Source: Candidatus Levyibacteriota bacterium (GTDB lineage Bacteria; Patescibacteriota; Microgenomatia; Levybacterales; UBA12049). From it: 64,000 nt of DNA. Where the stretch lies: assembly GCA_016214555.1 (NCBI GenBank), contig JACROF010000016.1, positions 633-64,632 on the forward strand. The letters run 5' to 3'. Positions 1 to 64,000 of the stretch are shown piece by piece (the stretch's first letter is position 1; the number at the start of each line of letters is the position of its first letter). The notes beneath the pieces are model-generated. The model did not search any database. It was given only the letters and a program-made list of their open reading frames with translations, and was not told where the DNA came from. A program made the position numbers and the translations under genes.

Positions 1-2
1 AT

Positions 3-1076
3 GTGGTAAAATTTCTTTTTTTGTGTCTTGGGAATTCGCTTCGAGAGCGATCAATGACGAAAGAGTATGAAAAAGTAGATAACGCTTTTAAAAACGCTCT
101 TTCCTACAACGATGAGCTTGTGATTGCTCAGGAGCTGAAAAACGCAATTGATTTTTTGGCGATTGGAAAAAAGCTCACGATTATTTTTCTCTTTGATAGG
201 TTTGATGATTACACACCTCACGTGAGTGAGGACTTCTTTACGCTTCTGAGGTCTTTGCGTGACAGAGCAAAATATCGATTTTCAGCTGTGTTTTCACTGA
301 GCCATCCTCTGGATGACATGGCTGATTCAGAAGTGGTGGCTGACTTTAGCGATTTTATTCGGGGACATGAGATTTATCTCTCACTGTATGATAAAGCGAG
401 TATTGATTTTCGCATCTCCTATCTTGAAAAAATTACTGCAAAGACTCTCCCTGAAGGAATTAAAAAAGAGACAAAATTACTTACTGGTGGGCATATGAGA
501 CTTATGAAAGTATGCAGCGAAGCTTTGCTTGCTCAGGGGGAGGTAAAAGACTTTCCCCCATTTCTTCTTGGGCAAAAAGCTGTTTTGTCAGCTCTTGTAA
601 GTATCTGGAAAACATTTACTCCTTCAGAGCAGGCGTGCCTATCAGATCTTGCGATCAAACAATCCTGCGATGAAGAAATCGATTATCTCTTAAGGGTGGG
701 GATAAGAGAGGGTGACAAGATCGCGATTCCTCTTGTCAAAGAGGCAATCGCACAAGGACTTTTGGCAAAAAGCGATGAAAAATTTGTTTTTGATGTCACA
801 ACAAATACGATTAAAAAGGGTGAAATGGTTGTCTCAGACATATTGAGCAAAGGAGAGTACAGGCTTTTTTCCTACCTTCTCTCAAGACAAAATGAAATCA
901 TTGAGAGAGAGGCAATTGTTGATCATGTGTGGGGAGAGGAAAAGTCAACAGCAGGTGTAACAGAACAGGCCATAGACCAGCTCCTTTTTCGCCTGAGACG
1001 AAAAATTGAAGATGATCCCGACAATCCTCAACATCTTCATATTATAAAAGGTCGCGGAGTTAGATTTAGTCAGTAG
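3..1076 (+). CDS. transcriptional regulator, 5'-truncated at window edge; C-terminal OmpR/PhoB-type winged-helix DNA-binding domain, N-terminal helical/ATPase-lid-like region
   Basis: ORF open from window edge; C-terminal ...YRLFSYLLSRQNEIIEREAIVDHVWGE...LFRLRRKIE...IIKGRGVRF fits the trans_reg_C wHTH pattern. Confidence 0.6.
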   Translation: MVKFLFLCLGNSLRERSMTKEYEKVDNAFKNALSYNDELVIAQELKNAIDFLAIGKKLTIIFLFDRFDDYTPHVSEDFFTLLRSLRDRAKYRFSAVFSLSHPLDDMADSEVVADFSDFIRGHEIYLSLYDKASIDFRISYLEKITAKTLPEGIKKETKLLTGGHMRLMKVCSEALLAQGEVKDFPPFLLGQKAVLSALVSIWKTFTPSEQACLSDLAIKQSCDEEIDYLLRVGIREGDKIAIPLVKEAIAQGLLAKSDEKFVFDVTTNTIKKGEMVVSDILSKGEYRLFSYLLSRQNEIIEREAIVDHVWGEEKSTAGVTEQAIDQLLFRLRRKIEDDPDNPQHLHIIKGRGVRFSQ

Positions 1077-1121
1077 CCTCAAAGTAAAAGGATTTTAAAA
1101 GGATGATATCAAGTCTCTTTT

Positions 1122-4100
1122 GTGCATCTTTTCTATACTTCCCTCATGACAGAACGAGGGCCAATTTTTGATCCCAGATCTACGCGTGAGCGAGGTTTGA
1201 CTTCATCCTCCCAAAGACCGTATGCTAATGATGGAGTATTGTCTATGGATAACATCAATCAAGAACAACGAGTTTGGGACCCCATTGATACGCCTGTAGC
1301 CGGTGGTGGCAATACTGGCGAAAGACGTCCGCCACAAAATCAGGATATTGTCGCCAGAACGCCTCAAGAAGTTGCTGCAAAAGCTGCATGGAGAGGCGCA
1401 TATGGTGGCATTTGGCCAACTGATCCAGAGGAGAGAAGGCATGTTGAGGAATTTATCAGAAATGGTCTGACTCCTGATGCACTGAGGGGGGCTATGTCAC
1501 AAGGCGGGGTTGGGCAACGACATCCTGAGCAAGGACCACAATCTCCAGGGATGATTGATCTTCCTGATTTTGTAACCGATGATGAAGGCAATGTTTATGC
1601 TCCTCTTGCAGGTAGTGAGCTTGCGCAGAGAGAGGCAATGCGAGAGGCAATGTCTGCTCCTGGAATAGCAATTGGATCTGATTCATCAGAAGGACTGCTG
1701 AGAAAGAATCAGCTAAGTGCTCAGGAGTTTGAGCAATTTCAGCGAGATTTGGAAAAAGGAAAATGGGTACCGGAAAAATTTCTTAGAGATAAAGACGTGT
1801 CTGGAGATCTCAAAATTAACTCAGTTGAGACACTTGCGTATCTTATTATGGACAAAGAGCAAGATGATGACTTTAAACCAGGAGGGGCTTTTGAGCTACT
1901 TAACAAAAAAGGAGAGTTTCAATCTCACAACTTCCTCCACTGGGTCAGAAATTGGATGATGTATTGGCACGGGGAAGCTCCTGATGCGAAGCATGATTTT
2001 GTCAATGAGATTAATGTCACAAAAGATTTTGGAGCACTTGCTCTTAAGCAAATGATTCAGTCACCAGGACGATTTTTTAGGAGCTGGAGGGCGGCAGGCC
2101 AGGGTACCAATGAGGATTTTCAGGTGTATAAAGAGCTCGTTGAGCAGATTAAAAGAGAGACATGGCTTTTTGGGGCAAGTAGAGAATTTGATATTGGGTA
2201 CAAGGAAAATATGGGAGCTGAGGAGCAACTCGCAAAAGTACTTCAGCAAATATTTTACCTTAATCCATTTACTAAGACTGTATGGGATCAAAAAAGTTCT
2301 CTGTATTGGATCATGAATATGCCGCAACGGTTTAAAAATGTTCCTGAAGGAGGCAGGCAAGGTGACTCAAATGCTGGGAGGGCTCTCAATACGGCCTATT
2401 TGGTCTATTACAATATCGCTGATGAGAAGATGCTCACAAGTCTCTTGGGTGAAAATACATCGTTACTAAATAGGGAAGCATTAAAGCATGCGGTCAAAAA
2501 GCAGATGGTGGAAGAGAAAATGACTCTTGTTAATGGGACTGTGCTTGATAAAGATTGCCTTGACAGGACAAAGTTTACTCAATCTCAAGTTGATGCCTAT
2601 ATTAATCAAGTGTCTGATGACGATATTGTTAAATATTTGTCGCCGGAGAACTTGCTAGAGCTTAATGGGAAAAAGGATATTACTGATTTTATTAATATCT
2701 TTAATCAACCTCAAAAATCATCACGAATTCAAAAGGTTGTTCGAACCATTATCCAGGATGAGCTCATTAAAAAATATGATCTCTATGTAAAAGATGTGGA
2801 TGGAAATTATGTCTATGAAACAGAGATTATTAAAGATGTGGATGGAAAGCCTACAAAGGATGAGTATGGTAATTACAGACGAAGGGAAGTCAAGCACAAG
2901 GCTGCAGATGGATCAGAGGGAGAGAGAGTTCGTAAAAAAGATACTACGACTGTTAGCTATGCAAATACTTTTGCGCTCTCTATGGCCAGGTGGACAGGAG
3001 CTGCTGCGCGAAATGATACATTTGCTGTTGGATTTGATGCGTGGTCTAAGCTTCAAAATACTGAGGAGTATCGAGCAAAGCAGGCAAGTCCAACCAGGAT
3101 TGGTGCCTTTGGCAATCCTAAAACGCTTCATATGTTTAAGCAGCTTGCAACAGACATGATGAATGGGACGATGGTCATGGATGGCAAAATGTCAATTGAA
3201 GTTTTGGAGGATATGCTGTCTGCCAGTGAAGGATCTCAAGAAGATTATTACAAGGCTTCTTCTCAGCTTGTATTTGCTGACAATACGATGCGGTCATTTA
3301 CTGTCGATCATATGAATAGAGTTTTTGCCATTTATGGACAGATTATGAATACCGAGGAAATAAAACTTGAAAAATTTGTCAAGCACGATCTTCTATACGG
3401 TCTTCAACTCGAAAGAGGTGCATTTGAAAAAGCACTTAAAGAAAACTTCTTCAAACCCATGCGTTATGCATGGTCTACCTATGCGGGGCTAGATCTCTCA
3501 AAAATGGTGCGTACTCATAACCCCTCTTATAAAGAATATCGAAAGCGATATAAAGAGGGCGATCCAAGACGGGATACTGATCCTAGGTGTCAGCCATATA
3601 TGGAAGTGCATCTTGCTGAGGCGATGTTTGGAAGAGAGCTTTTAGACATTGAAGCGTTTTGGCATAAGGAGAAAGATGCAGAGGGAAATGAGATAAAAGA
3701 CAAGGATGGGCATGCAATTGTGAGAAAAGACATTAAAGATATTAAAATAGATGCCAAAAATTGGGTTGATAAAATTGATTGGTCAAAGCTTGCAAGCAAG
3801 GAACATAAACATATGCTTTGGAGGAGAGCTGCATGGGGAAGAATTGCTGCTGAGATACACGCTCATCGCGATAGGCATAGTAGCGATCCAAAATACAATG
3901 ACTGGATCTATAACGAAGTTATCGAGGCACTAGAGACAATAGGTGATGGTGTCGGAGGAGATGAGTTCAATATGCAGAAATCAAGAGAGCAAGGAAAGAA
4001 TCTTAGTGAAGAGGAAATTCAGTGGATGCGTAAAAAAGCCGGAATAACTGAGGGGCAGATCATGAGAAGAGCGTTTTTTATGGACTTATTGCTTTCGCTC

Positions 4101-4154
4101 AAAGATACATTTAAAGATGTTGGAAAGGCTAGTATAAAAGGCGTAAAGCCATAA
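1122..4154 (+). CDS. large hypothetical protein (1010 aa; alternative ATG starts at 1146 or 1245); Gly/Pro/Arg-rich, GC-rich N-terminal ~190 aa, no TM or signal peptide seen
   Basis: long uninterrupted ORF; N-terminal 1140-1700 is noticeably more GC-rich than the rest; no recognisable catalytic motifs. Confidence 0.6.
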   Translation: MHLFYTSLMTERGPIFDPRSTRERGLTSSSQRPYANDGVLSMDNINQEQRVWDPIDTPVAGGGNTGERRPPQNQDIVARTPQEVAAKAAWRGAYGGIWPTDPEERRHVEEFIRNGLTPDALRGAMSQGGVGQRHPEQGPQSPGMIDLPDFVTDDEGNVYAPLAGSELAQREAMREAMSAPGIAIGSDSSEGLLRKNQLSAQEFEQFQRDLEKGKWVPEKFLRDKDVSGDLKINSVETLAYLIMDKEQDDDFKPGGAFELLNKKGEFQSHNFLHWVRNWMMYWHGEAPDAKHDFVNEINVTKDFGALALKQMIQSPGRFFRSWRAAGQGTNEDFQVYKELVEQIKRETWLFGASREFDIGYKENMGAEEQLAKVLQQIFYLNPFTKTVWDQKSSLYWIMNMPQRFKNVPEGGRQGDSNAGRALNTAYLVYYNIADEKMLTSLLGENTSLLNREALKHAVKKQMVEEKMTLVNGTVLDKDCLDRTKFTQSQVDAYINQVSDDDIVKYLSPENLLELNGKKDITDFINIFNQPQKSSRIQKVVRTIIQDELIKKYDLYVKDVDGNYVYETEIIKDVDGKPTKDEYGNYRRREVKHKAADGSEGERVRKKDTTTVSYANTFALSMARWTGAAARNDTFAVGFDAWSKLQNTEEYRAKQASPTRIGAFGNPKTLHMFKQLATDMMNGTMVMDGKMSIEVLEDMLSASEGSQEDYYKASSQLVFADNTMRSFTVDHMNRVFAIYGQIMNTEEIKLEKFVKHDLLYGLQLERGAFEKALKENFFKPMRYAWSTYAGLDLSKMVRTHNPSYKEYRKRYKEGDPRRDTDPRCQPYMEVHLAEAMFGRELLDIEAFWHKEKDAEGNEIKDKDGHAIVRKDIKDIKIDAKNWVDKIDWSKLASKEHKHMLWRRAAWGRIAAEIHAHRDRHSSDPKYNDWIYNEVIEALETIGDGVGGDEFNMQKSREQGKNLSEEEIQWMRKKAGITEGQIMRRAFFMDLLLSLKDTFKDVGKASIKGVKP

Positions 4155-4170
4155 TTATTCTTACCTCTTT

Positions 4171-5832
4171 TTATGACTTTCGTTTTCCTGTGTAGTGCTC
4201 GAAGCCTCTCTCATACCTTCCATAATTACTATCTCCTAAGAATCTATTGATAAAACCCCTTTTTCGTATTCTTGTAGCCCATGTGCCCGCACGACCTTTA
4301 TGGGGATCAAATTCAAATGATCTCTTTATGTATGCTCGTGGACCGGCAAGTGCTGGAGCAAATCCTCTGCCAAATCCTCCCTGTATAGCGCCGCTGACCA
4401 ATTTGTTAGGTTCTGAGTGGAATGTCTGGCGAGTGATAGTGAGGACTTCAGGAGTAATAAGAAGAATGGCAACAACAAGGACTCCTTGAATATGATTGGT
4501 GATTGCTGGGTTTCCAATAAGTGGAGGGAGATAGTAGGTGCCAGCAGGAGCAGTAGCGTTATTAAGATCATAGGTTGGGATAGTAGAGACAACGCGTGCT
4601 GCGACAAAGAAAAATGCTGTCACAGGGAAAACAGATAAATGGGCGAGCATATATCTAAGCCATGCAGTAAAACCATATTTGCTTCCGGGGATAAGCCCTG
4701 CTCCAATATAAAGTGGGGCAAGCATAGTCCCAATGAGAGTGTAGGCATAAGCTCGAAGGAGCGCAAACCATAACCTCACCATAGCATAAAGGAGAGCAAA
4801 AAGGATAACAACTGTAAAAAGTATATCTGCAATAACCTTGACAATTCCATGGAGAATTGATTGAGCACATGATCCAAGTGTGTTCCAAAAATCTGCAGAG
4901 CAATTTCCGTCTTTGAGATCTAAAGTTTCGGTGATGGTATCAGCAATAATATTTCCAATAGTCCCACCCGCGTCAATTGAGGTGCCTGTAATACCATCGA
5001 AGCTTCCCTGGCATCCTGTTGAGTTCCCAAATAACTCATTGAGGTAGACAATGGGGTTGTTGAGAAGTTGGCGATTGGCTGCTGCTTTGATAGCTTCGCT
5101 TTGATGAGTTTCAAGAGACGTAAGGTTGTTAGGATCTTGAGGATCGGTGCAACTTACTTTATCCGGGACTAAAATACTGATGCCGGTATAGGTGCTAAAC
5201 CACATCGCGTCCACCAAAAGACCTGCTATAGAAAAAGAAAACGTAATAAAAATAAGCGTGAGGACAATTTTGGGAAGTTGATTTTGGATAGACATTACAG
5301 TCTGGGGATTTATCTTAACTCTTAGCATAATGCCCATGCCTATAAAGACAAAAAGAAGGACCATCGCAACAAAGGTGATATTGCGAAGCTTAAGCCACAT
5401 CTCTTGAAGTGGGCTTAATTTATCAAAGCCTGTATTTTGAGCGTAAGTTTGTTTGGCTATGCCAAAATTGTTGGCAAAATATTTCATCGACTCAGACGTT
5501 GAGACTGGTTTTTGATACATAAAACCAATCATATTAGTCATTGTCCCGACAACACCGCCTATTTTTTGCTGAGAAGGAGCGGTCTCTAAATTTCCTGAGG
5601 CAGGGTTAATGCCTACGCATTCTGCTTGAGGATTGACGATATCGATTCCAGACAAAAAACATCCAATGGCAGAGCTCATATTGATGAGAATTTTTTGCAT
5701 GTCAACGCTGGTTGAGGTGGAGGTGGGCACAAGTGAGGTCTGTGCGTAGATTGGTGATGCGGTTCTACCTTGTACAGCAAAAAACACAAGAAGAAGCATG
5801 ATGCATGAAATGATTTTTATGGGCAGTCGCAT
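4171..5832 (-). CDS. polytopic membrane protein with N-terminal signal/anchor, ~110-aa extracytoplasmic segment, 6-7 TM helices and basic C-terminal tail; VirB6/TrbL-like topology (weak inference)
   Basis: hydrophobic segments IISCIMLLLVFFAV, ITFVAMVLLFVFIGMGIML, IVLTLIFITFSFSIAGLLV, ILFTVVILFALLYAMVRLWF, LIGTMLAPLYIGAGLI, VFPVTAFFFVAARVV, VLVVAILLITPEVL; convergent with the 1010-aa ORF. Confidence 0.6.
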   Translation of the reverse strand: MRLPIKIISCIMLLLVFFAVQGRTASPIYAQTSLVPTSTSTSVDMQKILINMSSAIGCFLSGIDIVNPQAECVGINPASGNLETAPSQQKIGGVVGTMTNMIGFMYQKPVSTSESMKYFANNFGIAKQTYAQNTGFDKLSPLQEMWLKLRNITFVAMVLLFVFIGMGIMLRVKINPQTVMSIQNQLPKIVLTLIFITFSFSIAGLLVDAMWFSTYTGISILVPDKVSCTDPQDPNNLTSLETHQSEAIKAAANRQLLNNPIVYLNELFGNSTGCQGSFDGITGTSIDAGGTIGNIIADTITETLDLKDGNCSADFWNTLGSCAQSILHGIVKVIADILFTVVILFALLYAMVRLWFALLRAYAYTLIGTMLAPLYIGAGLIPGSKYGFTAWLRYMLAHLSVFPVTAFFFVAARVVSTIPTYDLNNATAPAGTYYLPPLIGNPAITNHIQGVLVVAILLITPEVLTITRQTFHSEPNKLVSGAIQGGFGRGFAPALAGPRAYIKRSFEFDPHKGRAGTWATRIRKRGFINRFLGDSNYGRYERGFEHYTGKRKS

Positions 5833-5891
5833 ACGAAGAACTATCTTAAGTGTGGGTTATTGTGATGGTTTTTGTCAAGTTTAGGACAAAA

Positions 5892-5918
5892 GAAAAACGC
5901 CGCGGGGATACCGCGGCG
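5892..5918 (-). terminator. rho-independent terminator for the 5990..6358 gene (minus sense CGCCGCGG-tatcc-CCGCGGCG then T-run)
   Basis: perfect 8-bp GC stem at 5898-5905/5911-5918; A-run 5892-5897 on the plus strand equals a T-run on the transcribed strand. Confidence 0.6.
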
Positions 5919-5989
5919 TAATGTTGTAGTGAAAAGACAGACCCGCCATTTGCGGACTTGCCTTCTTTCAATGTCTCAGCATAGGCCAT

Positions 5990-6358
5990 TTATCGGGCTT
6001 CTCTGATGAGAGCCAGTTGGTATGTAGCCCGTAGCATAAGTACAAGCAAAGTGAACCCAAGTCCTCCCTTGAGCATATACGATGAGAGTGTGGGGTCGAA
6101 TTTCTCAACATAGATTGATCCAATGGCGACAAATATGCCAAAGCCCCATAGATTTTTGATCGAAATCCAGAGCAATGGAAGAAAACCCTTCCATACTAGC
6201 TTGAGACTAAGAATAAAGAGCCATATGGCAAAGGTAAAACAGAACGTTAGCACCCATTCAATAATGCCATCAGCTGAAGGGGCTTCGTATCTTGTTACTG
6301 AAAACGAGTCAATAAAGCCTCCTTCATTATCACGAATTTCGTAATGCTTGGTAGGCAT
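5990..6358 (-). CDS. small 3-TM membrane protein, paralog A (MPTKHYEIRDNEGGFIDSFSV...)
   Basis: ORF; N-terminal 20 aa and ~50 nt nearly identical to the neighbouring paralog. Confidence 0.6.
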   Translation of the reverse strand: MPTKHYEIRDNEGGFIDSFSVTRYEAPSADGIIEWVLTFCFTFAIWLFILSLKLVWKGFLPLLWISIKNLWGFGIFVAIGSIYVEKFDPTLSSYMLKGGLGFTLLVLMLRATYQLALIREAR

Positions 6359-6433
6359 TGACGGTTTTCCTTTCTCTCGTGCTCCTACCTGTGTAGGATG
6401 CTTGTTGTGCCGATTTCGGCTGTCTTTTGGTGA

Positions 6434-6799
6434 TTAACCCCTGAGATGTTCAAGTGTTGCACTACACATTGCATAGAAGATTCGTAGGATCGCAATGAAG
6501 CAAAAAAACGCAAACCCTCCCCAGAGCATAAGAGATGCCATGTGGGGGTCTGTGTTCTTGAAATAGATGGAGCCAATAGAAATAAATATGCCAAATCCCC
6601 ATAGGTGTTTAAGAGATATCCACGCCAGGGAAAAAAAGAATTTTACAGTGAGCTTGAGAAGCCACCAGGTAAAGGTAAAAATGAAAATTGAGATCCACCC
6701 AATGGCGTTATCAACTGATGGAAATTCATAACTCGTTACTGAAAACGAGTCAATAAAGCCTCCTTCATTGTCACGGATTTCGTAATGACGTGTACCCAT
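6434..6799 (-). CDS. small 3-TM membrane protein, paralog B (start trimmed to MGTRHYEIRDNEGG...; track ORF extends to 6838)
   Basis: paralogy with 5990..6358; ATG at 6797-6799 gives equal 122-aa lengths. Confidence 0.55.
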   Translation of the reverse strand: MGTRHYEIRDNEGGFIDSFSVTSYEFPSVDNAIGWISIFIFTFTWWLLKLTVKFFFSLAWISLKHLWGFGIFISIGSIYFKNTDPHMASLMLWGGFAFFCFIAILRIFYAMCSATLEHLRG

Positions 6800-7010
6800 C
6801 TTTTTCTCCATTTCTTTTTGCAACCCTTTGCACCACACTGGCGCAAGTTGGCAGCAGCCTTGCCCTTTTTATCAAGAGAAAAGCTGCTGCCAGGGTTAAT
6901 CAACTGCTTGTTAAAGTACAAATGTAAGAAAATAATATCATGCTAGCCTCAGTCTAACATAAAATTCTTCTTTGTAAAGCGTATAGCTAGCTGAAGAGAT
7001 CTATAGGTAG

Positions 7011-7253
7011 TTATTCTATTAGTTTATGTTTTTTAACAAAAGCGCGTCCTGAACCTGACTTTAGATATTTTTCGAAATTAAAAGCAGTATATTTATTCGA
7101 AGTCGTGAAATATGAGATTAACCGAACAGGCAGTCTGGATTTCGTAGCTGGGACATATCCTCTTTGGTGACGTTCTATGCGATCCTCTAAATTGTCTGTG
7201 CAACCTGTATATTGTGATCCATCTGCACACTTTAATAAATACACGTACCACAT
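7011..7253 (-). CDS. GIY-YIG nuclease family small protein (UPF0213-like)
   Basis: VYLLKCADGSQYTGCTDNLEDRIERHQRG... GIY-YIG signature; SD GAAGGAG 8 nt upstream; lies directly 3' of tRNA-Ser(GGA). Confidence 0.8.
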   Translation of the reverse strand: MWYVYLLKCADGSQYTGCTDNLEDRIERHQRGYVPATKSRLPVRLISYFTTSNKYTAFNFEKYLKSGSGRAFVKKHKLIE

Positions 7254-7280
7254 ATTAAGCTCTCCTTCGCGATCTACTAA

Positions 7281-7315
7281 GCGGACTTTGTCCGCCGTAG
7301 CTCGCTTCGGCGAGC
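7281..7315 (-). promoter_or_regulatory. two adjacent hairpins between tRNA-Ser(GGA) and the GIY-YIG gene: GCGGAC-ttt-GTCCGC and GCTCGC-ttcg-GCGAGC (tetraloop)
   Basis: seen in sequence; the same GCGGAC-N3-GTCCGC motif recurs at 7939-7953 downstream of tRNA-Ser(CGA). Confidence 0.4.
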
Positions 7316-7318
7316 GAA

Positions 7319-7406
7319 GGCGGAGGTGGTGGGATTCGAACCCACGTGAGCGTGAAGCTCACAGCATTTCCAGTGCTGCGCCATGGACCAGCTAGGCGAC
7401 ACCTCC
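7319..7406 (-). tRNA. tRNA-Ser(GGA), long variable arm
   Basis: reverse complement GGAGGTGTCGCCTAGCTGGTCCATGGCGCAGCACTGGAAATGCTGTGAGCTTCACGCTCACGTGGGTTCGAATCCCACCACCTCCGCC; cloverleaf with anticodon loop cuGGAaa. Confidence 0.8.
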
Positions 7407-7487
7407 TCGTCGAAATAACTCCTTATCGCTCCACTTTGCTTTTTAAAAAAAGTTTCGCTTCATGGAGTTTTTCTCCTCTTCAAAATG

Positions 7488-7919
7488 CTACGCATTTTGA
7501 GTGAATATATATTCTTTTGCTTCTTCCCAAACTGCCTTATCTGTTTTAAAAGTAAGGCGATTTTCAACGTCATTGCTATCGATCCACTCTACATTTTCCA
7601 TCTCAAAGTCATGTTGGGTAGTATCTCCTGAGACAAATCTCATGACGAAAAAATAAACTGTCTTTTTATTTTTTTCTCCCTCCCAAGCGTACCAATATGT
7701 TTGTGGGGAAAGAGTGTGGATAATCTCGCCAATGATGCCTGTTTCTTCTTTGACTTCTCGAAGAGCAGTTTCTTCTTTTGATTCTGACTTGTTTGTGTCT
7801 CCAATCAATCCTTTTGGAAAGCCCCATCCATGATGTCCAGAATGCTGCGCGACAAGAACAAGCGTTTGATTGCCTTTTTTTTGAAAAACTACTCCTCCAG
7901 CTGAAAATTCAAATTTCAT
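7488..7919 (-). CDS. NUDIX hydrolase
   Basis: Nudix box GX5EX7REVKEETGI (GDTNKSESKEETALREVKEETGI). Confidence 0.85.
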   Translation of the reverse strand: MKFEFSAGGVVFQKKGNQTLVLVAQHSGHHGWGFPKGLIGDTNKSESKEETALREVKEETGIIGEIIHTLSPQTYWYAWEGEKNKKTVYFFVMRFVSGDTTQHDFEMENVEWIDSNDVENRLTFKTDKAVWEEAKEYIFTQNA

Positions 7920-7938
7920 ATACTTATAATCTCATCAA

Positions 7939-7953
7939 GCGGACATCGTCCGC
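7939..7953 (-). promoter_or_regulatory. GCGGAC-atc-GTCCGC hairpin ~20 nt upstream of the Nudix start codon, downstream of tRNA-Ser(CGA)
   Basis: second copy of the motif found at 7281-7295. Confidence 0.35.
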
Positions 7954-8043
7954 CGAAGGTCGCCCAAAATTGATGCTCATATCTTTATTATGGCACGAAC
8001 TTATATCTATCATGTCGCCTTCGCTAAAGCTATGGCGACCGAA

Positions 8044-8134
8044 GGCGGAGAGGGGGAGATTCGAACTCCCGGTTCGCCATATGGCGAACAGCGGTTTTCG
8101 AAACCGCAGCACTAGACCACTATGCGACCTCTCC
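8044..8134 (-). tRNA. tRNA-Ser(CGA), long variable arm
   Basis: reverse complement GGAGAGGTCGCATAGTGGTCTAGTGCTGCGGTTTCGAAAACCGCTGTTCGCCATATGGCGAACCGGGAGTTCGAATCTCCCCCTCTCCGCC. Confidence 0.8.
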
Positions 8135-8209
8135 TTATAATTCCTTACCGTTTATTACTGTCCAATCTGTGAGACCATCTCCCTTACGGGAGTCTTCGCT
8201 CACGCTTGA

Positions 8210-8223
8210 TATGCGACCTCTCC
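8210..8223 (-). repeat. 14-nt copy of the 5' end of tRNA-Ser(CGA) (GGAGAGGTCGCATA), abutting the 3' CCA of tRNA-Arg and 75 nt upstream of the full Ser gene
   Basis: TATGCGACCTCTCC occurs at 8121-8134 and 8210-8223. Confidence 0.6.
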
Positions 8224-8224
8224 T

Positions 8225-8301
8225 TGGTACTCTCGAGAAGATTCGAACTTCCGACCTCAACGTCCGCAACGTTGCGCTCTATCCAACTGAGCTACGAGAG
8301 T
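8225..8301 (-). tRNA. tRNA-Arg (anticodon read as GCG; CCA encoded)
   Basis: reverse complement ACTCTCGTAGCTCAGTTGGATAGAGCGCAACGTTGCGGACGTTGAGGTCGGAAGTTCGAATCTTCTCGAGAGTACCA; Arg-type D-arm. Confidence 0.7.
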
Positions 8302-8427
8302 AAAACGGTAAACGATTTTATCCTATAAAAGTAACAAAAAGCAATAAAAATGAACAAATAAATACTATATAGTTTGTAGGATAAATACTATGCGTATTGT
8401 ATCGAATTCTCAAAAACGAATCAAATA

Positions 8428-9018
8428 CTAGGCAGGATTATTTCTTTTTCTGTCGAGTGGGAAATTTTTTTCAAGCCAGCTTGAGGCATTTTCCATAAAA
8501 GTTGGTTTCATGTATTCTCGATAGGGCAAGAAGGGAAGCAGTACGTCTCTTATGTGATCCTTGTGCATTTCCCCCAAAACAATCGTTAGTTCTCCTGGAT
8601 ACCATTGCTTGGTGCCTATGATAAGAACGTCAGCGCCATGTTGCTTTTTAAAGTAAAAATCATAAAGTTCCTGCCAGAGGTAAAAATGATCCTGAACCAT
8701 AACACCCTCTGTTGTTACTTTGTAATGAAAATCATGGGGGGGGATACTGTTGAGGGCATAGGCCAGAAATGCGAGCGTGAGAACAAGAACCATCAAAAGA
8801 TATTGAGAAAAAAGGAAAAGAATAATTTCTACCAGAAGCATGATAATAAGAATATTGAGAAAAAATTCTTTCGTTCTTTTTTGAAATGGTCTTCCGGGAG
8901 CAGCCCAAGAGACAAGGGTCTGGATTTGATAGCCATTAAAGGACTGGTCTTGTTGTCCTATGTGCTCGGGAAGGAGTTTTTCATCAGGGGCAGAAAGTAG
9001 TTTTTCAGGCAGATCCAT
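8428..9018 (-). CDS. membrane protein with two TM helices followed by a soluble domain; hypothetical
   Basis: ORF; hydrophobic hairpin ILIIMLLVEIILFLFSQYLLMVLVLTLAFLAYAL. Confidence 0.55.
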   Translation of the reverse strand: MDLPEKLLSAPDEKLLPEHIGQQDQSFNGYQIQTLVSWAAPGRPFQKRTKEFFLNILIIMLLVEIILFLFSQYLLMVLVLTLAFLAYALNSIPPHDFHYKVTTEGVMVQDHFYLWQELYDFYFKKQHGADVLIIGTKQWYPGELTIVLGEMHKDHIRDVLLPFLPYREYMKPTFMENASSWLEKNFPLDRKRNNPA

Positions 9019-9132
9019 ATATGTATAGTATTAGAATTCTCTCTCGTGCGTCAAGTAAAGGGCAGACTGCTTGTTCTTACGTCTTTAGATCTGATATACT
9101 TTGTATCTGTTTTGGGATATAGTTAGCTTATT

Positions 9133-9219
9133 GGAGAGGTCGCATAGTGGTCTAGTGCGGATGTCTTGAAAACATCTGAGGGTTCACGCCTTCCGCGAGT
9201 TCGAATCTCGCTCTCTCCG
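9133..9219 (+). tRNA. tRNA-Ser(TGA), long variable arm
   Basis: GGAGAGGTCGCATAGTGGTCTAGTGCGGATGTCTTGAAAACATCTGAGGGTTCACGCCTTCCGCGAGTTCGAATCTCGCTCTCTCCG. Confidence 0.8.
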
Positions 9220-9230
9220 CATATAGCGAG

Positions 9231-9860
9231 ATGAGAAGCAAGGTCCCCCGGAGGGGGAAATCTCGCTCTCTTTGCCAAATACCTTTACAAATCTTCTATT
9301 GGGTTGTCTTTCCTATAGTATTCTGCTATGATCCTACGCATTATTCGCTCTTTATCAAGGAGAAGAAATTCGTGGTTACCGATAAGCAGATCGCTGCTCT
9401 TAAGTATCTCATCTTTCATTCAAAGCAAGGAAAGCCTCTTTCCAAGCAAATTCTTGCCTTTCTTTTAGATGGGTCAAAGAATCTGACAAGAGAGGTATAT
9501 GTGACGCTGTGGCCGATAAGCGAATATACGCCCAAAGAGGTTCGAGATAGTGCCATAGGCATAGATGCTATGAAGAGCCCCAATGGCTCAACGCACCTAA
9601 ACGAAGTCATGGACGCAATGGGAACAGAGTTCGGCTTTGATATTCACTATGGGCATTTCCATGAGGGTGACTTTATCACGGCGGGACAATTTCCAGGATT
9701 GCCAAGTAGAGAGTGTCATCCCTTTGGTCTTCCGGCCCGATATACCTTTTGGTGCTCACCACATCGCTACTCTGACACTGCAGAGCCTCTTTTGGTGACG
9801 CGAGCAGAGCTTGAGGCAATTGACCTTAAAAAGCCAGGCCTCTACCCAACGCTTGAGTAG
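9231..9860 (+). CDS. hypothetical protein with His/Cys-rich C-terminal half (HYGHFHEGD, CHPFG, FWCSPHRY); the true start is probably internal, e.g. GTG at 9372 after AAGGAG
   Basis: the ORF begins inside the tRNA-flanking repeat region; an SD-like AAGGAG lies at 9351-9356. Confidence 0.45.
   Translation: MRSKVPRRGKSRSLCQIPLQIFYWVVFPIVFCYDPTHYSLFIKEKKFVVTDKQIAALKYLIFHSKQGKPLSKQILAFLLDGSKNLTREVYVTLWPISEYTPKEVRDSAIGIDAMKSPNGSTHLNEVMDAMGTEFGFDIHYGHFHEGDFITAGQFPGLPSRECHPFGLPARYTFWCSPHRYSDTAEPLLVTRAELEAIDLKKPGLYPTLE
9259..9271 (+). repeat. 13-nt direct repeat of the tRNA-Ser(TGA) 3' end (AATCTCGCTCTCT; other copy at 9204-9216); a CCCCC-gga-GGGGG hairpin lies between the copies
   Basis: seen in sequence. 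Confidence 0.55.
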
Positions 9861-9930
9861 TTTTTTTACGATCCTTGATTGAATAATACATACCCGTCTA
9901 GTAACGAAAGTGAACGACGGGTTTTTCATG

Positions 9931-9966
9931 CAAAAAAGCTCCGGTAAACGGAGCTTTTTTATTTTT
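9931..9966. terminator. bidirectional rho-independent terminator (AAAAAAGCTCCG-gtaaa-CGGAGCTTTTTT) between the 9231..9860 gene and the hsp20 gene
   Basis: 7-bp stem flanked by an A-run and a T-run. Confidence 0.75.
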
Positions 9967-9976
9967 ACCCTAAGAG

Positions 9977-10411
9977 TTAGGCAGTAGCTTTTGCTTTTTT
10001 AGCTACTTTGATTTTTTTAGGTTCTGCCTTTTGTACTTTTTTGAATATTAAGTGCAGAACGCCATTGTCTAGCTCTGCTTGGGGTTCCTCTTCTGCTTCG
10101 ACGCCTTGTGGGAGACGGAATGAGTAGTTGTAGGACTGAGCCATAGACGTCATAAAGTAACGCCTTTTATCTTTGTCCTCCTGCTTTTGTTCATGAGTAG
10201 CAGTAATTCTGACTACTCCCTCATCAATTGAGACATCGACTTTATCCTCAGGGATGCCAGGTAGCGCTGCCTCGGCTACGATTGCGTCCTCTGTTTCATA
10301 GAGATTAAGTCCCTGTCCTGCTAGGCGCGAGATGCCAGGGATTGTTGGAAGATCCCAGTCGTCCTCAAGCATTGATTGGATGTTCCATGGGTTCCATCTA
10401 ATGATTGCCAT
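9977..10411 (-). CDS. Hsp20/alpha-crystallin family small heat-shock protein
   Basis: NLYETEDAIVAEAALPGIPEDKVDVSIDEGVVRITA...GVLHLIFKK matches the alpha-crystallin domain pattern. Confidence 0.85.
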   Translation of the reverse strand: MAIIRWNPWNIQSMLEDDWDLPTIPGISRLAGQGLNLYETEDAIVAEAALPGIPEDKVDVSIDEGVVRITATHEQKQEDKDKRRYFMTSMAQSYNYSFRLPQGVEAEEEPQAELDNGVLHLIFKKVQKAEPKKIKVAKKAKATA

Positions 10412-10472
10412 TTTTTCTCACCTCCTCGTATTAGCACTTTTATATCACGAGTGCTAACATCTTGTCAAGTGG

Positions 10473-11183
10473 TTAGATTGTAAAAAGTGTGCCAATGAGG
10501 TAGGCAAGTAATGAGGCTATTGACCCAACAGCTACGATCTCCAGGATTGAGCGTAGCATAGTTTCTCTGGTAATTCTCCAGCGTAAAATTCCCAAAAGGA
10601 CGAGCGCAGAAAAGGTAGCAATAAGCGAGTTGGTAAATGCATATTGTGTTGATGAGGTAGAGAAAAAGGGAAGAAGCGGGATAGAGCCAAAAAAGATAAA
10701 TGATGCAAGCGTTGCAATGCCTGTGTAGATTGGATTTTCCCCAAGGGGATTTGCGAGCTCTAGCTCGTGGCTGAGCATGAATTGTGCCCAGTATTTTTTA
10801 TTTTTGCTATAGATCGATGCTAACTTTTCGGCTTCTTCTTTTGAAAAATCTTTTGTGAGTAGCAAATTGATTGTTTGTTCTTTTTTCTTTTCTGGATCTG
10901 ATGAGATTTCTTGAAGCTTTCTTTTTTGCTCTGTTTTATACATATCTTGCTCGGAGCGCAGGGAAAGAAAATTTCCAAGCCCCATAGATGCACCATCAGC
11001 AAATAGATTTGCAAATCCGAAAAGAAAAACTGTAAGAAAAGAATACTGAGGGATATTGTTACCAAGACTTGCTCCAGTAAATCCTGCAACAACTGCAAAT
11101 GTGGTAACAATACCGTCATTACCACCATAAACAATTTCTTTAAGATAGGTTTGAAGCGGAGAAATTTTTGACTTTGAGTCCAT
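10473..11183 (-). CDS. VIT1/CCC1 family (DUF125) iron/manganese transporter-like membrane protein; start set at MDSKSK
   Basis: [19 protein letters not shown] motif; the upstream part of the track ORF overlaps a tRNA-derived repeat. Confidence 0.7.
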
Positions 11184-11203
11184 AGAAAGATTATACAGGA
11201 AAA

Positions 11204-11223
11204 TGCGGAGGAGACAGGATTTG
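11204..11223 (-). repeat. 20-nt direct repeat of the tRNA-Ser(GCT) 3' end (other copy 11318-11337), 95 nt downstream of the tRNA
   Basis: TGCGGAGGAGACAGGATTTG occurs twice. Confidence 0.65.
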
Positions 11224-11319
11224 GTCACAAGTTCTCGCTCACGCGATCCTCGCAACCCCGCCTCCTTCAGGTTCGCAGGCTCACCATCAGTCCGGCATTC
11301 AAATCCAGTCAGGCAAGTG

Positions 11320-11410
11320 CGGAGGAGACAGGATTTGAACCTGCGCGAGCCCTTTTAGAGGCTCAGAGGCTTAGCATGCCCCCGCAATGGACCAACTATG
11401 CGACTCCTCC
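11320..11410 (-). tRNA. tRNA-Ser(GCT), long variable arm
   Basis: reverse complement GGAGGAGTCGCATAGTTGGTCCATTGCGGGGGCATGCTAAGCCTCTGAGCCTCTAAAAGGGCTCGCGCAGGTTCAAATCCTGTCTCCTCCG. Confidence 0.75.
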
Positions 11411-11493
11411 TATTCAAAATGCTTAGCATTTTGATCCATCAAAGATAAGAAAAACATTATAGCATTTGTAAGAAGATTTGTTACACTGAGTCT

Positions 11494-12183
11494 GTGGATC
11501 TGCGAGATATCATCTTTCCTAAGAAATGTGTTCAGTGTAAATCGTTTGGATCGTATATCTGCGCTAAATGCTTTGTTAAATTAGCATTCATTTCAGGAGG
11601 ACTATGTGGCATGTGTGGCAAAGCATCACTTAACGGGTTGACCCATCCTGGGTGTTTAAAAAGATCTGGGATTGATGGCATTTTCCCAAGTCTTGTTTAT
11701 AACAACTTTTGTAAAAAGCTTATTTATCAATATAAATTCAGACCATTTTTATCAGATCTGAGAGAGGTCTTAGGAGATCTATTTTATGAAGGACTTCTTG
11801 CGCATGAGGAGCTTTATCGGTCGTACACAAAGGATAGTATTTTTGTTCCCATCCCTCTTCATACAAGTAAAAAGATTCAGAGAGGATATAACCAGGTTGA
11901 GCTATTAAGCAAAGAATTATCAAAGCGATTTGGAAATCCTACGCTCCCTATGCTCAAAAGAGTTAAAAATACGTTGCCACAATTTGGCCTTGATAAAAGA
12001 AAGAGACTTGAAAATATGAAAGATGCATTTATTTTTCGTGGTATGAAAAGTGATTTCGGGAAGACAATTTTTTTAATTGATGATGTTGTGACTAGTGGGG
12101 CGACATTTGTCTCAGCAACTGAGACATTGAAGAAAGTTGGTTATAAAAAGGTATATGGGCTGGCACTCGCGCATGGAGAATAA
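11494..12183 (+). CDS. comFC: ComF family protein (double zinc ribbon plus phosphoribosyltransferase domain; ComFC/GntX-like), GTG start
   Basis: CVQCKSFGSYICAKC...CGMCG zinc ribbons; PRTase motif IFLIDDVVTSGATF. Confidence 0.8.
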   Translation: MDLRDIIFPKKCVQCKSFGSYICAKCFVKLAFISGGLCGMCGKASLNGLTHPGCLKRSGIDGIFPSLVYNNFCKKLIYQYKFRPFLSDLREVLGDLFYEGLLAHEELYRSYTKDSIFVPIPLHTSKKIQRGYNQVELLSKELSKRFGNPTLPMLKRVKNTLPQFGLDKRKRLENMKDAFIFRGMKSDFGKTIFLIDDVVTSGATFVSATETLKKVGYKKVYGLALAHGE

Positions 12184-12218
12184 AATCCCCAGGATGCATA
12201 AAGCCCCTGGGGACAAGC

Positions 12219-12560
12219 TCAGGCTGCGTTACTGTACGCAGTATTGTTCATAACCTCCATAATGTCGTAGTCATTGAAGGTGTTTTGTCGGAAACGGATG
12301 CGCAGGATTTGTCCTTCAGTAATATTTAGTGCAGGAAAAAGCCTGATGCCTCCTCGTATGTTACAAGCAACACTCAGAAGCGTTCGCATTTGATAGTTTC
12401 CATACTCAAGCCCTGTGAATCGTCTTAGCAATGAGTAGCCATCAGGATGGTAAGTCGAAGCTACATCCGCGCTGATAATGACCTCGTTGACTTCTAAGAT
12501 TAGCCCATCTTTGGTTGTCGTTTTTCGGTTTGCGCTCACCGAGATTTGAGCACCTTCCAT
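12219..12560 (-). CDS. hypothetical protein (start set at MEGAQIS)
   Basis: ORF only; no recognisable motif. Confidence 0.4.
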   Translation of the reverse strand: MEGAQISVSANRKTTTKDGLILEVNEVIISADVASTYHPDGYSLLRRFTGLEYGNYQMRTLLSVACNIRGGIRLFPALNITEGQILRIRFRQNTFNDYDIMEVMNNTAYSNAA

Positions 12561-12695
12561 GTTGCGCCTTTCTTTTTTGACTGATAGTGATAAAGAGCGA
12601 CTGTCGCACAAAGTCGTGCGAGATTAAGGAATTATAGTTAGCGTAGAGGTTAAAGTCAAACGTTATAGGATGGTATTTAAGAATTTTTTCCAAAG

Positions 12696-12721
12696 AAAAA
12701 CCCCGCCGGATTACGGCGGGG
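12696..12721 (-). terminator. rho-independent terminator for the 12738..13352 gene (CCCCGCCG-uaauc-CGGCGGGG then U-run on the minus strand)
   Basis: 8-bp GC stem 12701-12708/12714-12721 with adjacent A-run on the plus strand. Confidence 0.7.
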
Positions 12722-12737
12722 ATAGAAAAAGTATTTG

Positions 12738-13352
12738 TTAGGAAGTAGAGGGCTGAGGTGATTCCTCTGCCTCATTGGCCTCAGATGGTTCGACGATGAG
12801 AGTTGGGCAAGCCCATCCCCAAAATCGCGATGCAGAAATACTAGCAATGCCTCTGGTTTTTTTAATCACAGGCACATTCCATCCCTTGAGAAAGAGATAG
12901 ACAAATGCACCAAGTGCTAAGAGGCATGCGATTCCAATTCCGACAAGCTTGACCGTGTAGAGATTGTCGGCGATCCATAGTCCGCCAAGGAATACAAATC
13001 CCGCGGTGAAGAGTACGCAAACAGCCTCAAAAGGAGTAACGTGCATTTTTTTGCCATTACTCCATCGTTTGTGGGGGTAGAAAAGTTCACTGCCAGGCTT
13101 ATCTTCTCCGCCTCTGAATTTTGGACGGTATCCTAAAAAGGCGCCAATTGCCCAGATGACTACCATTAGTATGGAAAGGAAGCCTATTGCTAGAAATGAC
13201 GTGGGAAGGTAAAACCAATAATACGTACAGGCTTTCTTTTTGACCCAGCTTTCAGCTTTTCTTCCCCAAACCATAGAAAAAGCTTGGTAGTGCCATCTGT
13301 CCTCTCTGACATGGCTGAGACGTTTTTTGAGACGAGATACAGGATTAAACAT
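12738..13352 (-). CDS. membrane protein (about 4 TM), hypothetical
   Basis: ORF with hydrophobic segments. Confidence 0.55.
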   Translation of the reverse strand: MFNPVSRLKKRLSHVREDRWHYQAFSMVWGRKAESWVKKKACTYYWFYLPTSFLAIGFLSILMVVIWAIGAFLGYRPKFRGGEDKPGSELFYPHKRWSNGKKMHVTPFEAVCVLFTAGFVFLGGLWIADNLYTVKLVGIGIACLLALGAFVYLFLKGWNVPVIKKTRGIASISASRFWGWACPTLIVEPSEANEAEESPQPSTS

Positions 13353-13423
13353 CTGTATATACTCCTTTGTCTAGATAGCAACGTCACAGGTTAATCGTTT
13401 TGCTGGATGCATACCCTTCAGGG

Positions 13424-13843
13424 CTAAGAAAAGGTGTATGTGATCGTAACTTTTTGCACGAGATCATCTGGCCATCCCTTCAGGAACTCCTCGTACGTAT
13501 CAAGAAGTTTTTGTATCCAATCAGGTACTGTCTCTGGCACTTTTGCTGTGCGAATAGAGACAACGGTATGACCTTTATTTCCCTCGCTAGCCTTGAAGGA
13601 AGGAGTGGGGGCATATCCTTTATGGAGTGCGCGTCCCCATGTGTACTCCCCAGTACTGGAATTGCCTGACTCAAGATGTATTTCCAGCATCTCTTTAGCA
13701 TGGTATAGAAATTTTGCAAAACTTGGAACGTCGCATTCGGTTGTCACTTGTAGCTGTGCCACAGATGCAATCCTCTCTTTGTAAATGTACAAAACAGCGC
13801 GTGCTGTAGGGGAGAGTATAACAAAGATTGTAATGAGAATCAA
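13424..13843 (-). CDS. hypothetical protein with N-terminal hydrophobic segment
   Basis: ORF; the stop of the upstream GIY-YIG gene abuts it. Confidence 0.5.
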   Translation of the reverse strand: MILITIFVILSPTARAVLYIYKERIASVAQLQVTTECDVPSFAKFLYHAKEMLEIHLESGNSSTGEYTWGRALHKGYAPTPSFKASEGNKGHTVVSIRTAKVPETVPDWIQKLLDTYEEFLKGWPDDLVQKVTITYTFS

Positions 13844-13845
13844 GG

Positions 13846-14160
13846 CTATAGGACTAAATAAGGTGTTTGTTGCGGAAGGGCACCTAGAGTTCGTGAGAGG
13901 ATGGATTTTAACTGCCTTCTCCCATAACCGCTTTTAAGAAATTCTTCTCGAGCCTTAGCGTCATCTTCATTTATAAAATATTCGTAATGGATGAGCTTAA
14001 CTGGGAGGCGGGCATGCGTTGCGGGAACATTACCTTGAATGTGAGTTTTTATTCTAGTTTTGAGATTGCTCGTGAAGCCGATATAAAGACCCTTGTCTTT
14101 GAGACTATGAAGAATATAGACATAGAAATGTCTTTTTGAAACGTCTGACGTTTCAGTCAT
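13846..14160 (-). CDS. GIY-YIG nuclease family small protein (second copy)
   Basis: FYVYILHSLKDKGLYIGFTSNLKTRIKTH...; about 100 nt 3' of the tmRNA. Confidence 0.8.
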   Translation of the reverse strand: MTETSDVSKRHFYVYILHSLKDKGLYIGFTSNLKTRIKTHIQGNVPATHARLPVKLIHYEYFINEDDAKAREEFLKSGYGRRQLKSILSRTLGALPQQTPYLVL

Positions 14161-14259
14161 ATGATGTTTTTTGGTGTCGCGTCAAACGCGATCACCGCGT
14201 CAATTATAACAAAAAACGCGACCTCCTCTTCTTGCGAAGAGCGAAGCCGCGTTTGACGC

Positions 14260-14672
14260 GGTGGAGATGTCCGGGTGTGATCCGGAGTCCGAAAAAGTGT
14301 CTTACTAACATCTACAAGCGTAGTTGATTATTTTTGTGTCGCTTTCCCGTGGCCAGTCAACAGGTATAAGAAAGTCTACGTTTTAAAAATCTGGTATCAC
14401 ACAAAACGAGATGTGATCCTTGACCCAACTGTTTTATGCTCATAATGTCCCGTTGGGAAAGACATCATAAACATTCCTTAGTGCTTAAGCTAGTGCGTAA
14501 GCGGGTCGGAAACCTCCAAGGTTAGAGAGTTCTGCCAAAATGGCGTCACGCTCTGCCTTCAAGGCTGAAATGCTGTTTTTAGCATTTATTTTTGATCTTC
14601 TTTTTACGACTTAAAGATCAGCGTCGGCTTGCAGTTATTAAGGTACTATATCCGTCGAATCAAATCATCCCC
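14260..14672 (-). ncRNA. ssrA: tmRNA (ssrA), ~413 nt; tag reading frame ends ...GGFRPAYALA-UAA
   Basis: 5' end GGGGAUGAUUUGAUUCGACGG resembles E. coli GGGGCUGAUUCUGGAUUCGACGG; 3' end GGACUCCGGAUCACACCCGGACAUCUCCACC resembles GGACGCGGGUUCAACUCCCGCCAGCUCCACCA; lies in an ORF-free gap directly downstream of smpB. Confidence 0.8.
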
Positions 14673-14750
14673 TTTTACCCGCCGTAGCCTCAGCGAAGGA
14701 TGGCTACCTCTTAGGTAAAAGTGAATATCGATTCAACTGTAAAGGATCTT

Positions 14751-15188
14751 CTAGCGTACCTTGAGGAGGGAAGTCATTTCTCTATTAAGGTCACGCTTTT
14801 TTTTCTGCTCTCGCTTGTCAAACTGCTTTCTTGGCTTTCCCAAGGCTAATTCGACCTTAATAAGATTATGCGTAGTATACAGGCAAATAGGCACGATTGT
14901 CAAGTTTGTACCGTCTGTTTTGTGCTTAAGGGATAGTATTTCTTTCTTGTGAAGGAGTAATTTTCTTGTTCGACTTTGATCGTAGTCCTGAGTTCTGGCA
15001 AATTCATACGGAAAGATTTTCGCATTAATAAGATAAGCCTCACTTCCCACAATCCTTGCATGACTTCCTGTGAGGTCTGCATGACCCTCGCGCACAGCCT
15101 TGACTTCCTGGCCTTGCAGGTTAATTCCAGCCTCAAATGTCTCCATAATGAGGTAGTCGTAGTGAGCTCTTTTGTTGAGGATTTTCAT
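14751..15188 (-). CDS. smpB: SsrA-binding protein SmpB
   Basis: ...YDQSRTRKLLLHKKEI... SmpB signature (TRTRKLLL). Confidence 0.9.
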   Translation of the reverse strand: MKILNKRAHYDYLIMETFEAGINLQGQEVKAVREGHADLTGSHARIVGSEAYLINAKIFPYEFARTQDYDQSRTRKLLLHKKEILSLKHKTDGTNLTIVPICLYTTHNLIKVELALGKPRKQFDKREQKKKRDLNREMTSLLKVR

Positions 15189-15371
15189 GACCTAATGATA
15201 GTAAATATATTTATGAAAGTAAATGAGACTGGAGAATATCCTATAATATTGATTTATTTATCTGGATATGGTAGAATTACTTGCTTTGCCGCTCGTAACG
15301 GCAGCCTTTCTATCTCACTTCCTACATGGTGTAGGAGTGTGGTGGTAGAGAGTGCTCCGAGGAGGAGTAAG

Positions 15372-15845
15372 ATGCTCAGTAACCTTCCGCGCGAAGTTGC
15401 TCGTGAGATCCAGATCAGCGGGCAAACAAACTTTGCGGCTAACAGGTGGAGAGAAGCAATTCTCTATTACCTGTTTGGCGTGTGGGGCGATAAGTCTGAG
15501 GTGATGTACCGGCCGAAGATCCACCTTGGTCCAATCACCCTCAGGCTCAACCCTAGTGCGGAAACGTACTACGCCCATGCAGTCCCACTGTTGCCCGAAG
15601 ACGAGCTGAATCTGAGTCTCTTCAGCAGTGAGGAGATGATATCAGTTGGTCCAAGGCAGACAGAGGTGGAGACGGGTTTGATTCGGTTCGTTAAAAACGG
15701 ACGGATTAAACTCATTACAATCCACCTTGACAACGGTGGGTTGCTTCGTCTCTGGAAGGGAAACAGGCGTGGAGATCTCTTTCTTCAGTCTTGGGGGGTT
15801 CCGTCAATGATGGAGCTTGTCAGATCGGGAGATAGCTCCGCGTGA
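15372..15845 (+). CDS. hypothetical protein in a GC-rich (~52%) segment; strong SD GGAGGAG; alternative upstream ATGs at 15195 and 15213
   Basis: local GC well above flanks; the track ORF's N-terminus overlaps smpB antisense and is discounted. Confidence 0.5.
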   Translation: MLSNLPREVAREIQISGQTNFAANRWREAILYYLFGVWGDKSEVMYRPKIHLGPITLRLNPSAETYYAHAVPLLPEDELNLSLFSSEEMISVGPRQTEVETGLIRFVKNGRIKLITIHLDNGGLLRLWKGNRRGDLFLQSWGVPSMMELVRSGDSSA

Positions 15846-15883
15846 TAGGTTCTAGACGCCACCTCCAAGTGCGTCTTCCTAGC

Positions 15884-15911
15884 GCCGCCGGCTTAAAACC
15901 GGCGGCTTTTT
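15884..15911 (+). terminator. rho-independent terminator (GCCGCCGG-cttaaaa-CCGGCGGC-TTTTT)
   Basis: 8-bp GC stem plus T-run immediately after the 15372..15845 gene. Confidence 0.8.
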
Positions 15912-15917
15912 CATACC

Positions 15918-17708
15918 CTAAAAGGTTAGCTGGTAGACTTTATCTCCTGAGAGAACAAAAGCACTCTTTTCATCATTTGATACGGTAAGGATGGTTGCAT
16001 TTTTGAGAATAGGAGCTTGGTATTCTGTTTGAAATGCGCCATCTGAGCTTAGCTTGACAATCCTTGAGGTAGCAGTATCCAGGATGTAGATATTGCTTAC
16101 ATCAGGAGAAGCAAAAAGATAGGTTGGTTTTGAAAATTGGTCTTTAAGACCTGAGATTTCAAAATCTGTTTTTATTCCTTTTGCATATTTCTCAATTGTT
16201 CCGTTGGAAAAAAGAATATAGACTGAGCTATCAATACCCAAGGATACAGCGCTACTAAGATTTGGCTTATCCTCTTTGAAATATGTTGAAAGTGCATAGC
16301 TATCGCTCGTTGGGACAAATTTTAAAAAGCCTTTACTCGTATCAAGGACATATATGTTTCCTCCGAAGACTCCCAGTCCCACCGGTTTTGTCCAATCTTC
16401 ATCATTGGTAATAATAGTCTCTTTCTTACTGGTGGATTTTGGTATTTTTGCAACAACTGTTTTAGTAAGGGTATACCAATTGTCCTCATCCTCAGCAACC
16501 GCGATAACACCCGATGATTTTTTGAGAGCAAGAAGTGGCGCATCGTCGTCTGGGACTTCAGCTGTTGATATCTTGCTTACTCCTTCGGTTTCTTGGAGTC
16601 TCTCGTTTATTTTTTGGGAGAGTTCATCAATTTTTATAGCCTCATCAGATCCTGGTTTGAATTTGCCATCAGCTTTTGCAAGTGTCTCCTTTGCCTTTTC
16701 ATAGTCATCGTGTGCGAGTGATTTATTGAGGCTTAAAAGTCCTTCAGCCTCGTCGTAATCTTTTTTAGCTGATGTGTAGATCTCATTAAAAAGGGCCTTG
16801 GTTTTTTGTGATTCTTTAGTTGAAAGGACAAGAACACTTGCGACGATTAAAACTCCGATAAGAAGAACCGCAATCCCAAGAGTCATTTTTCGACGAGCTG
16901 ATAACTGAATTTTTGGAAAAGTAATTGTTGGAAGTTTAAATGTCGACCCTTTTTTATTTTCTTGTTCCTCTGGGCCAAGAGGGGCTTCATGTTGGAAAGT
17001 TTTTTCTTGGTGGGAAGTAGCCTCAGGCGTAAAGGACTCAGTCTCCATTTTTTCATCAGGAGGCTCTTGTGTCTCTGGTAGGATTTGTTCATCTAGTGCA
17101 GGTTTCACAACCCCTTTAAATGAGATGATGATGGCTGAGGCTCCACCGTTTGACTCTCCGTGAATATGGGGAGAGATTGTTTCGGCTATATCGCTTGGCA
17201 GAGTAAATTCGAAAGCCTCAGTAATGGTTTTTGAGGGAACGCTTTGGAGAAATTGTGTTGTTTGAAGAAGAACAAGATCATCTGATGATAAATATCCTGA
17301 TGCGCTTGAGATGGTGCGATCATCTTTTGGATCTTCGTGAAGAATAGTGCCGATTTTCTCGCCTCTTTTGAGAGTGATTCGACCTCCTCCAAGAATAAAT
17401 CCATAGAGCGTATCCTCTTTGATATAGGCAAGAGATAGCGAGAGCAAGACTTTTTCATTAAGTTGATGGGTGGACTGGGAAAGCGCTTGCTTTATGGTTT
17501 CGAAAGATTTTTCCTCGAGTGCGAAAAATTCAGCTTCAATATTATTTAGAATTTCTTTTCCAAACGCAGGAAGTTCTTCTTGGAGCGCTTCGTCTTCTGT
17601 TAAAAGAGAGAGGACAATAAAGAGGCTCCCTGCGTTATATGCCTGAGACCATGTTGAAGCAGTTGGAGTTGCGACAATTTTTGCAAAACTAAGATTTGTT
17701 CCTGACAT
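15918..17708 (-). CDS. membrane-anchored protein: N-terminal cytoplasmic domain, one TM helix, C-terminal beta-propeller-like repeats (NIYVLDTSKG / NIYILDTATSRIVKL)
   Basis: ORF; TM LGIAVLLIGVLIVASVLVL; repeat pattern in the C-terminal half. Confidence 0.55.
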   Translation of the reverse strand: MSGTNLSFAKIVATPTASTWSQAYNAGSLFIVLSLLTEDEALQEELPAFGKEILNNIEAEFFALEEKSFETIKQALSQSTHQLNEKVLLSLSLAYIKEDTLYGFILGGGRITLKRGEKIGTILHEDPKDDRTISSASGYLSSDDLVLLQTTQFLQSVPSKTITEAFEFTLPSDIAETISPHIHGESNGGASAIIISFKGVVKPALDEQILPETQEPPDEKMETESFTPEATSHQEKTFQHEAPLGPEEQENKKGSTFKLPTITFPKIQLSARRKMTLGIAVLLIGVLIVASVLVLSTKESQKTKALFNEIYTSAKKDYDEAEGLLSLNKSLAHDDYEKAKETLAKADGKFKPGSDEAIKIDELSQKINERLQETEGVSKISTAEVPDDDAPLLALKKSSGVIAVAEDEDNWYTLTKTVVAKIPKSTSKKETIITNDEDWTKPVGLGVFGGNIYVLDTSKGFLKFVPTSDSYALSTYFKEDKPNLSSAVSLGIDSSVYILFSNGTIEKYAKGIKTDFEISGLKDQFSKPTYLFASPDVSNIYILDTATSRIVKLSSDGAFQTEYQAPILKNATILTVSNDEKSAFVLSGDKVYQLTF

Positions 17709-17711
17709 TGT

Positions 17712-17945
17712 TTATAGTATAACAATTGCTAGTAAAAAAAGAAAAATCGTTGCGAGAATGTAGATAAATCCTATACTTTGAACAAAAGGGGACCCAAGAG
17801 TTTTTTGAATAACAACTACTCTGTTGAGAGAGCGTATGTTGTTGAAGATAAGAATAGCAAAAATAAGATAGAGACCAAGAAAAATAAGAATAATAGCTTT
17901 GACAATAAGGAAAAAGTCGAATTGTTCAAATATCGTAAAATCCAT
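17712..17945 (-). CDS. small two-TM membrane protein
   Basis: ORF, hydrophobic. Confidence 0.4.
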   Translation of the reverse strand: MDFTIFEQFDFFLIVKAIILIFLGLYLIFAILIFNNIRSLNRVVVIQKTLGSPFVQSIGFIYILATIFLFLLAIVIL

Positions 17946-18577
17946 TATCCTATCTCCCTTCCTGATATAAGATCTGAAATGACATCGGTTACTTTAGCGG
18001 GATGGGGAATTCTGAGAAATTCAAAATTTGATTTAATACCTTCTGTCTGGATCAAAACATTGCCATAGTCAAAAAAGTTTTGGAAAAAGCCTCTTTGCAT
18101 GTATTCAACATCTACTATGCCTTCAATATCAGTCGCTGCAACATTTTTGCTTTGCAGATTTTCAACATCAATATCAACTACTCGAAGGGTTGTGATTAAG
18201 GCTATGTTGTAAAACCAACTAAGAAAATTCATATAAAAATAGCCAAAGACGATAAGATAATAAAAAAGTAAGATGACAAGAAGAAATTGAGGAGGTAATT
18301 CGGGAAGGATAACCAGCTGTAGTGTGTGAAAAAGAAAAACGACAATAGGGAGAAGTGTAAAAGCGATGGTTCCTGCTATCCAGTTAATATTGGTAATAAA
18401 ATGACGACGAAGGAATAGTAAGATTTCTTCATCTTTTTCCTGATTTTCAAACGTAATGCCTTCTGGAGCAATGTGGAAAGAGGCAAAAGGGTGCATCTCC
18501 CTTTTCTTAATCACAACTTTTCCTGGTTGAGGAATGCTCAGATCTTTATCAGGCTGCGCAACGTACAAGTCAGGCAT
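17945..18577 (-). CDS. membrane protein with two TM helices plus a C-terminal domain (bacterial PH-domain-like architecture)
   Basis: ORF; TM hairpin followed by a soluble beta-rich region. Confidence 0.5.
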   Translation of the reverse strand: MPDLYVAQPDKDLSIPQPGKVVIKKREMHPFASFHIAPEGITFENQEKDEEILLFLRRHFITNINWIAGTIAFTLLPIVVFLFHTLQLVILPELPPQFLLVILLFYYLIVFGYFYMNFLSWFYNIALITTLRVVDIDVENLQSKNVAATDIEGIVDVEYMQRGFFQNFFDYGNVLIQTEGIKSNFEFLRIPHPAKVTDVISDLISGREIG

Positions 18578-18618
18578 ATCGGTATTATACTCAATTACGC
18601 TAAAGGATGTATATAGGA

Positions 18619-20331
18619 CTATTTATGCTCAATATTAAAGAATGCAAATCCGCTTTGGGGGATCGACATGTAGCCAGGAGCGCGAAGATTAAATGCTGTT
18701 TTGAAATTTCCTGCATTTAGTCTTTTTTCTCCTTTATCGGTCTGAAACACCACCTCATTTGAGGAGCCATTTCCTTGGATAACGCTAGCTCCTGAAACTG
18801 ATGAGATACCTCCTCCATATGAGGATGAGATTGATCTAAGCTCGTCCATGCTATATGGGTTGCCTCCCCAACAGCTGGTAGTAACAGGGGTAACTCTCCC
18901 AGTATCAGCTCCACTTCCTCCTCCGTACATAACATAATAAGCATTTATCAAATCAGCCATTTCACTACTATTGAGCCAGGGATTGGCACGACCACAACTA
19001 TCACCTGAGGAGCTATAGCCTTTTCTGTACCAGGATTTATAGAACCAGGGAGATCCGGCGAGCTTTTCATACGCCCTTTCTGAGAAGCTTGAGCCACCAC
19101 TGCCGTCTGTTGTATCCCACCCAAGCGGACTAACATAGCCGCCAGTGGTTGATGAAAAATAGGTGACAACATCCTCAAGAACTTGTCCGCGAGTATCCTG
19201 AACTGCTTGTCTCCATGCTTCGGGAGGGTTAGATGCTTTTCCTGAGTTATAGACTTGGCATGATTCTGTCGCGCAGATTTCTTGTCCTTGCGATTTGTAT
19301 CGGTATGCATAGGTCCTTGCAGCAATTGCTTGAGCCTTGAGAGCTTCTCTTGGCCAACTGCTTGGCATTTCCGCAATTCCTAAAAGATATTGATCTTCAA
19401 AGCTCATGGAACCATATCCAGAAACACTGATATCGCCGCCTGTATCTTTTGATACGGGCTCTTTTCCGTAATATGCCTTGAGAATAGTTTTATAATCTTG
19501 GCCGGCATTAGCTCTTCCAAGCGCTCCGTACTGACTAAGGCCTTTTCGGTGGGTATAGGCTCCAAAGGAAAAAGCGGCAAACGATCCGCCGGGTGCGCTA
19601 TCTCGAAATCCTTTAATGGAAGCATTGTAGTCATCAGCTAAATCACTATCTCCCATGGTTGCCGTAAATCCTCCGGATCTTGCGCTGAGGATTTCATTTT
19701 GTTTTGCTGTTAAAGCAGCAAGTTCTGAGGAAACTTGAGCCTGATATGCCTTTGCCCCTTTAATTACGCCGTCTAGTTTGCTTGACTGCTCATCCAGTGA
19801 AGACTTAATGCCGATTAATTTTTTTTGTTCCTTTTCAAGTTGGTCCTTCCTCTCTTCCAGGTCAGTAAGCGTGAGGGCGATATTGGTAATAATCTCTTTG
19901 TCTTGATTTGTTTTAGCTCGTTGGTAAGCAAGAATTCTGGTTATGTCAGAGGCATTATTTGATGAAAGGAAAAGAGAAAGAGGGCTATTGTAGTAGCTTT
20001 TGATATAGTAATTTCTTACTGTCTGGTTGAGGATTTTTTCCTTTGCTGCCATGTTTTTATACCCTTTTTCGATGTTGTTTTTTTTAACAATCATTTCTTG
20101 TTCAACAAAAGACACTCGATTTTTAATCCCTGAGATTTGTGACTCAAGAGCGTTAAGCTGTGACTCAAGTGGTTTTGTTGCTGCAACTGATTGATTAAGA
20201 GCAGAGGTGAGATCACTTATCTGTTTATTAAGATCATCTAGTTCATCAGAGTATGTTTTGGTGATGGGAAGCGTGCTGATGCTAATAATGACGATAACAA
20301 TACTAAAAAGATAACGAAGGAATTTGGGCAT
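18619..20331 (-). CDS. SpoIID/LytB domain protein with N-terminal signal anchor and coiled-coil region
   Basis: ALKAQAIAARTYAYRY... SpoIID/LytB signature; N-terminal heptad-rich ~230 aa. Confidence 0.75.
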   Translation of the reverse strand: MPKFLRYLFSIVIVIISISTLPITKTYSDELDDLNKQISDLTSALNQSVAATKPLESQLNALESQISGIKNRVSFVEQEMIVKKNNIEKGYKNMAAKEKILNQTVRNYYIKSYYNSPLSLFLSSNNASDITRILAYQRAKTNQDKEIITNIALTLTDLEERKDQLEKEQKKLIGIKSSLDEQSSKLDGVIKGAKAYQAQVSSELAALTAKQNEILSARSGGFTATMGDSDLADDYNASIKGFRDSAPGGSFAAFSFGAYTHRKGLSQYGALGRANAGQDYKTILKAYYGKEPVSKDTGGDISVSGYGSMSFEDQYLLGIAEMPSSWPREALKAQAIAARTYAYRYKSQGQEICATESCQVYNSGKASNPPEAWRQAVQDTRGQVLEDVVTYFSSTTGGYVSPLGWDTTDGSGGSSFSERAYEKLAGSPWFYKSWYRKGYSSSGDSCGRANPWLNSSEMADLINAYYVMYGGGSGADTGRVTPVTTSCWGGNPYSMDELRSISSSYGGGISSVSGASVIQGNGSSNEVVFQTDKGEKRLNAGNFKTAFNLRAPGYMSIPQSGFAFFNIEHK

Positions 20332-20416
20332 CTAACTATTATAGCAAACAAAAGCAACATCAAGCGCTTGCAAACTCGAAAAAGTATGATAAACTCAGGA
20401 ATACTTTTGCAAACTT

Positions 20417-21013
20417 ATGGCAGACGAATTTCCTAACCTCTCCTCTTACACCAATCGAGAACCATCATCGCCTAAAAAAAAGGCATTTTTATATGTAAGT
20501 ATTTTTGTTCTTCTTATAGGGGGAGCAATTTTTTTTGGAAATTACTTTTTGAGTCCTCAAAGATCAAAGCAGGCAAGTGCTGCTCCTACTTCTGTACCAA
20601 CTGTAACCCCAACGCCAACAAGTGTTGCTAAGACAGTTACTCCCTCGATGACGCCTAAAGCCACCCAGGCATCAACACCTTCTCCAACAGGAAAAAAGAC
20701 AACACTATCACCAACACAGGAGCCAACGAGTACGGCAAAGCTTCGCATAGAGGTTCTTAACGGCTCTGGAAAATCAGGCGCAGCAAGTGTAATGGCTTCA
20801 TTTCTTAAAGAAAAAGGATATCTTATTACTTCAGCAGGCAATGCCGATACGTTTGATTATCAGCAAACAGAAATTCAAATAAAAAAAAGTAAATCATCAA
20901 ATCTATCTCAGCTAAAAAAAGATCTTTCCTCAACCTATGAAGTGGCAAGCACCGTTGAAACGCTTGCTGAATCTTCATCAGCTGATGCTATAGTTATAGT
21001 GGGCGCTGAATAA
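20417..21013 (+). CDS. LytR_C (LytR/CpsA/Psr C-terminal) domain protein; membrane anchor and Thr/Pro-rich linker
   Basis: TM FLYVSIFVLLIGGAIFF; TP-rich linker; LRIEVLNGSGKSGAASVMASFLKEKGY. Confidence 0.65.
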   Translation: MADEFPNLSSYTNREPSSPKKKAFLYVSIFVLLIGGAIFFGNYFLSPQRSKQASAAPTSVPTVTPTPTSVAKTVTPSMTPKATQASTPSPTGKKTTLSPTQEPTSTAKLRIEVLNGSGKSGAASVMASFLKEKGYLITSAGNADTFDYQQTEIQIKKSKSSNLSQLKKDLSSTYEVASTVETLAESSSADAIVIVGAE

Positions 21014-21022
21014 AAATCTTCC

Positions 21023-21961
21023 ATGATATATGACGTTGTCACGATAGGAAATGTTCTTATCGATGCTTTCTTGCATCTCTCTGATCACGCAAATTTAGTT
21101 CGAGCTGATTCTCATACTAACGAGCTTAGAATAGGGCTTGGGCAAAAGATTCCACTGGATGGATATGATTTGCAGATGGGAGGGAATGCTGCAAACGTTG
21201 CTGTAGGACTTAGAAGAACTGGTTATAAAAGCGCTTTGATGGCAGAGGTTGGTGAAGACGAGTTAAGCAGTAAAATATTGCATGACTTAGAAAAAGAAAA
21301 GGTAGAGATGGAGCTTTTACATAAAGGAAAAGGGACGACTTCTTTATCTGTTGGACTACAGTATAAGAATGAACGGATACTTTTTACCCATCATCAGCAA
21401 AGAGAACACAATTTTGATTTTAGTTCTTTTCAAACGAGACTTATCTATCTTACCTCCCTTGGTCACTCCTGGTTACCTACCTATAAAAAGGCGGCAGAGT
21501 ATGTGCAAAAACACCACACGCTTCTTGCCTTTAACCCAGGATCGATACAGCTTTTAGACGGCGCTGAATCATTTTCTTTTCTTTTTCCACTTCTTACCGT
21601 CCTTTTTGTCAATAAAGAAGAGGCAGAAAAAATAGTAGGGGAAAAATTACCAACCCAAGACCTTCTGACTGCTCTTCAAAAAAAAGGGTCAATGACAGTG
21701 TGCTTGACCGATGGAGAAAAAGGAGCCTATGCTATAGATAGTCAAGGGCAAGCGTATTACCAGGAGAAAATAGCGTGTCCTGTTATTGAAAAGACGGGAG
21801 CAGGGGATGCTTTTGCATCTGGATTTTTGGCAGCGATGCTTTCAAAACACTCTATTAAAGACGCAATGCTTTTTGGGGCACATAATGCTGCATCGGTTAT
21901 TGGTCATATGGGAGCTCAGAAGGGGTTACTTGAGAAAGAAGATTTAGAGAGAAAGTTATGA
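21023..21961 (+). CDS. PfkB-family carbohydrate kinase (ribokinase-like)
   Basis: GAGDAFASGFL motif; GG dipeptide region MGGNAANVA. Confidence 0.8.
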   Translation: MIYDVVTIGNVLIDAFLHLSDHANLVRADSHTNELRIGLGQKIPLDGYDLQMGGNAANVAVGLRRTGYKSALMAEVGEDELSSKILHDLEKEKVEMELLHKGKGTTSLSVGLQYKNERILFTHHQQREHNFDFSSFQTRLIYLTSLGHSWLPTYKKAAEYVQKHHTLLAFNPGSIQLLDGAESFSFLFPLLTVLFVNKEEAEKIVGEKLPTQDLLTALQKKGSMTVCLTDGEKGAYAIDSQGQAYYQEKIACPVIEKTGAGDAFASGFLAAMLSKHSIKDAMLFGAHNAASVIGHMGAQKGLLEKEDLERKL

Positions 21962-22410
21962 AAACAATTTTTATTGGAGCAGACCATAGAGGATTTGAGC
22001 TTAAAAATGAGATCGTAAAGTCTTTAATGGATAAAAAGTATTCTGTTGTTGATATGGGAGCAGATCAAGAAAACAAAACAGATGACTTTGTCGATTTCGC
22101 AACTTTAGTAGGAGGAAAAGTAAGCACGACTCCTGATGCTTTTGGAGTATTACTTTGCGGAAGTGGAGTAGGGATGTGTATCGCAGCTAATAAAATTCCT
22201 TCGATACGATGTGCCGTTGGTCATAGTCTGGAGGAAATTCGTCTTGCTAGACAGGATGATAACATTAATATTCTTTCATTATCAGCTGATACACTCTCAA
22301 AAGAGGATGCGATCTCTTTTGTAGAAGAGTTTTTGGAAACCGATTTTGTTCCTCAAGAAAGGTATCTTCGACGAATTGCAAAAATTGAAAGCCTTGAACA
22401 TCATGCTTGA
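21958..22410 (+). CDS. rpiB: ribose-5-phosphate isomerase B
   Basis: CGSGVGMCIAANK motif. Confidence 0.85.
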   Translation: MKTIFIGADHRGFELKNEIVKSLMDKKYSVVDMGADQENKTDDFVDFATLVGGKVSTTPDAFGVLLCGSGVGMCIAANKIPSIRCAVGHSLEEIRLARQDDNINILSLSADTLSKEDAISFVEEFLETDFVPQERYLRRIAKIESLEHHA

Positions 22411-23041
22411 ATTAATTCCGGGTATTTTAGAAAAAGAGTGGGAAGCCATTAAGGAAAAGCTTGAACTTGCATCCCAAGTTACCAACACTGTTCACATTGA
22501 TATTATGGATGGAGTTTTGACTCCAGAAAAAACTTTCCTAGACCCACAACCATTTAAGAAATACACCCGATCATTGTATCTTGAGGTTCATATGATGGTT
22601 AAAAACCCTATTGTGTATTTGGAGCAATTTGCTCAAGCTGGATTTAGGAGGTTTTTAGGTCACATTGAAATGATGGATAGCCAAGAAGAGTTTGTAGCTA
22701 AAGCAGGAGAGCTTGGTGAGGTAGGCCTTGCGTTTGATGGGTTGACGAGTATTTCTGCAATAAACGTGCCGATTGAAAATTTGGATACGTTGCTTCTTTT
22801 TACCGGAGAGAGAATTGGAAAGTCAGGGCAAAGCCTTCTTCCTGAAAGGCTTGAAAAAATTTCGTCATTTCATAAAATTCACGATAATCTTTCTATAACA
22901 GTTGACGGAGGGATAAATGATAAGACAATATTACAAGCTATGCATGCAGGAGCTAGCAGGTTTGTAGCTACATCTGCATTATTTCACACAAAGGATTTTA
23001 TCTCCTCATATCAACATATGAAAAAAAGCCTTCAGTATTGA
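22403..23041 (+). CDS. rpe: ribulose-phosphate 3-epimerase (start at MLELIPG, overlapping the rpiB stop)
   Basis: HIDIMDG and VDGGIN motifs. Confidence 0.8.
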   Translation: MLELIPGILEKEWEAIKEKLELASQVTNTVHIDIMDGVLTPEKTFLDPQPFKKYTRSLYLEVHMMVKNPIVYLEQFAQAGFRRFLGHIEMMDSQEEFVAKAGELGEVGLAFDGLTSISAINVPIENLDTLLLFTGERIGKSGQSLLPERLEKISSFHKIHDNLSITVDGGINDKTILQAMHAGASRFVATSALFHTKDFISSYQHMKKSLQY

Positions 23042-23049
23042 TCTGAGGG

Positions 23050-25272
23050 TTAAGGAGTTTTTGGAGTAAGTGAAGGAAAATTTGTTCTGCATGAGCTCTG
23101 TGACTCAGTACCTCTGACAAAGTACTCAGTTCTTCCAAAGCAAGGGACGGCAATAATATCAGGCGGTGGGCTTACTGTAGGCTCTTTTTTTTGAGAAAGA
23201 AGCTGGGTCATAATTTTATTCCAGATTGGGGCTGCTCCAGTGATACCTGATGCGAGAGTTTGGCTCATGGGGGTATTGTCATTATTCCCAACCCACACAA
23301 TGGTCACAAAATTTGCAGTATAACCATTTGTCCAGTTATCTCTTTTGTTATCTGAAGTTCCTGTTTTGACAGAGACTTTATGTCCTGGAATAACAAGCGG
23401 GGATGACGATCCAAACGCCATGCTTCGAGCCTTGTTGTCTGAAAGGATATCTGAGATGATATAAGACGTTGCAGGTGTTAGAACCTGTGTTCCTGATGGT
23501 TCTCTTTTTTCCTCAAGAGTAGCCCCTTTGTAGTCAGTAATTTTAAGTATGGGATTAAGATCAACCCTTTTCCCTTGATTGGCCAGCGCACCATTAACCG
23601 TTGCCATATCAAGCATAGTTACCTCAGCAGCGCCAAGAGTAAGTGAGAGGCCATAATTCTCTGGTTCATTCCAGTTCCTAATGCCCATATCTTTACCAAG
23701 CTTTATCATTGTTGGGACACCGATTTGGGAAAGGATTTTTACAGCAGGAATGTTAAGAGAGTTTGCAAGAGCGATGCGAAGAGGGACTTTTCCGCGATAT
23801 TTCCCGTCATAGTTAACAGGAGAGTAGATACTTGTACCAAGATTAAAGCTTATAGGAGAATCATCAATGATTGACCCTGCAGTAAACCCATTCTCTAAAG
23901 CAGCACTATAGGTAATAATTTTTACTGATGACCCTGGTTGTCTAAGAGATGTGGCAAGGTTGACGTTGCCGCTTGTCGGATCATTGAAGTTTTTACTTCC
24001 AATCATCGCAAGAATATCTCCGTTTTGAGGATTTGTTACAACTGCTGCGCCATTTGAGATGTTAAGATACCCATCTTTTGCTATTTCTTCTGAAACAATT
24101 TTTTGAACTGTATCATTGAGGCTAAGATCGAGAGTAGTTTTTACCTGAAGACCACCTTTTTCAACCATCGCGATGCCATACTTGTTAACAAGAAAGTCAC
24201 GAATATAATTCACAAAATGTGGTGCTTTAAAAGCGGCTTGCTGTGTATTAAAGATGAGCTTTTCTTTTGCTGCTGTGTCTGCCTCTTTTTGAGTAATATA
24301 AGAAAGTTTTACCATTCGTGAGAGAACTTCTTTTTGTCGATTTTTCCAAACGTTTTCCGTTGAAGAGAAGGGCGAGTAGGTGGATGGCGCAGATGTCAAA
24401 CCTGCAAGAAAAGCGCTTTCGGCAAGAGAAAGATTTTTAACGTGTTTGTTAAAGTAAATCTCAGATGCCGCTTCAATTCCCCATGCTGTGCCTCCATAAG
24501 GGACCTGGTTAAAATACATTTCCAATATCTCATTTTTTGTGTATATCCTCTCTGCCCAGAAGGCAAGAATAATTTCTTTTACTTTCCTCTCAATGCTTTG
24601 TTCAGGAGAAAGCATTGAGGACTTGATAAGCTGCTGAGTAATAGTAGACCCTCCTTGTAGTATCTTGCCAGCATGATTATTTGTTTGTAATGCTCTAAGA
24701 ATTGAGGAGATGTCAAACCCTGGATGGCGATAGAAATTTTTATCTTCAATAGCAAGGGTGGCATTTTTTAAAGAAAGCGGTATGCTCGAGAGGGGAACAA
24801 GCGTTCTGTTTTGAGATGCATAAATTTCATAAAGGAGCTCACCATCTCTAGCATAAATCTTTGTTGTTTGGGGGATTTGTCTTGTTGTTAATTCTTTTGG
24901 ATGAGGGAGGTCTTGGAGAAAGACAATAAAAACAAGAGGAAGAAATATGAAGAAAAAAGAGAAGATAAACCCTATCAAAAAATACCGAATCTTGATGAGT
25001 GTTGTTTGATGAAAAAAGATTTTCTTTCTCCTTTTTTCCTTTTTAACTTTTTTTCGATGCCTGAGGTTTGACAAGGCTTTTTGCGTAGTTTTTGTAGTAC
25101 TAACAATGGCATGAAGGCCTAGAGCACATATTTTTCTGACTCCATGTAAAATACTTAATGCCAAGAGAACAAAAAGTTTTACTATCAAGATAGCTAGATT
25201 ACCAATGATGATAAAAAAAAGTGCTATAAAACGTAAGAATATAAATATAAGATACATAAAAATGTTCCTCAA
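23050..25272 (-). CDS. class A penicillin-binding protein (PBP1A-type: transglycosylase plus transpeptidase), paralog 1
   Basis: GT51 motif EDKNFYRHPGFD...QGGSTITQQL; transpeptidase SxxK in GSSVKI. Confidence 0.85.
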   Translation of the reverse strand: MRNIFMYLIFIFLRFIALFFIIIGNLAILIVKLFVLLALSILHGVRKICALGLHAIVSTTKTTQKALSNLRHRKKVKKEKRRKKIFFHQTTLIKIRYFLIGFIFSFFFIFLPLVFIVFLQDLPHPKELTTRQIPQTTKIYARDGELLYEIYASQNRTLVPLSSIPLSLKNATLAIEDKNFYRHPGFDISSILRALQTNNHAGKILQGGSTITQQLIKSSMLSPEQSIERKVKEIILAFWAERIYTKNEILEMYFNQVPYGGTAWGIEAASEIYFNKHVKNLSLAESAFLAGLTSAPSTYSPFSSTENVWKNRQKEVLSRMVKLSYITQKEADTAAKEKLIFNTQQAAFKAPHFVNYIRDFLVNKYGIAMVEKGGLQVKTTLDLSLNDTVQKIVSEEIAKDGYLNISNGAAVVTNPQNGDILAMIGSKNFNDPTSGNVNLATSLRQPGSSVKIITYSAALENGFTAGSIIDDSPISFNLGTSIYSPVNYDGKYRGKVPLRIALANSLNIPAVKILSQIGVPTMIKLGKDMGIRNWNEPENYGLSLTLGAAEVTMLDMATVNGALANQGKRVDLNPILKITDYKGATLEEKREPSGTQVLTPATSYIISDILSDNKARSMAFGSSSPLVIPGHKVSVKTGTSDNKRDNWTNGYTANFVTIVWVGNNDNTPMSQTLASGITGAAPIWNKIMTQLLSQKKEPTVSPPPDIIAVPCFGRTEYFVRGTESQSSCRTNFPSLTPKTP

Positions 25273-25371
25273 AGAATAGGCAGCTTACCCCAATTTGTGG
25301 ATAATTTCAAAGAAGAGAAAGAATTTGCAAGATTATACTAAAGCAAATCAGGCTTGAAAAGGAGGAAAAAG

Positions 25372-25716
25372 TTAGAGGCCTGCTGCGTCTTGATCAAGAA
25401 TAGTAAGCTCTTGCGTTGGATCTCCCGTATCAAGAGCGTTGATTTCCTCAACATCACTAGAGGATGTCGTTGTAATAGAGGGTGTTATGGAAGAGGTGGG
25501 TGATGACACTTGTGGAGCAAGAGAGGAGGCATCTTGATTGGTAGTCTGATTGATAATCATAAAAAGAATCATGCTAATAAAGAGGATAACAAGAGCAATG
25601 ATGGATATAATAAGATAGAGAGATTTTTTATTTGCTTGTGCATTTACTCCCGGATCTTGGATGGGCGTTGATGGAGGCGTCTGGGGCGCTTGAGATGGTA
25701 TAGGTTGTTGTTCCAT
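25372..25716 (-). CDS. single-pass membrane protein, Pro/Ser/Thr-rich; hypothetical
   Basis: ORF; TM LYLIISIIALVILFISMILFMII. Confidence 0.45.
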   Translation of the reverse strand: MEQQPIPSQAPQTPPSTPIQDPGVNAQANKKSLYLIISIIALVILFISMILFMIINQTTNQDASSLAPQVSSPTSSITPSITTTSSSDVEEINALDTGDPTQELTILDQDAAGL

Positions 25717-25719
25717 AGC

Positions 25720-26310
25720 TTATTCTATTGTAGACGTATTAGGGATTTCTTGATGGATTAACGTAACTGCTTTTATTACTGCCTCACGAGCTGCTGCAAC
25801 TGCCTGATGCGTTGTTCTTATATCGTTACGAAAGAGAGAGAGTGTCTCTTTTACTGCTTCTCTGAGTGTTGTTTCATCGACAATGGTGATTACGTAATCT
25901 TTTTCTTGCTGTGTCGCAACAGCATCTTTTGCATCTTCAATAAGTATCTCAGCATTGGCAACAGCATCTTTTGCCTCGATTGAGTCAGATGTAGCCGCAG
26001 CAGTAGCTAAGATGGTTGACATTCGGGTAAGCGAGTTGCTCATAGTTGCTGTTAGTGTCTGGTTGACTTTTGCTATACGCTCGTCGATATTTTTGGTGAG
26101 ATTTTTTTTCTTTTCGTCTTTTATCTGAGAGAGTTTTTCTTTAAATGTCTCTCTCGCTTTTTCTCGAGTTTTATTTTGCAATGGTTCCCTTTTGGTAGTT
26201 GTGGATGGAGGTATTTGGGCAATGTAATTGAGTTGACTTGAGGAGAGGGCAAAAGTATGTAGCGGAAAAGAAATACCAAGTATAAAGAGAATACTAAACA
26301 GGTATCTCAT
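25720..26310 (-). CDS. secreted coiled-coil protein; hypothetical
   Basis: signal peptide MRYLFSILFILGISFPLHTFA; heptad-rich. Confidence 0.5.
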   Translation of the reverse strand: MRYLFSILFILGISFPLHTFALSSSQLNYIAQIPPSTTTKREPLQNKTREKARETFKEKLSQIKDEKKKNLTKNIDERIAKVNQTLTATMSNSLTRMSTILATAAATSDSIEAKDAVANAEILIEDAKDAVATQQEKDYVITIVDETTLREAVKETLSLFRNDIRTTHQAVAAAREAVIKAVTLIHQEIPNTSTIE

Positions 26311-26346
26311 AAGTAAAGATCATACTATGACATCTGAGAATAATTG

Positions 26347-28545
26347 TCAAGGCGAGGGAGTTGGAGTTGGGTGAGAGCAGGTAACACAATATCTATTATT
26401 GAGAGGATCAGTGACAATCAAATGTTCTCTTTCTTCAACATTATCTGTTTGCCCTGGCTTAGCAAGGTCTTGTGTAGTTTTATCGATAAAGACTTTTTGT
26501 AGACCAGGATCAACTTTTTTAGGTTCAGTTCCTTTGATAAAGTACTCAAAGCGAGTAGGGCATGACCCCTGCTGGGGAGGGATAAGGCCAGATGTTGCAC
26601 AGACTGTTTTTCCTATCACATTGTCAGGCTTTGCTAGTTTGGGGACTGGGGCATTCCCAATAAGGTGAGTTGTTAGAGTGTTCCAGATAGGAGCAGCTCC
26701 CGTGACTCCTGATGCAATATTATTCATAGGAGTATTGTCGTTATTTCCTACCCACACGACGACAACGAAATTGGGCGTGTATCCAATAGTCCAATTGTCA
26801 CGTAAATCATTTGTTGTCCCTGTTTTGACAGCCACAGGAAGGTTTTTGCCAATACGAAGCAGTGAGTTTGGTCCAAATGCAAGAGTGCGAGCTCCGTTAT
26901 CGGAGAGAATGTCTGAGATGATAAATGAGATTCCACTGGGGAGAACTCTTTCACCAAAAATTGGACTCGTTGGTGGTGTATATCGTTCAAGGGTTCGTCC
27001 ATGACTATCTATTACGCTCAGGATAGGATGAAGATCCATGCGGTAGCCGTTATTGGCAAACACGCCATATGCCGTTGCCATCTCAAGCATAGTAACCTCA
27101 CCACCACCAAGTGTGAGTGACAAGCCGTAGCGAGAAGGGTCGCTGTTATAGGAGGTAATTCCCATTGCTGATGCGGTGGCTATCATACTTTCGATAGTGT
27201 TGAGTTTTAGCATCTGTACAGCCGAGGTGTTGATAGAATTACCAAGCGCATAGCGCAGCTGTATGACACCGTGATACTTGCCGTCGTAGTTTTTTGGACA
27301 ATAGGCAGGCCCAGTAATATTTGGATAGCAGGTAGCCTGGTCTACAAAAGGTGTTGCAGCAGTGTAGCCTTTTATGAGGCCAACAGCATAATTGATCGGC
27401 TTTATCGATGAGCCAGGTTGTCTATGGGCAAGGGTAACATTGACATTTCCATCAGATGCAGTGTCGAAATAATCTTTACTCCCAACCATCGCTAGTATTT
27501 CCCCTGTTCCAGGCTTGGTGATAAGAGAAGCTGCATTGCCAACATGGTAATTTTTTAACTTCGCTACTTCTGTCGCAATAGTATCTTGAGCAAAATTTTG
27601 AAGAGAAATATCAAGGCTGGTTTTGACACTGAGGCCTCCTTGTTCTACTGTTTTTGAACCATATTTCTTAACGAGTAGGTCTTTGATGTAGAGAACAAAA
27701 TGTGGTGCAAGAATAGGATTGCTTATTTTTCGATATGTGAGGGGTTGTTTTTTTGCCTGCGCATAATCGTTGTCTGATATGAGATGTTGATCTTTCATTG
27801 CTGTTAGAATTTCAAGTTGTCTTTTTTTAGCAAGCTCCGGACGAGATCCAAAAGGTGAATAGGTTGTGGGTGATTCTGGTAAACCTGCTAATAGAGCTGA
27901 TTCAGCAAGAGTGAGGTCTTTGGCTTTTTTCCCAAAATATGTTTGGGCAGCTGCTTCAACACCATAGGCTGTTCCTCCATAAGGAACTTGATTAAGATAC
28001 ATTTCAAGAATTTTTTCTTTTGAGTAAAACATTTCTGTAATGACAGAAAGGAGGACCTCTTTCACTTTTCGCTTGATGGTTCTTTCAGGACTTAGAAGGC
28101 TTGTTTTTACCAGTTGCTGCGTAAGTGTTGAGCCTCCCTGGAGATCCTTTTTGAAAATAGTTGCGTATGAAGCTCTTAAAATGCCTCGCATGTCAATAGC
28201 ACCATGCTTATAAAATTCTTTATCTTCAATGGCAATAGTAGCATTTTGAAGCGACAATGGAATTTGGGACAAAGGGATAAATGTCTGATTCTTATCAGCG
28301 TATATGGTGTAAAGAAGGTTTCCAGATCTATCATAAATCTTTGTTGATTGAGGAAGGGCTTTACTTGTGAGGGCAGTAGGCGAGGGAAGGTCTTTGATGA
28401 TAAAAAAGTAAAAAATAAAAGCAAGAACGAAAATAGGAAGAGCAATATAGAGCATTCTCTTTCGTTTTTTTAGTGTAACTTTTTTGAAAATAATTTTTTT
28501 TGACATGCTTGTATGATACCATTCACTGGTTTTTCTGCCAAACAA
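26347..28545 (-). CDS. class A penicillin-binding protein (PBP1A-type), paralog 2
   Basis: EDKEFYKHGAIDMRGI...QGGSTLTQQL; SxxK in GSSIKP. Confidence 0.85.
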   Translation of the reverse strand: MFGRKTSEWYHTSMSKKIIFKKVTLKKRKRMLYIALPIFVLAFIFYFFIIKDLPSPTALTSKALPQSTKIYDRSGNLLYTIYADKNQTFIPLSQIPLSLQNATIAIEDKEFYKHGAIDMRGILRASYATIFKKDLQGGSTLTQQLVKTSLLSPERTIKRKVKEVLLSVITEMFYSKEKILEMYLNQVPYGGTAYGVEAAAQTYFGKKAKDLTLAESALLAGLPESPTTYSPFGSRPELAKKRQLEILTAMKDQHLISDNDYAQAKKQPLTYRKISNPILAPHFVLYIKDLLVKKYGSKTVEQGGLSVKTSLDISLQNFAQDTIATEVAKLKNYHVGNAASLITKPGTGEILAMVGSKDYFDTASDGNVNVTLAHRQPGSSIKPINYAVGLIKGYTAATPFVDQATCYPNITGPAYCPKNYDGKYHGVIQLRYALGNSINTSAVQMLKLNTIESMIATASAMGITSYNSDPSRYGLSLTLGGGEVTMLEMATAYGVFANNGYRMDLHPILSVIDSHGRTLERYTPPTSPIFGERVLPSGISFIISDILSDNGARTLAFGPNSLLRIGKNLPVAVKTGTTNDLRDNWTIGYTPNFVVVVWVGNNDNTPMNNIASGVTGAAPIWNTLTTHLIGNAPVPKLAKPDNVIGKTVCATSGLIPPQQGSCPTRFEYFIKGTEPKKVDPGLQKVFIDKTTQDLAKPGQTDNVEEREHLIVTDPLNNRYCVTCSHPTPTPSP

Positions 28546-28583
28546 AGAGTGATGGCGCGTGTTTATATTGCTATAATAATTTT

Positions 28584-29627
28584 ATGGAGATTCTGTTCTC
28601 TATAAATGATAGTATTGCTCAGATTTTTTCTGTTTTATCCTTTAGACAGTATGGTATCAACATGCTTGATATCGTTATTATTTTTGTTGTACTTTTTTAT
28701 GTTTATGAGGGGTATACAAATGGCTTTATTCTTTCTGCTCTAGACCTATGTAGCTTTATAGTATCATTTCTTCTCGGGCTTTTATTTTTTGATAAATTTG
28801 GTGGGGTGGTCACTCAGCTTTTTTCAGTCCCAACGGGATTTGCAAATGCTCTTGGGTTTTTGTGTATTGCAGGCATCACTGAGTTTGCCTTGTCAATCTT
28901 TCTTCGGAGATTTTCTCTTCCAGCATTCTTTCATAAAAAAACGGAAGACACTTTTATTGGAGGGTTAAATCGTTTTTTTGGCGTTCTTCCTGGGTTGGCA
29001 TGCTCATACATATTGTTATCTTTTCTTTTGACTGTTATTGTTGCTCTCCCATCCTCACCTGTTTTAAAAAATTTAGTAGCTACGTCGCGTTTTGGTAGCG
29101 CTCTTGTGTCTCATGCCGCAAAAATCCAGCATGATCTTAATGGTTTTTTTGGAGAGTCCACGAAAGATAACCTCAATGTTTTAACTATAAAACCGCAAAG
29201 CGAGGAGTCTGTTAAGCTTCATTTTACCGTTGATTCACCATCTGTTGATAAAAGCGCCGAAAAGGAAATGTTTGATCTTGTAAATGAAGAAAGGAAAAAG
29301 GCAGGACTCCCTCTTTTATCAGTTGACGATGAACTCACTAAGTTAGCTAGGTCATATGCAACCGATATGCTTAAGATGGGCTTTTTTTCTCATTATGATC
29401 TTGAGAATAGATCACCTTTTGATCGGATGAATAATGCAGGAATCGGTTTTGTTCGGGCAGGGGAGAACCTAGCTCTTTCACCAGGAGTATCTCTTGCTCA
29501 TCAAGGACTTATGAATAGTCCAGGGCATAAAGCAAACATCCTTTCGCCTCATTACCATAAGGTAGGAATTGGCGTTATGGATGGAGGAATATACGGCCAA
29601 ATGTTTGTGCAGGAATTTACCGATTAA
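28584..29627 (+). CDS. fusion protein: CvpA-family membrane domain plus C-terminal CAP/SCP (PR-1, YkwD-like) domain; start at MEILFSIN
   Basis: 4 TM N-terminal half; C-terminal GHYTQ-like block FSHYDLENRSPFDRM...GENLA...GHKANIL...YHKVGIGV. Confidence 0.65.
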   Translation: MEILFSINDSIAQIFSVLSFRQYGINMLDIVIIFVVLFYVYEGYTNGFILSALDLCSFIVSFLLGLLFFDKFGGVVTQLFSVPTGFANALGFLCIAGITEFALSIFLRRFSLPAFFHKKTEDTFIGGLNRFFGVLPGLACSYILLSFLLTVIVALPSSPVLKNLVATSRFGSALVSHAAKIQHDLNGFFGESTKDNLNVLTIKPQSEESVKLHFTVDSPSVDKSAEKEMFDLVNEERKKAGLPLLSVDDELTKLARSYATDMLKMGFFSHYDLENRSPFDRMNNAGIGFVRAGENLALSPGVSLAHQGLMNSPGHKANILSPHYHKVGIGVMDGGIYGQMFVQEFTD

Positions 29628-29628
29628 T

Positions 29629-31332
29629 CTAGAGAGCGAAAAGGAAAAGCGCTCCTATAATCGTAAGAAGAATACCCCCCACAATAGTAATTGTTTGAGC
29701 AATACTTCCAGGACTCTCAATGGTTGGCGTTGGAGTTATCGTTGTGCCACTTGTTGGAGTGCTAGTTGCTACTGTTGCAGTTGGAGTATTCGATATAGTT
29801 GTTGGTGAAGGAGTTGTAGCTGTTGGGGTGACAGTAGTACCAGGAGTGGTTGTTACAGTCACAGTAGGTGAGGCTGATGGTGTTAAGGAGATAGTTGGAC
29901 TTACGGTTGGGACCGTAGGTGATGGTGAGGGAGACGTGCTTGGACTAGGTGAGGGGCTAGCGCTTGGACTTGGGCTGGGGGATGGCGAGGGAGATGTCGA
30001 TGGAAGTGGGCATGAAGCCTGAGCAGAGGCCGAAGGTCCTGTGCTGCAGCTATTGGTGGCGCTGACTGAGCAGGTATATGTCTTGCCGGGTTGGGCTGTG
30101 AAGACGACTTTAGTCTGTGGTGCATCAACACTTGAAGGGCCAAAGATGGTTTTACTATCTTCACTGTCAGCAGCTGATTCTTTGACCTCAACGGTATAGC
30201 TTATTGCACCTGTAACTGGATCCCACTGACATGAGCCTTGCGTTACGGCGCAGGCATTTGGTGTCGATTCTTGGCTATTGCCAAAATTAACATCTGTTTG
30301 GTTTTGGGCATTAGCGATCGTAACGACTTGTTCTGTTTGGTTGTCGGTTGCTACCCAATCAGTGACAGAGTCTTCCTTAACAATATATGATCCATCGCAA
30401 AGTCCAGTGAAGATATAATTTCCTTCTGCATCAGTCTTGGTCGTTTGGATAGGAGTATCTCCCGTGTCTGAATAAAGATTAAGCTGCCAGTTGTTTATCT
30501 TTACCTCATCCTCATCAAAGACACCATTTTGATTAACGTCATAGTATTTAGAGCCACTAATAGATCCTTTCCCGATAATTTGAGCAATTTTGGTATAAAT
30601 AGCATCAAGAGTAGCTGCGTCTGGGGCAAAGAAGTAAAGGCCGCCAGAGTACGTTGCAATATTTGTGAGTAGTTGATCTTTAGCATCAGTACCAAATCCA
30701 ATAGTATAAAAGGTAACGTCATAGGTATTGTGGATAGAAATTGCCTTGTCTAATGCTCTTTGTTGCGCTTCAGCTTGATTTGCTACATCGCTACTTGGCT
30801 TGCCTCCGATAAATTGAGTAGCGCCTCCATCAGTGAGCATAACAGCCACGTTTTTAATGCCGTCTCGTTGATTGGGCGCAAAATCTTTTATAGCAGCATC
30901 AAGTCCGCATTCGATGCATGTTCCTCCCTCGTAGTTAATTGCAGAGAGAGCCGTTTTAATTTTTGTAAGATCGGACGTGAGAGCTTGTTCGACTTTGACG
31001 AGCGTGTCGGTACTAATGGTGCTAAGGCTTACCTCGTGGAGGGGAGTTTGTGTCCGTTTTGCAAGGATATCAATAAATTTAGAAGCGGCGTTTCGCGCAC
31101 TCTCAAGCCTTGTTGTTGTATCAGTTGTGCTCGTTGGTGATCTCATGCTTCCTGATTTATCAAAAATAAGCATGGTGTCTGTTGGTTGATCGGCAACACA
31201 GACTGTTGGCGATGGTTCTGCAGCTCTTTGTCGTACATCCTGTTGCTGTTGACTTAGATATACTGCTACCCCAACCCCAACAAGAAGAACAACAACTAGT
31301 ATTAGAGCTAATATTTTTTTAGAAATTCTCAT
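29629..31332 (-). CDS. surface protein: N-terminal anchor, VWA domain, Cna-B/SdrD-B-like domain, Ser/Pro/Thr-rich linker, C-terminal hydrophobic anchor
   Basis: VWA MIDAS-like DKSGSM...TDG; YDVNQNGVFDEDE...DAEGNYIF; PSPSPSPS repeats; C-terminal GGILLTIIGALFLFAL. Confidence 0.7.
   Translation of the reverse strand: MRISKKILALILVVVLLVGVGVAVYLSQQQQDVRQRAAEPSPTVCVADQPTDTMLIFDKSGSMRSPTSTTDTTTRLESARNAASKFIDILAKRTQTPLHEVSLSTISTDTLVKVEQALTSDLTKIKTALSAINYEGGTCIECGLDAAIKDFAPNQRDGIKNVAVMLTDGGATQFIGGKPSSDVANQAEAQQRALDKAISIHNTYDVTFYTIGFGTDAKDQLLTNIATYSGGLYFFAPDAATLDAIYTKIAQIIGKGSISGSKYYDVNQNGVFDEDEVKINNWQLNLYSDTGDTPIQTTKTDAEGNYIFTGLCDGSYIVKEDSVTDWVATDNQTEQVVTIANAQNQTDVNFGNSQESTPNACAVTQGSCQWDPVTGAISYTVEVKESAADSEDSKTIFGPSSVDAPQTKVVFTAQPGKTYTCSVSATNSCSTGPSASAQASCPLPSTSPSPSPSPSPSASPSPSPSTSPSPSPTVPTVSPTISLTPSASPTVTVTTTPGTTVTPTATTPSPTTISNTPTATVATSTPTSGTTITPTPTIESPGSIAQTITIVGGILLTIIGALFLFAL
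29915..30010. repeat. imperfect tandem nucleotide repeats encoding (S/T)P repeats
   Basis: GGTGATGGTGAGGGAGA / GGGGATGGCGAGGGAGA periodicity. Confidence 0.6.
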
Positions 31333-31334
31333 GA

Positions 31335-32597
31335 TTAATTTTCTCCTTCTTTACAGTATGGACATGTCACTTTAATGTTTTTAACAGCAGGAGGCGTTGG
31401 GCATGTTGAAGGTGAAGGGGAGGGTATTTCCTCTGTTGGCGTTGGAATGCTTGGGGATGGTGACACTGAAGGAGACGGCGAAGGCGAAGGGGAAGGTGAA
31501 GGAGACACGGAAGGAGATATAGATGGGGACGGCGTTGGTGGAGTAGGTGTTGGAACGACGGGTTTGCAGACACTAAGATTGGTATTGTAGTAGCCATCAA
31601 GATAGGTTTTTTTCCCTGTATACCAATTGTCAGGAAGATGGTATGAAGGAATAATAGCATTTTTAAAAACATCTATTTGCCATGCGCAGTTTGGTACGCT
31701 TACCGTGAGATAAATAGTTTTTTTTGGCTCTAGTCTATAGGTAAGTGCACTGTAGGGAGTTTGAGTCCAGATCCAGTCAAATTTATCGGGACATTCCTGG
31801 GGAGTGCAATCAGGATAAGGAACAGGATACTTGATATATGCTTGATACGAGGCAAGACCAACAGTATATGGTTGCGTAGACGACGTGTTGGTTATTTTTG
31901 CAAAGGCTTTACCATTTGATGACCCTTCAGTAACGCATGCTGTAAGATCTGGCTCAAAATTATTTTCATCTGCAACGCAGGTAAGAGAAGAAAAACCAGA
32001 TGGTACAGTTGTAGAGGTGGTACCTGCCACATAGCGGTTGCTACTAACTCTATAGGTGAAGGAAATTTGGTTATTATCATAATTACTTTCAGTTACGTGT
32101 TTGTTATAGTTAATAAAAGCTTTTGCTGTATATTGTCCAGATGATGATTTGCTCCAGAATTTATTTGTTATAAAATGACCTTTTTGTGCGCTCGTATAAA
32201 TAGAGTCATAGAGTTCGGATTGCTGGCTGGCAAATTGACCATTTTTCATCTCAACCCCGACATCAGATTTGGTGTTGGGGGCAATGACTGTTCCCTCTGC
32301 AACATTGCTATAAATTTGTGTATAGGTGCCATCAGCTGATACTCCTTTTGCCCCCCCTTGATTTTTGAGAGTGATGCGCACATAAATATCCTCATTGGGA
32401 GCAAAAACATCTCTCACATTTCCTCCAGCATCAGTAAGCTGGAGAGATTCCACAATCAGGTCTGCCTCAGTTGCTGCATTGGGAGTAAGGTTTTGTTGTC
32501 TTTGAGAAAGGAATACGACAAGAGGAATGCTTAGGAGAATAAAAAGAATTACAATAAGAGTAATCAATCTTTTTTTAGAACCTTGCGTGGTGTTCAT
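31335..32597 (-). CDS. secreted/anchored surface protein with CARDB-like domain, Ser/Pro repeats, Cys-rich C-terminus
   Basis: signal anchor; IVESLQLTDAGGNVRDVFAPNEDIYVRITLKNQG CARDB-like; SPSPSPSPS linker. Confidence 0.6.
   Translation of the reverse strand: MNTTQGSKKRLITLIVILFILLSIPLVVFLSQRQQNLTPNAATEADLIVESLQLTDAGGNVRDVFAPNEDIYVRITLKNQGGAKGVSADGTYTQIYSNVAEGTVIAPNTKSDVGVEMKNGQFASQQSELYDSIYTSAQKGHFITNKFWSKSSSGQYTAKAFINYNKHVTESNYDNNQISFTYRVSSNRYVAGTTSTTVPSGFSSLTCVADENNFEPDLTACVTEGSSNGKAFAKITNTSSTQPYTVGLASYQAYIKYPVPYPDCTPQECPDKFDWIWTQTPYSALTYRLEPKKTIYLTVSVPNCAWQIDVFKNAIIPSYHLPDNWYTGKKTYLDGYYNTNLSVCKPVVPTPTPPTPSPSISPSVSPSPSPSPSPSPSVSPSPSIPTPTEEIPSPSPSTCPTPPAVKNIKVTCPYCKEGEN
31395..31545. repeat. 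tandem nucleotide repeats encoding SPSPS linker
   Basis: GGCGAAGGCGAAGGGGAAGGTGAAGGAGAC periodicity. Confidence 0.6.
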
Positions 32598-32710
32598 AGC
32601 AAAAAACCTCTGAAAAAATCAGATTAATTCCATCATAGTTAGTATGAAGTGTCTTCGTCAACCAGAGTCTCATGTTGTGTTTATGACTACTGGTTTCCTA
32701 TACTGAGTAT

Positions 32711-33745
32711 ATGGTTCGTGTTGCTATTAATGGGTATGGAAGAATAGGAAGAATAGCTCATAGGGTTATCCTTCAAAAATACAAAGAAGAGATTCAGGTA
32801 GTTGCTGTTAACGCAGGATCATCAACAGATCTTGCTGGATGGAAGTATCTCCTTAAGTATGACTCCGTGTATGGGGCGCTACCAATCCCCATTGAGGTAG
32901 AAGAAAAAACATCTGATGACCCTGAGAATTTTCTAGGAAAATTTCTTATAAACAATGAGGTTATTGCCGTCTATTCACAAAAAGATCCTCAGCTTTTGCC
33001 CTGGAAAGATCTTCAGATAGATGTTGTTATCGAGTCAACTGGCGCTTTTGAAACCAGGGAAGGTCTTGAAAAACATATTCAGGCTGGAGCTAGAAAAGTA
33101 GTTTTGTCAGCTCCTGCAAAGGACGACGTGGAGACGATAGTCCTGGGAGTTAATGAGCTTCTCTATAAAGGAGAGAGAGTATTGAGTAACGCCTCATGCA
33201 CTACCAACTGCATCGCGCCTGTTGCCAAGGTGATGCACGAACAATTCGGTATCGAAAAAGCAATGTTGACAACTGTCCATGGATATACTTCAGATCAAAG
33301 ACTGCAAGACGGAGGCCATAAAGACTATCGAAGGGCACGAGCTGCAGGGCTAAATATTGTTCCTACCTCAACAGGAGCAACAAAGACCCTTGAAAAAACA
33401 ATCCCTGAGCTTGGTGGTCGATTTAGTGGTGTGGCGCTTCGTGTTCCTGTTCCTGTTGGTTCGCTATCAGATTTCACCTTTCTCCTTTCACGATCGACGA
33501 CAAAAGAGGAAGTAAACGATACTTTTAAGCGACTGGCTGCATCGCCTGAATTTTCTCATATCTTGGAAGTAACTGAGGACCCTCTTGTCTCCAGCGACAT
33601 TATCGGTAACCCGCATTCTGCAATTGTTGATCTTTCACTCACGCAAGTTGTTGGGGGAAATATGGTAAAAGTCGTCGCGTGGTATGACAACGAATATGGA
33701 TACGCAAACCGTCTTGTTGAAGAAGTTCTTCTTGCTGCATCCTGA
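32711..33745 (+). CDS. gap: glyceraldehyde-3-phosphate dehydrogenase
   Basis: INGYGRIGR NAD motif; active-site SNASCTTNCIAP. Confidence 0.9.
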   Translation: MVRVAINGYGRIGRIAHRVILQKYKEEIQVVAVNAGSSTDLAGWKYLLKYDSVYGALPIPIEVEEKTSDDPENFLGKFLINNEVIAVYSQKDPQLLPWKDLQIDVVIESTGAFETREGLEKHIQAGARKVVLSAPAKDDVETIVLGVNELLYKGERVLSNASCTTNCIAPVAKVMHEQFGIEKAMLTTVHGYTSDQRLQDGGHKDYRRARAAGLNIVPTSTGATKTLEKTIPELGGRFSGVALRVPVPVGSLSDFTFLLSRSTTKEEVNDTFKRLAASPEFSHILEVTEDPLVSSDIIGNPHSAIVDLSLTQVVGGNMVKVVAWYDNEYGYANRLVEEVLLAAS

Positions 33746-33768
33746 GTATAATTTGCTATACTACCTCA

Positions 33769-34341
33769 ATGGATAACGCTATAAAAGTTCGCAACATAAC
33801 GATTTCTGGAAGAATTGGTAGCGGTGCATCAACTCTAGCTAAAAAATTGGCTGAAGAATTAGGCTGGCAAATGCTTGATGGCGGGAAGTTGTTTAGGAAA
33901 ATTAATGAGGAGTTAGGGTTTAGTATTACGCAGACTGAAAAAAGGCCTGATCATTTCGACTTGGAATATGAAGAGCGAATTAAAAAAATGCTGCGTGAAG
34001 AAGAGCATCGTATCATCCAAAGTCACCTTGCTGGTTTTGATGCGCAGGGAATCCCGGGTGTTTTTAAAATTCTTTTAGTGTGTGAGGATGAAGGTGAAGA
34101 TGTCCCGGCGGTTAGGATTGATAGGCTTGTTAATCGTGATGGGGTAGCAGTTGAGGAGGCAAAGTATGAAGTTATTGAAAGAGAACGTCAACATCTCAAT
34201 AAATTTCGAAGGCTTTATGTCAATAATGATACCTCTTGGGTGTATTGGGATAAAAAATATTACGACTGTGTTATTAATACGTTTACTCATAATCAAAAAT
34301 CAGTATTTGAAATAGCACTTGAATCTCTTAAAAATGCGTAA
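33769..34341 (+). CDS. cytidylate-kinase-like P-loop protein with degenerate Walker A (GSGAST: Lys replaced by Ala)
   Basis: ITISGRIGSGASTLAKKLAEELGWQMLDGGKLFR resembles the CMP kinase N-terminus. Confidence 0.5.
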   Translation: MDNAIKVRNITISGRIGSGASTLAKKLAEELGWQMLDGGKLFRKINEELGFSITQTEKRPDHFDLEYEERIKKMLREEEHRIIQSHLAGFDAQGIPGVFKILLVCEDEGEDVPAVRIDRLVNRDGVAVEEAKYEVIERERQHLNKFRRLYVNNDTSWVYWDKKYYDCVINTFTHNQKSVFEIALESLKNA

Positions 34342-34385
34342 CTCTTGCATTGCAGGTAGCCATCAATTATGATGTCGCTACTTGT

Positions 34386-34928
34386 ATGCGAGTTCTCCTG
34401 ATCCTTTTTGTTTTCCTTTTTGTTCCCCAAAAAATATTTGCTCAAGTGAGTACGACTCCAGGAAACCTCGTGCCACTTGTTGCGCCCCATGATGAATATG
34501 TTCTTCCATACCCTGGTATGTTGCCGGATAACCCTTTTTATTTTATTAAGACAATCAGAGATACGGTGGTCCTTTTTTTGATTACCGATCCTAGTAAAAA
34601 GGCGGATTTTAATCTTCTTCAGGCAAGTAAGCGATTTCAAGCAGGTGTTTTTCTCATGAAGAAAAATCACGCAAAAGCCCCTTTGGCTTTTTCTACTCTT
34701 AGTAAGGGGATTCAATATTTCTCACATGCAATTGCCATCACTTTGGAACTTAAAAAAGAACGAGCGGATGTATCGTATCTAACAACGCAGCTCTCTCAGT
34801 CACTTGTACAATACAAAAGTATGCTTGCTGATCTTTCAACTTCTTTTCCTCAGGACAAAATACAGATCAAAGAATTACAAGACACATTGCTGCCATTTGA
34901 TCATCAGCTCTTTTTACTATCAAAATAG
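34386..34928 (+). CDS. secreted hypothetical protein (DUF5667-like)
   Basis: signal peptide MRVLLILFVFLFVPQKIFA; LPYPGMLPDNPFYFIKTIRD. Confidence 0.5.
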   Translation: MRVLLILFVFLFVPQKIFAQVSTTPGNLVPLVAPHDEYVLPYPGMLPDNPFYFIKTIRDTVVLFLITDPSKKADFNLLQASKRFQAGVFLMKKNHAKAPLAFSTLSKGIQYFSHAIAITLELKKERADVSYLTTQLSQSLVQYKSMLADLSTSFPQDKIQIKELQDTLLPFDHQLFLLSK

Positions 34929-35021
34929 AGTTTTCACAACAGTATTGTAAGAATTTCACAAGATCTGAGGCTATGGTTTCCCGAAAAATTGCCGTGATAT
35001 AGATAGATATATTTTTCAGTA

Positions 35022-35051
35022 TTGACATTGATACTGGTAGAGCCATATAGT
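35022..35051 (+). promoter_or_regulatory. sigma70-like promoter (TTGACA-N17/18-TATAGT) for nrdR-nrdJ
   Basis: perfect -35 hexamer, near-consensus -10. Confidence 0.5.
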
Positions 35052-35057
35052 TTTTTA

Positions 35058-35096
35058 GGACACTACATATAAATTATTTCATAATGAAATGTAGTT
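35058..35096 (+). promoter_or_regulatory. NrdR-box-like palindrome (acaCTACATATaa...ATGTAGtt) between promoter and nrdR
   Basis: CTACAT/ATGTAG inverted arms; 12/16 match to the NrdR box consensus acaCwAtATaTwGtgt. Confidence 0.35.
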
Positions 35097-35120
35097 CTAT
35101 AGGAGCCTGAGGAGAATAAT

Positions 35121-35570
35121 ATGCATTGTCCCTATTGCGGGAGTAGAGAATCAGAAGTTGTTGAGACAAGGGACAGTGAAGATATGGACGCCATTAGGCG
35201 TCGCCGAGCATGTCACATATGCGAGAGGAGATTTACTACCTATGAGCGAATCGAGACGGTAAATCTGCTGGTTATAAAAAAAGACGGAAGACGAGAGCAG
35301 TTCAATAGAGATAAGTTAAAAGCGGGATTGATCAGGGCGTGTGAGAAAACAACGATTTCTGTTGATGAGATAGATAGAATTATTACCGAGGTAATTCATG
35401 AATTACGAGGAGGAGATTCGGTTGAAGTGCGAAGCGAGCTGATTGGGCAATTGGTTGCAGACGAGTTGAAGAAACTTAACAAAATTGCCTATATTCGATT
35501 TTCAAGTGTTTTCAAAAGATTTGTAGATGTTGAGGATTTTGAAAACGAAGTTAAAAAATTAATACACTAA
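35121..35570 (+). CDS. nrdR: transcriptional repressor NrdR
   Basis: MHCPYCGSRESEVVETRDSED... zinc ribbon plus ATP-cone. Confidence 0.9.
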   Translation: MHCPYCGSRESEVVETRDSEDMDAIRRRRACHICERRFTTYERIETVNLLVIKKDGRREQFNRDKLKAGLIRACEKTTISVDEIDRIITEVIHELRGGDSVEVRSELIGQLVADELKKLNKIAYIRFSSVFKRFVDVEDFENEVKKLIH

Positions 35571-35577
35571 ACTATAT

Positions 35578-38028
35578 ATGGCTGTACAATTAGACGGGAT
35601 TAGACAAAAAGTATTCTTAGATCGTTATGCCTTAAAAGATAAGGAAGGTTCTCTTATTGAGAAAACTCCTGAGGAGATGTGGAAAAGAGTGGCAAAGGGA
35701 ATTGCTGCAAATGAAAAAAAAGCCGACCAAAAGAAGTGGGAGAGAGAGTTTTATAAGGCTATGGAAGGGTTCAAATTTGTCCCTGCTGGCAGAATCCTTT
35801 CTGGTGCTGGCACAGAATATCAGGTAACGTATTTTAATTGTTTTGTCATACCAAGCCCCAAAGACTCACGACATGGTATCTTAGAAGCATTAGGTCAGCT
35901 TGTTGAAATCCAGGCAAGATCTGGTGGAGTCGGACTCAATCTTTCATCGCTTCGTCCAAAAGGAGCAAGGGTTAAAAAAGTCAACGGAACCTCAAGTGGA
36001 CCTGTTAACTGGGCAACTCTTTTTTCTGTTGCGACACATGATATTGTTCAACAGGGTGGGTCTCGCAGGGGAGCAACAATGCTTATGCTTTGGGATTGGC
36101 ACCCAGACGTTGAGGAGTTTATTACCGTTAAAGAGGATCTCAGTAAGATCAACGGAGCAAATCTTTCTGTTTGTGTCTCAGATGCCTTTATGGAAGCTGT
36201 CAAAAAAGACGCTGATTGGGATCTTGTTTATCCTGATATCACCGATCCTGAATATGATGAAAAATGGGATGGTGAGATCGATAAATGGAGAGCGTTGGGA
36301 AAAAATGTTATTGTCTACAAAACGATCAAGGCTCGTTATCTTTGGGATCTCATCTGCACTGCTGCATGGAGAAGCGCTGAGCCAGGGCTTCATTTTATGG
36401 AGCGTTCCAACAAAAGAAGTAACACCTATTACTTTGAGCGCTTGATTGCAACCAATCCTTGTGGAGAGCAGCCGCTTGGCGCATGGGCTGTTTGTAACTT
36501 GGGGGCAATGAATCTTGCAGCGTATGTTAATGACGAAAAATTTGATTTTGAGTCATTTGGAAATGACGTTCGTGTAGCAATGCGCATGCTTGACAATGTT
36601 ATCGATCAGACTTACTACTTCTTTAAAGAAAATGAGGTATGCGCAAAAGATATTCGTCGAACTGGACTTGGCATTATGGGACTTGGGGATGCGCTTATTA
36701 AAATGATGCTTCCCTATGGCTCTGAAAAATCTATTCCTGTTATCGAAAAAATCTTTCAGACGCTTCGAGATAATGCATATGATGCATCAGCAGATCTGGC
36801 AAAAGAAAAAGGAGCGTTCCCTCATTTTGAGAAAGATAAGTATCTTGACGCCCATTTTGTTAAGCAACTTCCTCGTGCAATTAGGAAAAAAATTAGCGAG
36901 CAGGGTATACGAAACGCGGTACTTTTGACGATCGCTCCTACAGGAACAACATCTCTTGTCTCAGGTGTTTCAAGCGGCATTGAGCCAGTCTACGAATTTA
37001 GTTTTCGTCGAAAATGGAGAGGTGGAGAAGAGATTATGTACCATCCATTATTTGATGAATGGAGAAAGACACATGAAGGAGAAGATAGACCTGATTATTT
37101 CGTCTCAGCAAATGACTTAACCCCCATGGAACATGTCAGAGTCCAGGCTGTTGCACAGGAATATATTGATTCCTCAATATCAAAAACAGTTAATGCTCCT
37201 AATGCACACACTGTGCAAGATGTAAAAGATCTTTATATGTTTGCTTATGATTATGGTCTTAAAGGCATTACGTATATGCGCGATGGTTCTCGTATGGGGG
37301 TACTGGAGAGACTTCCTGAGAAAAAAGAGGAAGTTAAGGAAGAAAAGCCAGTTGTTCCTGTCACGCCACGCGTTCCTCGTCCGATGGTTCTTGCGGGAAC
37401 AACCTATAAAGCAGACAGTCCAATTGGACGCATGTATGTTACGATCAACCACGACGAAACCAATCAGCCATTTGAAGTCTTTATCAACAACGGCAAATCA
37501 GGTTCAGATGTTATGGCTATGGCTGATGCTTTAGGACGAATGATATCTTTTGTCCTTCGTATCCACAGTACTGTTCCTCGTCGTGAAAGGATGCGTGAGA
37601 TTGTTTCAGAGTTAACAGGTATTGGTGGGGCTCGAAGCGTGGGATTTGGAGAGAACAGAGTCAGATCCCTTCCCGATGCTGTTGCTAAAGTGCTTGCGCG
37701 ACATAGCAATTTTAGAGTGAATGGAAAAGTTGAAGATAAACCCGTCGAGCCGGTAGCAGCGGATGTTTCTCCAGAGGCAAGTGGTGATGCTTTAGCAAAT
37801 GGCAACGGAAATGGTCACGCAACAAAAGGACAGGTATCATTCTTGACAAAAGTTGATCAAGTAGAGACTCAAGGAGAGCAGCTTGGATTTGCAGCAGCAA
37901 CAGTGCCTGCTGAGGCAATGCATACCAATACTAATCTTTTTGATATTTGTCCTGAGTGTGGCGCTGCGAGTTTTGCTTATGAAGAAGGTTGCAAAAAATG
38001 CTATGGCTGTGGCTATAGCGAATGTTAG
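35578..38028 (+). CDS. nrdJ: adenosylcobalamin-dependent (class II) ribonucleotide reductase
   Basis: TNPCGEQPL active-site motif; C-terminal CPECG...CKKCYGCG zinc ribbon. Confidence 0.85.
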   Translation: MAVQLDGIRQKVFLDRYALKDKEGSLIEKTPEEMWKRVAKGIAANEKKADQKKWEREFYKAMEGFKFVPAGRILSGAGTEYQVTYFNCFVIPSPKDSRHGILEALGQLVEIQARSGGVGLNLSSLRPKGARVKKVNGTSSGPVNWATLFSVATHDIVQQGGSRRGATMLMLWDWHPDVEEFITVKEDLSKINGANLSVCVSDAFMEAVKKDADWDLVYPDITDPEYDEKWDGEIDKWRALGKNVIVYKTIKARYLWDLICTAAWRSAEPGLHFMERSNKRSNTYYFERLIATNPCGEQPLGAWAVCNLGAMNLAAYVNDEKFDFESFGNDVRVAMRMLDNVIDQTYYFFKENEVCAKDIRRTGLGIMGLGDALIKMMLPYGSEKSIPVIEKIFQTLRDNAYDASADLAKEKGAFPHFEKDKYLDAHFVKQLPRAIRKKISEQGIRNAVLLTIAPTGTTSLVSGVSSGIEPVYEFSFRRKWRGGEEIMYHPLFDEWRKTHEGEDRPDYFVSANDLTPMEHVRVQAVAQEYIDSSISKTVNAPNAHTVQDVKDLYMFAYDYGLKGITYMRDGSRMGVLERLPEKKEEVKEEKPVVPVTPRVPRPMVLAGTTYKADSPIGRMYVTINHDETNQPFEVFINNGKSGSDVMAMADALGRMISFVLRIHSTVPRRERMREIVSELTGIGGARSVGFGENRVRSLPDAVAKVLARHSNFRVNGKVEDKPVEPVAADVSPEASGDALANGNGNGHATKGQVSFLTKVDQVETQGEQLGFAAATVPAEAMHTNTNLFDICPECGAASFAYEEGCKKCYGCGYSEC

Positions 38029-38084
38029 TTGCTTTTTGCAATTAAAAGATTTATAAGATAAAACAAAACAACAACTATATCGGA

Positions 38085-38221
38085 AATCATGGTGACTCGA
38101 TCAAGTCAAGCGGGAATTCCATGGCTATGCCGTAACTGTACAGTCAGAAAACGATATATTTGTAATATTCTCCCGAGCAGGAATTCTTGTTAGATCCTTC
38201 TTGGGAAAGAAGGATTTTTTT
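38085..38221 (+). promoter_or_regulatory. candidate cobalamin riboswitch with terminator expression platform (CCTTCTT-ggga-AAGAAGG-TTTTTTT at 38196-38221) abutting the downstream ATG
   Basis: GGUG...GCGGGAAUUCC...GCCGUAACUGUA resembles B12-element blocks; intrinsic terminator directly before the start codon; genomic context is a B12 module. Confidence 0.4.
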
Positions 38222-38644
38222 ATGGTAAATAAAGACAAAAAACGAGTGGATTTAACGCCAATAAGGCGGTTAAAACTTTCTCTTCTGAGCGGATTTCTTT
38301 TTGTGATTATTATTGGTGTGATGTTTACTTTTTCACACAAGGTTTATGAGTCCGGTACTCACACAAATCAAAAAATATCTGAATATAGTCAAAAAGTGTC
38401 TGAAAGAGACTATTTTTCCTACCAGGGGACAAATGGGAAAGATGCTTTGGAAATGCTGCAAAAATTAACCAATGTCCAACAAGACAGTTCAGGTCTTGTC
38501 ATTTCAATTAATGGACGAAGAGCCCTATCTGATAAAAGAGAATATTGGTCATTTTTTGTTAATGTAAAAATGGCTGAAGTTGGTACTGCTGAATACCAGA
38601 CAAGCGATAAAGATTTTATTGAGTGGAGAATTCAAAAATATTAA
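38222..38644 (+). CDS. membrane-anchored protein; a B12-binding/uptake role is inferred from context only
   Basis: TM LSLLSGFLFVIIIGVMF; start placed at ATG 38222 because the TTG at 38201 lies inside the terminator hairpin. Confidence 0.45.
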   Translation: MVNKDKKRVDLTPIRRLKLSLLSGFLFVIIIGVMFTFSHKVYESGTHTNQKISEYSQKVSERDYFSYQGTNGKDALEMLQKLTNVQQDSSGLVISINGRRALSDKREYWSFFVNVKMAEVGTAEYQTSDKDFIEWRIQKY

Positions 38645-39165
38645 TGCGAGATTCAATTCTTTTCCCAATTTTTATTATTTTTCTTGGCGGTCTCATGCGA
38701 CTTGTGCCTCATGTTCCTAATTTCGCACCAATTACTGCAATAGCTCTTTTTGGAGGGATGTATATGAATAGGAAGTATGCTCTCATCTTGCCATTTATTA
38801 TTATGGTTATCTCAGATTTTTTTCTTGGTTTTCATGACACGCTAGTGTTTGTTTATGGAAGCTTTTTAATTTCTGGCTTACTAGGTCTTGGAGTAAGAGA
38901 GTATAAAACAGCGGGCCGAATTTTATTGATCACCATAGCAGCTTCAATACAATTTTTTATTATCACAAATCTTGGTGTTTTTCTTGCAGGACATATCTAC
39001 CCAAAAACAATACAAGGATTTATCGACTGCTATGTCATGGCCTTGCCATTTTTTCGCAATACTATTGTTGGTGATGTTTTGTTTACAACTTCGTTTATTC
39101 TCGCTTTTGAACTTCTAAAACAACTTGCTCACAAAGTAAAGCCTGCCTTAGTAAAGGAAAAATAA
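38644..39165 (+). CDS. 5-6 TM membrane protein, ECF-transporter S-component-like (putative vitamin uptake)
   Basis: size and topology; translationally coupled (ATG overlaps the upstream TAA). Confidence 0.4.
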   Translation: MRDSILFPIFIIFLGGLMRLVPHVPNFAPITAIALFGGMYMNRKYALILPFIIMVISDFFLGFHDTLVFVYGSFLISGLLGLGVREYKTAGRILLITIAASIQFFIITNLGVFLAGHIYPKTIQGFIDCYVMALPFFRNTIVGDVLFTTSFILAFELLKQLAHKVKPALVKEK

Positions 39166-39734
39166 TGCCGATATATACACGACGAGGAGACAAAGGACAA
39201 ACATCGCTTTTTGGAGGAACACGCGTTCTTAAATCAGACGAAAGGGTTGATACCTACGGGACTATCGATGAGCTCAATAGTCTTGTGGGGGTTGTTGTTG
39301 CACATATTGAAAATAGGCATAAAAAATTGGCGTCTTTTTTAGAGAGTATTCAGCATGATCTTTTTGATATCGGATCGTATCTTGCCAACCCCAAGGCGCT
39401 TCCCGTCAAAAGGCTTGAAGATAGAGTAGAGTTATTTGAAAAAGAGATTGATCACATGACAGAAAGAATGCCAGAGTTGCATAATTTTATTCTTCCAGGA
39501 GGAGGAAGGGTGGGGGCGAGCCTTCATCAGGCTAGGACTGTTTGTCGACGAACAGAAAGAAGGCTTGTTGCTCTTATCCAAAAAGAAGAAGTTGATGAGA
39601 CTGTTGTGAAATATGTTAATAGACTTTCGGATTTACTTTTTACGATGGCTCGTTTTGTCAATCACAAAGAAAAGAAAAAAGAAACAAAGTGGACTCGCCT
39701 CGATTCAATCGAGCCGAAGCTGGTTAAACAATAA
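39165..39734 (+). CDS. ATP:cob(I)alamin adenosyltransferase, PduO type
   Basis: MPIYTRRGDKGQTSLFGG N-terminal signature. Confidence 0.8.
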   Translation: MPIYTRRGDKGQTSLFGGTRVLKSDERVDTYGTIDELNSLVGVVVAHIENRHKKLASFLESIQHDLFDIGSYLANPKALPVKRLEDRVELFEKEIDHMTERMPELHNFILPGGGRVGASLHQARTVCRRTERRLVALIQKEEVDETVVKYVNRLSDLLFTMARFVNHKEKKKETKWTRLDSIEPKLVKQ

Positions 39735-39919
39735 TATCGGGTGAATCCTGTGCCCCGCATCGACTCAAATCGAGGCGAGAATTCAGGGCTGTGCCGCAAC
39801 TGTCCTTCGACAAGCTCAGGATAAATTTTTCTGAATTGTTTAGAGGGAAAAGTCAGATCCCCGTTGCCATCTTCCGAGCAGAAGGACATTTTTTGTACTC
39901 CTCGGAAAGGAGTTTTTTT

Positions 39920-41347
39920 ATGGAACGATTATCAACACTTAGTCATGTAATTAAAAAAGAAGCAGCAGCTCGCGTTGCTGGATCAGTACTGTCTTTGTCG
40001 GGGGGGTATAGTGATATGGCTTCAGATATTGCTTCACCTGCTCCTATTATCCGACTAGAGCAGGATGGAGGATTGCAGCGTTATCAGCAGGAGTTTGCAA
40101 ATATCTATGAGATCAGGCGTGATTTTGATAGTGCCCTCAATATAGATACGAGCTACAGACTTTTATCCTGGGATGCTGTTAAATCTCGTAATCGATTTGA
40201 ACAGTGTAGAGACAAAAGAGAGCAGTATGGCTGGCTAAAAAATGAATACAAAGATATCGCAAGCACTCTTCGTGAGCGCTATAACTGTCTTGAGAGCCCA
40301 ATGGATTTTTTTCTGGGTGAAGATGGCAATCTTTACAACAGTGAATTTCCAGCAGAGCCAATACTTACCATTATTGAGCGAGGAGTTTTGTATCAGGAGG
40401 CGCAGGGATCTCAAGAGATTGAGAGAGAGCGAAGCGAACTTATAGGCATTAGCAAAGTCCAGGAATATTTTGCCGACAAAGCAACAGAGATTGGCTCAAC
40501 CATGCTTCTTTTTTCACCACCAGGAACAGTCACAGGAAGTCCTTATGTTAAAAAATTTGTTGATAAATATGTACTAAGCGAAGATCCTGTGACAGGAAAA
40601 AGAATTGTGACGGGAAAGCGATACTCGACCATTATGTCATATCAAGAGTATCAAGATGCGGTTCTCTCGCTTGATCCTGTCTATTTTGACGATGAAGAAG
40701 GGACAATAGATGCTATTCTGCTTCGGAAGCCAATAAAGCTTGAAGGATTTGAGAATCACGAGAGGTTATTGGAGCAAATATTATCTTTTGATCCTGATGC
40801 ATTAACAGGATATGAGTTTGCGATTGTGGATATGATATGTGAACCGATAAAGCCACTTTTAATTGATGCGATAGTCAATTGGAATCCTAAAACAATCGCG
40901 CATATATTTAATACACTTTTGCATATTGGTGATGAGGCAAATGCTTTAGTAAGACAAGGTGATGTTGAAGGTATTAAAGCGATGTTGGTATGGAGTAGGA
41001 GTCTTGACCAAGAAAAGGCGGAGAAAGAGGTTGGGAGAAGAGGAAATCTTCCAATTGAGGTATTAGCTGTTGGTTGTGGTGATTCTGGTGGATTTTTTGA
41101 TAATAGTGTTGGACAGTTTGGTATAGCACCAGAAAATGACCCCAATTTGTGTAGATGTCAGGGAGCAAAGCCTCATTTTCATTGTGGAGGAAGCATCGAA
41201 CAGGCTGTAAAAGATGAAGATGGAAATGTTATCTATGATGAAACAGGAAAAGAAAAGATAGAAGAAATAACGTGCCAATTTAAAGTAATTGTCGGACATG
41301 GAGTAAAAAAATGTCCTGAGTGTGGTCGAGGCGCAGTCTGCGCCTAA
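39920..41347 (+). CDS. hypothetical 475-aa protein with C-terminal Cys clusters (CRCQ...HFHCGG, CPECGRG); SD AAGGAG
   Basis: ORF; start at ATG 39920 after AAAGGAG; the track ORF's upstream extension is discounted. Confidence 0.55.
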   Translation: MERLSTLSHVIKKEAAARVAGSVLSLSGGYSDMASDIASPAPIIRLEQDGGLQRYQQEFANIYEIRRDFDSALNIDTSYRLLSWDAVKSRNRFEQCRDKREQYGWLKNEYKDIASTLRERYNCLESPMDFFLGEDGNLYNSEFPAEPILTIIERGVLYQEAQGSQEIERERSELIGISKVQEYFADKATEIGSTMLLFSPPGTVTGSPYVKKFVDKYVLSEDPVTGKRIVTGKRYSTIMSYQEYQDAVLSLDPVYFDDEEGTIDAILLRKPIKLEGFENHERLLEQILSFDPDALTGYEFAIVDMICEPIKPLLIDAIVNWNPKTIAHIFNTLLHIGDEANALVRQGDVEGIKAMLVWSRSLDQEKAEKEVGRRGNLPIEVLAVGCGDSGGFFDNSVGQFGIAPENDPNLCRCQGAKPHFHCGGSIEQAVKDEDGNVIYDETGKEKIEEITCQFKVIVGHGVKKCPECGRGAVCA

Positions 41348-41417
41348 TTACTAAAGCTGGAGAACCGAAGCTAATTTCATTGTCTGATTTTGGTATTCGT
41401 GTTAAGATAGTCATACT

Positions 41418-41915
41418 ATGGATAATTCCCAAAATACAACACCACCTCCTGTTCCTGTCTCAAATCAGACTTTGACCATGGATCCAAATCAGATGTCGCT
41501 TCCTCAAGCTCAAAAGCCTTTACCTCAGGCGCCTCAGGGAATTCAGGCTCCTCCTCAGTACAGAGGTGGAGGTCCTCATAAGGAAGTGGCTCCAGTACCC
41601 CAGGCGCCCGTTGCTGAATATATTCGTCCAACTGAAGTAACACCGCAACTCCACCCAGAACTCCAGGAGGCAGGCGTAGAGACGGTGGAGAATAAAGAGC
41701 AGCCGATTCTGACGCAAGATCACAAGCAAGCAGGCATAGAATATGCAAGAGAAGCAACACCAGTTGTTATTCCACAACCCACAACAATCACATTGCCTTA
41801 TGCTTTAGATGAGGCAAAGCAAATTACCAAAAAAGTTTCTACCTCTGAATCAAAACATTGGCTCGCAGCCCTTACTGAGTATATTGTTCGAAAATTGCAG
41901 GCTGTTTCTGCCTAA
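41418..41915 (+). CDS. Pro/Gln-rich low-complexity protein; its stop is 4 nt from the downstream ATPase start
   Basis: ORF; compositional bias. Confidence 0.45.
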   Translation: MDNSQNTTPPPVPVSNQTLTMDPNQMSLPQAQKPLPQAPQGIQAPPQYRGGGPHKEVAPVPQAPVAEYIRPTEVTPQLHPELQEAGVETVENKEQPILTQDHKQAGIEYAREATPVVIPQPTTITLPYALDEAKQITKKVSTSESKHWLAALTEYIVRKLQAVSA

Positions 41916-41918
41916 TAT

Positions 41919-44276
41919 ATGGAAATACAGTCATTACTTATTACGTTTTTTGGAGGTATTTTTCTTATCGCTTTAATAGTACTTGTTCTTCTTGCGATAG
42001 GGTATATGGTGTTGTTGTGGATGAGGAACAAAGGGCGTGAGGCTGAGTCGCTTAGTTCGGTATTAATGCAGGTATCATTGCCTCGAGATAATGAGATTAA
42101 AATTGATGCAGCAGAGCAATTATTTGCGAGCCTTGCATCGCTTCGAAAATCAAAGAGATTAGATTATTTTAGTAGACAGCCACACGTTTCATTTGAAATT
42201 GTAGGCACCCCAGGCGATGTAAGGTTTTATATCAATGTCCCCATAAAGTTAAAAGATTTTATTGAGAAACAGATTAATGGATCATATCCAGACGCAGAAA
42301 TTGTTCAAGTAAATGATCCTGCTGCTAAGCAAAAAGAAAATGCGACAATTGCAGGTGAATACAATATTTTTTCCGATGCAGGAAAGGTTGCTTTTGCTTC
42401 CTTATCCCTTAAGCACGATGATTTTAAGCCGATCAAAGTCTTCAAAGACTTAGCCGTTGATTCGATGGCATCGGTTACATCTGTTCTTGCCAAAATGGGT
42501 GAAGGAGAAGGCGCTGCAATTCAGATACTTATTCAACCTGCAAATCCAAGATGGAAAGAGTCGGGGAAAGCATATCTTTCTAAGACAAAAAAGAATGAGT
42601 CAAATCCTGAGACCGCAAAGTACTCCTCTGATGCAAAAGAGCTTGAGGCGATCGAGAATAAACTGAGTAAACCTGGGTTTAACACAATAGTTCGACTTGT
42701 GGTTTCTTCAAGCTCCAAAGAAGCAGCAGATGCACATTTGAGCAATCTTATCGGTTCGTTTTCTCAGTACTCAGGAGTAAACATGTTTGGGAAAAATAAA
42801 CACTGGCTTAAAGGTCTTTTTGTTACTGATTTCATCTATCGCTATTTCCCTATGAGAGGACACACATCTGTCTTGACAAGTGATGAGCTAGCTACCATTT
42901 TTCATTTTCCTAATAAAAGTGTTCAAACGCCAGGAATTCATTGGGTGACCTCAAAAAGAGCTCCAGCTCCGGCAAGTATCCCAACTGAAGGGCTCTACCT
43001 TGGCAAGAGCACATTTCGAGGCATTAGTCGGCCTGTCTTTATTCAGGAATCAGATAGACAACGACATATGTATATCATTGGGAAAACTGGTACCGGAAAG
43101 TCAGAATTTCTCAAGCAATCTATCATGCAGGATATCAAAAATGGGGAAGGACTAGCAGTTATCGATCCTCATGGTGATTTAATTGAAGATATTCTTCAGC
43201 TTATGCCCCCTGAGAGGTCTGAGGATGTTATTCTTTTTGATCCATCTGATCTTGAACAACCGCTTGGTTTTAATATGCTTGAGGCTCAAAACGAGCAGCA
43301 GAGACATTTGGTTGTGACATCAGTTATTGGACTTATGTACAAACTATTTGATCCTAACAAAACGGGAATTATTGGACCTCGATTTGAACACGCTGTTAGG
43401 AATGCGATGCTTACGTGTATGTATCAGCCTGGAGCTACTTTTATGGAGGTAGTTCGCGCCCTCACTGACCCCGCTTTCGTCCAGGAGCTTTTGCCACGAG
43501 TTGAAGACCCTGTTATCAGAAGATATTGGACAGATCAGATTGCTCAGACGAGTGATTTTCACAAATCTGAAGTGCTTGATTATATCGTTTCAAAATTTGG
43601 TCGTTTTGTTACCAATAAAATGATTAGAAACATCATAGGTCAGTCAGAAAGTGCTTTTAATTTTAGAGAGGCGATGGATACCAAAAAGATTCTTCTTATC
43701 AATCTTTCAAAAGGAAAAATTGGCGAAGAGAACTCAAGCTTTTTGGGGCTCATTCTTGTGCCAAAGATTTTGGTTGCTGCAATGTCGCGACAGGATATGC
43801 CTATGGAAGATCGCAAGAACTTCTTCCTTTATGTTGACGAGTTTCAGAATTTTGCTACACCTGATTTTGCCCAAATTCTTTCAGAGGCTCGAAAATATCG
43901 CCTTAATTTGATCGTTGCCAATCAGTTTGTTGGACAGATGGAGGAGGAGGTCAAGAATGCTATTTTTGGAAACGTAGGAACAATTGCCGCTTTTCGAGTA
44001 GGTGTTACTGATGCCAATTATCTTCAGCACGAGTTTCAGCCTGTTTTTACGGAGGCCGATTTGATAAATATAGATAGATTTAATTGTTATATGAGGACTA
44101 TTGTTGGTGGCGAGCCTGTCCCTCCTTTTTCACTCGACACGACAAAGGATGTCGAGGCTGAAAAAAGGATGCGTGATCCTCGAGTTGCAGAGCTTGTCAA
44201 AGAATTGTCTCGTCTTAAGTATGGTCGTAATGCACAGATTGTCGAGGCTGAGATTGCTCAACGGTCGCGACTTTAA
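41919..44276 (+). CDS. membrane-anchored P-loop ATPase of the HerA/VirB4/VirD4 (T4SS-type, DUF87-like) clade
   Basis: N-terminal TM ITFFGGIFLIALIVLVLLAIGYMVLLW; Walker A IIGKTGTGKS at ~aa 388; VIDPHGDL; Walker B LYVDEFQNF about 250 aa later. Confidence 0.7.
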   Translation: MEIQSLLITFFGGIFLIALIVLVLLAIGYMVLLWMRNKGREAESLSSVLMQVSLPRDNEIKIDAAEQLFASLASLRKSKRLDYFSRQPHVSFEIVGTPGDVRFYINVPIKLKDFIEKQINGSYPDAEIVQVNDPAAKQKENATIAGEYNIFSDAGKVAFASLSLKHDDFKPIKVFKDLAVDSMASVTSVLAKMGEGEGAAIQILIQPANPRWKESGKAYLSKTKKNESNPETAKYSSDAKELEAIENKLSKPGFNTIVRLVVSSSSKEAADAHLSNLIGSFSQYSGVNMFGKNKHWLKGLFVTDFIYRYFPMRGHTSVLTSDELATIFHFPNKSVQTPGIHWVTSKRAPAPASIPTEGLYLGKSTFRGISRPVFIQESDRQRHMYIIGKTGTGKSEFLKQSIMQDIKNGEGLAVIDPHGDLIEDILQLMPPERSEDVILFDPSDLEQPLGFNMLEAQNEQQRHLVVTSVIGLMYKLFDPNKTGIIGPRFEHAVRNAMLTCMYQPGATFMEVVRALTDPAFVQELLPRVEDPVIRRYWTDQIAQTSDFHKSEVLDYIVSKFGRFVTNKMIRNIIGQSESAFNFREAMDTKKILLINLSKGKIGEENSSFLGLILVPKILVAAMSRQDMPMEDRKNFFLYVDEFQNFATPDFAQILSEARKYRLNLIVANQFVGQMEEEVKNAIFGNVGTIAAFRVGVTDANYLQHEFQPVFTEADLINIDRFNCYMRTIVGGEPVPPFSLDTTKDVEAEKRMRDPRVAELVKELSRLKYGRNAQIVEAEIAQRSRL

Positions 44277-44339
44277 CCTTCATTTCAGAAGTTCTTTCTG
44301 CTACAATCGTGCTATTCGTTTTGTGCTTTGTGGAGTTTT

Positions 44340-44411
44340 GGGTGTGTAGCTCAGTGGTAGAGCGCTATCCTTATAAGATAGATGTCCTTGGTTCGATCCC
44401 AAGCACACCCA
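44340..44411 (+). tRNA. tRNA-Ile with anticodon TAT (UAU)
   Basis: GGGTGTGTAGCTCAGTGGTAGAGCGCTATCCTTATAAGATAGATGTCCTTGGTTCGATCCCAAGCACACCCA; anticodon loop cuUAUaa. Confidence 0.75.
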
Positions 44412-44417
44412 CAAAGA

Positions 44418-45278
44418 TTAGAGCTCAGAGAGAGAAGAAGTGTCTTTTGCGCGGTCTTTTACGTACTCCAAATATCTTTCAGTTGTTGAAATTCTCTTGT
44501 GACCAAGAATCTTTGAAAGAAGGACAAGCGACACACCGTGTTTGAGGTGGTGTGCTACAAAGGTGTGGCGAAGATCATTTACTTTAGCATTCTCAATCTC
44601 AGCGATTCTGAAATATCTCTCAATTGCTGTTCTAATATTACGTACAAGAAATGGTTTTCCTGATTTGGTAATAAAGACGTGGTCGTCTGTGACTTGTGGC
44701 CGGATCTTAAGATATGCATTTAAAGCCTCTTTACTTGGATGATTAAGCGGAACAACTCTCTCTTCATGTTTTTCGTAAGGCCTAATTGAGAGATTGCCAT
44801 CTTTAATATCAGAAAGGCGAAGCTCAGCGAGTTCACCAATACGGATGCCTGTCTGGAGAAGAAGTTCAATAATAGCAAACATGCGTGCGTCGTGACGAGC
44901 TGCATCGCGAAGAGCTCGATATTCAGTAGGTTTAAGAATTCGAGGTGGTGCAAGTTCATAGCGTGGATGTGAGACAAGTAGGGATGGATCATCAGTAATC
45001 ATCTCATTTACCTTAAGAAACCTATAAAACGTTCGTGTTGAGTTAAGCTTTCGAGAAAGAGATTTTGGCGTATAGCCTTTTTCTGACATTTTAGCCAAAA
45101 AAGCCTGAATATCATCTGAGCTCACGTCATGAACATGATGCTTGTCCATCTCCTCAAGAAATGAAGCTAACTGATCAATGTCTTTTCCGTATGCTAGAAT
45201 AGTGCTACTGGAGTGCTTCTTCCCTTTAAGAAAATCAATAAATTTTTGGTGGGCATTTCGTATCGTTGTTGGTTGCAT
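44418..45278 (-). CDS. tyrosine site-specific recombinase (XerC/XerD-size; integrase family)
   Basis: N-terminal SAM-like core-binding domain; C-terminal R...H..R...Y catalytic pattern (LRHTFVAHHL...GHKRISTTERYL). Confidence 0.85.
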   Translation of the reverse strand: MQPTTIRNAHQKFIDFLKGKKHSSSTILAYGKDIDQLASFLEEMDKHHVHDVSSDDIQAFLAKMSEKGYTPKSLSRKLNSTRTFYRFLKVNEMITDDPSLLVSHPRYELAPPRILKPTEYRALRDAARHDARMFAIIELLLQTGIRIGELAELRLSDIKDGNLSIRPYEKHEERVVPLNHPSKEALNAYLKIRPQVTDDHVFITKSGKPFLVRNIRTAIERYFRIAEIENAKVNDLRHTFVAHHLKHGVSLVLLSKILGHKRISTTERYLEYVKDRAKDTSSLSEL

Positions 45279-45371
45279 AAGCTAGAATTATCCCATAATA
45301 TCAACTAAATTGCAACTAGTCAATAAGAGATTTGCTCAAAGCAGGGTTGAAAGGGAAGACATGGCTAATCA

Positions 45372-45722
45372 ATGAAAAGAATTCTTTACGTAATTATATT
45401 TATTTTCTCTCTCTTTATTATTAATAATTTGCTTCGTTCAATTTACAACCTTTGGCAGAAAAATGATCTTATTTCTGATGCTGTATCGCAACTTAATAAA
45501 GAAAAAAGAGAGTACGAAAAGCTGAGTGATCAGCTTGATAGAGTCAAAAAGATAGATTTTGTTGAGGAAGAGGCTCGAAATAAGCTTTTTTTGGTAAAAC
45601 CAGGAGAGCGAATGGTGATACTAGGTGATGTCAAAAAAGAAGGGAATAGGACAGGGTCTGAGAGTAAGCAGTACTCTTTTCATCCGTGGGGAGAGTGGAT
45701 ACAATTTTTGTTTGGGAAATAA
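45372..45722 (+). CDS. FtsB/DivIC-like septum formation initiator family protein
   Basis: TM plus coiled coil plus EEEARNKLFLVKPGE signature. Confidence 0.65.
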   Translation: MKRILYVIIFIFSLFIINNLLRSIYNLWQKNDLISDAVSQLNKEKREYEKLSDQLDRVKKIDFVEEEARNKLFLVKPGERMVILGDVKKEGNRTGSESKQYSFHPWGEWIQFLFGK

Positions 45723-45725
45723 ATA

Positions 45726-45749
45726 GGTGCCCGCCTTGCGGCGGGCACC
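45726..45749. terminator. perfect 10-bp GC-rich hairpin (GGTGCCCGCC-ttgc-GGCGGGCACC) between convergent genes; no T-run
   Basis: seen in sequence. Confidence 0.5.
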
Positions 45750-45767
45750 ACGTGATCGTGAATCTCT

Positions 45768-46412
45768 CTAGGGAGCAGCTGTAGGCACCGTAAGTGGATC
45801 AAGCGTTCCTGACTCGTAAGCCTCTTGGGCTTTGGAGGTCAAAACGATCTGATACATCTTATCAAGTGCCTGTGGTCCGGTCCACGTTTGGTCACCGACT
45901 GTTGCCTTGAGGCGCGAGCTCGGGAAGCCAAACATGTTGACAATAGTCGACTTGAGAAAGCCGGTTTCTCGCCACGTATCATAGCTTTGTAGCATGTCCA
46001 GAAGCTTGTTCTGGATATTTTTGTACGCCTCTCGACCTGCGCTGATGTAGTCCTGGATCTTTCCCCACAACTCAGTGAGGCCGGTCAGATCAGGATACGC
46101 CTCGGAGATGGCTGTGAAAAGAGGAGATCCTGATCCAAAGCCATCTTCGTCATAGCGACCCTTGACCGCGTCCTCGAGGACTTGATCGAGCGCATCGGTA
46201 CCCGCCTGGGCAACGCCGACCAGCTCGTAGAAGCCGCTGATGTAGGTGGAAAGCTCGTTTTGATTGCTCAGATATTGAGCAGTGAGCTGATTCTCCCGTT
46301 TGATCCCCTCATTTCTGATGCCGTTGATGTAGCTGTAGATGCTGCCACCAATGACACAGAGAAGCAGGAGAACGACGAGGAATCCAATGCCCACTTTTTT
46401 TCCTAAACCCAT
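45768..46412 (-). CDS. membrane-anchored protein in a GC-rich segment (weak LemA-like resemblance)
   Basis: TM IGFLVVLLLLCVIGGSIY; GC about 50%. Confidence 0.5.
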   Translation of the reverse strand: MGLGKKVGIGFLVVLLLLCVIGGSIYSYINGIRNEGIKRENQLTAQYLSNQNELSTYISGFYELVGVAQAGTDALDQVLEDAVKGRYDEDGFGSGSPLFTAISEAYPDLTGLTELWGKIQDYISAGREAYKNIQNKLLDMLQSYDTWRETGFLKSTIVNMFGFPSSRLKATVGDQTWTGPQALDKMYQIVLTSKAQEAYESGTLDPLTVPTAAP

Positions 46413-46455
46413 GGAGTCTTCCTTTCTGTTTGCAAAGCGAAAAAAAATCTAGAAA

Positions 46456-47853
46456 CTAGTAGAGGTTGTAACCCCTCCTTCCATTGGTAATGGCGGCCAT
46501 AGCTATCCAGATAAAGCAACTGAGGATAAAGGCTGTGATCAAGATCCCAATCTTCTGTCCTTTTGTTGGCTCAACGTCAAGATAGTCAAAGCCACCTCCA
46601 TCGCCGCTTCCTCCATGCATAGAAACGCGTTTGAACGCAGTACCAGGGTCATCAAGACCCCAGAGTAAGCGTTCAAGCTCTCCATTGCCATGGATACTGC
46701 GAACATCGAGTTTGGTAGTGCCATCCTTTTTCGTTTTCTGGTAGAACTCGCTTTGCACCTGTCCGATAATGGTATCAGGCGTAAGTTGAGCTCCAGGAAA
46801 GCGATCTTTGATGGCTGTGAGGAGTGTCTCATTGCCAAGCGGCATGCCAGTTGTGGCACGAGCCCACGAGACGGTTTGGCCGTCAAGTGTCCCGATGACT
46901 ACAATGACGCTGTTTTTACTGATTGCGTCATCACCCCATATTTTGGGGTCTTGCCAGTATGCCTTGATAGCAAAAAGGTATCTGTCGGGATTTCCACTGA
47001 TCGTATCGTTTTGAACGATGACGAGGTGGACATCTCCTTGGAGCTCTCCTCCAAATCCGGCATTGAGGTAGTTAAGTGACCTCTGCCAGCCTTGGGGATC
47101 TGCAGGAGCAAATCCGACGAATGATACTTTGTCTGCAAAGTAGGTGTTCGTGATGTTGTGGACGATTTTTGGCAGCAAATTTTGCGATTTGTACTCATCA
47201 ATTGAGTCGCTGTACTGCCGCAAGATCGTCTGTTCGCTTGCTAGGATATAGTTGTCATACTGCATCCTTGCTGTCACTGGACCTGGGTGGCCACTATTTA
47301 TCCGATCTCTGGCATCAAGCCAAAGCTGCGGAGTTTTGTAGTCACTTTCACCAAATCCCCATGGAAGCCCAGACGTTTTTTTGTGGGCTTTGTAGTTTTC
47401 TGGAGCGAGAGGTCCAAATGAATAGGTCTTGATCGTAGTTTCGATATAGAGCCTGCGCTCAAAGTCGAAATACGGGCATTCATCGCAACGTTTTTCTTGG
47501 TGAGATGCAGTACACATCCCGTTTTTGTCGTAAGCGTCACAAACCGTGACCCAGTAGCAGTTGCATTCATAGGTGAAACGGCATGAGCCATTTGTATGGC
47601 ATGTGGTTGGTACTTCTGAAGTAGCAACCTCCCAGCCGTTCCAGTACTCATTGAATGAAAGCTTCTCAGCCTTGGCTAGGTTCCATCCCGCAAGTCCGGT
47701 CAGAGGGGCAATGACGATCACAATGATCGCTGATCCGAGGATTAGTTCGTTTACCGTGATCTGTGATTCGCCTCTTGTCCAGTTGAGGATTGCCTTCAGA
47801 AGGCATCCTGCCAAAATTGCAAGAAAAGCTGCAAGAAATACGATTGGCCACAT
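46456..47853 (-). CDS. large membrane protein with N- and C-terminal TM helices and a Cys-rich extracytoplasmic domain, GC-rich; start set at ATG 47853 (SD AAAGGAG), the track ORF uses an upstream TTG
   Basis: ORF; a 5'-UTR hairpin GTAGGGCA...TGCCCTAC lies at 47872-47909. Confidence 0.55.
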   Translation of the reverse strand: MWPIVFLAAFLAILAGCLLKAILNWTRGESQITVNELILGSAIIVIVIAPLTGLAGWNLAKAEKLSFNEYWNGWEVATSEVPTTCHTNGSCRFTYECNCYWVTVCDAYDKNGMCTASHQEKRCDECPYFDFERRLYIETTIKTYSFGPLAPENYKAHKKTSGLPWGFGESDYKTPQLWLDARDRINSGHPGPVTARMQYDNYILASEQTILRQYSDSIDEYKSQNLLPKIVHNITNTYFADKVSFVGFAPADPQGWQRSLNYLNAGFGGELQGDVHLVIVQNDTISGNPDRYLFAIKAYWQDPKIWGDDAISKNSVIVVIGTLDGQTVSWARATTGMPLGNETLLTAIKDRFPGAQLTPDTIIGQVQSEFYQKTKKDGTTKLDVRSIHGNGELERLLWGLDDPGTAFKRVSMHGGSGDGGGFDYLDVEPTKGQKIGILITAFILSCFIWIAMAAITNGRRGYNLY

Positions 47854-48091
47854 GGGAAACTCCTTTGCATTGTAGGGCAAAAGTCTGCCGTTCAAGTCGC
47901 ATGCCCTACGGCCTCAACGACAGACTTTTGCAAATAGAGATTCACTGTTAATGTGCAAAAAAATTGGCGAGAGCAATTTCCAAAAGATATTACTATCGCA
48001 TGCGGTATTGTAGCAGAGGAGAGGGTAAAATGTCAATGCTATAGGACATACTATACATAATGAGATTTAGAAGTGGTAGGAATATGCATGT

Positions 48092-48119
48092 CTCCCACTA
48101 CTACAAAGAGTAGTGGGAG
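48092..48119 (-). terminator. 11-bp perfect hairpin (CTCCCACTACT-acaaag-AGTAGTGGGAG) after the 48136..48594 gene
   Basis: seen in sequence; no U-run. Confidence 0.5.
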
Positions 48120-48135
48120 AGATAGTTAGCTTTAG

Positions 48136-48594
48136 CTAAAAAATAAGAAAAGAGATGAGCACATTGATAACGCTCAGGAACAGGAAGATAGTGAGAGCGT
48201 TTGAGTATTCTACTATCTTGTCAGATGTACCGCGGAGATACTTCAAGGCCATAGGCTTGGATGCTTCAAGCTCGATATTACATTCAGTATCTCCCTTGAA
48301 AAGCCAATTACCTGATGAAAGCTCATCATCAAGGTGGTAATACGTAATAGGGACTATTGGGTGTGGGGAGGCAAGTCCTTTTAACTCAGTTACCCCATTA
48401 GTAAAAGAAAATTCATATTTACTCCATGCTGTAATGTGTACTGGAATGTTAATGATAAAGCCTTTTTTTAAATGCATGTGAGGCTCAATCATGGTGCCGT
48501 ATTGATCGTTTATGACAATGTGTTTAATGTAGAGATATGTCACAAAGAGGATAGCGATTTCAAGAATGCAAAAGACAATCCAGTTCGTGGCCAT
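48136..48594 (-). CDS. small membrane protein (N- and C-terminal TM), hypothetical
   Basis: ORF. Confidence 0.5.
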   Translation of the reverse strand: MATNWIVFCILEIAILFVTYLYIKHIVINDQYGTMIEPHMHLKKGFIINIPVHITAWSKYEFSFTNGVTELKGLASPHPIVPITYYHLDDELSSGNWLFKGDTECNIELEASKPMALKYLRGTSDKIVEYSNALTIFLFLSVINVLISFLIF

Positions 48595-48677
48595 TTTTCC
48601 TTCCTTTTCTTTTTTAAAGTTCGCTTAGAAGTCTAAGCAATAGTGGGAATTATAACATAGGAGGGGAGAGGGGTACT

Positions 48678-48706
48678 AAAAAAACCGGCAGAAAGCCGGT
48701 TTTTTT
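48678..48706. terminator. bidirectional terminator AAAAAAACCGGC-agaaa-GCCGGTTTTTTT
   Basis: 5-bp GC stem flanked by an A-run and a T-run. Confidence 0.7.
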
Positions 48707-48716
48707 AGTTTGTGTT

Positions 48717-48783
48717 GCGGGGCCGGGGTTTCGAACCTGGACTGTTAGATTATGAGCCTAACGTGCACCTTACACTACCCCGC
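48717..48783 (-). tRNA. tRNA-like gene with CAU anticodon (Met or Ile2) and an atypically short D-arm; possibly degenerate
   Basis: reverse complement GCGGGGTAGTGTAAGGTGCACGTTAGGCTCATAATCTAACAGTCCAGGTTCGAAACCCCGGCCCCGCA; good acceptor, anticodon and T arms; only ~68 nt. Confidence 0.45.
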
Positions 48784-48876
48784 GCGTTATAAATTTCGTG
48801 GGAAATTTGGTCTGACCATTATAACAATTGATTTGATCGAGGTCAAACTGGTATACTTGTGAAGCTAAAAGAGTGG

Positions 48877-48950
48877 GGCAGGATGGCTCAGTCGGTTAGA
48901 GCACGGCATTCATAACGCCGAGGTCGTGGGTTCGATCCCCACTCCTGCTA
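48877..48950 (+). tRNA. tRNA-Met(CAT)
   Basis: GGCAGGATGGCTCAGTCGGTTAGAGCACGGCATTCATAACGCCGAGGTCGTGGGTTCGATCCCCACTCCTGCTA. Confidence 0.75.
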
Positions 48951-49315
48951 CTTATAGTTATGAGCTTCAATGAAGCTGGGGAAGAGGGGATAGGCTGGTC
49001 TATCAATCTAAATTGATTTTTAAAAACATAAATCTTCACAAAATAATACTCCAAAAATAATTAAAACTTTTTTAAAAAGTCCTTTCTTATCGAGGCAAAA
49101 AAAGATAAAAGAAGGGGATTAGTCTCAAAAAATAGTCAGAAGGATGTCAGGGAAGAGGAGAGGCCTATAACGAAAAAAATACGAATGATACACTATGATA
49201 TAGTTATTTCACGGATTTTGTAAGATTTTTCACGGGAACAGCAATAACACTATAAGACTGCTAAGTGTGGATAACTAGCTGTTGACGATAGATAAAATTG
49301 TATATATCATAGAGT

Positions 49316-50455
49316 ATGGACGCCAAAAATTTTCCTCAGGCTCTTACATTTGATGACGTTCTTCTCCTCCCAGGATTTAGTGAATTTTCAAGGAATGAGA
49401 TTTCGCTTTCAACTTCACTCACCCGGTCAATTGTTCTTGACTCCCCTTTTGTCTCCTCCCCTATGGATACCGTTACTGAGTCCCGTTTAGCCATAGCTTT
49501 GGGGCGTCTTGGAGGAATAGGTATTATTCATCGAAATCTTACCATTGAAGATCAGGCCGAGGAGACAGCCAAAGTAAAGAGACAGAAGCTTTTCGTGGGC
49601 GCAGCAGTGGGAGTTGGAAAAGGGTTTGAGCTTCGCGTTGAAGCTTTGGTCAAAGCTGGTGTTGATGTAGTCGTTATTGACTCTGCTCATGGCTTTGCAG
49701 CACCTGTTATAGCTGCTTTGAAATATATCAAATCTCGCTTCCCTTCCCTTGAGGTTATTGCGGGAAGTATTGCAACATTTGATGGGGCCAAAGCTCTTAT
49801 TAAGGCAGGAGCAGATGGACTAAGGGTTGGCATGGGACCTGGGGCAATCTGTACGACTCGAGTGATTTCAGGGATGGGTGTTCCACAAGTTACAGCACTT
49901 CTGGAGACTGTACGAGCGGCAAAGCCACACAATATTCCCGTTATTGCTGATGGAGGCATTAAATACTCAGGAGATATGGTTAAGGCTTTAGCATCTGGTG
50001 CGAGTACTGTTATGATGGGGAGTTTTTTTGCATCAACCCTTGAGTCTCCTGGCAAAGTTCACACACTCACCCGCTCTTCTGTCCCCCATCGTTTTCAAAG
50101 TATTTTAACTGCCAAAAAAACGTATAAATTCAAAGAATATCGTGGGATGGGATCAATCGCTGCAATGAAAAAAGGTGCCAAGATCAAGTCAGAAGACGAA
50201 TTTCATGGTAAAAGCTATTATAAAGACAGGGTACTTGTGGCAGAGGGCGTTGAGGGGTTGGTGCCTGTTAAAGGAACTGTGGAGAATCTTGTCGAACAAT
50301 CCATTGGTGGGATTAGATCTGGAATGTATTATGTTGGAGCAAAAACAATCCCAGAACTTTGGGAAAAAGCGCAGTTTATCCAAATAACACAAGCATCATT
50401 GACAGAGTCTCATCCTCATGACATCCTCATCACAAATGCTGGGGAGAATTATTAG
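49316..50455 (+). CDS. guaB: IMP dehydrogenase family protein lacking the CBS subdomain
   Basis: N-terminal [11 protein letters not shown]; catalytic loop [11 protein letters not shown]. Confidence 0.8.
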
Positions 50456-51198
50456 CTTAGGATAAATTTTTCAATAACATCTGCAACGCCGTCCTCGTCA
50501 ACGCTTGGAGCAATGTAATCGGCAATTTCCTTGAGGTCATCAACTGCGTTTCCCATCGCAACTTTAAAACCACAAGCCATCAGGAGCGGAAAATCATTAT
50601 AGCCATCCCCTACTCCAATAATCTCCTCAGTTGAGATTCCAAGTGCTCTTGCCGCCTCAAGTATGCCGTGTTGCTTGGTTGCTTCACTGTGAGAGACAAG
50701 TACGCCTGTTAGGCCATTGTGCCAAGAGACATATTTGTTAACATGGAGTGTTGGAATCTTGTTTAATTCTTCATAAGCATTATGGGCACGGTCTAATTCG
50801 ACACCATCGGTAAAAATATTGACTGGTTTATTCATGTGGTATGAGTCTGTGTAAAAAATATCCTTATTTTCATCATGAATAGAAAAAGGGATTCTGTATT
50901 CCTGTAAAATACGAATAGCTTCAAAAAGTTCATTTTCAGGAATTAATTTTTCATAGAGAATTGCTCTCGTATTAAGATCTATGACCATGGCCCCGTCATT
51001 GATGATACTTGGGCCTGAGAGGTCTAAATGTTTGACAATGTCCTCAATCAAAAAAAGAGGTCTGCCTGTTGCGATACCGATATGGATGAGATCTTTAGCC
51101 TTTAAAATAGCCTTTCTAACTTTTTTACTGGGAAGGGTTTTTTCCTTACTTTTCGCGAGCGTTCCATCAACATCAACAATAAGCGCTTTATATCTCAT
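50452..51198 (-). CDS. HAD-superfamily (Cof-type, IIB) phosphatase
   Basis: LIVDVDGTL motif I; GDGYND motif. Confidence 0.8.
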   Translation of the reverse strand: MRYKALIVDVDGTLAKSKEKTLPSKKVRKAILKAKDLIHIGIATGRPLFLIEDIVKHLDLSGPSIINDGAMVIDLNTRAILYEKLIPENELFEAIRILQEYRIPFSIHDENKDIFYTDSYHMNKPVNIFTDGVELDRAHNAYEELNKIPTLHVNKYVSWHNGLTGVLVSHSEATKQHGILEAARALGISTEEIIGVGDGYNDFPLLMACGFKVAMGNAVDDLKEIADYIAPSVDEDGVADVIEKFILS

Positions 51199-51280
51199 GA
51201 AGTTTTGCTATTGTACAGGGTTTATTGTGCCCAGACAAGCATCAGTGAAAGATGTAAAACGTGCTACAATGTGAGCGATT

Positions 51281-53059
51281 ATGGATCAGGTAGCGCAGAT
51301 TCGAGAAAAAATAGACATCGTGTCTTTTTTGGCAGAATATATGACGGTGTCCAAAGCAGGACGTAATTTTCGTGCTCTTTGCCCTTTTCACAATGAAAAA
51401 TCACCGTCATTTATGATTTCTCCTGAAAGACAAGTTTGGCATTGTTTTGGGTGTGGGAAAGGCGGAGATATCTATACTTTTCTGATGGACTATGAACATA
51501 TCGAGTTTCCTGAAGCACTTCGAGTGTTGGCAAAGAGAGCTGGAGTAGAGCTTATTGAGTCAAAAGCTCAAGCGGGTATGTCATCCAAAAAAGAGCGCCT
51601 TTATTCCCTTAATGCTCTTGCGGCTGAGTATTATCATTATATTTTAACCAAACACAAGGTGGGGGGAAAAGCAAGGGAGTATCTTTTGGAAAGAGGGCTT
51701 TCTGAAAAGATTATTAACACATTTCAGCTTGGGTTTGCTCCCAATACAAAAACCTCTCTCACTACTTATCTTATAAGAAAGAAAAAATATACCATTGAGG
51801 ATCTTGCAGAGGCAGGGCTCATTTTTCAAAGAGGAAGAGACGCTATCGATTTTTTCAGAGGAAGACTCATGTTTCCCCTTGTTGATCATCGCGATAATGT
51901 CGTTGGCTTTTCAGGAAGAGTGCTTGATAAAGACGTAAAAACGTCAAAATATATCAATACCCGCGAGACACTTATTTACCATAAGGGAGAGGGGTTTTAT
52001 GGTCTCAATATCACCAAAGATGCTATTCGAAAAGCAGGCCAAGCGATACTGATGGAGGGTGAATTTGACGTAATTTCCTCTTTTCAGGAAGGAGTCTCAA
52101 ATGTTATTGCAGTAAAAGGCACGGCTTTGACTCCAGAGCAGGTTAACTTGATTGGTAGGTATGCTCAGAAGATTTCTTTCTGTTTTGACGGTGACAAAGC
52201 AGGTCAGGATGCTATTAAAAGAAGTCTTCCCCTTGTTGAAAAAAAGAATCTTAAGGCAACAATTATCCTCTTGCCCAATGGGAAAGATCCAGATGACGCG
52301 ATTAAGCAGAACCCTACAGGCTATAAGTTGGCGGTAAAAAAAGATATAGGAGTCTATGACTACCTTTTTGATCAAGCGCTTTTATCTGGCGATATTGCCT
52401 CAGCAGAAGGGAAAAAGGCAGTCGCAGATGCCTTTTTGCCTGTTATTGCTTCCATGACCAACGAGATCATCAAGGAACATTATCTGAGAAAACTTAGTTT
52501 GTCTCTTGAGACGACCTATGAGAGTATCAGTAAAGAGCTTGAGAGGCAGCAAAAAGCAGTCCTCAAAGAAAAAGTGCCAACACCTCCCCCTCCAATACGA
52601 AAGCAGTCAAGAGAAGAGATGCTTGAGGATTATTTAATCTCACTTATTATGCAGTTTCAGGCTCCAAATGCGGCTCTTGAAAAAATTTTTTCAATACTCT
52701 CCCCCACCAACGAGTCAGAAAAAGCATACCAAAAAATTCTCATTCATATGGTAGAGTATTTTAAAAAACACGAAGCATTTGATCAAAAACTATTTAGCGG
52801 CAGTCTTCCTCCAGAGCTTGTTTTTAGCTATAACAAAAGTCTTTTATTTCCCCTCCCGCCCCTTTTGACAAGTGAGGCATATCTTCGTGAGATAGAAAAA
52901 GTTGCAAGACAGATTCGGGAATTGTATCTTCGGGAAAGATTAAAAATAGTAGGCGCAGACTTAGCAAAAAAAGAAAAAGAAGAGGACAATGAGGCGGTTG
53001 AAGCTTTGACCAAAGAATACGGTTTGTTAATGGGGCTTCTGAAAAAGGGCAATCAGTAG
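51281..53059 (+). CDS. dnaG: DNA primase DnaG
   Basis: CHC2 zinc finger CPFHNEKSPSF...WHCFGCGKGG; TOPRIM region. Confidence 0.9.
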   Translation: MDQVAQIREKIDIVSFLAEYMTVSKAGRNFRALCPFHNEKSPSFMISPERQVWHCFGCGKGGDIYTFLMDYEHIEFPEALRVLAKRAGVELIESKAQAGMSSKKERLYSLNALAAEYYHYILTKHKVGGKAREYLLERGLSEKIINTFQLGFAPNTKTSLTTYLIRKKKYTIEDLAEAGLIFQRGRDAIDFFRGRLMFPLVDHRDNVVGFSGRVLDKDVKTSKYINTRETLIYHKGEGFYGLNITKDAIRKAGQAILMEGEFDVISSFQEGVSNVIAVKGTALTPEQVNLIGRYAQKISFCFDGDKAGQDAIKRSLPLVEKKNLKATIILLPNGKDPDDAIKQNPTGYKLAVKKDIGVYDYLFDQALLSGDIASAEGKKAVADAFLPVIASMTNEIIKEHYLRKLSLSLETTYESISKELERQQKAVLKEKVPTPPPPIRKQSREEMLEDYLISLIMQFQAPNAALEKIFSILSPTNESEKAYQKILIHMVEYFKKHEAFDQKLFSGSLPPELVFSYNKSLLFPLPPLLTSEAYLREIEKVARQIRELYLRERLKIVGADLAKKEKEEDNEAVEALTKEYGLLMGLLKKGNQ

Positions 53060-53111
53060 CAATTTCACCTCATTTGTGGTACTATAGTCTCATGCATAAG
53101 CCCGAAAAAGT

Positions 53112-54221
53112 GTGGGCTTTTCTACGTTGGAAAATATGACTAAAGCAAAATCCACCAATATTTTAGACGACGTCGTCAACTCAGCCAAAAAGAGAGGATA
53201 TATTACCCAAGAAGAGATCTTGGGAATTTATTCAAAGCCTGAGGATCATATAGAAGAACTTGACTCCCTTTATGACAGACTAATAAAACTTGATATCGAT
53301 GTTTTTGAAAGCGTTTCTCAGGAGCAGGACGCGCAAAAGCCTATTGAGGACTTAGAAAAGGAGCTTGAAGCGCTAACTGTTTTGACTGAGGGGACTGTTT
53401 CAGATCCTGTCAGGATGTATCTTAAAGAGATTGGTCGAATTCCTCTTCTTACCTTCAATCAGGAAATTGAGCTTGCCAAAAAAGTAGAAAAAGGTGATGA
53501 TCAGGCAAAGCAAATGCTTATCAACTCCAATCTTCGATTGGTTGTATCTATTGCAAAAAAATATATCGGTCGAGGGCTTTCGCTATTGGATCTTATTCAA
53601 GAGGGCAATCAAGGACTTATTCGTGCCGTTGAAAAATACGATTGGCAGAGAGGCTTCAAATTTTCTACCTATGCGACCTGGTGGATTCGCCAGTCCGTAA
53701 CTCGTGCTATTGCAGATCAGGCACGAACCATTCGTATTCCAGTCCATATGGTTGAGAATATCAATAGGTTTTTACGTGCTTCCCGAAAGCTCATGCAGGA
53801 ATTGGGTCGTGAGCCAACGCCTGAGGAAGTAGCAGCGGTACTGGGTATTGAGCCTGAAAAAGCACTTGAGATCATCAAAATCTCTCAAAACCCAGCCTCT
53901 CTTGAGGCACCAGTTGGAGATGAGGAAGATAGTCGTCTTGGAGACTTTATTCATGATACTTCAGCCCCAACTCTTTTTGACTCAGCTTCTCGTGAACTCT
54001 TAAAAGAGCAGGTAGATCAAGTTTTGGGAACATTGTCAGACAGAGAGAGAAGAGTACTTGAGGAAAGATTTGGCCTTAAGGATGGACGTCCCAAGACCCT
54101 TGAGGAAGTGGGGCGGATGTTTGCTGTTACTCGTGAACGTATTCGACAAATTGAAGCCAAAGCTCTTCGCAAACTCCGCCATCCTTCCCGTGGTAATAAA
54201 CTCAAAGATTATCTTGGATAA
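53112..54221 (+). CDS. rpoD: RNA polymerase sigma factor RpoD (sigma-70)
   Basis: region 2 [27 protein letters not shown]...TYATWWIRQ; region 4 at C-terminus. Confidence 0.9.
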
Positions 54222-54225
54222 TCTT

Positions 54226-54447
54226 TTACTTCTTTCCACCACAAACTTTGCAATCACCCTTGTGAGTAACCAAAAGATAGACTGCTGATGCGCCAACGAG
54301 AACGTAAACAAACATTTCAAGAGCTGGCATTGATCCGAAAAGTGTTGTTACCAGATTAAAATTAAAGAGGCCAACAAGACCCCAGTTAACTCCTCCGATA
54401 ACTAGGAGTAGAAAAGCTACCATGTGGACAGTTTTCATAGTATTCAC
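54226..54447 (-). CDS. DUF378-family small membrane protein
   Basis: GGVNWGLVGLF motif. Confidence 0.6.
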   Translation of the reverse strand: MNTMKTVHMVAFLLLVIGGVNWGLVGLFNFNLVTTLFGSMPALEMFVYVLVGASAVYLLVTHKGDCKVCGGKK

Positions 54448-54500
54448 CTCCCTTCTCTTCTTAGTCTACAGGTAGGAGTGAATACATTGTCAAGGGGATG

Positions 54501-55115
54501 CTAGGCATGTTTTTTCTGCCAAACAAAAAGTGCGTAAGGAATAGTAGCAACAGCATTAACAATGGCTGAGAGGATAAAAAGAAGGCGAAAGCCATAGATT
54601 TCAGCGATAAATCCGCCAAGGGCTGCAGCAAGAGCAATTGCGATAAATGCCGTCGCATCAGCTAGTCCCCACTCAACTGTTGCTTTTTCTTTATCTAAGT
54701 GTTCTGCAAAAAGAGTGCCTTTGGCAGGTGATGAGATGCCAAAGCCTATGCCAGCGATCGCATAAAATACAAAAAGGTGAACGAGTGTTGAAGCCATGGC
54801 AAAACCTATATAGGCAACTGAGGTGAGTGCAATGCCTGAAATGGCATACATGAGTAATTTTCGATCTGATCCTTTAGAGACTATTCGTGAAATAACAAGC
54901 TCAACAATAACGCGAACAATGAGGTGAACACTGTAGGCCGAGGCTGCGATCTGGATTTGTCCCCCTGCAATATGTTGTGTGGCAAAAATGGCAAAGATCG
55001 GTGTCACAAAGTTCCAAGCAGCCCACAAAAAACTTTCGGAGATGATAAATGCTTTGACAATAGGGTTGATCTGAAAATGAGAAGGAGACTTACCAAGAAA
55101 AACTTCTTTAAGCAT
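54501..55115 (-). CDS. six-TM membrane protein resembling one half of an MFS transporter
   Basis: six hydrophobic helices; no partner half adjacent. Confidence 0.45.
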   Translation of the reverse strand: MLKEVFLGKSPSHFQINPIVKAFIISESFLWAAWNFVTPIFAIFATQHIAGGQIQIAASAYSVHLIVRVIVELVISRIVSKGSDRKLLMYAISGIALTSVAYIGFAMASTLVHLFVFYAIAGIGFGISSPAKGTLFAEHLDKEKATVEWGLADATAFIAIALAAALGGFIAEIYGFRLLFILSAIVNAVATIPYALFVWQKKHA

Positions 55116-55166
55116 AGTTCCAGTCTAGCACAGAGGGGAAAAAAGAGGAGGGGTTAACTCTTAAGA

Positions 55167-55526
55167 CTAGGCAGTTTCTTCTTCAGAAGAAGTTTCAATC
55201 TCGAATCCAGGATCTCCCCGGTGAAGGTATCGGACGGTTCCTTCTTGGTGATTATAAACTATAGTCATAAAATGCTCTCCTTTTGTACTTACAGAAGACT
55301 GTGGGGCTTCGTATAGCCCCTCGTAGGTATCGCTGGTGCCATGCTGATCGGGTCTGGGTTGGTCATCTATATTTACTCCACCAAAGAGCCATCGCTCTAA
55401 TTCTCTATTTGCTCTATAGGGATCAACGGTGGAATGAGTTGGGGCTACGTCTGCAGTTGGGTTGACATCGTCAGTTAAAACCTCTGACTGGAGTCTTTCT
55501 GCCATAGTCATTTTATAGCACGTCAT
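55167..55526 (-). CDS. hypothetical acidic protein (possibly starts at MAERLQ, 55505)
   Basis: ORF; slightly GC-rich; beside tRNA-Asn. Confidence 0.4.
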   Translation of the reverse strand: MTCYKMTMAERLQSEVLTDDVNPTADVAPTHSTVDPYRANRELERWLFGGVNIDDQPRPDQHGTSDTYEGLYEAPQSSVSTKGEHFMTIVYNHQEGTVRYLHRGDPGFEIETSSEEETA

Positions 55527-55611
55527 AACAAGGAAAACAAGAGCTTATCTCTTCGGACGTAGCTATAGATTTTTGTACGTACTGATGCTAGAATATGCAG
55601 ACAATTTATAT

Positions 55612-55683
55612 TCCCCTGTAGCTCAATGGTAGAGCGCTTCGCTGTTAACGAAGATGTTCGGGGTTCGAGTCCCTGCGGGGGAG
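55612..55683 (+). tRNA. tRNA-Asn(GTT)
   Basis: TCCCCTGTAGCTCAATGGTAGAGCGCTTCGCTGTTAACGAAGATGTTCGGGGTTCGAGTCCCTGCGGGGGAG. Confidence 0.75.
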
Positions 55684-55730
55684 CAAAATAAAGCTTTTGT
55701 CTAGCCATATTAATCTGCTATTATTACTGC

Positions 55731-56159
55731 ATGAGTACGCTAAATCCTTGGATCAACTTCAACGGCAATGCAGAGGAAGCATTTGAATTTTATAAATCTG
55801 TCTTTGGTGGAGAGTTTTCAAAAGTGGTGCGTTTTAAAGATATCGCAAGTGATGAATTCCCTGTAGCAGAAAAAGAAGAAAATAAAATAATGTATATTGC
55901 ATTACCTATTGGTAGCAATACAATGCTTATAGCCAATGATGTCCCTGAAATTTTGGGACGAGTAAATGAGAACGAAAACAGGAGTAAAATTTTAGTACAT
56001 ACAGAGAGCAAAGAAGAAGCAGACAGATTATTTCATGGCCTCTCAAATGGAGGAGAGGTAGAGGGACCTATGGGAGATAGTCCATGGGGTTCATATGCGG
56101 GAATGTTCCGAGATAAGTACGGTATTGAGTGGATTATTGAATGTTCTCTTGATAAATAA
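55731..56159 (+). CDS. VOC/PhnB-like family protein (3-demethylubiquinone-9 3-methyltransferase-like domain)
   Basis: INFNGNAEEAFEFYKSVFGGE N-terminal pattern. Confidence 0.6.
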   Translation: MSTLNPWINFNGNAEEAFEFYKSVFGGEFSKVVRFKDIASDEFPVAEKEENKIMYIALPIGSNTMLIANDVPEILGRVNENENRSKILVHTESKEEADRLFHGLSNGGEVEGPMGDSPWGSYAGMFRDKYGIEWIIECSLDK

Positions 56160-56160
56160 A

Positions 56161-56667
56161 ATGAGTAAATTAATTACATGCATTTGGTTTGCTAATAACG
56201 ACGGAGAAGAGGCAGCAAACTATTACATAGATACTTTCAATTCGGCTCCTGGCGATCACAGTGCGAGAATGGGAGATATCACAAAAAATCCTAAAGCAGT
56301 AGAGGAAGTTTCCGGAAGACCTGCAGGATCTGTTATGACAGCTGAATGCGAGCTTGATGGCATGAGCTTTATGTTTCTTAACGGTGGTCCTGTTGAGCAA
56401 TTCAAGCTTAATGGGGCAACGTCTTACATTATTGAATGTGAAACACAAGAAGAAATTGACTACTTCTGGGAGAAGCTCTCTGCTGTTCCTGAAGCAGAGC
56501 AGTGTGGGTGGTGTACGGACAAATTCGGTGTCACATGGCAGATAGCACCAAGAATTTTGGATGAATTGATGCGCGACCCTGAGAAAGCTGAAGCAGTAAC
56601 CGCCGTATTCATGTCAATGAAAAAGCTTGACCTTGAAGCAATCAGAAAAGCTGGCGAACAAAGCTAG
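56161..56667 (+). CDS. PhnB-like protein, paralog
   Basis: LITCIWFANNDGEEAANYY...CGWCTDKFGVTWQI. Confidence 0.6.
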   Translation: MSKLITCIWFANNDGEEAANYYIDTFNSAPGDHSARMGDITKNPKAVEEVSGRPAGSVMTAECELDGMSFMFLNGGPVEQFKLNGATSYIIECETQEEIDYFWEKLSAVPEAEQCGWCTDKFGVTWQIAPRILDELMRDPEKAEAVTAVFMSMKKLDLEAIRKAGEQS

Positions 56668-56696
56668 CAATATAACCTCACTGATATAATCGATTC

Positions 56697-57029
56697 ATGG
56701 CGAGTATAAAATTCAAAAGTGATAAATATAAAAAATCTCGTGGTGGGTATTCTCGTTTGTTAGATATTCAGTGTGGGAAATGCGGTAGGCATTTGCTTCT
56801 CTATCAAAAGGATGGCCCTGGAATATTAAAAAGAATGTATCTTGACCGAATTTTTGAATCAGATAAGTACTCCGGTCTTGAAAATAGTTCTCTTAAATCA
56901 ATTCCCCAGTTAATTTGTTCAGAGTGTAAAACTATAATTGGCATTCCCTTCATATACGAGAAGGAAAATAGATTAGCCTTCCGTCTTTTTGTTGGAGGAA
57001 TAGTCAAGAGAATTGTTAAGTCAAGATAA
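56697..57029 (+). CDS. zinc-ribbon protein (CGKCG...CSEC), hypothetical
   Basis: ORF; two CxxC pairs. Confidence 0.5.
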   Translation: MASIKFKSDKYKKSRGGYSRLLDIQCGKCGRHLLLYQKDGPGILKRMYLDRIFESDKYSGLENSSLKSIPQLICSECKTIIGIPFIYEKENRLAFRLFVGGIVKRIVKSR

Positions 57030-57108
57030 AATAGTTTTAGTTTTATTAGACATAGCAAGATTTTACAACTTGTAAAAATACGGGTGAGGGTATAACATAG
57101 CAATAATT

Positions 57109-57498
57109 ATGGATGAACATCAACACCACCAAGATCTAATGCAATCTCTCTCTCAAGAATATTCAGATATTTTATCTAACTCCGAGCAGGGAGTGTATAT
57201 CTACCTTGATGATGCTCATAAAATTTGCAACGCAAATTTTGCATCACTTTTAGGTTATTCATCAGAAAAAGAGTGGACAATGATTGACAGCCCATTTCCA
57301 GATGCTTTTGTAGCAGAAGAGAGCCAAGAAGCGCTTATTTCATCATTTCAGGACGCAATGGAAAAAAATGTCGGCTCAACGCAAAGTGTTGTCTGGAAGA
57401 AAAAAGATGGTAGCACTATCGAATCAACAGTCATTCTCGTTCCTATTGCTCATCAAGGACACACTTTTGCTCTTCATTTTGTATCAGGTAAGGTTTAG
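57109..57498 (+). CDS. hypothetical protein (possible PAS-like fold)
   Basis: ORF. Confidence 0.45.
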   Translation: MDEHQHHQDLMQSLSQEYSDILSNSEQGVYIYLDDAHKICNANFASLLGYSSEKEWTMIDSPFPDAFVAEESQEALISSFQDAMEKNVGSTQSVVWKKKDGSTIESTVILVPIAHQGHTFALHFVSGKV

Positions 57499-57644
57499 TA
57501 GATGGCTACAGAGAACGCTTACTATGCAAAAATTGTTTAACAACTCCCCTTTTCTTTTGGCAGGTATTAATTTTATTCTCTCCTAATACTGTTTTAGATA
57601 TGTTGTATGTTACAGTAGAGTTAATGCAAAAAGGATTTGTCTTT

Positions 57645-58343
57645 ATGCGATACATCCTTGTAGTTATTCTGATAGCGGCCGTTGTCGTTTTTGTATTATT
57701 CAAAAATCATAAAGGGACTCAACCGGTTATCACGGCAAATTTTATTGATCTAGAAAAGGTTGAGAAAATCTCCAAATTTCGAAGTTGCCAGGGACATATA
57801 GTGGTTCCTCAGGATGAGAGTGAGACAAGGCGCAATATGAAGCATTATGTTGTTTTAAAACCAGAATTTTTTGGTGGTGGCAAAGCAGAGATCTACTCTC
57901 CAATTGACGGTGTTATAAAAAGTATTGGGGAGAGGCCTGAGAAAGGACTGGAGGGTGAGATTTGGCTAGGAAATGCCAATAACGACTGGGATATCAGTAT
58001 TCAACATCTATTTATCTTACCTAATTTGACAGAGGGTCAGAAAGTTAAGGCAGGTCAGAAAGTCGGTATGGCTGCTGATAAGGGGATAGATGTGGTTTAT
58101 GGAATTGGAGCAAAGGAAGTAAAAATGATTGAGGGATATCAGTCGCCTTATTCAGCGCTAGACTCAATTTTTAATCATGCAAGCGCGGCAGTTTTGACAG
58201 AATATGAGGCAAAAGGTGTCTTGCTTGCGGATTTAATGTATAGCAAGGAGTTCCGTGATCAAAATCCCTGCATGCTTGAGGGGAATGGAAGTCAATTAAA
58301 CGATCACGATCATCCTGAAGACTGGGCAATGCTACATGAATAA
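57645..58343 (+). CDS. membrane-anchored protein with degenerate M23/lipoyl-like barrel (GQKVKAGQKVG), hypothetical
   Basis: TM ILVVILIAAVVVFVLF; start at MRYIL. Confidence 0.5.
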   Translation: MRYILVVILIAAVVVFVLFKNHKGTQPVITANFIDLEKVEKISKFRSCQGHIVVPQDESETRRNMKHYVVLKPEFFGGGKAEIYSPIDGVIKSIGERPEKGLEGEIWLGNANNDWDISIQHLFILPNLTEGQKVKAGQKVGMAADKGIDVVYGIGAKEVKMIEGYQSPYSALDSIFNHASAAVLTEYEAKGVLLADLMYSKEFRDQNPCMLEGNGSQLNDHDHPEDWAMLHE

Positions 58344-59157
58344 AGGACTTACTAGCTTGTTAATTTCAATTATCATTTTCGTGGTTGTTGTCGGATTTAT
58401 TTTTTTAAAAAATTTTAATATATTGCCCACTCAACTAAGCATTGTTAACAATCAAAAAAGTGCAGAGGTAAGTTGGCAATTTGGAGATGGAAAGTGGAGT
58501 GCTAGCGGCAACCCGCCTGAATGTCCTAGTCCACTAACTTTTCCAGCACCTGTAGATATCAGTTTGGTAAGCGGAATTTTATATCCCGGACAAGAACGAG
58601 GGAGTGACTACAAGCCACATGGTGGATTCCGATTTGACAATCGTGACAACAACATTCAAGTGAGAGCGATTATGGATGGGTATATATTAAAAGCCTCACG
58701 GTACGAAGATTTTGGTGGCGAAATACAAAACTTTTTGTTTTATGTAAATGATTGTGGGATTATGGTCATGCACGATCATTTATTGATACTCTCACCTAAG
58801 CTTCAAGCAGTGTTTGACAAGCTGCCTCTTAATAAAAATGGGGACTCAAGAACCACATATATATCACCAAAGGTGTATATCAAAAAAGGTGAAGTACTCG
58901 CTTTAAAAATAGGCTATGAAAAATTCCCTGGTGGGTACAAAAACAAAAATGTTTTTGTCGATTTTGGATTATACGATCTAAGAAAAACAAATGGGATTGA
59001 TTATAATTCTTTATTTCTCGCAAAACATCCAAATATCAATGAGTATGGAAAATACGCAGTTTGTTGGTTTGATTATCTTTCTATTGAAGATGAGGCTACT
59101 GTCCGAAACCTCCCAGCTAGCGGAAATGAAGGGAAAATGAGCGATTACTGTAAATAG
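58336..59157 (+). CDS. membrane-anchored hypothetical protein, similar architecture to the upstream gene
   Basis: ORF; TM LLISIIIFVVVVGFIFL. Confidence 0.5.
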   Translation: MNKGLTSLLISIIIFVVVVGFIFLKNFNILPTQLSIVNNQKSAEVSWQFGDGKWSASGNPPECPSPLTFPAPVDISLVSGILYPGQERGSDYKPHGGFRFDNRDNNIQVRAIMDGYILKASRYEDFGGEIQNFLFYVNDCGIMVMHDHLLILSPKLQAVFDKLPLNKNGDSRTTYISPKVYIKKGEVLALKIGYEKFPGGYKNKNVFVDFGLYDLRKTNGIDYNSLFLAKHPNINEYGKYAVCWFDYLSIEDEATVRNLPASGNEGKMSDYCK

Positions 59158-59223
59158 CTTAGTTTTTATCCATCCAATCTCCTCTTTGCTATCAAGCTTG
59201 AACCCTTTGATATAATCATTCTT

Positions 59224-59640
59224 ATGAATATGTTCAAGTCTGTTAAGGCAAAGTCGAGTCAGCAATATTTCAATGCTTTACCTCAAGAACGAAGAGAAAT
59301 AATGACATTTTTAGATACTTTTATTAAAGAAAATGCTCCCAGTCTCAAGCCAAACTTTCTCTATAATATGCCAGGTTATGGTAGTTTTAAATACAAAAAC
59401 TACAAAAAAGAAATCATTGATTGGCCAACAATCGCAGTAGCGAGTCAAAAAAATTATGTCAGTTTGTACATTTGTGCAGTCGATGAGAAAGGGTATATAG
59501 CAGAGCAGTACAAAGAAGATTTAGGGAAAGTCAGTGTTGGAAAAAGCTGTATTCGCTTTAAAAAACTTGAGGACATAAATTTGGATACATTAAAAAGAAT
59601 ACTAAAATTGGCAGAAAAATCTCCAGGCCTAGTTCTTTAG
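59224..59640 (+). CDS. DUF1801 (YdhG/YdeI-like) domain protein
   Basis: GYGSFKY...IAVASQKNYVSLY pattern. Confidence 0.55.
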   Translation: MNMFKSVKAKSSQQYFNALPQERREIMTFLDTFIKENAPSLKPNFLYNMPGYGSFKYKNYKKEIIDWPTIAVASQKNYVSLYICAVDEKGYIAEQYKEDLGKVSVGKSCIRFKKLEDINLDTLKRILKLAEKSPGLVL

Positions 59641-59727
59641 GCAATAATTGAATATACGTATCGTTTTTGCTATGATCCACCCGACAGGAAGGTTTTCTGT
59701 CACGATCTTTTACACAGGAGTTATCTA

Positions 59728-60072
59728 ATGGATGGCCAAAATCAGCCCTCACAGGCAGATCTTATTCGGCAATGGATGGAGATTGCCACGAAGTACATTC
59801 GAGGTAGTTTGCCACGAGATATGACCGATAGTCAGGCGCATGATATGCGCATCATGGATGCGATTGTTCAGGCGATGCCTGGTGTGCAGGCTCGAATAGA
59901 TGTTTCTTATCGTTACCACTGCAACAACTGCGGTAAAGACTTTGAGAATCTCAAAGAGGTATACATCGGCGACCTTCACAAATCAGATTGGGCAGAGGTA
60001 TGTCCAAAATGTGGCAATGGAACACATGTGATAGTTGAGAATGTTTCAACAGACGCTTTGCCTTCAAGTTGA
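59728..60072 (+). CDS. hypothetical Zn-ribbon protein (CNNCG...CPKCG) in a GC-rich trio
   Basis: ORF; GC about 50%. Confidence 0.5.
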   Translation: MDGQNQPSQADLIRQWMEIATKYIRGSLPRDMTDSQAHDMRIMDAIVQAMPGVQARIDVSYRYHCNNCGKDFENLKEVYIGDLHKSDWAEVCPKCGNGTHVIVENVSTDALPSS

Positions 60073-60302
60073 AAGGAAAGTTCATGTCACAGGGCAATCT
60101 GAAACCTAATGTGGATGTCACAGAAGTTGAGGCAGAAGGAGGGCAAATTCTCAAAATTTCCTCAAAGTGGGGAATTGGATCTGATGGCAGACTTGCCAAA
60201 CCATCTGAAGGAGGATTTGGTGTCGTGACAGAAAATGGTCGTCGTATCGGCATGTGGGACGCACAGCGATACTTTAAGGAAGAGGGAGACAGCAATGGCT
60301 GA
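60069..60302 (+). CDS. small hypothetical protein (TTG start per track; ATG at 60084)
   Basis: ORF, co-directional, overlaps its neighbours by 4-8 nt. Confidence 0.4.
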   Translation: MKGKFMSQGNLKPNVDVTEVEAEGGQILKISSKWGIGSDGRLAKPSEGGFGVVTENGRRIGMWDAQRYFKEEGDSNG

Positions 60303-60495
60303 TGAAAATCTGATCAAAGCTGTTGAGCAAGTCTTTGATGCGACACAGCAAGGCGTGATCAGAGATGCTTGCAGGAAAGCTCTTACTGTTCGTACAGACG
60401 AATCGATGCGAGCAGCACTCATCACAACTCGTGAGAGCGCTGCCACATGGGTAGCTAAGGGTATTGCCAACCGAGCGCTTGGATTTGAGCAGTAG
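60295..60495 (+). CDS. small hypothetical protein (MADENLIKAV...)
   Basis: ORF; ATG overlaps the upstream stop. Confidence 0.4.
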   Translation: MADENLIKAVEQVFDATQQGVIRDACRKALTVRTDESMRAALITTRESAATWVAKGIANRALGFEQ

Positions 60496-60523
60496 CATAC
60501 TGTCGTTGAGGGCAACCTCTCAT

Positions 60524-60552
60524 TCACCGGAACGTTAAGCCGGTGATTTTTC
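60524..60552 (+). terminator. rho-independent terminator TCACCGG-aacgttaag-CCGGTGA-TTTTT
   Basis: 7-bp stem plus T-run after the GC-rich trio. Confidence 0.7.
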
Positions 60553-60615
60553 TTACTTGTGGCATACCGTTAAGCATCACAATAGAGTATATGCATTTGG
60601 TATAATAGATAAGAA

Positions 60616-60921
60616 ATGACAAAGAAGCCATTTATTAATGCTTTCGCAGCAACGCTCTATATAGTAGCAGTTGCTTCATTTATGTTTTATGGAAGCAAGT
60701 TGTTTGGCCCTGAAGACTCTGTGCTTGCTCCAGTTGCGATGCTTTCTCTTTTTACGTTATCTGCTGCTATCATGGGATATCTTTTTCTTTATCAACCTCT
60801 CCTGCTTTTTCTGGATGGGAAAAAGAAAAACGCAGTTAACTTTTTTCTTCAAACCGTTGCTGTTTTTGCGGGAACTACGGTACTAATCTTTATTTTGCTC
60901 CTCTCAGGCATCTTCAAATAG
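60616..60921 (+). CDS. three-TM membrane protein, hypothetical
   Basis: ORF. Confidence 0.5.
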   Translation: MTKKPFINAFAATLYIVAVASFMFYGSKLFGPEDSVLAPVAMLSLFTLSAAIMGYLFLYQPLLLFLDGKKKNAVNFFLQTVAVFAGTTVLIFILLLSGIFK

Positions 60922-61032
60922 TTGATACTATGTTCTAGTGCCTCTTTTCTATAGCCTATCGAGCTAAGGAGGTATTTGTCATTATTGATTCATATCACAG
61001 AAATCCTACTAGAACTTGTTTAAAATTATCTT

Positions 61033-61191
61033 ATGAAAATTAATGCTGACTGGCATGAGAAAAACAAAATGCCAAAAAATTCAACGCTAGACCAAAGAGT
61101 GGCTTGGCATATGGCTCATGCAAAACATTGTAAGTGTCGTCCTCTTGGTGGAAAAATTTTAGAAGAAATAAAAAAGAGGGAATTGCTATGA
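61033..61191 (+). CDS. unannotated 52-aa His/Cys-containing small protein (MKINADWHEKNKMPKNSTLDQRVAWHMAHAKHCKCRPLGGKILEEIKKRELL); its TGA overlaps the ATG of the next gene
   Basis: clean ORF not in the track (<60 aa); ATGA overlap with the 61188 start. Confidence 0.4.
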   Translation: MKINADWHEKNKMPKNSTLDQRVAWHMAHAKHCKCRPLGGKILEEIKKRELL

Positions 61192-61565
61192 CAAGAACAT
61201 TTTTTAAAGACGCGATTTTATGGGGTTTTTTCCTCTGGTTTGTCGGCTATATTCTTGGAATATTTCTATTTATGGTTGTTCCAAAAGATCTGCTTGGGTG
61301 GATTATTATGCCAATGGGAATACTGATAACATTGTGGGTGCTTGTAAAGAAAGTAAAAGGAATATCATTTCAGTATTATTTTTTACTTGCTTTGTTTTGG
61401 GTTTTGTTAGCAATTGTATGCGACTATTTTTTTCTCGTTAAAGTATTCAAACCAACGGATGGATATTATAAAGTTGATGTCTATATCTATTATCTTTTGA
61501 CATGCATCCTTCCCCTTTTTATTGGTTGGAGAAAAACTCTGATGAAAGAGAAAAAGCATCTATGA
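61188..61565 (+). CDS. four-TM membrane protein (start at MTRTFFKD)
   Basis: ORF; the upstream extension in the track overlaps the small ORF in another frame. Confidence 0.5.
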   Translation: MTRTFFKDAILWGFFLWFVGYILGIFLFMVVPKDLLGWIIMPMGILITLWVLVKKVKGISFQYYFLLALFWVLLAIVCDYFFLVKVFKPTDGYYKVDVYIYYLLTCILPLFIGWRKTLMKEKKHL

Positions 61566-62053
61566 ATTTTTTATCTGAAAACAATCTTTGGAATTTTCTT
61601 AGACTCTCGATTGCAAGTATTATGCTTTGGGCATTTTTTGACAAATTATTAGGTCTTGGATTTGCAACCATGCCTGATAAGTCATGGATTGTTGGGGTCT
61701 CTCCAACTGCAGGATTTCTCGCTTTTGCACCTGATGGTGTCTTTGCTTCATTTTTTCATAGCCTTTCAGGAAATGGGATAGTTGATATTCTTTTTATGTC
61801 AGGGTTGTTGTTGGTCGGCTTGTGTTTGGCACTAGGAATTGGAATAAGGGTAGCATGTATGAGCGGTTCTCTGATGATGTTTTTTATCTACCTATCTCTT
61901 TTTCCACCGGAAAATAATCCTCTTATTGATGAACATATCGTGTATATTATTGCCTTTTTACTTTTGGCGCATAGAAGTACAAAACAGAATTTTTTCCTGC
62001 ATAACAAATGGAAAAAAGTAGCTATTGTTAAGCAACACCCCATACTGGCCTGA
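61562..62053 (+). CDS. DoxX-like membrane protein
   Basis: four TM with LRLSIASIMLWAFFDKL pattern. Confidence 0.45.
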   Translation: MNFLSENNLWNFLRLSIASIMLWAFFDKLLGLGFATMPDKSWIVGVSPTAGFLAFAPDGVFASFFHSLSGNGIVDILFMSGLLLVGLCLALGIGIRVACMSGSLMMFFIYLSLFPPENNPLIDEHIVYIIAFLLLAHRSTKQNFFLHNKWKKVAIVKQHPILA

Positions 62054-62179
62054 GTTCGTGTGTAAAGGTGGCCTATAATATTGATTTTAAGATTTGTTTA
62101 GTATATACTGCTTGCTACAAAGCACCTGTATTTTGATGCAACGCGCATCAGGATATTTTGCATACAAAGGAGGTTTTTT

Positions 62180-62356
62180 TTGAAAAAGCTCTGGGACAAC
62201 CTTGAATTTCTCGTTCTTGCATTCGTCTTGCTCATAATCGGCTATGGGATAGCAACTCACGACAATGATAAATCATTTCGTCTTTCGTGTGTTCCCATCG
62301 AGACTACCGTAACGCCGGTTTCAGGCGTAGAGCTTGACTGCACGAAGGTCAAGTAG
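62180..62356 (+). CDS. unannotated 58-aa small membrane protein, TTG start 6 nt after SD AAGGAGG
   Basis: LKKLWDNLEFLVLAFVLLIIGYGIATHDNDKSFRLSCVPIETTVTPVSGVELDCTKVK; strong SD. Confidence 0.4.
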   Translation: MKKLWDNLEFLVLAFVLLIIGYGIATHDNDKSFRLSCVPIETTVTPVSGVELDCTKVK

Positions 62357-62368
62357 AAGGAGAAATCA

Positions 62369-62569
62369 GTGGAAGAAAAGTGTCCGAGTTGTAATAGGCC
62401 GATTGTCCCTAACAACAGCAACTGTCGGAAGTGTGAGCAGGTCTATACGCACTGCCAACACTGCGGAAGTAACTTCCGACAAATCGCGCCTGTCCCATTG
62501 GTTGGGCTAAAAGGCGAAATGCTTTTTGGCCCTGTCACATTTTGTACAGGATGTTTAGCTCTCTATTAG
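62369..62569 (+). CDS. Cys-rich small protein (CPSC...CRKC...CQHC...CTGC), GTG start
   Basis: four CxxC pairs. Confidence 0.45.
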   Translation: MEEKCPSCNRPIVPNNSNCRKCEQVYTHCQHCGSNFRQIAPVPLVGLKGEMLFGPVTFCTGCLALY

Positions 62570-62639
62570 TCATTTTTGCCGCCAGCGATTACATCAAGGC
62601 GGCTTTTTCATGGGAAGAACCTTCTGCTATACTCAGAAT

Positions 62640-62993
62640 ATGAAAAAAGCTACGAGTGTTGATGAATATATTTCTACAGCACCCAAAGATATTCAAGAAA
62701 AATTACAGCAAATACGACAACTTATCAAAGAAGTAGCACCAGATGCAATAGAAAAAATCAGTTACGGTATGCCCTATTATGGCTACAAAGGGCGTCTCGT
62801 CTATTTTGCTTATGCTAAAAATCACATCGGACTTTATGCGATGCCAAGTTATTTAGAGGGGTATGCATCAGAGATACAAAAATATCGTACTGGTAAAGCA
62901 ACGCTCAGTTTTCCCCTTGATAAAGAATTACCTCTTAAGCTTATTAGAGAGCTTATCAAAGAAGGCGTCAAACACAATGAAAAGAAAAAATAA
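62640..62993 (+). CDS. DUF1801 (YdhG-like) domain protein, second copy (start at MKKATSV)
   Basis: ISYGMPYYGYKGRLVYFAYAKNHIGLY pattern. Confidence 0.55.
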   Translation: MKKATSVDEYISTAPKDIQEKLQQIRQLIKEVAPDAIEKISYGMPYYGYKGRLVYFAYAKNHIGLYAMPSYLEGYASEIQKYRTGKATLSFPLDKELPLKLIRELIKEGVKHNEKKK

Positions 62994-63158
62994 GCGATTG
63001 TATGCTACAATGCATGTATGGCAAAACGACCAAGAGCACTCGGCAATAGAAAAAAATCTCATCCTCACAAAACAAAAAAGCGTTTGGAAGCAAAGCGTGT
63101 GATGCTAGAAGCAAAGAAAAATAAGAGAAAAAGCAAATAGAGCCAACCTCAAAGGGTG

Positions 63159-63659
63159 TCAGTTTTCGTCGTGGGCCTTCTGAAGATCTTCAACAATAAT
63201 TTTTTTCATCTTAAGCATTGCCTGCATAACAGCATTTGATTTTTTAGGATCTGGATCACTCATCAGTTCATTTAGTTGTCTTGGAACAACTTGCCATGAG
63301 ACGCCAAATTTGTCCTTGAGCCATCCACACTGACTTTCTATTCCCCCATCAGCAGTGAGCGCATTCCAATAATAATCTACCTCTTCTTGATCCTTGCAGT
63401 CGATAACAAAAGAAATTGCTTCATTAAATTTGAATTCTGGTCCAGCACTCATGAGTGTAAAATCCTGACCAAAAAGTTCGATAGTGACGATGTCTACTTG
63501 TCCAGATGGGGTGTCATCAAATGTTTGAATAGGGGTTTTGATTGTTGCTTCTTTAAAGATCTCCGTATAAAATTTCGCAGCTTGTTTCGCCTGCTTATCA
63601 AACCATAAAAAGGGGGTGATTTTCTGCGTAAGAGATTTGCTTCTTAAGCTGTTCGTATG
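63159..63659 (-). CDS. PhnB-like protein (third paralog); the conserved N-terminus (TQKITPFLWFD...) lies upstream of the only in-frame ATG (63452) with no canonical start codon
   Basis: in-frame extension from the TAA at 63660-62 encodes FLWFDKQAKQAAKFY...; C-terminal CGWLKDKFGVSWQV. Confidence 0.5.
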   Translation of the reverse strand, partial: HTNSLRSKSLTQKITPFLWFDKQAKQAAKFYTEIFKEATIKTPIQTFDDTPSGQVDIVTIELFGQDFTLMSAGPEFKFNEAISFVIDCKDQEEVDYYWNALTADGGIESQCGWLKDKFGVSWQVVPRQLNELMSDPDPKKSNAVMQAMLKMKKIIVEDLQKAHDEN

Positions 63660-63673
63660 TTATAACAACCCAA

Positions 63674-64000
63674 ATGGTAACCGCAGAAAGAAAAACAATT
63701 GAAGAGCGCGGACAGGAAATGGCTGCTGTAAAAAGAGCAAGAATGCAGACAGGGGGAGAGAGGGTTTATCCTTTTGTCCGATTGAAGCATAAAGACATCT
63801 TGCATCTTCCCCGTCTAGCAACTGGCGAATCAGGATTTCCTAGAAATCGATTTGAGGAAGATCTTCGTTTTCATCCTACGAATGGGGAAATTTATTCAAC
63901 GAGGTGGGCTCATTTGCATACAGATGTTGATGAATATGGTGTTCGATCAATCGACGATCCTTATGACTATACATACATCAATGGGCCTAGCCCATATTAT
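63674..64000 (+). CDS. hypothetical protein, 3'-truncated at window end (MVTAERKTIEERGQEMAAVKRARMQ...)
   Basis: ORF open to the end of the window. Confidence 0.35.
   Translation, partial: MVTAERKTIEERGQEMAAVKRARMQTGGERVYPFVRLKHKDILHLPRLATGESGFPRNRFEEDLRFHPTNGEIYSTRWAHLHTDVDEYGVRSIDDPYDYTYINGPSPYY

Follow-up and report, generated by a model that had tools for sequence, protein, structure and literature searches.

Three tRNA-Ser genes in a 64 000-nucleotide stretch of Candidatus Levyibacteriota (CPR) DNA, hereafter the window, are accompanied by short exact copies of their own ends. We read these, with a probability of about one half, as orphan ends that arose when small non-coding cassettes able to form hairpins were inserted duplicatively into the tRNA genes of a conserved cluster. 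The four tRNA-Ser isoacceptors and a tRNA-Arg that the initial annotation had placed together at 7.3–11.4 kb were recovered by both ARAGORN and Rfam (Table 1). A Ser/Arg tRNA cluster is present in ∼50 related loci among the metagenome-assembled contigs used for comparison; the clustering is ancestral, is conserved in the clade and was not produced by cassette events.

Table 1. Features of the tRNA-Ser/tRNA-Arg cluster and its surroundings (window positions).
Feature	Position	Strand	Remarks
GIY-YIG nuclease gene, stand-alone, 80 aa	7011–7253	−	Directly downstream of tRNA-Ser(GGA)
Ser(GGA) trailer, two hairpins	7279–7318	−	GCTCGC-CGAA-GCGAGC (7300–7315), GCGGAC-AAA-GTCCGC (7281–7295)
tRNA-Ser(GGA)	7319–7406	−	ARAGORN, Rfam
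Palindrome TCAAAATGCGTAGCATTTTGA then AGAGGAG	7473–7500	−	67 nt upstream of tRNA-Ser(GGA)
Ser(CGA) trailer	7937–8043	−	Hairpin GGTCGCC...GGCGAC (8014–8040), A/T-rich stretch, CTTCG-GCGGAC-GAT-GTCCGC (7939–7953)
tRNA-Ser(CGA)	8044–8134	−	ARAGORN, Rfam
5′ cassette, 75 nt	8135–8209	−	Between orphan 5′ end and regenerated tRNA-Ser(CGA)
Orphan copy, nt 1–14 of tRNA-Ser(CGA)	8210–8223	−	Within 16-nt exact repeat 8210–8225
tRNA-Arg(GCG), CCA encoded	8225–8301	−	ARAGORN, Rfam
tRNA-Ser(TGA)	9133–9220	+	ARAGORN, Rfam
3′ cassette, GAGAAG family	9221–9276	+	Covariance model 66.7 bits, E about 1e-13
Orphan copy of Ser(GCT) 3′ end	11196–11223	−	20 nt exact at 11204–11223, 26/28 with 8 nt trailer
3′ cassette, longer and different core	11224–11318	−	
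tRNA-Ser(GCT)	11319–11410	−	ARAGORN, Rfam
Leader palindrome TCAAAATGCTAAGCATTTTGA	11414–11434	−	3 nt upstream of tRNA-Ser(GCT)

All three copies first noted are present and are not due to chance. The 14 nt reported for the tRNA-Ser(CGA) 5′ end, which are identical to the 5′ end of tRNA-Ser(TGA) too, form part of a 16-nt exact repeat (8210–8225 = 8121–8136) that includes two flanking nucleotides; 75 nt upstream of the gene, the copy begins 1 nt past the CCA of tRNA-Arg, which corresponds to the ancestral Arg–Ser spacing. The 13-nt copy of the tRNA-Ser(TGA) 3′ end is exact (9259–9271 = 9204–9216; 16/19 when the degenerate tail is included), although it begins 38 nt, not 42 nt, past the 3′ end called by ARAGORN. 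At tRNA-Ser(GCT), the 20-nt exact repeat (11204–11223 = 11318–11337), 95 nt downstream of the gene, extends to 28 nt with 26/28 identity (11196–11223 versus 11310–11337), so that 8 nt of the trailer are included. To assess chance, every tRNA was compared with its 150-nt flanks; the longest exact match is 16, 13 and 20 nt for Ser(CGA), Ser(TGA) and Ser(GCT), respectively, whereas the remaining six tRNAs in the window reach 6–7 nt, and this search gave no comparable end copies for tRNA-Ile, the two tRNA-Met, tRNA-Asn or tmRNA. When the flanks were shuffled (1000 times for each of five tRNAs), matches were typically 6–8 nt, reached at least 13 nt once in 5000 and in none of the 1000 rounds did so for three tRNAs; random 300-nt pieces drawn from the window gave matches of 11 nt at most.

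In the window and its relatives, the cassettes measure about 45–115 nt and have a common layout: the tRNA end (X) is followed by a short spacer, an inverted copy (X′), a loop or core and a direct copy of X that retains the old junction to the neighbouring sequence. The hairpin formed by X′ and the orphan X reproduces the T stem in 3′ cassettes and the acceptor stem in 5′ cassettes. At tRNA-Ser(TGA), the spacer ATAT (9221–9224) precedes X′ AGCGAGAT (9225–9232), the complement of the T-loop end and the 3′ strand of the T stem, after which come the core GAGAAGCAAGG-TCCCCC-GGA-GGGGGA (9233–9258) and the orphan copy AATCTCGCTCTCT (9259–9271) with a decayed tail, TTGCC. This cassette belongs to the commonest 3′ family, in which GAGAAG is invariant and accompanied by a UCCCC/GGGGA hairpin (core invariant in 15/15). 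In this family the X′:X stem (P1) is 96% paired, five of its eight pairs differ on both sides and none of 500 shuffles matches the observed score. That X′ is the complement of X, and was not copied from the 5′ strand of the T stem in the tRNA, is shown by the window, L081, L001 and L085, where it extends past that stem. A covariance-model search of 443 kb placed all 18 matches with E < 0.01 directly 3′ of a tRNA.

The Ser(GCT) cassette contains TGGATTTG (11300–11307), complementary to the T loop, an X′ GGAGGCGGG (11257–11265) that pairs, G·U pairs included, with CCUGUCUCC of the orphan copy, and an inner hairpin with a GUGA tetraloop (11224–11256); the orphan copy abuts a TATAAT box (11190–11195) and the start of a VIT1 gene. 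L079, the closest relative (81% protein identity), has an orthologous cassette in which 71 of 76 core positions are identical and two of the five substitutions restore or improve predicted pairs; the leader palindrome of this tRNA is also kept there, with compensatory changes. The 5′ cassette at Ser(CGA) carries a GUGA-loop hairpin (8194–8207), a second hairpin, GACTCCC-GTAA-GGGAG (8179–8194), a degenerate third copy of the tRNA 5′ end, GGGAGATGGTCTCACAG (8167–8183), and an A/T-rich, −10-like stretch adjoining the tRNA.

Exact local copies of at least 11 nt recur in 17 tRNA-Ser contexts as against one tRNA-Arg (137 contexts), with more cases in closer relatives, including the tRNA-Arg of L085; every copy matches its own tRNA. 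Comparison of orthologous loci revealed empty and filled sites, and for the window's own three cassettes the comparison is with relatives and not at strain level. Flanks align between L020 and the pair L021/L043, from which it is distinguished by a clean insertion of 71 nt, comprising 53 nt and a duplication of 18 nt. In the comparison of L079 with L091, ∼100 nt are inserted between tRNA-Ser(TGA) and a promoter-like box that is conserved. The gap between tRNA-Arg and tRNA-Ser(CGA) is at most 30 nt in 17 of 26 contexts (1–4 nt in seven), and all five gaps of 59–127 nt, that of the window included, hold a cassette. The ancestral junction is also retained in L023 and L025, where the orphan copy lies 2–3 nt before the next tRNA. 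Cores group by genome or across isoacceptors and not by tRNA identity, while the stems always fit the local tRNA; thus, the four L085 cores are 81–95% alike and L081-gga clusters with L043-tga and L032-tga.

The initial annotation had regarded the repeats as att-like. Insertion at tRNA-Ser genes with regeneration of the tRNA is borne out by the empty and filled sites; an origin as scars of ordinary integrase-borne elements is not. Under that explanation a tyrosine-integrase island or prophage would have integrated into each tRNA, with attL/attR surviving as the repeat pair after its almost complete deletion. The 3′ copies do extend from within the T loop through the 3′ end, as do the T-loop-class att identity blocks reportedly found at tRNA genes, the window encodes an Xer-like tyrosine recombinase (44418–45278), and in L091 a recombinase and primase island abuts the 3′ end of tRNA-Ser(TGA). 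However, a second tRNA-end copy was not found on the contig of that island, and in each of more than 30 cases just 38–95 nt devoid of ORFs, integrase or cargo separate the repeats. These intervals are conserved, structured sequence families rather than random remnants of deletion, with identical cores at tRNAs whose stems differ, which also speaks against repeated integration and excision scars. An inverted copy matched to the tRNA and pairing with the orphan copy is unexpected at att junctions. Moreover, 5′-end duplications number 15, among them one of the window's three, and we know of no integrase att duplication that produces 5′-end copies. Decayed integrase att scars are thus largely refuted and very improbable. 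The other suggestion made at the outset, a targeted micro-duplication at serine tRNA genes, comes close to the data.

Micro-duplication could in principle proceed without any mobile sequence, if forks stalling at highly transcribed, hairpin-prone tRNA genes led to template switching with direct and inverted micro-duplications (quasi-palindromes). The X...X′...X layout, the perfect Watson–Crick stems on both strands, the fixed left and variable right boundaries and the tandem 5′ units in L041, L086 and L088 would all suit such errors. Their sufficiency is unlikely, as the invariant GAGAAG...UCCCC/GGGGA cores derive from neither the local tRNA nor its flank and are common to different genomes and tRNAs, and the Ile, Met and Asn tRNAs and the tmRNA of the window show nothing of the kind.

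A further explanation, possible though doubtful, holds that the cassettes are host-functional RNA modules, co-transcribed as leader or trailer structures that mimic the T arm with the acceptor 3′ strand, or the acceptor stem. They might serve in pre-tRNA processing, 3′-end protection or termination, or insulation from a downstream promoter, or act as a decoy or binding site for a factor that recognizes tRNA ends (RNase P, RNase Z, CCA-adding enzyme or a toxin), having arisen by local partial duplication and kept their match to the tRNA through selection or gene conversion. The combination of invariant junction nucleotides with a variable stem that may be absent is characteristic of structured RNAs, and compensation is seen in P2 (GGTTC/GAACC versus GCTTC/GAAGC) and P3 (CCCT/AGGG versus TGCT/AGTA). 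Presumed orthologous pairs show 100% conservation of X′ and X, against 80–93% identity in the cores and a random level in the flanks; with the P2/P3 compensation, this pattern fits in situ selection or gene conversion by the tRNA. For the Ser(GCT) cassette the predicted fold of the tRNA-sense strand is much more stable (−31 kcal/mol, as against −19 kcal/mol for the opposite strand; five G·U pairs), an indication that this family is structured at the RNA level. In contrast, the GAGAAG family and the 5′ hairpins fold equally on both strands (12 versus 12 and 13 versus 12 G·U pairs), as fits stems made by DNA copying. No U-run terminator was found on the sense strand of the cassettes, and an Rfam search gave no matching family. 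No cassette is present in about 85% of tRNA-Ser contexts, and at clean empty sites the tRNA directly adjoins the next promoter. Decay is visible in some copies (the Ser(TGA) tail of the window, L080-gct with one mismatch and, heavily, L080-gga), as expected if they are not essential. Sharing of cores among different tRNAs would still require a means of transfer. The elements are structured and conserved, but they are absent from most orthologous loci and polymorphic for insertion, and do not amount to the universal leader or terminator structures against which the first reading had been set.

Trailer hairpins whose 3′ strand imitates the tRNA 3′ end occur at all four tRNA-Ser genes of the window, which is in keeping with RNA modules. 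In the second hairpin of the Ser(GGA) trailer, the 5′ strand GGCGGA complements the tRNA 3′ end TCCGCC and the 3′ strand GTCCGC mimics it, making this trailer a 6–7 nt form of the X–X′–X layout; the Ser(CGA) trailer is of the same family and ∼65 nt longer. The Ser(GGA) type recurs among relatives, mostly preceding a small GIY-YIG gene, and the 80-residue nuclease of the window is a candidate source of breaks at tRNA genes. Upstream of tRNA-Ser(GGA), the palindromic segment is a 25/28 copy of the tRNA-Ser(GCT) leader hairpin and first tRNA nucleotides (11407–11434), possibly a fourth orphan 5′ fragment.

The cassettes resemble several known systems in part. As in tRNA-targeting prophages, islands and ICEs with tyrosine integrases (T-loop class), insertion regenerates the tRNA gene, the direct repeat spans the T loop to the 3′ end and sometimes a few nucleotides further, and relatives have empty sites; the differences lie in the 38–115 nt insert without integrase or cargo, the 5′-end duplications, the constant inverted target copy pairing with the orphan copy, and the single core found at tRNAs with different, individually matched stems. 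Integron attC sites and the CTXφ attP hairpin (XerCD) likewise give X...X′-loop-X after insertion, with a stem that imitates a duplex target and structure conserved above stem sequence, and are small, non-coding and mobilized in trans; the Xer-like recombinase adds to the likeness, and an involvement of Xer might be conjectured purely from this analogy. However, integron integrase, attI and cassette ORFs are absent, R/L boxes and extrahelical bases were not identified in the cassettes, and the target is a tRNA T loop or D region. MITEs and other non-autonomous transposons with target-site duplications are also short, non-coding, patchy between genomes and flanked by duplicated target, with several near-identical copies per genome, as in L085, but here the duplication is long and variable (11–28 nt), the inverted repeat is target sequence instead of element termini, and cassettes occur only at tRNA gene ends of one cluster. 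The 178-bp units of the Escherichia coli tyrT locus, each ending with the 3′ 19 nt of tRNA-Tyr, similarly repeat a tRNA 3′ end just downstream of the gene, but these are tandem through unequal recombination, have neither hairpin nor inverted copy and do not form a family spanning several genomes. Finally, in sequence and predicted fold, 3′ cassettes resemble tRNA-like minihelices or external guide sequences (RNase P, RNase Z and CCA-adding enzyme) in having a T-stem mimic, acceptor 3′ strand and discriminator, and 5′ cassettes in mimicking the acceptor stem, although an unrelated core replaces the T loop and most cassettes leave the acceptor strand unpaired.

GAGAAG and UCCCC/GGGGA are invariant even though the flanking protein is only 50–70% identical between genomes; this invariance speaks against insertion and looks, from the alignments, like purifying selection on a functional RNA or binding site.

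Under duplicative insertion, the T loop would be the entry point of a 3′ cassette, whose left boundary is fixed at about A58, and a 5′ cassette would enter at about nucleotides 11–14; the tRNA would be regenerated beside the cassette and the original end displaced with its old neighbour junction. The core would be the transferable sequence (GAGAAG, an optional variable hairpin and UCCCC-loop-GGGGA in the main family), with X′ and X specified anew from every target tRNA. From cores common to different tRNA genes and genomes, combined with X′ and X specified per target, we infer a DNA-level copy-and-paste process that copies the target in both orientations. It might take the form of a T-loop nick or break followed by template-switch or fold-back synthesis, or of attC- or CTXφ-like recombination of a hairpin folded from a single strand. 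We know of no mechanism that explains re-specification of X′ at each new target, and among the sequences analysed no enzyme, autonomous parent element, circular or free form, or copy away from tRNAs was found. The cassettes would then be selfish or neutral passengers of the tRNA cluster, and the hairpin of X′ with the orphan X may sequester the displaced end, preventing it from competing with the folding of the real tRNA.

ARAGORN and Rfam agree on five tRNA genes in the 7.3–11.4 kb region of the window (see table), confirming that the tRNA-Ser isoacceptors are clustered there with tRNA-Arg. Three of these genes are accompanied by exact copies of their own ends. Nucleotides 8210–8225 repeat 8121–8136 over 16 nt, comprising nucleotides 1–14 of tRNA-Ser(CGA) and two flanking nucleotides, and this copy begins 1 nt past the CCA of tRNA-Arg. 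At the 3′ end of tRNA-Ser(GCT), 11204–11223 repeats 11318–11337 over 20 nt and the match lengthens to 26/28 across 11196–11223, thus taking in the trailer. The third copy, 9259–9271, repeats 13 nt of the tRNA-Ser(TGA) 3′ end (9204–9216); it is exact as originally reported in the initial annotation, with the correction that it lies 38 nt, not 42 nt, past the gene end. The longest tRNA-to-flank match in shuffled flanks is typically 6–8 nt, a match of at least 13 nt arose in one of 5000 tRNA-by-shuffle trials and never at three tRNAs together, and the remaining tRNAs of the window have own-flank matches of only 6–7 nt. The three copies claimed earlier are therefore real and not due to chance.

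Positions of tRNA genes and cassettes (window coordinates unless a locus of a relative, designated by an L number, is named)
Feature	Position	Strand	Source or character
tRNA-Ser(GGA)	7319–7406	-	ARAGORN, Rfam
tRNA-Ser(CGA)	8044–8134	-	ARAGORN, Rfam
tRNA-Arg(GCG)	8225–8301	-	ARAGORN, Rfam
tRNA-Ser(TGA)	9133–9220	+	ARAGORN, Rfam
tRNA-Ser(GCT)	11319–11410	-	ARAGORN, Rfam
Ser(CGA) 5′ cassette	8135–8209		GUGA hairpin, second hairpin, a third, degenerate copy of the 5′ end of the tRNA, A/T-rich end
Ser(TGA) 3′ cassette	9221–9276		Member of the main 3′ family
Ser(GCT) 3′ cassette	11224–11318		Same layout; longer, different core
tRNA-Ser(ACT)	L005 6053–6138		ARAGORN
tRNA-Ser(ACT)	L006 5491–5576		ARAGORN
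tRNA-Ser(ACT)	L018 3675–3762		ARAGORN
tRNA-Ser(ACT)	L020 1829–1916		ARAGORN

An Hsp20 encoded within the region matches Candidatus Levyibacteriota MAGs (CPR/Patescibacteria) with 62–78% identity. Related loci were assembled by three routes (genome contigs, a metagenome scan in which the query was the 196-aa membrane protein encoded at 8428–9018, and look-ups of the closest homologues of that protein), giving a total of approximately 50, with 81% identity in the neighbouring membrane protein for the closest relative (L079). Nearly all of these loci share the same tRNA set around the membrane protein, Ser(TGA), Arg(GCG) and Ser(CGA), often with Ser(GGA), Ser(GCT) and Arg(CCG); clustering of Ser isoacceptors is therefore an old and conserved trait of the clade. 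The protein genes stay put, while the tRNAs of the cluster vary greatly between loci in both order and orientation. In several relatives, tRNA-Ser(TGA) and its cassette (the small hairpin-forming insert adjoining a tRNA) are inverted relative to the 196-aa membrane-protein gene, as seen on comparing the window (9133–9220) with L081 (3798–3885), L018, L020, L021, L037 and L044. The duplicated ends may mediate such rearrangements. ARAGORN predicts an extra tRNA-Ser with anticodon ACT beside tRNA-Ser(GCT) in four relatives; a serine tRNA with A34 is unusual for bacteria.

Comparison of related loci links the copies to insertions at Ser tRNAs, with both empty and filled sites present among the relatives. 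In L020 and L021 the tRNA-Ser(TGA), the downstream promoter and the gene start all align, and the difference is a clean 71-nt block consisting of 53 nt and an 18-nt duplication. L079 differs from L091 by an insertion of approximately 100 nt that separates a conserved TCTGATATACTTTG box from the tRNA 5′ end. The Arg(GCG)–Ser(CGA) spacer is at most 30 nt in 17 of 26 contexts (1–4 nt in seven), and all five spacers of 59–127 nt, including that of the window (90 nt), hold a cassette. The orphan copy, i.e. the displaced direct copy of the tRNA end, retains the ancestral junction in the window, and in L023 and L025 it stands 2–3 nt ahead of the next tRNA. These comparisons indicate that the cassettes are insertions.

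With adjoining tRNA genes masked, exact local copies of at least 11 nt of a tRNA's own end occur in 17 tRNA-Ser contexts and one tRNA-Arg context among 137 distinct tRNA contexts, and closer relatives add further cases; some 85% of the tRNA-Ser contexts lack a cassette. The 3′ copies lie 38–95 nt downstream of the tRNA and always start in the T loop (AATC..., ∼A58), so that the left boundary is fixed, and the right boundary falls 0–8 nt past the tRNA. The 5′ copies comprise nucleotides 1–10/14 and lie 32–75 nt upstream. The stretch that separates tRNA and orphan copy always includes a segment complementary to the copy, which gives a shared layout of tRNA end (X), short spacer, inverted copy (X′), loop or core and direct copy (X), with the X′:X hairpin distal to the tRNA. 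Some copies are decaying (the tail of Ser(TGA) in the window and the Ser(GCT) and Ser(GGA) copies of L080).

The duplications had been read as att-like scars. At the att site of a tyrosine-integrase element in a tRNA gene, the direct repeat is expected to begin in the anticodon or T loop and to continue through the 3′ end of the tRNA. The window gives a mixed picture here: 9259–9271 and 11204–11223 start in the T loop, but 8210–8223 covers tRNA nucleotides 1–14. Unoccupied sites in relatives are a feature in common with att sites. However, 15 cassettes are 5′-end duplications, and an integrase and a kilobase-scale element between the repeats are absent here: the repeats of the window are separated by 38–95 nt without an ORF, the relatives are alike in this respect and no insert exceeds ∼115 nt or contains an ORF. 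Moreover, the inserts fall into conserved families, the inverted copy is matched to its target and tRNAs with different stems bear identical cores. Thus, the part of the claim that stands is that these are insertion-linked, tRNA-regenerating micro-duplications at Ser tRNA genes, and their interpretation as residues of ordinary integrated elements is very probably wrong. A mobile-element-like block does end against the 3′ end of tRNA-Ser(TGA) in L091 (the same contig as L088; 2211–6974), encoding a small resolvase, a DnaG-type Zn ribbon, a Toprim primase and a 543-aa large serine recombinase; both a second tRNA-end copy and a cassette are absent from this 7.9-kb contig.

Members of the main 3′ family read, in order, X′, GAGAAG, a variable hairpin that may be missing, a short linker rich in purines, UCCCC-loop-GGGGA, one A and finally the copy. 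With six natural members as its basis, a covariance model gives 18 matches at E < 0.01 in 443 kb. Each match immediately follows the 3′ end of a tRNA, the targets being all four Ser isoacceptors as well as tRNA-Arg(GCG) in L085; there is no match away from tRNAs in the 443 kb and none further in the 64-kb window. In an alignment fitted to the model, the X′:X stem (P1) is 96% paired with changes on both sides in five of eight pairs, values that were attained in none of 500 shuffles. P1 mirrors all five pairs in the T stem of the neighbouring tRNA and adds two loop-derived pairs, often with at least one more pair extending into the acceptor strand. Because P1 extends past the T stem, X′ is a true complement of the copy and not a duplicated T-stem 5′ strand, as would be expected had the 3′-terminal 30 nt been duplicated in tandem; it also differs from the tRNA 5′ strand wherever the two can be distinguished (window, L081, L001 and the Arg cassette of L085). 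In L085 (5667–5801), the T stem of tRNA-Arg(GCG) has an A·C mismatch (GGAGG/CCCCC) and the X′ of its GAGAAG cassette (GGGGG) is a perfect complement of the 3′ strand, a hint of concerted evolution between the cassette copies and the 3′ end of the tRNA that compromises the stem of the tRNA itself.

Rfam 15 returned only tRNA and tmRNA above threshold, and the cassettes were unmatched even at E values up to 10. Hammerhead, twister, pistol and hairpin ribozymes, considered on account of GAUGAG/CUGAUGG, do not fit in core nucleotides or junction order, and Rfam is silent on them. A small ORF starting from the AUG within GAUGAGAAG was rejected, its frame not being kept between L021 and L043.

The Ser(GCT) cassette has its X′ (GGAGGCGGG) at 11257–11265 and an inner hairpin with a GUGA loop. 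It is orthologous in L079 with a core identity of 71/76; of the five substitutions, two either re-establish or strengthen a predicted pair. Relatives of the 5′ cassette are present in L005 (at all four Ser tRNAs), L015, L020, L041, L047, L080, L081, L086 and L088, and fold into an acceptor-stem mimic (GGAGRGG...CYCUCC) that is closed by a variable hairpin. An A/T-rich stretch resembling a −10 box comes next. A consensus scan for intrinsic terminators (GC-rich hairpin and U run) found none on the sense strand at the three window cassettes, the sole match being antisense (9244–9260), and the −10-like match adjoining tRNA-Ser(CGA) is too near +1; the promoter and terminator scans are uninformative.

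Several further features adjoin the tRNA genes. GCGGAC-NNN-GTCCGC is the trailer hairpin of the two window Ser tRNAs without long copies, and a CTTCG/CTACG-GCGGAC-NNN-GTCCGC hairpin usually precedes small stand-alone GIY-YIG nuclease genes (78–104 aa; window 7011–7253(−) and 13846–14160(−), also L002, L006, L019, L023, L041 and L051). Seven of nine distinct GIY-YIG cases lie directly downstream of a tRNA-Ser (62–139 nt, same strand) and one further gene is downstream of tmRNA; these genes may represent free-standing cassettes of the homing type and may give rise to breaks at tRNA genes. A 21-nt palindrome, TCAAAATGCnnAGCATTTTGA, is near-identical at 7480–7500 (NUDIX stop codon, upstream of tRNA-Ser(GGA)) and 11414–11434 (3 nt upstream of tRNA-Ser(GCT)), and the trailers of L029 and L081 carry related units of TTTCTCCTCTT and palindrome. 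The tmRNA (14260–14672(−)) has a predicted tag peptide that is unusually long (AKNSISALKAERDAILAELSNLGGFRPAYALA, 32 aa) and a trailer (14161–14259) with its own inverted repeats, GCGTCAAACGC and GCGTTTGACGC. Beside the cluster, tandem paralogous small membrane proteins (5990–6358(−) and 6434–6838(−)), both starting ...TKHYEIRDNEGGFIDSFSVT..., adjoin a 553-aa protein (4171–5832(−)) with a weak TrbL/VirB6 match. The apparent start of VIT1 is only 6 nt past a TATAAT box (CTGTATAATCTTTCTATG, 11183–11195(−)), which suggests a leaderless mRNA; the −10-to-ATG spacing of the 196-aa gene in L020 and L021 is similar.

The cores group by genome or across isoacceptors and not by tRNA identity. Those of the Arg, Ser(CGA), Ser(GGA) and Ser(GCT) cassettes of L085 are 81–95% alike; L081 Ser(GGA) groups with L043 and L032 Ser(TGA), and window Ser(TGA) with L015 Ser(GCT) and L085 Ser(GGA). 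Since X′ and X match the local tRNA in every case, the core appears to move between tRNA genes, with the stem specified anew from the target.

A role at the RNA level is nevertheless possible. GAGAAG and UCCCC/GGGGA are invariant in genomes whose neighbouring protein is only 50–70% identical, P2 and P3 show compensatory changes, and in presumed orthologous pairs (L021/L043, L023/L025 and window/L079) X′ and X are 100% conserved and the cores 80–93% identical, with flanks at the random level. Additionally, each of the four Ser tRNAs of the window is followed by a trailer hairpin in which the 3′ strand resembles the 3′ end of that tRNA. Against this, both strands of the main 3′ and 5′ hairpins fold equally well with equal numbers of G·U pairs, and no bias towards sense-strand (RNA) folding was detected in the main families, the strongly sense-biased Ser(GCT) cassette being the exception; equal folding would result from DNA copying and not from long selection on a transcript. 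Core transfer, strand symmetry, the fixed left boundary, decay and patchy presence together favour duplicative insertion at the DNA level, with the target presumably copied in both orientations.

Such an insertion would begin in either the T loop or the D region and would rebuild the tRNA; the core would be the transferable part, and the inverted and direct copies of the target would together form a T-arm or acceptor-stem mimic. It could proceed by way of a folded single strand, through a template switch primed at a nick or by means of an enzyme not yet described. Recombination of folded single-strand hairpins (integron attC, CTX-φ/XerCD) leaves an X...X′-loop-X arrangement, a layout shared by the cassettes, in which P1 mirrors the T stem of the tRNA next to it; attC-type boxes were not recognized in the cassettes by eye. 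MITE/DDE transposons, in contrast, produce target-site duplications of fixed length (variable here, 11–28 nt), carry their own terminal inverted repeats (here the inverted repeat is tRNA sequence) and are dispersed over many kinds of sites, whereas in the 443 kb the cassette model matches only next to tRNAs. When viral contigs were scanned for the core of the cassettes, the only matches were chance ones within coding regions, without tRNA context, and a phage donor is therefore unsupported. An Xer-like recombinase encoded in the window is a speculative candidate enzyme; only 5 nt separate its gene (44418–45278(−); 286 aa, Phage_integrase and SAM-like N domains) from that of a tRNA-Ile (anticodon TAT; 44340–44412(+)), and a VirD4/TrwB-like coupling protein is encoded just upstream (41919–44276).

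We did not find a description of such elements in the literature. We put at roughly one in three the probability that they represent a previously undescribed tRNA-targeting element, with a core of 30–80 nt and a stem built from the target, or, alternatively or additionally, that GAGAAG/UCCCC-GGGGA defines a new class of structured RNA on CPR pre-tRNAs. The cassettes are a variation on tRNA-targeted insertion, and on either reading short att-like repeats near tRNAs of these genomes should not be taken as prophage scars and a covariance model is in hand for surveying Patescibacteria. Cultured models and knowledge of mobile elements are, to our knowledge, scarce for CPR. If functional RNAs, the cassettes would define a new conserved motif that is tied to the ends of tRNAs, in organisms whose RNA-processing machinery is reduced. 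If mobile, they would be the smallest known tRNA-targeting, tRNA-regenerating elements and the first with a recognition stem rebuilt for each target, implying a hitherto undescribed copying or recombination mechanism in CPR bacteria.

Follow-up and report, generated by a model that had tools for sequence, protein, structure and literature searches.

The nrdR-nrdJ genes described here, together with the genes that follow them in a 64-kb window (the whole stretch of DNA that was analyzed), very probably form a riboswitch-gated module by which a B12-auxotrophic bacterium with a tiny genome (CPR, Levybacteria) salvages and uses cobalamin. This reading is based on family assignments, covariation in the RNA and in its kissing loop, alternative pairings, synteny, and riboswitch linkage. 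All of the genes lie on the forward strand, in the order nrdR, nrdJ, riboswitch 1, DUF4430 gene, DUF6580 gene, pduO, riboswitch 2, and a gene for a 475-amino-acid (475-aa) protein, and the order from nrdR to pduO is common to approximately 25 related CPR loci. The original prediction for this DNA had described a coherent B12 module; each component that it listed was located, and its interpretation was largely right. Riboswitch 2 and its target gene were absent from that prediction and are new.

The nrdR, nrdJ, and pduO genes and the nrdR-nrdJ promoter

The product of nrdJ (positions 35578 to 38028) is an adenosylcobalamin-dependent class II ribonucleotide reductase (RNR), as had been predicted. 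It scores 591.7 bits with TIGR02504 (NrdJ_Z), above the NCBIfam equivalog cut-off of 399.95, matches PF02867, PF00317, and PF12637, and carries a TSCPD domain and a Cys-rich C-terminal tail. Upstream of it lies nrdR (35121 to 35570), encoding the ATP-cone/zinc-ribbon repressor of RNR genes (TIGR00244, 3e-55, 186 bits against a cut-off of 125; PF22811 and PF03477). The PduO-type ATP:cob(I)alamin adenosyltransferase proposed further downstream (39165 to 39734) was borne out by matches to TIGR00636 (2e-59, 200 bits against an NCBIfam equivalog-domain cut-off of 108.45) and PF01923 (5.5e-62). The DUF4430 and DUF6580 genes have a one-base stop/start overlap (TAATG at 38642 to 38646), in agreement with the translational coupling suggested for this pair, and the DUF6580 gene and pduO share base 39165. 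Among the 30 other large open reading frames (ORFs) within the 64-kb window, none encodes an RNR, a cob gene product, an ABC ATPase, or EcfT.

The nrdR-nrdJ genes are preceded by a sigma-70-type promoter at 35022 to 35051 (TTGACA at 35022 to 35027, an 18-nt spacer, and TATAGT at 35046 to 35051). It agrees with the consensus at 11 of 12 positions, in keeping with the near-consensus promoter noted before, and is the best promoter-like site between 34800 and 41500; relatives have the same arrangement of TTGAC and a -10 element 5' of nrdR. A palindrome resembling NrdR boxes had also been noted here. The inverted repeat itself, CTACAT (35063 to 35068) with ATGTAG (35089 to 35094), is present, but there is only a single degenerate NrdR box, ACACTACATATAAATT at 35060 to 35075, which starts 8 nt past the -10 hexamer and agrees with the consensus acaCwAtATaTwGtgt at 12 of 16 positions. 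The distal arm, ATGTAGT at 35089 to 35095, pairs with ACTACAT at 35062 to 35068 but lies outside the canonical box and is not a canonical element. The box scores 8.2 bits with the PWM, ranking 10th among approximately 64,000 window positions and below all 23 training boxes, and no credible partner is found between 34990 and 35110, where the next best site scores -0.1. NrdR regulon operators, as reportedly described by Rodionov and Gelfand in 2005, are tandem 16-bp NrdR boxes. Relatives carry two NrdR boxes 31 to 34 bp apart that overlap the nrdR promoter; a two-box operator (16-bp palindromes ~31 to 32 bp apart at the promoter) is thus seen in them and not in the window, where the consensus is recognizable in one box instead of a tandem pair. 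The window box sits where relatives carry box 2 and has lost its right half, and the closest relative (L002) has CTAAAT...ATTTAG at the place of the inverted repeat.

Cobalamin riboswitches and their expression platforms

The aptamer of cobalamin riboswitch 1 spans 38065 to 38162. A candidate riboswitch had been predicted here, and covariance models do score it, with 37.6 bits for RF01689 (AdoCbl-II; cobalamin riboswitch clan CL00101) against a gathering score of 36.5 (full-length match to positions 1 to 81; E value of 2.7e-5 for the whole window), a margin of just 1.1 bits. However, it belongs with the AdoCbl-II variant and not with the classic RF00174, and it starts at 38065 and not at 38085. 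The B12-element-like blocks named before, GGTG, GCGGGAATTCC, and GCCGTAACTGTA, were located within 38091 to 38140. The aptamer is class II-like without a P6 extension, with L5 (UGCCG) at 38128 to 38132 and a lineage-specific insert of ~19 nt in L4, and scores 70.7 bits with R1, its own lineage-specific covariance model. This model found 46 riboswitch homologues, in which 95.8% of helix cells are paired versus 31 to 44% in slid controls, and 10 of 14 pairs in the P3-P6 four-way junction show double changes (147 double-change cells), counts that are inflated by the fitting of the alignment (A5, 46 homologues) to the model. The covariation score of the family was matched by none of 500 shuffles. 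More than 25 relatives have a homologous element where riboswitch 1 lies, and each of the four helices shows compensatory changes.

The aptamer is followed, after a J1/13 linker of 8 nt, by the mini-hairpin P13 (UCC-CGAGCA-GGA, 38171 to 38182), whose loop L13 (38174 to 38179) complements L5 with one bulged A. A hairpin with an L13-type loop and a covarying stem is present in 43 of the 46 homologues, and in most of them L5 UGCCG complements L13 CG(N)GCA, giving five potential pairs and one bulge. The two loops vary together, UCCCG occurring with CGG(UC)GA in four sequences and GGCCG with CGAGCC in one. Most homologues bulge out one nucleotide, which can be A, U, or C, and a minority bulge out UC; a nucleotide bulged from L13 is known to be characteristic of the kissing loops in cobalamin riboswitches (PMC5028336). 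Next comes a terminator or Shine-Dalgarno (SD)-sequestering hairpin (38192 to 38221), with 11 bp at 38192 to 38217 followed by U7 up to the ATG at 38222, which matches the predicted intrinsic terminator with a U run ending at the start codon; its 3' arm holds the SD sequence AAGGA (38210 to 38214). A hairpin and U run abutting AUG are found in 25 of 43 homologues. The SD sequence of relatives lies either in the 3' arm of P13 or in the second hairpin.

This platform has an alternative pairing, in which CUUGGGA (38200 to 38206) complements UCCCGAG (38171 to 38177; P = 0.023 versus shuffles), and the two conformers are nearly isoenergetic, with -14.8 kcal/mol for P13 plus the terminator versus -16.9 kcal/mol for the anti-terminator. 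Anti-terminator complementarity reaches a P value of ≤0.05 in 18 of 43 homologues versus ~2 expected, with shuffles that keep mononucleotide content only, and the paired segments covary (CCCGAG/CUCGGG, UUCCGAG/CUCGGAA, and UCUCGAG/CUCGAGA).

Riboswitch 2, which follows pduO, repeats this design. Its aptamer (~39738 to 39863) was identified with R1 (match at 39723 to 39869, 28.2 bits, E value of ~1e-4), while no Rfam model matched it even at an E value of ≤10. It has P3 CGGG/CCCG, L5 UGCCG at 39792 to 39796, the L4 insert, and a P6 loop enlarged by a hairpin of ~45 nt, within which lies the repeat CCTTCGACAAGCTCAGGAT (39804 to 39822). Six relatives have riboswitches at the corresponding position that align with it, and their P6-extension stems covary. 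The expression platform (39870 to 39919) consists of P13 (UCUUC-CGAGCA-GAAGG, 39870 to 39885) followed by U6 and of a hairpin (ACUCCU-CGGAA-AGGAGU, 39897 to 39913) that has the SD sequence AGGAG in its 3' arm and is followed by U7 and ATG. Here, UUCCGAG (39872 to 39878) complements CUCGGAA (39901 to 39907; P = 0.013 versus shuffles), and the anti-terminator is the minimum-free-energy fold (-11.6 kcal/mol versus -9.5 kcal/mol for P13 plus the terminator).

From these features we infer that cobalamin is the ligand and that its binding turns the genes off. A strong promoter, accompanied by no more than a degenerate NrdR site, would drive nrdR-nrdJ, yielding the AdoCbl-dependent RNR, and riboswitch 1, just past nrdJ, would act as a conditional stop. 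Since the scan for promoter-like sites revealed no evident one in the interval from nrdJ to riboswitch 1, the genes behind the riboswitch are presumably cotranscribed with nrdJ. With cobalamin bound, L5 (UGCCG) would kiss L13 (CGAGCA, with one bulged A) of the weak, 3-bp P13 and tie up UCCCGAG, so that the 11-bp hairpin could form, transcription would end at the U7 tract by the start codon, and the SD sequence AAGGA would be buried. At low B12 levels, UCCCGAG would instead pair with a segment of this hairpin, CUUGGGA, that spans parts of its 5' arm and its loop, and the resulting anti-terminator would turn on the three coupled genes. Riboswitch 2, with the same platform design, would gate the 475-aa protein of the same regulon.

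Two other interpretations of these elements need to be considered. Riboswitch 1 could be a false positive in AT-rich intergenic DNA, with the hairpin and T run serving as a constitutive nrdR-nrdJ terminator; the Rfam score barely exceeds the threshold of a short, 81-position model, and a textbook intrinsic terminator does stand directly 3' of nrdJ. We find this hardly credible in view of the score with the lineage model, the compensatory changes in same-position homologues, the covariation of L5 with L13, the conserved anti-terminator complementarity, and the recurrence of the same design before the next gene. Alternatively, the switches could be purely translational, acting through SD sequestration, with the U runs being incidental AT-rich spacers between SD and AUG. 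Both hairpins in the window do carry the SD sequence in the 3' arm, with the U run being exactly the SD-AUG spacer, an AUG lies ≤12 nt from P13 in 13 of 43 relatives with no need for a second hairpin (some of these may be chance AUGs), and env8, a known switch of class II, acts on translation (PMC5028336). We consider exclusive translational control unlikely, however, as an 11-bp stem that includes GC pairs and runs into U7 is consistent with an intrinsic terminator and a U tract lies directly 3' of P13 in 11 of 43 relatives. Termination and SD sequestration are compatible modes and do not exclude one another.

Similar to the class II riboswitches (RF01689, env8HyCbl) studied by Johnson in 2012 and Polaski in 2016 (PMC5028336), the elements described here have a compact four-way junction without a large P6 domain, an L5-L13 kissing loop with unpaired nucleotide(s), and a short J1/13. 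They differ in the sequences of the kissing loops (UGCCG with CGAGCA in the window) and in their second hairpin, which also serves as an intrinsic terminator and is opposed by a conserved anti-terminator pairing. In the AdoCbl-variant family, two bulged purines in L13 and a ribosome-binding site (RBS) inside L13 are reported to be strictly conserved (PMC5028336), whereas here L13 has one bulge and the RBS lies outside L13, in the 3' arm of P13 or in the second hairpin. We class riboswitch 1 as a variant because it lacks the two-purine bulge and the RBS within L13.

The DUF4430 and DUF6580 proteins

The first gene behind riboswitch 1 (38222 to 38644) encodes a 140-aa protein (MBI5045300.1), a gene call that was confirmed, with a membrane anchor and an extracytoplasmic DUF4430 domain. 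The match to PF14478 (residues 74 to 138; 2e-10, 41.3 bits versus the Pfam gathering score of 23.8) and the N-terminal transmembrane anchor agree with the predicted membrane-anchored protein of the DUF4430 family. BtuG is a beta-propeller and probably distinct from DUF4430; the known counterpart here is CbrS, which the analysis showed to be a DUF4430 protein, and the window protein aligns with the proteins at the CbrS position in a Lactobacillus-type locus (L081). The DUF4430 domain is found at the C terminus of transcobalamins (PMC4350170). In a sequence search, a DUF4430 profile of 20 homologues matched none of the solved B12 binders. The protein is thus a putative CbrS-like factor that would capture extracellular cobalamin.

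The next gene (38644 to 39165) encodes a 173-aa DUF6580 membrane protein (MBI5045301.1; PF20221, 2e-46, 158.8 bits) and putative cobalamin carrier. A 5-6-TM protein of S-component size had been predicted; the AF2 model has six helices (pLDDT of 90.5), and the protein appears to resemble ECF S components and to be a remote homologue of CbrT. The highest-probability Foldseek matches in the PDB are the S components PanT (0.98) and FolT (0.97), matches that are weak (E values of ≥0.09; TM scores of 0.45 to 0.58). The sole match of a DUF6580 profile in an hmmsearch against the PDB is CbrT (6fnp_A), a weak match with an E value of 0.03, and hhalign aligns the DUF6580 and CbrT profiles over 98 columns with a probability of 84.8% (E value of 6.5e-6). 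The two share the motifs R-x4-PN-x-P-T and S-D/N-x2-LGF, and some DUF6580 members also match PF12822, all of which suggests a distant relationship between DUF6580 and CbrT, the S component for B12. In CPR loci, the gene has a CbrT-like context, flanked by DUF4430 and adenosyltransferase genes with an AdoCbl enzyme close by. In non-CPR loci (Bacteroidota, Ignavibacteriota, and Omnitrophota), RF00174 lies upstream on the same strand in 21 of 25 cases and is adjacent in 24 of 25, and Gram-negative operons include TonB-dependent receptors and either a DUF5074 propeller or a BtuF-like Peripla_BP_2 protein. Among the 10 neighboring ORFs scanned at four Bacteroidota/Ignavibacteriota DUF6580 loci, no ABC permease or ATPase was found.

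Both the transport substrate and the mode of energizing transport we infer from these contexts. The DUF6580 protein would move cobalamin across the membrane, and PduO would adenosylate it for NrdJ. B12 riboswitches in other bacteria also control cobalt and precursor transporters, and DUF6580 might therefore be B12 regulated and yet carry cobalt, as does the S-component-like CbiM, only cobinamide, or a lower-ligand base; CbrT itself takes cobinamide as well (PMC5997447). This is very unlikely given the position of the CPR gene between DUF4430 and adenosyltransferase genes and beside an AdoCbl enzyme, the lack of cob genes among the 30 large window ORFs, and the BtuB-like receptors and BtuF-like binding protein of the Gram-negative operons, which point to whole corrinoids rather than cobalt. 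It is somewhat doubtful, although quite conceivable, that DUF6580 is a conventional group II ECF S component that needs an EcfA-A'-T module encoded elsewhere and not a solitary, BtuM-like carrier. The probable remote homology to CbrT, the PF12822 matches, and the finding that solitary CbrT gives no uptake (PMC5997447) speak for such a dependence; the absence of an ABC ATPase or EcfT both among 30 large ORFs of the window and beside DUF6580 in the four Bacteroidota/Ignavibacteriota operons speaks against it, as does the precedent of BtuM, an S-component-like B12 carrier that works alone (PMC6072759). ECF dependence is a subhypothesis on energization that is compatible with cobalamin import as the main explanation.

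Known cobalamin systems, the 475-aa protein, and significance

The locus is the CPR counterpart of the nrdJ-cbrS-cbrT-pduO cluster of Lactobacillus delbrueckii, which was predicted by Rodionov in 2009 and studied by Santos et al. in 2018 (PMC5997447; PDB 6FNP), with ECF-CbrT being a proven Cbl/Cbi transporter (PMC5997447). The neighborhood of a CbrT homologue was seen to contain NrdJ, two DUF4430 genes, a PF12822 S component, and Cob_adeno_trans. Both clusters combine, in the same order, a B12-dependent RNR, DUF4430 protein(s), a small membrane carrier (putative and with six predicted helices in the window), and PduO, and B12 auxotrophy of the host is established for the published cluster and probable for this one. 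Unlike the Lactobacillus cluster, the window has a putative carrier of DUF6580 (PF20221) and not one of PF12822/PF07155, includes nrdR, and shows no ECF module among its 30 other large ORFs. Its RNR is of the NrdJ_Z type with TSCPD, whereas the Lactobacillus-type enzyme, which we take to be monomeric, has RNR_Alpha and RNR-II_ins_dom. A further difference is that a cobalamin riboswitch precedes the uptake genes of the window, while L081 gave no match to an Rfam riboswitch.

A second system of relevance is BtuM from Thiobacillus denitrificans (Rempel et al. 2018, PMC6072759), a small S-component-like protein that works without an ECF module and was predicted from colocalization with btuB in organisms lacking BtuCDF (PMC6072759). 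Gram-negative DUF6580 contexts look the same. However, the DUF6580 profile had no PDB match to BtuM at an E value of ≤10, and BtuM was absent from the top 50 Foldseek matches. BtuM has a cysteine ligand and decyanation chemistry, and DUF6580 may differ in these, having an invariant His23 instead.

Riboswitch 2 precedes a gene (39920 to 41347) for a 475-aa cytoplasmic protein with a C-terminal zinc ribbon (MBI5045303.1), a candidate member of the B12 regulon. Its protein family has 308 cluster representatives among 1.84 billion proteins, and the 46 members that were searched gave no match to any Pfam or NCBIfam family. In related loci, a riboswitch lies directly upstream in 10 of 12 cases and the remaining 2 genes directly follow pduO; all 12 members found thus seem to be under B12 riboswitch control. 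There is a nearly even prospect that the 475-aa protein founds an undescribed family that is a dedicated CPR cobalamin-handling part and that, jointly, DUF6580 is a widespread ECF-independent B12 permease. If so, the 475-aa protein could be, e.g., a corrinoid reductase, a beta-ligand-removing enzyme, an NrdJ-loading chaperone, or a B12-sparing backup, and DUF6580 would fill a gap in the many B12 auxotrophs without BtuCDF, whether these have BtuB or no such component at all.

How auxotrophs without BtuCDF import B12 is an open question for a large share of bacteria (PMC6072759). The linkage of DUF6580 to riboswitches in CPR, Bacteroidota, Ignavibacteriota, and Omnitrophota offers a concrete importer candidate for such organisms. 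Both CbrT and BtuM have been assayed in the delta-FEC strain of E. coli (delta-btuF/delta-metE/delta-btuC), which lacks ECF modules. At gathering score, Rfam models found 9 of the 17 lineage riboswitches in 11 compared loci, and riboswitch-based reconstruction of CPR regulons is therefore likely incomplete; this lineage has its own cobalamin riboswitch variant. The riboswitch-controlled 475-aa protein points to undescribed cobalamin biochemistry. Taken together, this suggests that these ultrasmall, host- or community-dependent cells wire DNA precursor synthesis to scavenged B12.

The B12 module and its operator

The original prediction described a B12 module in which nrdR and nrdJ are followed by a cobalamin riboswitch, a putative B12 capture and transport pair and an adenosyltransferase gene. 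All of its sequence details were found in the window; the finding is real and the overall reading is supported. nrdR (35121-35570, + strand; TIGR00244, 3e-55) and nrdJ (35578-38028, +; TIGR02504, 591.7 bits against a cut-off of 400, with a TSCPD domain) precede genes for a 140-aa protein with an N-terminal membrane anchor and a DUF4430 domain (38222-38644, +; MBI5045300.1), a 173-aa DUF6580 protein (38644-39165, +; MBI5045301.1) and a PduO-type adenosyltransferase (39165-39734, +). NCBI gene calls agree for the three small genes (MBI5045300.1, MBI5045301.1 and MBI5045303.1). The DUF6580 protein shares 100% identity with one encoded in a Candidatus Levybacteria assembly. One-base overlaps join the DUF4430, DUF6580 and pduO genes, which are therefore taken to be translationally coupled, and the order nrdR-nrdJ-DUF4430-DUF6580-pduO is kept in approximately 25 loci of Patescibacteria (CPR). 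Within this 64-kb window, none of the 30 largest other open reading frames encodes a ribonucleotide reductase, a cob gene product, an ABC ATPase or EcfT. In two Levybacteria relatives, nrdJ falls into two halves that align well but lie about 1.06 kb apart (L009, 1166-2044 and 3107-4753; L036, 2149-3027 and 4087-5559), which looks like an intein or other insertion.

In the relatives, canonical tandem NrdR boxes lie 31 to 34 bp apart, with box 1 overlapping the -35/-10 spacer and box 2 located just past the -10 element. The window retains the second box only (ACACTACATATAAATT, 35060-75, 12/16 matches). With a position weight matrix trained on 23 boxes of relatives, this box scores 8.2 bits, below every training box and at rank 10 in the window, and the matrix finds no partner box in the operator region. 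Since its position, 8 nt past the -10 element, is conserved with the relatives, the box has probably decayed or is weak. The CTACAT...ATGTAG palindrome that had been likened to NrdR boxes could not be upheld as a pair of them: a box-like 16-mer, itself not significant by the matrix alone, covers the proximal arm only, and the distal ATGTAG arm falls outside any box. At this position the closest relative carries CTAAAT...ATTTAG.

Directly downstream of the module are genes for a TrwB/HerA-like coupling ATPase (41919-44276), a tRNA (44340-44411) and a tyrosine integrase (44418-45278); this region (41919-45278) possibly marks where an integrated element borders the module. The window also carries a tmRNA gene (14259-14672, - strand; RF00023, 118 bits) and nine scattered tRNA genes.

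Two riboswitches and their expression platform

Between nrdJ and the DUF4430 gene, riboswitch 1 matches the Rfam AdoCbl-II model (RF01689) over its full length at 38065-38162, with 37.6 bits against a threshold of 36.5. Because this margin is thin, relatives were collected, and a DUF6580 protein profile was used to retrieve 80 genome loci as a comparison set. RF01689 matches are present in many of the related CPR loci, and nine of them served to build a lineage-specific covariance model, with which riboswitch 1 reaches 70.7 bits and which finds 46 elements across 35 CPR sources. In the alignment of these elements, standard pairs occupy 95.8% of cells, compared to 31 to 44% with slid partners, double changes occur at 10 of 14 pairs (147 cells), and the observed covariation score was reached by 0 of 500 shuffles; these numbers lean toward structure because the alignment was fitted to the model, but the contrast is large enough to leave little doubt about the riboswitch structure. 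Rfam catches 9 of the 17 elements that our model finds in the same 11 loci, and the variant of this lineage is thus underdetected. Many metagenome-assembled records that contain the CPR-type cluster at 60 to 85% protein identity (among them L001, L002, L004, L008 and L010) are titled "uncultured Gammaproteobacteria"; these assemblies are probably mislabelled.

A mini-hairpin, P13, directly follows the aptamer in 43 of the 46 elements. Its 3- to 6-bp stem covaries (UCC/GGA, CUUC/GAAG, CUG/CAG, and CUU/AAG), and its loop, CG(N)GCA, is complementary to the near-invariant aptamer loop L5, UGCCG, through five pairs and one bulged nucleotide. L5 UCCCG (four sequences) goes with the loop CGG(UC)GA and L5 GGCCG with CGAGCC, so that the two sides of a tertiary contact have changed in a compensatory manner. 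In cobalamin riboswitches, a kissing loop between L5 and L13 couples ligand binding to regulation, and L13 always leaves one or more nucleotides unpaired (PMC5028336); the contact in the CPR elements matches this known kissing loop.

In riboswitch 1, downstream of P13 (UCC-CGAGCA-GGA; 38171-38182, +), there is an 11-bp hairpin (38192-38217, +) with the Shine-Dalgarno sequence AAGGA in its 3' arm and a U7 run that ends at the ATG at 38222. UCCCGAG, which covers the 5' arm of P13 and the beginning of its loop, is complementary to CUUGGGA in the 5' arm and loop of this hairpin. By mononucleotide shuffles, 18 of 43 elements show significant complementarity of this kind at a P value of ≤0.05 (~2 expected) and 13 do so at a P value of ≤0.01 (~0.4 expected), and the anti-terminator pairing covaries (CCCGAG/CUCGGG, UUCCGAG/CUCGGAA, and UCUCGAG/CUCGAGA). 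The computed conformers of riboswitch 1 are near-isoenergetic (-14.8 versus -16.9 kcal/mol), and the computed ground state of riboswitch 2 is the anti-terminator (-11.6 versus -9.5). The predicted mode is that of an OFF switch, in which ligand and kissing loop would lock P13, so that the terminator/sequestor would form and the uptake genes would remain silent. No convincing promoter was found between nrdJ and the riboswitch 1 aptamer, and in relatives the aptamer can start ~10 nt past nrdJ; we therefore infer that riboswitch 1 acts as a conditional terminator of the nrdR-nrdJ transcript. An 8-bp duplex around the palindromic GAATTC is also possible between GGGAATTCC (38112-38120), within the L4 insert, and AGGAATTCT (38180-38188), at the P13 3' arm; no counterpart was seen in riboswitch 2.

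Riboswitch 2, between pduO and the next open reading frame, matches our model at 39723-39869 with 28.2 bits, and an Rfam search of 39650-40000 at an E value of ≤10 gave no match for it; it was accepted only once the match to our model had been examined visually and aligned to elements of relatives. Its core is complete (P3 CGGG/CCCG, the invariant GCUGUGCCGCAACUGU, and AAGUCAG) and its platform is the same as that of riboswitch 1, with P13 UCUUC-CGAGCA-GAAGG, a hairpin, ACUCCU-CGGAA-AGGAGU, that holds the Shine-Dalgarno sequence in its 3' arm, then U7 and the ATG at 39920, and UUCCGAG complementary to CUCGGAA. It aligns with same-position elements in six relatives, where the P6-loop hairpins covary. 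Core elements, platform and relatives together support a real riboswitch here. The P6 insert was considered as a class I peripheral domain and rejected, as it is a simple variable hairpin with a short dispersed repeat. This repeat (CCTTCGACAAGCTCAGGAT, 39804-39822) has related copies in L014 (199-214), L016 (5600-5615, -) and L023 (7274-7289), in either orientation and within hairpin loops of riboswitch platforms, and here encodes the "FDKLR" and "PELVEG" peptides of spurious open reading frames; a small insertion element in dispersed copies is a possible explanation.

Proteins under predicted riboswitch control

The DUF4430 domain is known as the C terminus of transcobalamins (PMC4350170). 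In the window protein it is preceded by a positively charged N terminus and one transmembrane helix, and the domain should therefore face outward. A DUF4430 profile search against the PDB did not find a B12 binder.

The DUF6580 protein is confidently modelled with six helices (pLDDT, 90.5). The top-probability PDB neighbours of the model are the ECF S components PanT, FolT, RibU and ThiT, with weak E values and TM scores of 0.45 to 0.58. The only PDB sequence match of the DUF6580 profile is 6FNP chain A, from the vitamin B12 transporter ECF-CbrT (PMC5997447). Profile-profile comparison with CbrT homologues gave 84.8% probability (E value, 6.5e-6), and several DUF6580 proteins also match PF12822. 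In 25 non-CPR loci (Bacteroidota, Ignavibacteriota and Omnitrophota), a classic cobalamin riboswitch (RF00174) lies upstream of DUF6580 on the same strand in 21 and adjacent in 24, which provides independent support for the proposed role. Operon partners there are TonB-dependent receptors, a DUF5074 propeller or a binding protein of BtuF type; the 10 neighbouring open reading frames scanned in 4 of these loci included neither an ABC permease nor an ABC ATPase. In several Bacteroidota loci (L032, L033, L024, L040, L043, L045, L060, L063 and L039), DUF6580, at about position 6001, is a single-gene unit with a classic cobalamin riboswitch on both sides, the second controlling an operon of TonB-dependent receptor and DUF5074 propeller.

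Riboswitch 2 precedes a gene for a 475-aa protein (39920-41347, +; MBI5045303.1, with the start as called by NCBI); a GTG start at 39791 in a mechanical listing was rejected, as it lies inside the aptamer. None of 46 family members has a Pfam or NCBIfam match, and profile searches of the PDB gave no similarity beyond a generic zinc ribbon at the C terminus. AF2 modelled the protein with low confidence (pLDDT, 64), and a fold search with this model was uninformative (best matches PAS-like, probability ≤0.41). In a set of 1.84 billion proteins, the family accounts for 308 cluster representatives. Of its 12 genes in the compared loci, 10 have a riboswitch directly upstream and the other 2 directly follow pduO within the riboswitch 1 operon; by this placement, the protein belongs consistently to the B12 regulon. 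Before the homologue in L011, two riboswitch matches (4155-4231 and 4297-4388) lie 66 nt apart, a possible tandem arrangement.

Relation to known cobalamin systems

In Lactobacillus, cbrT sits in an nrdJ-cbrS-cbrT-pduO cluster (PMC5997447). The locus of a CbrT homologue holds NrdJ, two DUF4430 genes, a PF12822 gene and Cob_adeno_trans, and, given the published order, CbrS therefore corresponds to DUF4430. The window thus carries the CPR counterpart of this known cluster, with the difference that its putative carrier belongs to another family, DUF6580. The non-CPR setting of DUF6580, with no ABC genes in the neighbourhoods scanned, is similar to that of BtuM, an S-component-like B12 carrier that works alone (PMC6072759), but DUF6580 shows no similarity to BtuM; membership in that family was rejected, with no sequence match and no BtuM among the top 50 fold matches. 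We found no relevant literature on DUF6580, on Patescibacteria cobalamin riboswitches, or on cobalamin and ribonucleotide reductase in CPR. In a Daviesbacteria assembly, a CPR-type riboswitch (L048, 2560-2633, -) precedes a 495-aa protein whose N terminus (MVQGTASGVGKS...) looks by eye like cobyric acid synthase CobQ, which, if true, would be unexpected for a supposedly nonsynthesising lineage.

Taken together, the module represents a known arrangement in a lineage-specific form and not a new kind of system. To that arrangement it adds a cobalamin riboswitch variant, specific to CPR, whose platform has two tiers, a prediction of DUF6580 function that is valid across phyla, and a riboswitch-controlled family of unknown proteins.

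Follow-up and report, generated by a model that had tools for sequence, protein, structure and literature searches.

The locus described here lies in a 64,000-nucleotide stretch of contig JACROF010000016.1 of a Candidatus Levyibacteriota bacterium, which we call the window throughout. It comprises genes for a 475-aa protein, a Pro/Gln-rich 165-aa protein and a 785-aa ATPase, preceded by a group of cobalamin-related features and followed by a tRNA gene, a tyrosine recombinase gene and DivIC/FtsB (Table 1). Taken mechanically, the 475-aa reading frame reaches back to a GTG at 39791, and the start that we list has a Shine-Dalgarno site (GGAAAGGAG) 8 nt upstream. The ORFs of the 475-aa and 165-aa proteins are separated by 70 nt, and the ATPase gene starts 3 nt past the 165-aa stop. 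The initial annotation had placed the tRNA 60 nt behind the ATPase gene and the recombinase 7 nt further on; this adjacency is correct, but the distances are 63 nt to the tRNA and 5 nt from there to the stop codon of the recombinase.

Table 1. Features of the locus, with positions counted from the first nucleotide of the window.
Feature	Position	Strand	Remarks
Cobalamin context of the 475-aa gene	38065-39734	+	AdoCbl-II riboswitch, DUF4430, DUF6580, PduO-type cobalamin adenosyltransferase (Rfam, Pfam)
AdoCbl-II riboswitch	38065-38162	+	RF01689, 37.6 bits vs gathering cut-off 36.5 (Rfam)
475-aa gene	39920-41347	+	cytoplasmic protein, C-terminal Cys4-5 zinc-ribbon-like motif, fast-evolving
165-aa Pro/Gln-rich gene	41418-41915	+	conserved partner of the ATPase, mostly disordered
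ATPase gene, 785 aa	41919-44276	+	T4CP-type, membrane-anchored; TM anchor, DUF8128 N-domain, TrwB/TraG-type motor
N-terminal hydrophobic membrane anchor, ATPase aa 5-33, then basic RNKGR	41931-42017	+	Kyte-Doolittle
DUF8128 N-domain, ATPase about aa 45-335	42051-42923	+	
P-loop motor, ATPase about aa 376-700	43044-44018	+	profile matches, motifs
Walker A GKTGTGKS, ATPase aa 388-395	43080-43103	+	
Walker B FLYVDE	43824-43841	+	FLYVDE(FQNF) = ATPase aa 636-645
tRNA-Ile(UAU)	44340-44412	+	predicted alike by ARAGORN and Rfam, 72.7 bits
Xer-type tyrosine recombinase	44418-45278	-	Pfam Phage_integrase and SAM-like domains; divergent to DivIC/FtsB
DivIC/FtsB	45372-45722		beside the Xer recombinase

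The ATPase is built in the order of a predicted membrane anchor, a cytoplasmic DUF8128 domain and a TrwB/TraG-type P-loop motor. Kyte-Doolittle windows above 1.6 are confined to its N-terminus, where they form a single stretch of 29 residues, and a transmembrane segment inside the first 40 residues is found in 231/233 members of the family. The N-domain was assigned to DUF8128 through PF26449 on homologues, since precomputed annotations place this profile on every homologue among the matches listed, including the 92%-identical P0001. All motifs that the initial annotation had read from the sequence were located, i.e., the one N-terminal transmembrane segment, Walker A, IDPHGDL at aa 415-421, and Walker B about 250 residues after Walker A, an interval that is covered by the TrwB_AAD_bind alignment and includes the almost invariant residues 468-576. 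A structural model of the N-domain matches the N-terminal region of VirB4 that docks to the membrane complex and shows a VirB4-type fold, a likeness that is structural only and has no sequence signal in hhalign.

Profile searches agreed on the family of the motor. TrwB_AAD_bind matches aa 376-683 (33.9 bits, 2.2e-8; cut-off 20.5), TraG-D_C scores 25.7 bits against a cut-off of 22, DUF87 likewise exceeds its Pfam gathering cut-off, and homologues of the ATPase also carry PF02534 (T4SS-DNA_transf). The only PDB sequence matches are the T4CPs TrwB and DotL, and all NCBIfam matches are T4CP-type, though the curated equivalogs (TraD, SXT_TraD, CD1115 VirD4-like) are not reached (best 48.2 bits vs 250). 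Pfam gave no match to AAA_10 or CagE_TrbE_VirB, FtsK_SpoIIIE stayed below its cut-off (16.9 bits vs 24) and covered aa 368-400 only with no match to the gamma domain, and helicase_HerA reached 11.2 bits where its cut-off is 970, with no NurA nearby. Within the FtsK-HerA superfamily the ATPase therefore belongs to the VirD4/T4CP branch and is not an FtsK, in agreement with the initial annotation, which had placed it in the HerA/VirB4/VirD4 branch outside FtsK.

Canonical T4CPs like TrwB, VirD4, TraD and DotL share with the window ATPase the P-loop motor, the (here predicted) N-terminal anchor and the motif series GxxGxGKS...DPxGD...hhhhDE, but they have two transmembrane helices with a loop in place of one hydrophobic segment, and the additional cytoplasmic N-domain of about 300 aa is absent from TrwB. 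Compared to VirB4 (TrwK of R388), the ATPase sequence lacks the motor signature, virB3/virB6/virB8-type neighbours were not found, and the 165-aa protein encoded upstream has no transmembrane helix, unlike VirB3. The most informative relative is a DUF87/DUF8128 protein of the Bacillus subtilis plasmid NZ_CP032854.1 (WP_121549396.1), a full-length homologue of about 25-28% identity that hhalign aligns with the ATPase over 640 columns, N-domain included (prob 99.9, E 5.5e-37); the AAA_10 VirB4 of the same plasmid reaches a probability of just 1.2%. The gene of WP_121549396.1 immediately precedes those for a replication-relaxation relaxase, TcpE and a VirB4-like ATPase, a position that suggests a T4CP role, whereas the window gene has no such neighbours and is core chromosomal. 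The ATPase thus appears to be a domesticated relative of relaxase-adjacent plasmid proteins of monoderms.

More than 7,600 close homologues of the ATPase were found, and the best 120 are all at least 71% identical. Across loci of 80 species it is syntenic at 64-92% identity, in a conserved order of NrdR, RNR (ribonucleotide reductase), cob genes, a small ORF, the ATPase, tRNA-Ile, Xer and DivIC, and its dN/dS of 0.025 compares with 0.029 for the neighbouring RNR; GC composition is unremarkable. The tRNA-Ile lies 3' of the ATPase gene in 50/50 related loci scanned. The recombinase is syntenic in 54/80 loci at 51-98% identity (many other loci stop at a contig edge), has a dN/dS of 0.03 and scores 168 bits with the XerC/XerD models, under their equivalog cut-offs; it is a conserved Xer-type gene and not the integrase of an element. 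As the initial annotation had noticed, VirB-type structural genes are missing nearby: neither the neighbours nor the ten longest ORFs of the window include relaxase, MPF or VirB-type genes, related loci have no relaxase or MPF genes either, and the ATPase gene is never near virB4 there. The ATPase is the single, vertically inherited, chromosomal T4CP homologue of Levybacteria and a core gene, contrary to the earlier view of an accessory, remnant or mobile module. That view was to be given up if the ATPase fell into FtsK/SpoIIIE and its neighbours were conserved in synteny; the neighbours are indeed so conserved, while the ATPase is no FtsK/SpoIIIE protein.

Only the 165-aa gene keeps company with the ATPase, which leaves the suspected tight coupling of these two standing but not the three-gene operon that had been proposed. 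A member of the 165-aa family is found directly upstream of the ATPase gene in 68/72 loci with a median gap of 18 nt, and the true unit consists of these two genes, which are no mobile element but a strongly conserved chromosomal pair of ultra-small (CPR) bacteria. The 165-aa protein is acidic, contains 23 Pro and 18 Gln, lacks both Cys and hydrophobic segments, and ends in a conserved Trp-containing helix and a basic tail. It has no PDB relatives, and homology to it is not detectable in the small ORFs found upstream of the ATPase in other CPR classes. Neither the 165-aa nor the 475-aa protein has a match in Pfam, NCBIfam, PHROG or PADLOC. The initial annotation had matched the partner proteins to no described family; the family of the ATPase is a described one, through its Pfam DUF8128 domain and the orphan T4CPs published for Patescibacteria (PMC12102498).

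These orphan T4CPs are part of a phylum-wide pattern. Quinonero-Coronel et al. 2025 (PMC12102498) counted 5,713 T4CP homologues in 2,918/3,035 Patescibacteria genomes (about 96%), 148 of them near virB4, and VirB4 in 2,417 genomes, a comparison that is confounded by MAG incompleteness. Levybacteria genomes are listed there (Table S3) with a VirB2-TrsD-VirB4-VirB1 cluster, and hence a separate VirB4, plus one distant T4CP found with the t4cp1 profile. The window ATPase shares with the orphan T4CPs its phylum, annotation class, chromosomal location far from virB4, lack of a relaxase and near-universal presence, and nothing in the paper, which comes without domain analysis, partner or synteny, contradicts its membership. 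It would thus be the Levybacteria copy of the Patescibacteria orphan VirD4-type T4CP, presumably orthologous to the published proteins. Nearly all CPR genomes keep a T4CP-like ATPase, and in the one tractable species epibiotic growth requires their T4SS, whose cluster has no recognisable coupling protein: the essential T4SS cluster of Southlakia has none of its own (PMC12102498). What we add is that the orphan T4CP is conserved at the level of RNR in Levybacteria, with a VirB4-like docking domain, one constant small partner and a full-length plasmid homologue.

The likeliest role of the ATPase, to which we give about an even chance, is that of substrate receptor and motor for a relaxase-less patescibacterial T4SS encoded elsewhere. 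Like related T4CPs it would assemble into a membrane-bound ring, dock via DUF8128 onto this T4SS (VirB2 pilins, TrsD, VirB4, VirB1) and use ATP to recruit a substrate and push it into the channel. The substrate would more likely be a protein because a relaxase is absent, and the 165-aa protein may be a dedicated adaptor or regulator, or itself a substrate. A further-reaching proposal, tentative and on balance doubtful, is that DUF8128 ATPases form an old lineage of their own in the VirB4/VirD4 clade, with a VirB4-type docking domain and a VirD4-type motor, domesticated in Patescibacteria as the missing coupling ATPase of their essential relaxase-less T4SS, with the 165-aa protein as adaptor or first substrate. 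If true, it would offer a concrete handle on the T4SS cargo that passes between CPR and host cells. In any case, the vague remark in the literature that these proteins may be "exapted?" is now made specific in terms of a DUF8128-platform interaction, a role of the partner and co-occurrence with VirB4.

Streptomyces TraB and the archaeal Ced ATPases are models for stand-alone membrane translocation, and the window ATPase could likewise be an exapted T4CP motor that, independently of any T4SS, moves DNA or some other conserved polymer through or along the membrane, with the 165-aa protein as regulator, a possible though rather unlikely alternative. Several observations speak for it and against coupling to a T4SS alike. 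The ATPase gene never clusters with T4SS genes, virB4 included, be it in the related loci or in the published survey (PMC12102498), and the wider spread of T4CP homologues than of VirB4 hints at a T4SS-independent role, subject to the same confounding by MAG incompleteness. The Southlakia T4CP homologue, which is not necessarily an orthologue of the window ATPase, was reported to be non-essential, uncoupled from the essentiality of the T4SS (PMC12102498), and conservation at housekeeping level suits a universal ligand such as DNA no less well than it does an effector. Bacillus phages without a T4SS also carry full-length relatives, and there are weak matches to CedB and CedD in the Walker A region, but these are limited to the P-loop and far under cut-offs. 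On the other hand, among full-length relatives the closest one whose context is informative adjoins a relaxase and an MPF module, and it is hard to account for a VirB4-like docking domain without a membrane platform.

Three further readings draw on the neighbourhood or on the motor itself. The ATPase could be a surrogate FtsK, a pump of the same superfamily as FtsK/SpoIIIE proteins and membrane-anchored like them, which acts with the adjacent Xer and DivIC to resolve chromosome dimers at division, given that the three genes are adjacent throughout Microgenomatia including Daviesbacteria and that the ATPase is a strongly conserved core gene. We consider this very unlikely: the FtsK_SpoIIIE match is confined to the P-loop, the ATPase lacks the gamma domain of FtsK/SpoIIIE proteins and has a single transmembrane segment where they have a multi-TM N-terminus, Xer lies on the opposite strand with the tRNA gene in between, and relatives have 0.5-7 kb of unrelated DNA between ATPase and Xer. 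The adjacency is moreover lost in other CPR classes (L083-L085, L088) and therefore looks like inherited gene order and not functional linkage. Scarcely credible is an element at tRNA-Ile with its own integrase, a remnant or minimal form of a conjugation or secretion module, even though the tRNA adjoins a tyrosine recombinase, the ATPase family rides plasmids and phages outside CPR, and the junction is rearranged in some relatives (an inverted tRNA, and partial tRNA duplications in L001). The gene pair is found in the same context in 80/80 related species loci, the tRNA 3' end has no second copy and no att-like repeat in the window, the recombinase beside DivIC is 98% identical in the nearest relative, and the low dN/dS of the ATPase gene, an ordinary composition and the lack of relaxase and MPF genes point the same way. 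Mobile element and three-gene operon can thus be dropped as false leads. Just as improbable is a mad8/HerA/DndH-like ATPase of anti-phage defence: PADLOC reports mad8 at aa 380-680 (2e-13) and weak P-loop matches to HerA and DndH, but all are limited to the shared motor, no methylase, nuclease, NurA or Sir2 is adjacent, and slowly evolving, syntenic core genes are atypical of defence islands. That there is no conserved nuclease or modification partner speaks against this reading, too.

The 475-aa protein had been taken for another partner of the ATPase, but it is not; its gene co-varies with the upstream cobalamin adenosyltransferase cluster. ORFs of this family number 49 in 80 loci, and a word-indexed search returned only 7 homologues. 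The gene is present in 38/48 loci with the upstream adenosyltransferase versus 0/13 without it (Fisher 1.7e-7), and it remains with the cob genes in both rearranged loci (L058 and L064). No fold assignment was obtained for the protein, whose C-terminal Cys clusters are, as noted initially, its sole recognisable feature. The 475-aa gene thus belongs to the adjacent cobalamin-salvage cluster, which exposes a separate puzzle in the form of a family of Cys-rich proteins linked to the salvage of cobalamin.

The initial annotation had read the locus as a three-gene, possibly mobile operon with a HerA/VirB4/VirD4-type ATPase, and all of the ORFs, motifs and spacings that it described are found in the window (see the table). 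The 785-aa ATPase has a single hydrophobic segment (aa 5-33), a Walker A motif GKTGTGKS (388-395), the sequence IDPHGDL (415-421) and a Walker B motif FLYVDE (636-641). The window derives from a Candidatus Levybacteria MAG, and the 475-aa protein has the same sequence as NCBI HZC02_05245.

Features of the ATPase locus (window coordinates)
Feature	Position	Strand	Remarks
AdoCbl-II riboswitch	38065-38162		37.6 bits (gathering score 36.5)
475-aa protein	39920-41347	+	GGAAAGGAG Shine-Dalgarno site, 8 nt ahead of ATG
165-aa protein	41418-41915	+	23 Pro, 18 Gln, no Cys, no hydrophobic segment
785-aa ATPase	41919-44276	+	starts 3 nt past the stop of the 165-aa ORF
tRNA-Ile(UAU)	44340-44412		63 nt past the ATPase stop
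Tyrosine recombinase (Xer)	44418-45278	-	5 nt past tRNA-Ile(UAU)

The proposed classification of the ATPase was correct: the Pfam models TrwB_AAD_bind (aa 376-683), DUF87 and TraG-D_C all score above gathering, while FtsK_SpoIIIE stays at 16.9 bits (cut-off 24). The informative NCBIfam matches are coupling-protein models throughout (CD1115 VirD4-like and several TraD), though each lies far below its cut-off, and among solved structures the sequence matched TrwB and DotL alone, both coupling proteins. Judged from these profiles, the motor groups with type IV coupling proteins (T4CPs). Full-length relatives, 20-30% identical to the query across 82-94% of its length, are encoded by Bacillus and haloarchaeal plasmids and by Bacillus and Geobacillus phages, with further matches on plasmids of Streptomyces, Staphylococcus, Clostridium and Sulfolobus. 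On the B. subtilis plasmid NZ_CP032854.1, an 886-aa DUF87 protein is encoded directly 5' of a replication-relaxation relaxase, a TcpE-family protein and an AAA_10 VirB4-like ATPase. The family profile of the window ATPase aligns with this DUF87 protein over 640 columns including the N-domain (prob 99.9, E 5.5e-37) and with the plasmid's VirB4 at the P-loop alone (prob 1.2%), which excludes the ATPase as a VirB4 and identifies it as a coupling protein of the monoderm plasmid type.

This coupling protein bears a VirB4-like N-domain. Across their N-terminal 300 residues, the ATPase homologues match DUF8128 (PF26449), and a model of aa 36-372 built with 33 homologues (pLDDT 74, pTM 0.75) gave TrwK chains, i.e., the VirB4 of R388, as all of its 14 best Foldseek matches (E 7e-8 to 2e-6). 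Because the query contains no P-loop, we place the match on the N-terminal region of VirB4, to which the modelled domain probably corresponds, the aligned TrwK residues being given by neither tool. It is this region that docks VirB4 onto the inner-membrane platform.

The ATPase is a core gene and not a mobile one, contrary to the accessory reading first proposed. A word-indexed search found over 7,600 homologues, of which the top 120 share at least 71% identity with it, and an exhaustive search 6,116 clusters at 50% identity (E <= 1e-30). When each species is represented by a single genome, 80 loci code for a protein 64-92% identical to the ATPase, and the order NrdR, class II ribonucleotide reductase (RNR), cobalamin genes, small ORF, ATPase, tRNA-Ile(UAU), Xer, DivIC and tRNA-Met pair is kept in Levy-, Gottesman-, Davies- and other Microgenomatia, with the tRNA-Ile(UAU) 3' of the ATPase in 50/50 loci scanned. 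In comparison with L001, the nearest relative, dN/dS comes to 0.025 (ATPase), 0.029 (RNR) and 0.032 (Xer), all rough values since dS is saturated. The base composition of the locus is unremarkable, the window holds no second copy of the tRNA-Ile(UAU) 3' end, and the recombinase is XerC/XerD-like by score and 98% identical in L001. In Moranbacteria-type and other CPR loci, one or two small ORFs and one large ORF, none with a family assignment, precede the ATPase, and neither Xer nor tRNA-Ile lies beside it; the adjacency of Xer is thus inherited gene order, and we rejected it as a sign of functional linkage.

The junction between ATPase, tRNA and Xer (44277-44417) looks like a hot spot of rearrangement and insertion. 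Among 50 relatives, 11 have the tRNA-Ile(UAU) in inverted orientation (L001, L004, L012, L023, L027, L030, L033, L034, L044, L052 and L055), in L004 together with a TACAAT -10-like box 5' of it; in L001 (10356-10675), two additional direct copies of a ~62-nt unit containing the 5' part of the tRNA follow the inverted gene. Several relatives carry insertions of 0.5-7 kb between ATPase, tRNA-Ile(UAU) and Xer.

The 165-aa gene and the ATPase form a two-gene unit: an ORF of the same family (90-218 aa) ends just 5' of the ATPase in 68/72 loci, with a median gap of 18 nt. These proteins are acidic overall and mostly of low complexity, with short conserved motifs (KE..P and E..GVE) and only E56 and W148 invariant; W148 lies within a C-terminal helix followed by a basic tail, the final 25 residues being net positive in 90% of members. 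The 475-aa protein, initially taken for a third partner, falls to 26% identity where the ATPase retains 84%, and its gene is absent from several Levybacteria-like loci, in which the adenosyltransferase gene abuts the small ORF. Among 61 loci with sufficient upstream sequence, it is found in 38/48 with an upstream cobalamin adenosyltransferase and 0/13 without (Fisher 1.7e-7, inflated by shared ancestry). Two loci with a rearrangement are telling: in L058 (26-2059) it sits inside the cobalamin cluster, with opposite-strand genes between it and the ATPase, and in L064 (16800-18309) it lies behind the adenosyltransferase gene, 6.5 kb downstream of the ATPase. Upstream of the ATPase unit, the window encodes a B12-dependent class II RNR and, directly behind it, the AdoCbl-II riboswitch, which precedes DUF4430, DUF6580 and a PduO-type cobalamin adenosyltransferase. 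Since the 475-aa gene tracks cobalamin genes, the supposed operon resolves into a cobalamin cluster with a Cys-rich tail gene, followed by the two-gene ATPase unit, and the Cys-rich family may be an uncharacterised cobalamin-handling protein. The Shine-Dalgarno site of this gene is overlapped by a hairpin (ACTCC-TCGGA-AAGGAGT plus T7, 39897-39913), which could terminate the cobalamin operon or control translation of the 475-aa protein; terminators in the region are no more numerous than expected by chance.

The ATPase belongs to the VirD4-type family described by Quinonero-Coronel et al. 2025 (PMC12102498), who counted 5,713 homologues in 2,918/3,035 Patescibacteria genomes, only 148 of them near virB4; in their view exaptation "cannot be ruled out", the Southlakia homologue being non-essential. 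The locus is real yet largely ordinary for the phylum. To what was known, the present analysis adds a DUF8128 model that matches VirB4, homology over the full length to a plasmid protein whose gene lies beside that of a relaxase, a small partner that is constant in Microgenomatia and a conservation on a par with that of the adjacent RNR. Two Levybacteria genomes carry a VirB2-TrsD-VirB4-VirB1 cluster and one distant T4CP (Table S3 in PMC12102498), and the essential T4SS cluster of Southlakia has no recognisable coupling protein or relaxase (Wang et al. 2023).

Beyond family placement, the N-domain match to VirB4, conservation and linkage, which rest on data, we infer with about even confidence that the membrane-anchored ATPase would form a ring, dock through DUF8128 onto a chromosomal, relaxase-less T4SS, recruit a substrate and push it into the channel, the 165-aa protein acting as its adaptor, regulator or substrate. 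The main rival, a translocase working independently of any T4SS, seems to us less likely; in its favour, T4CP homologues are more widely distributed than VirB4, the gene is not clustered with T4SS genes (the window's ten largest ORFs, all housekeeping genes or unknowns, include none), relatives are carried by phages and conservation is very strong. A surrogate for FtsK is unlikely for a motor with coupling-protein profiles, as is a remnant of a mobile element at so syntenic a locus, and we also regard a defence ATPase as unlikely.

The motor family also includes variant architectures. In P0129, an N-terminal extension resembling the 165-aa protein (HMM support weak) replaces the TM anchor; P0181 (1506 aa) combines N-terminal TPR repeats with a zinc ribbon; P0244 (1227 aa), of Ala/Arg/Pro-rich, high-GC-like composition, contains two tandem motors. 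Full-length DUF8128 coupling-type homologues occur in 48 phage records, mostly of Bacillus phages (e.g., phage G gp156), and gp48 of Geobacillus phage TP-84 (L082 4785-7049) lies among early and replication genes; to our knowledge, phages have no T4SS.

Elsewhere in the window, ~3 kb (45768-48594) separate DivIC from the tRNA-Met pair, compared to <100 nt in close relatives. This true accessory insertion has a GC content of 0.47-0.50 (vs. ~0.41) and three minus-strand genes, encoding a 214-aa TM protein (phrog_1383, 6.9e-30) and a 479-aa Cys-rich membrane protein (phrog_2087, 7.7e-18), each in 0/80 related loci, and a 152-aa membrane protein whose single, weak match is in L001 (33% identity). 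At E <= 1e-5, Pfam gave no family for the ORFs at 1122-4154 (1010 aa), 4171-5832 (553 aa), 15918-17708 (596 aa) and 31335-32597 (420 aa). The tmRNA gene (14260-14672, 413 nt) is predicted to encode a 32-residue tag peptide, AKNSISALKAERDAILAELSNLGGFRPAYALA, which is unusually long.
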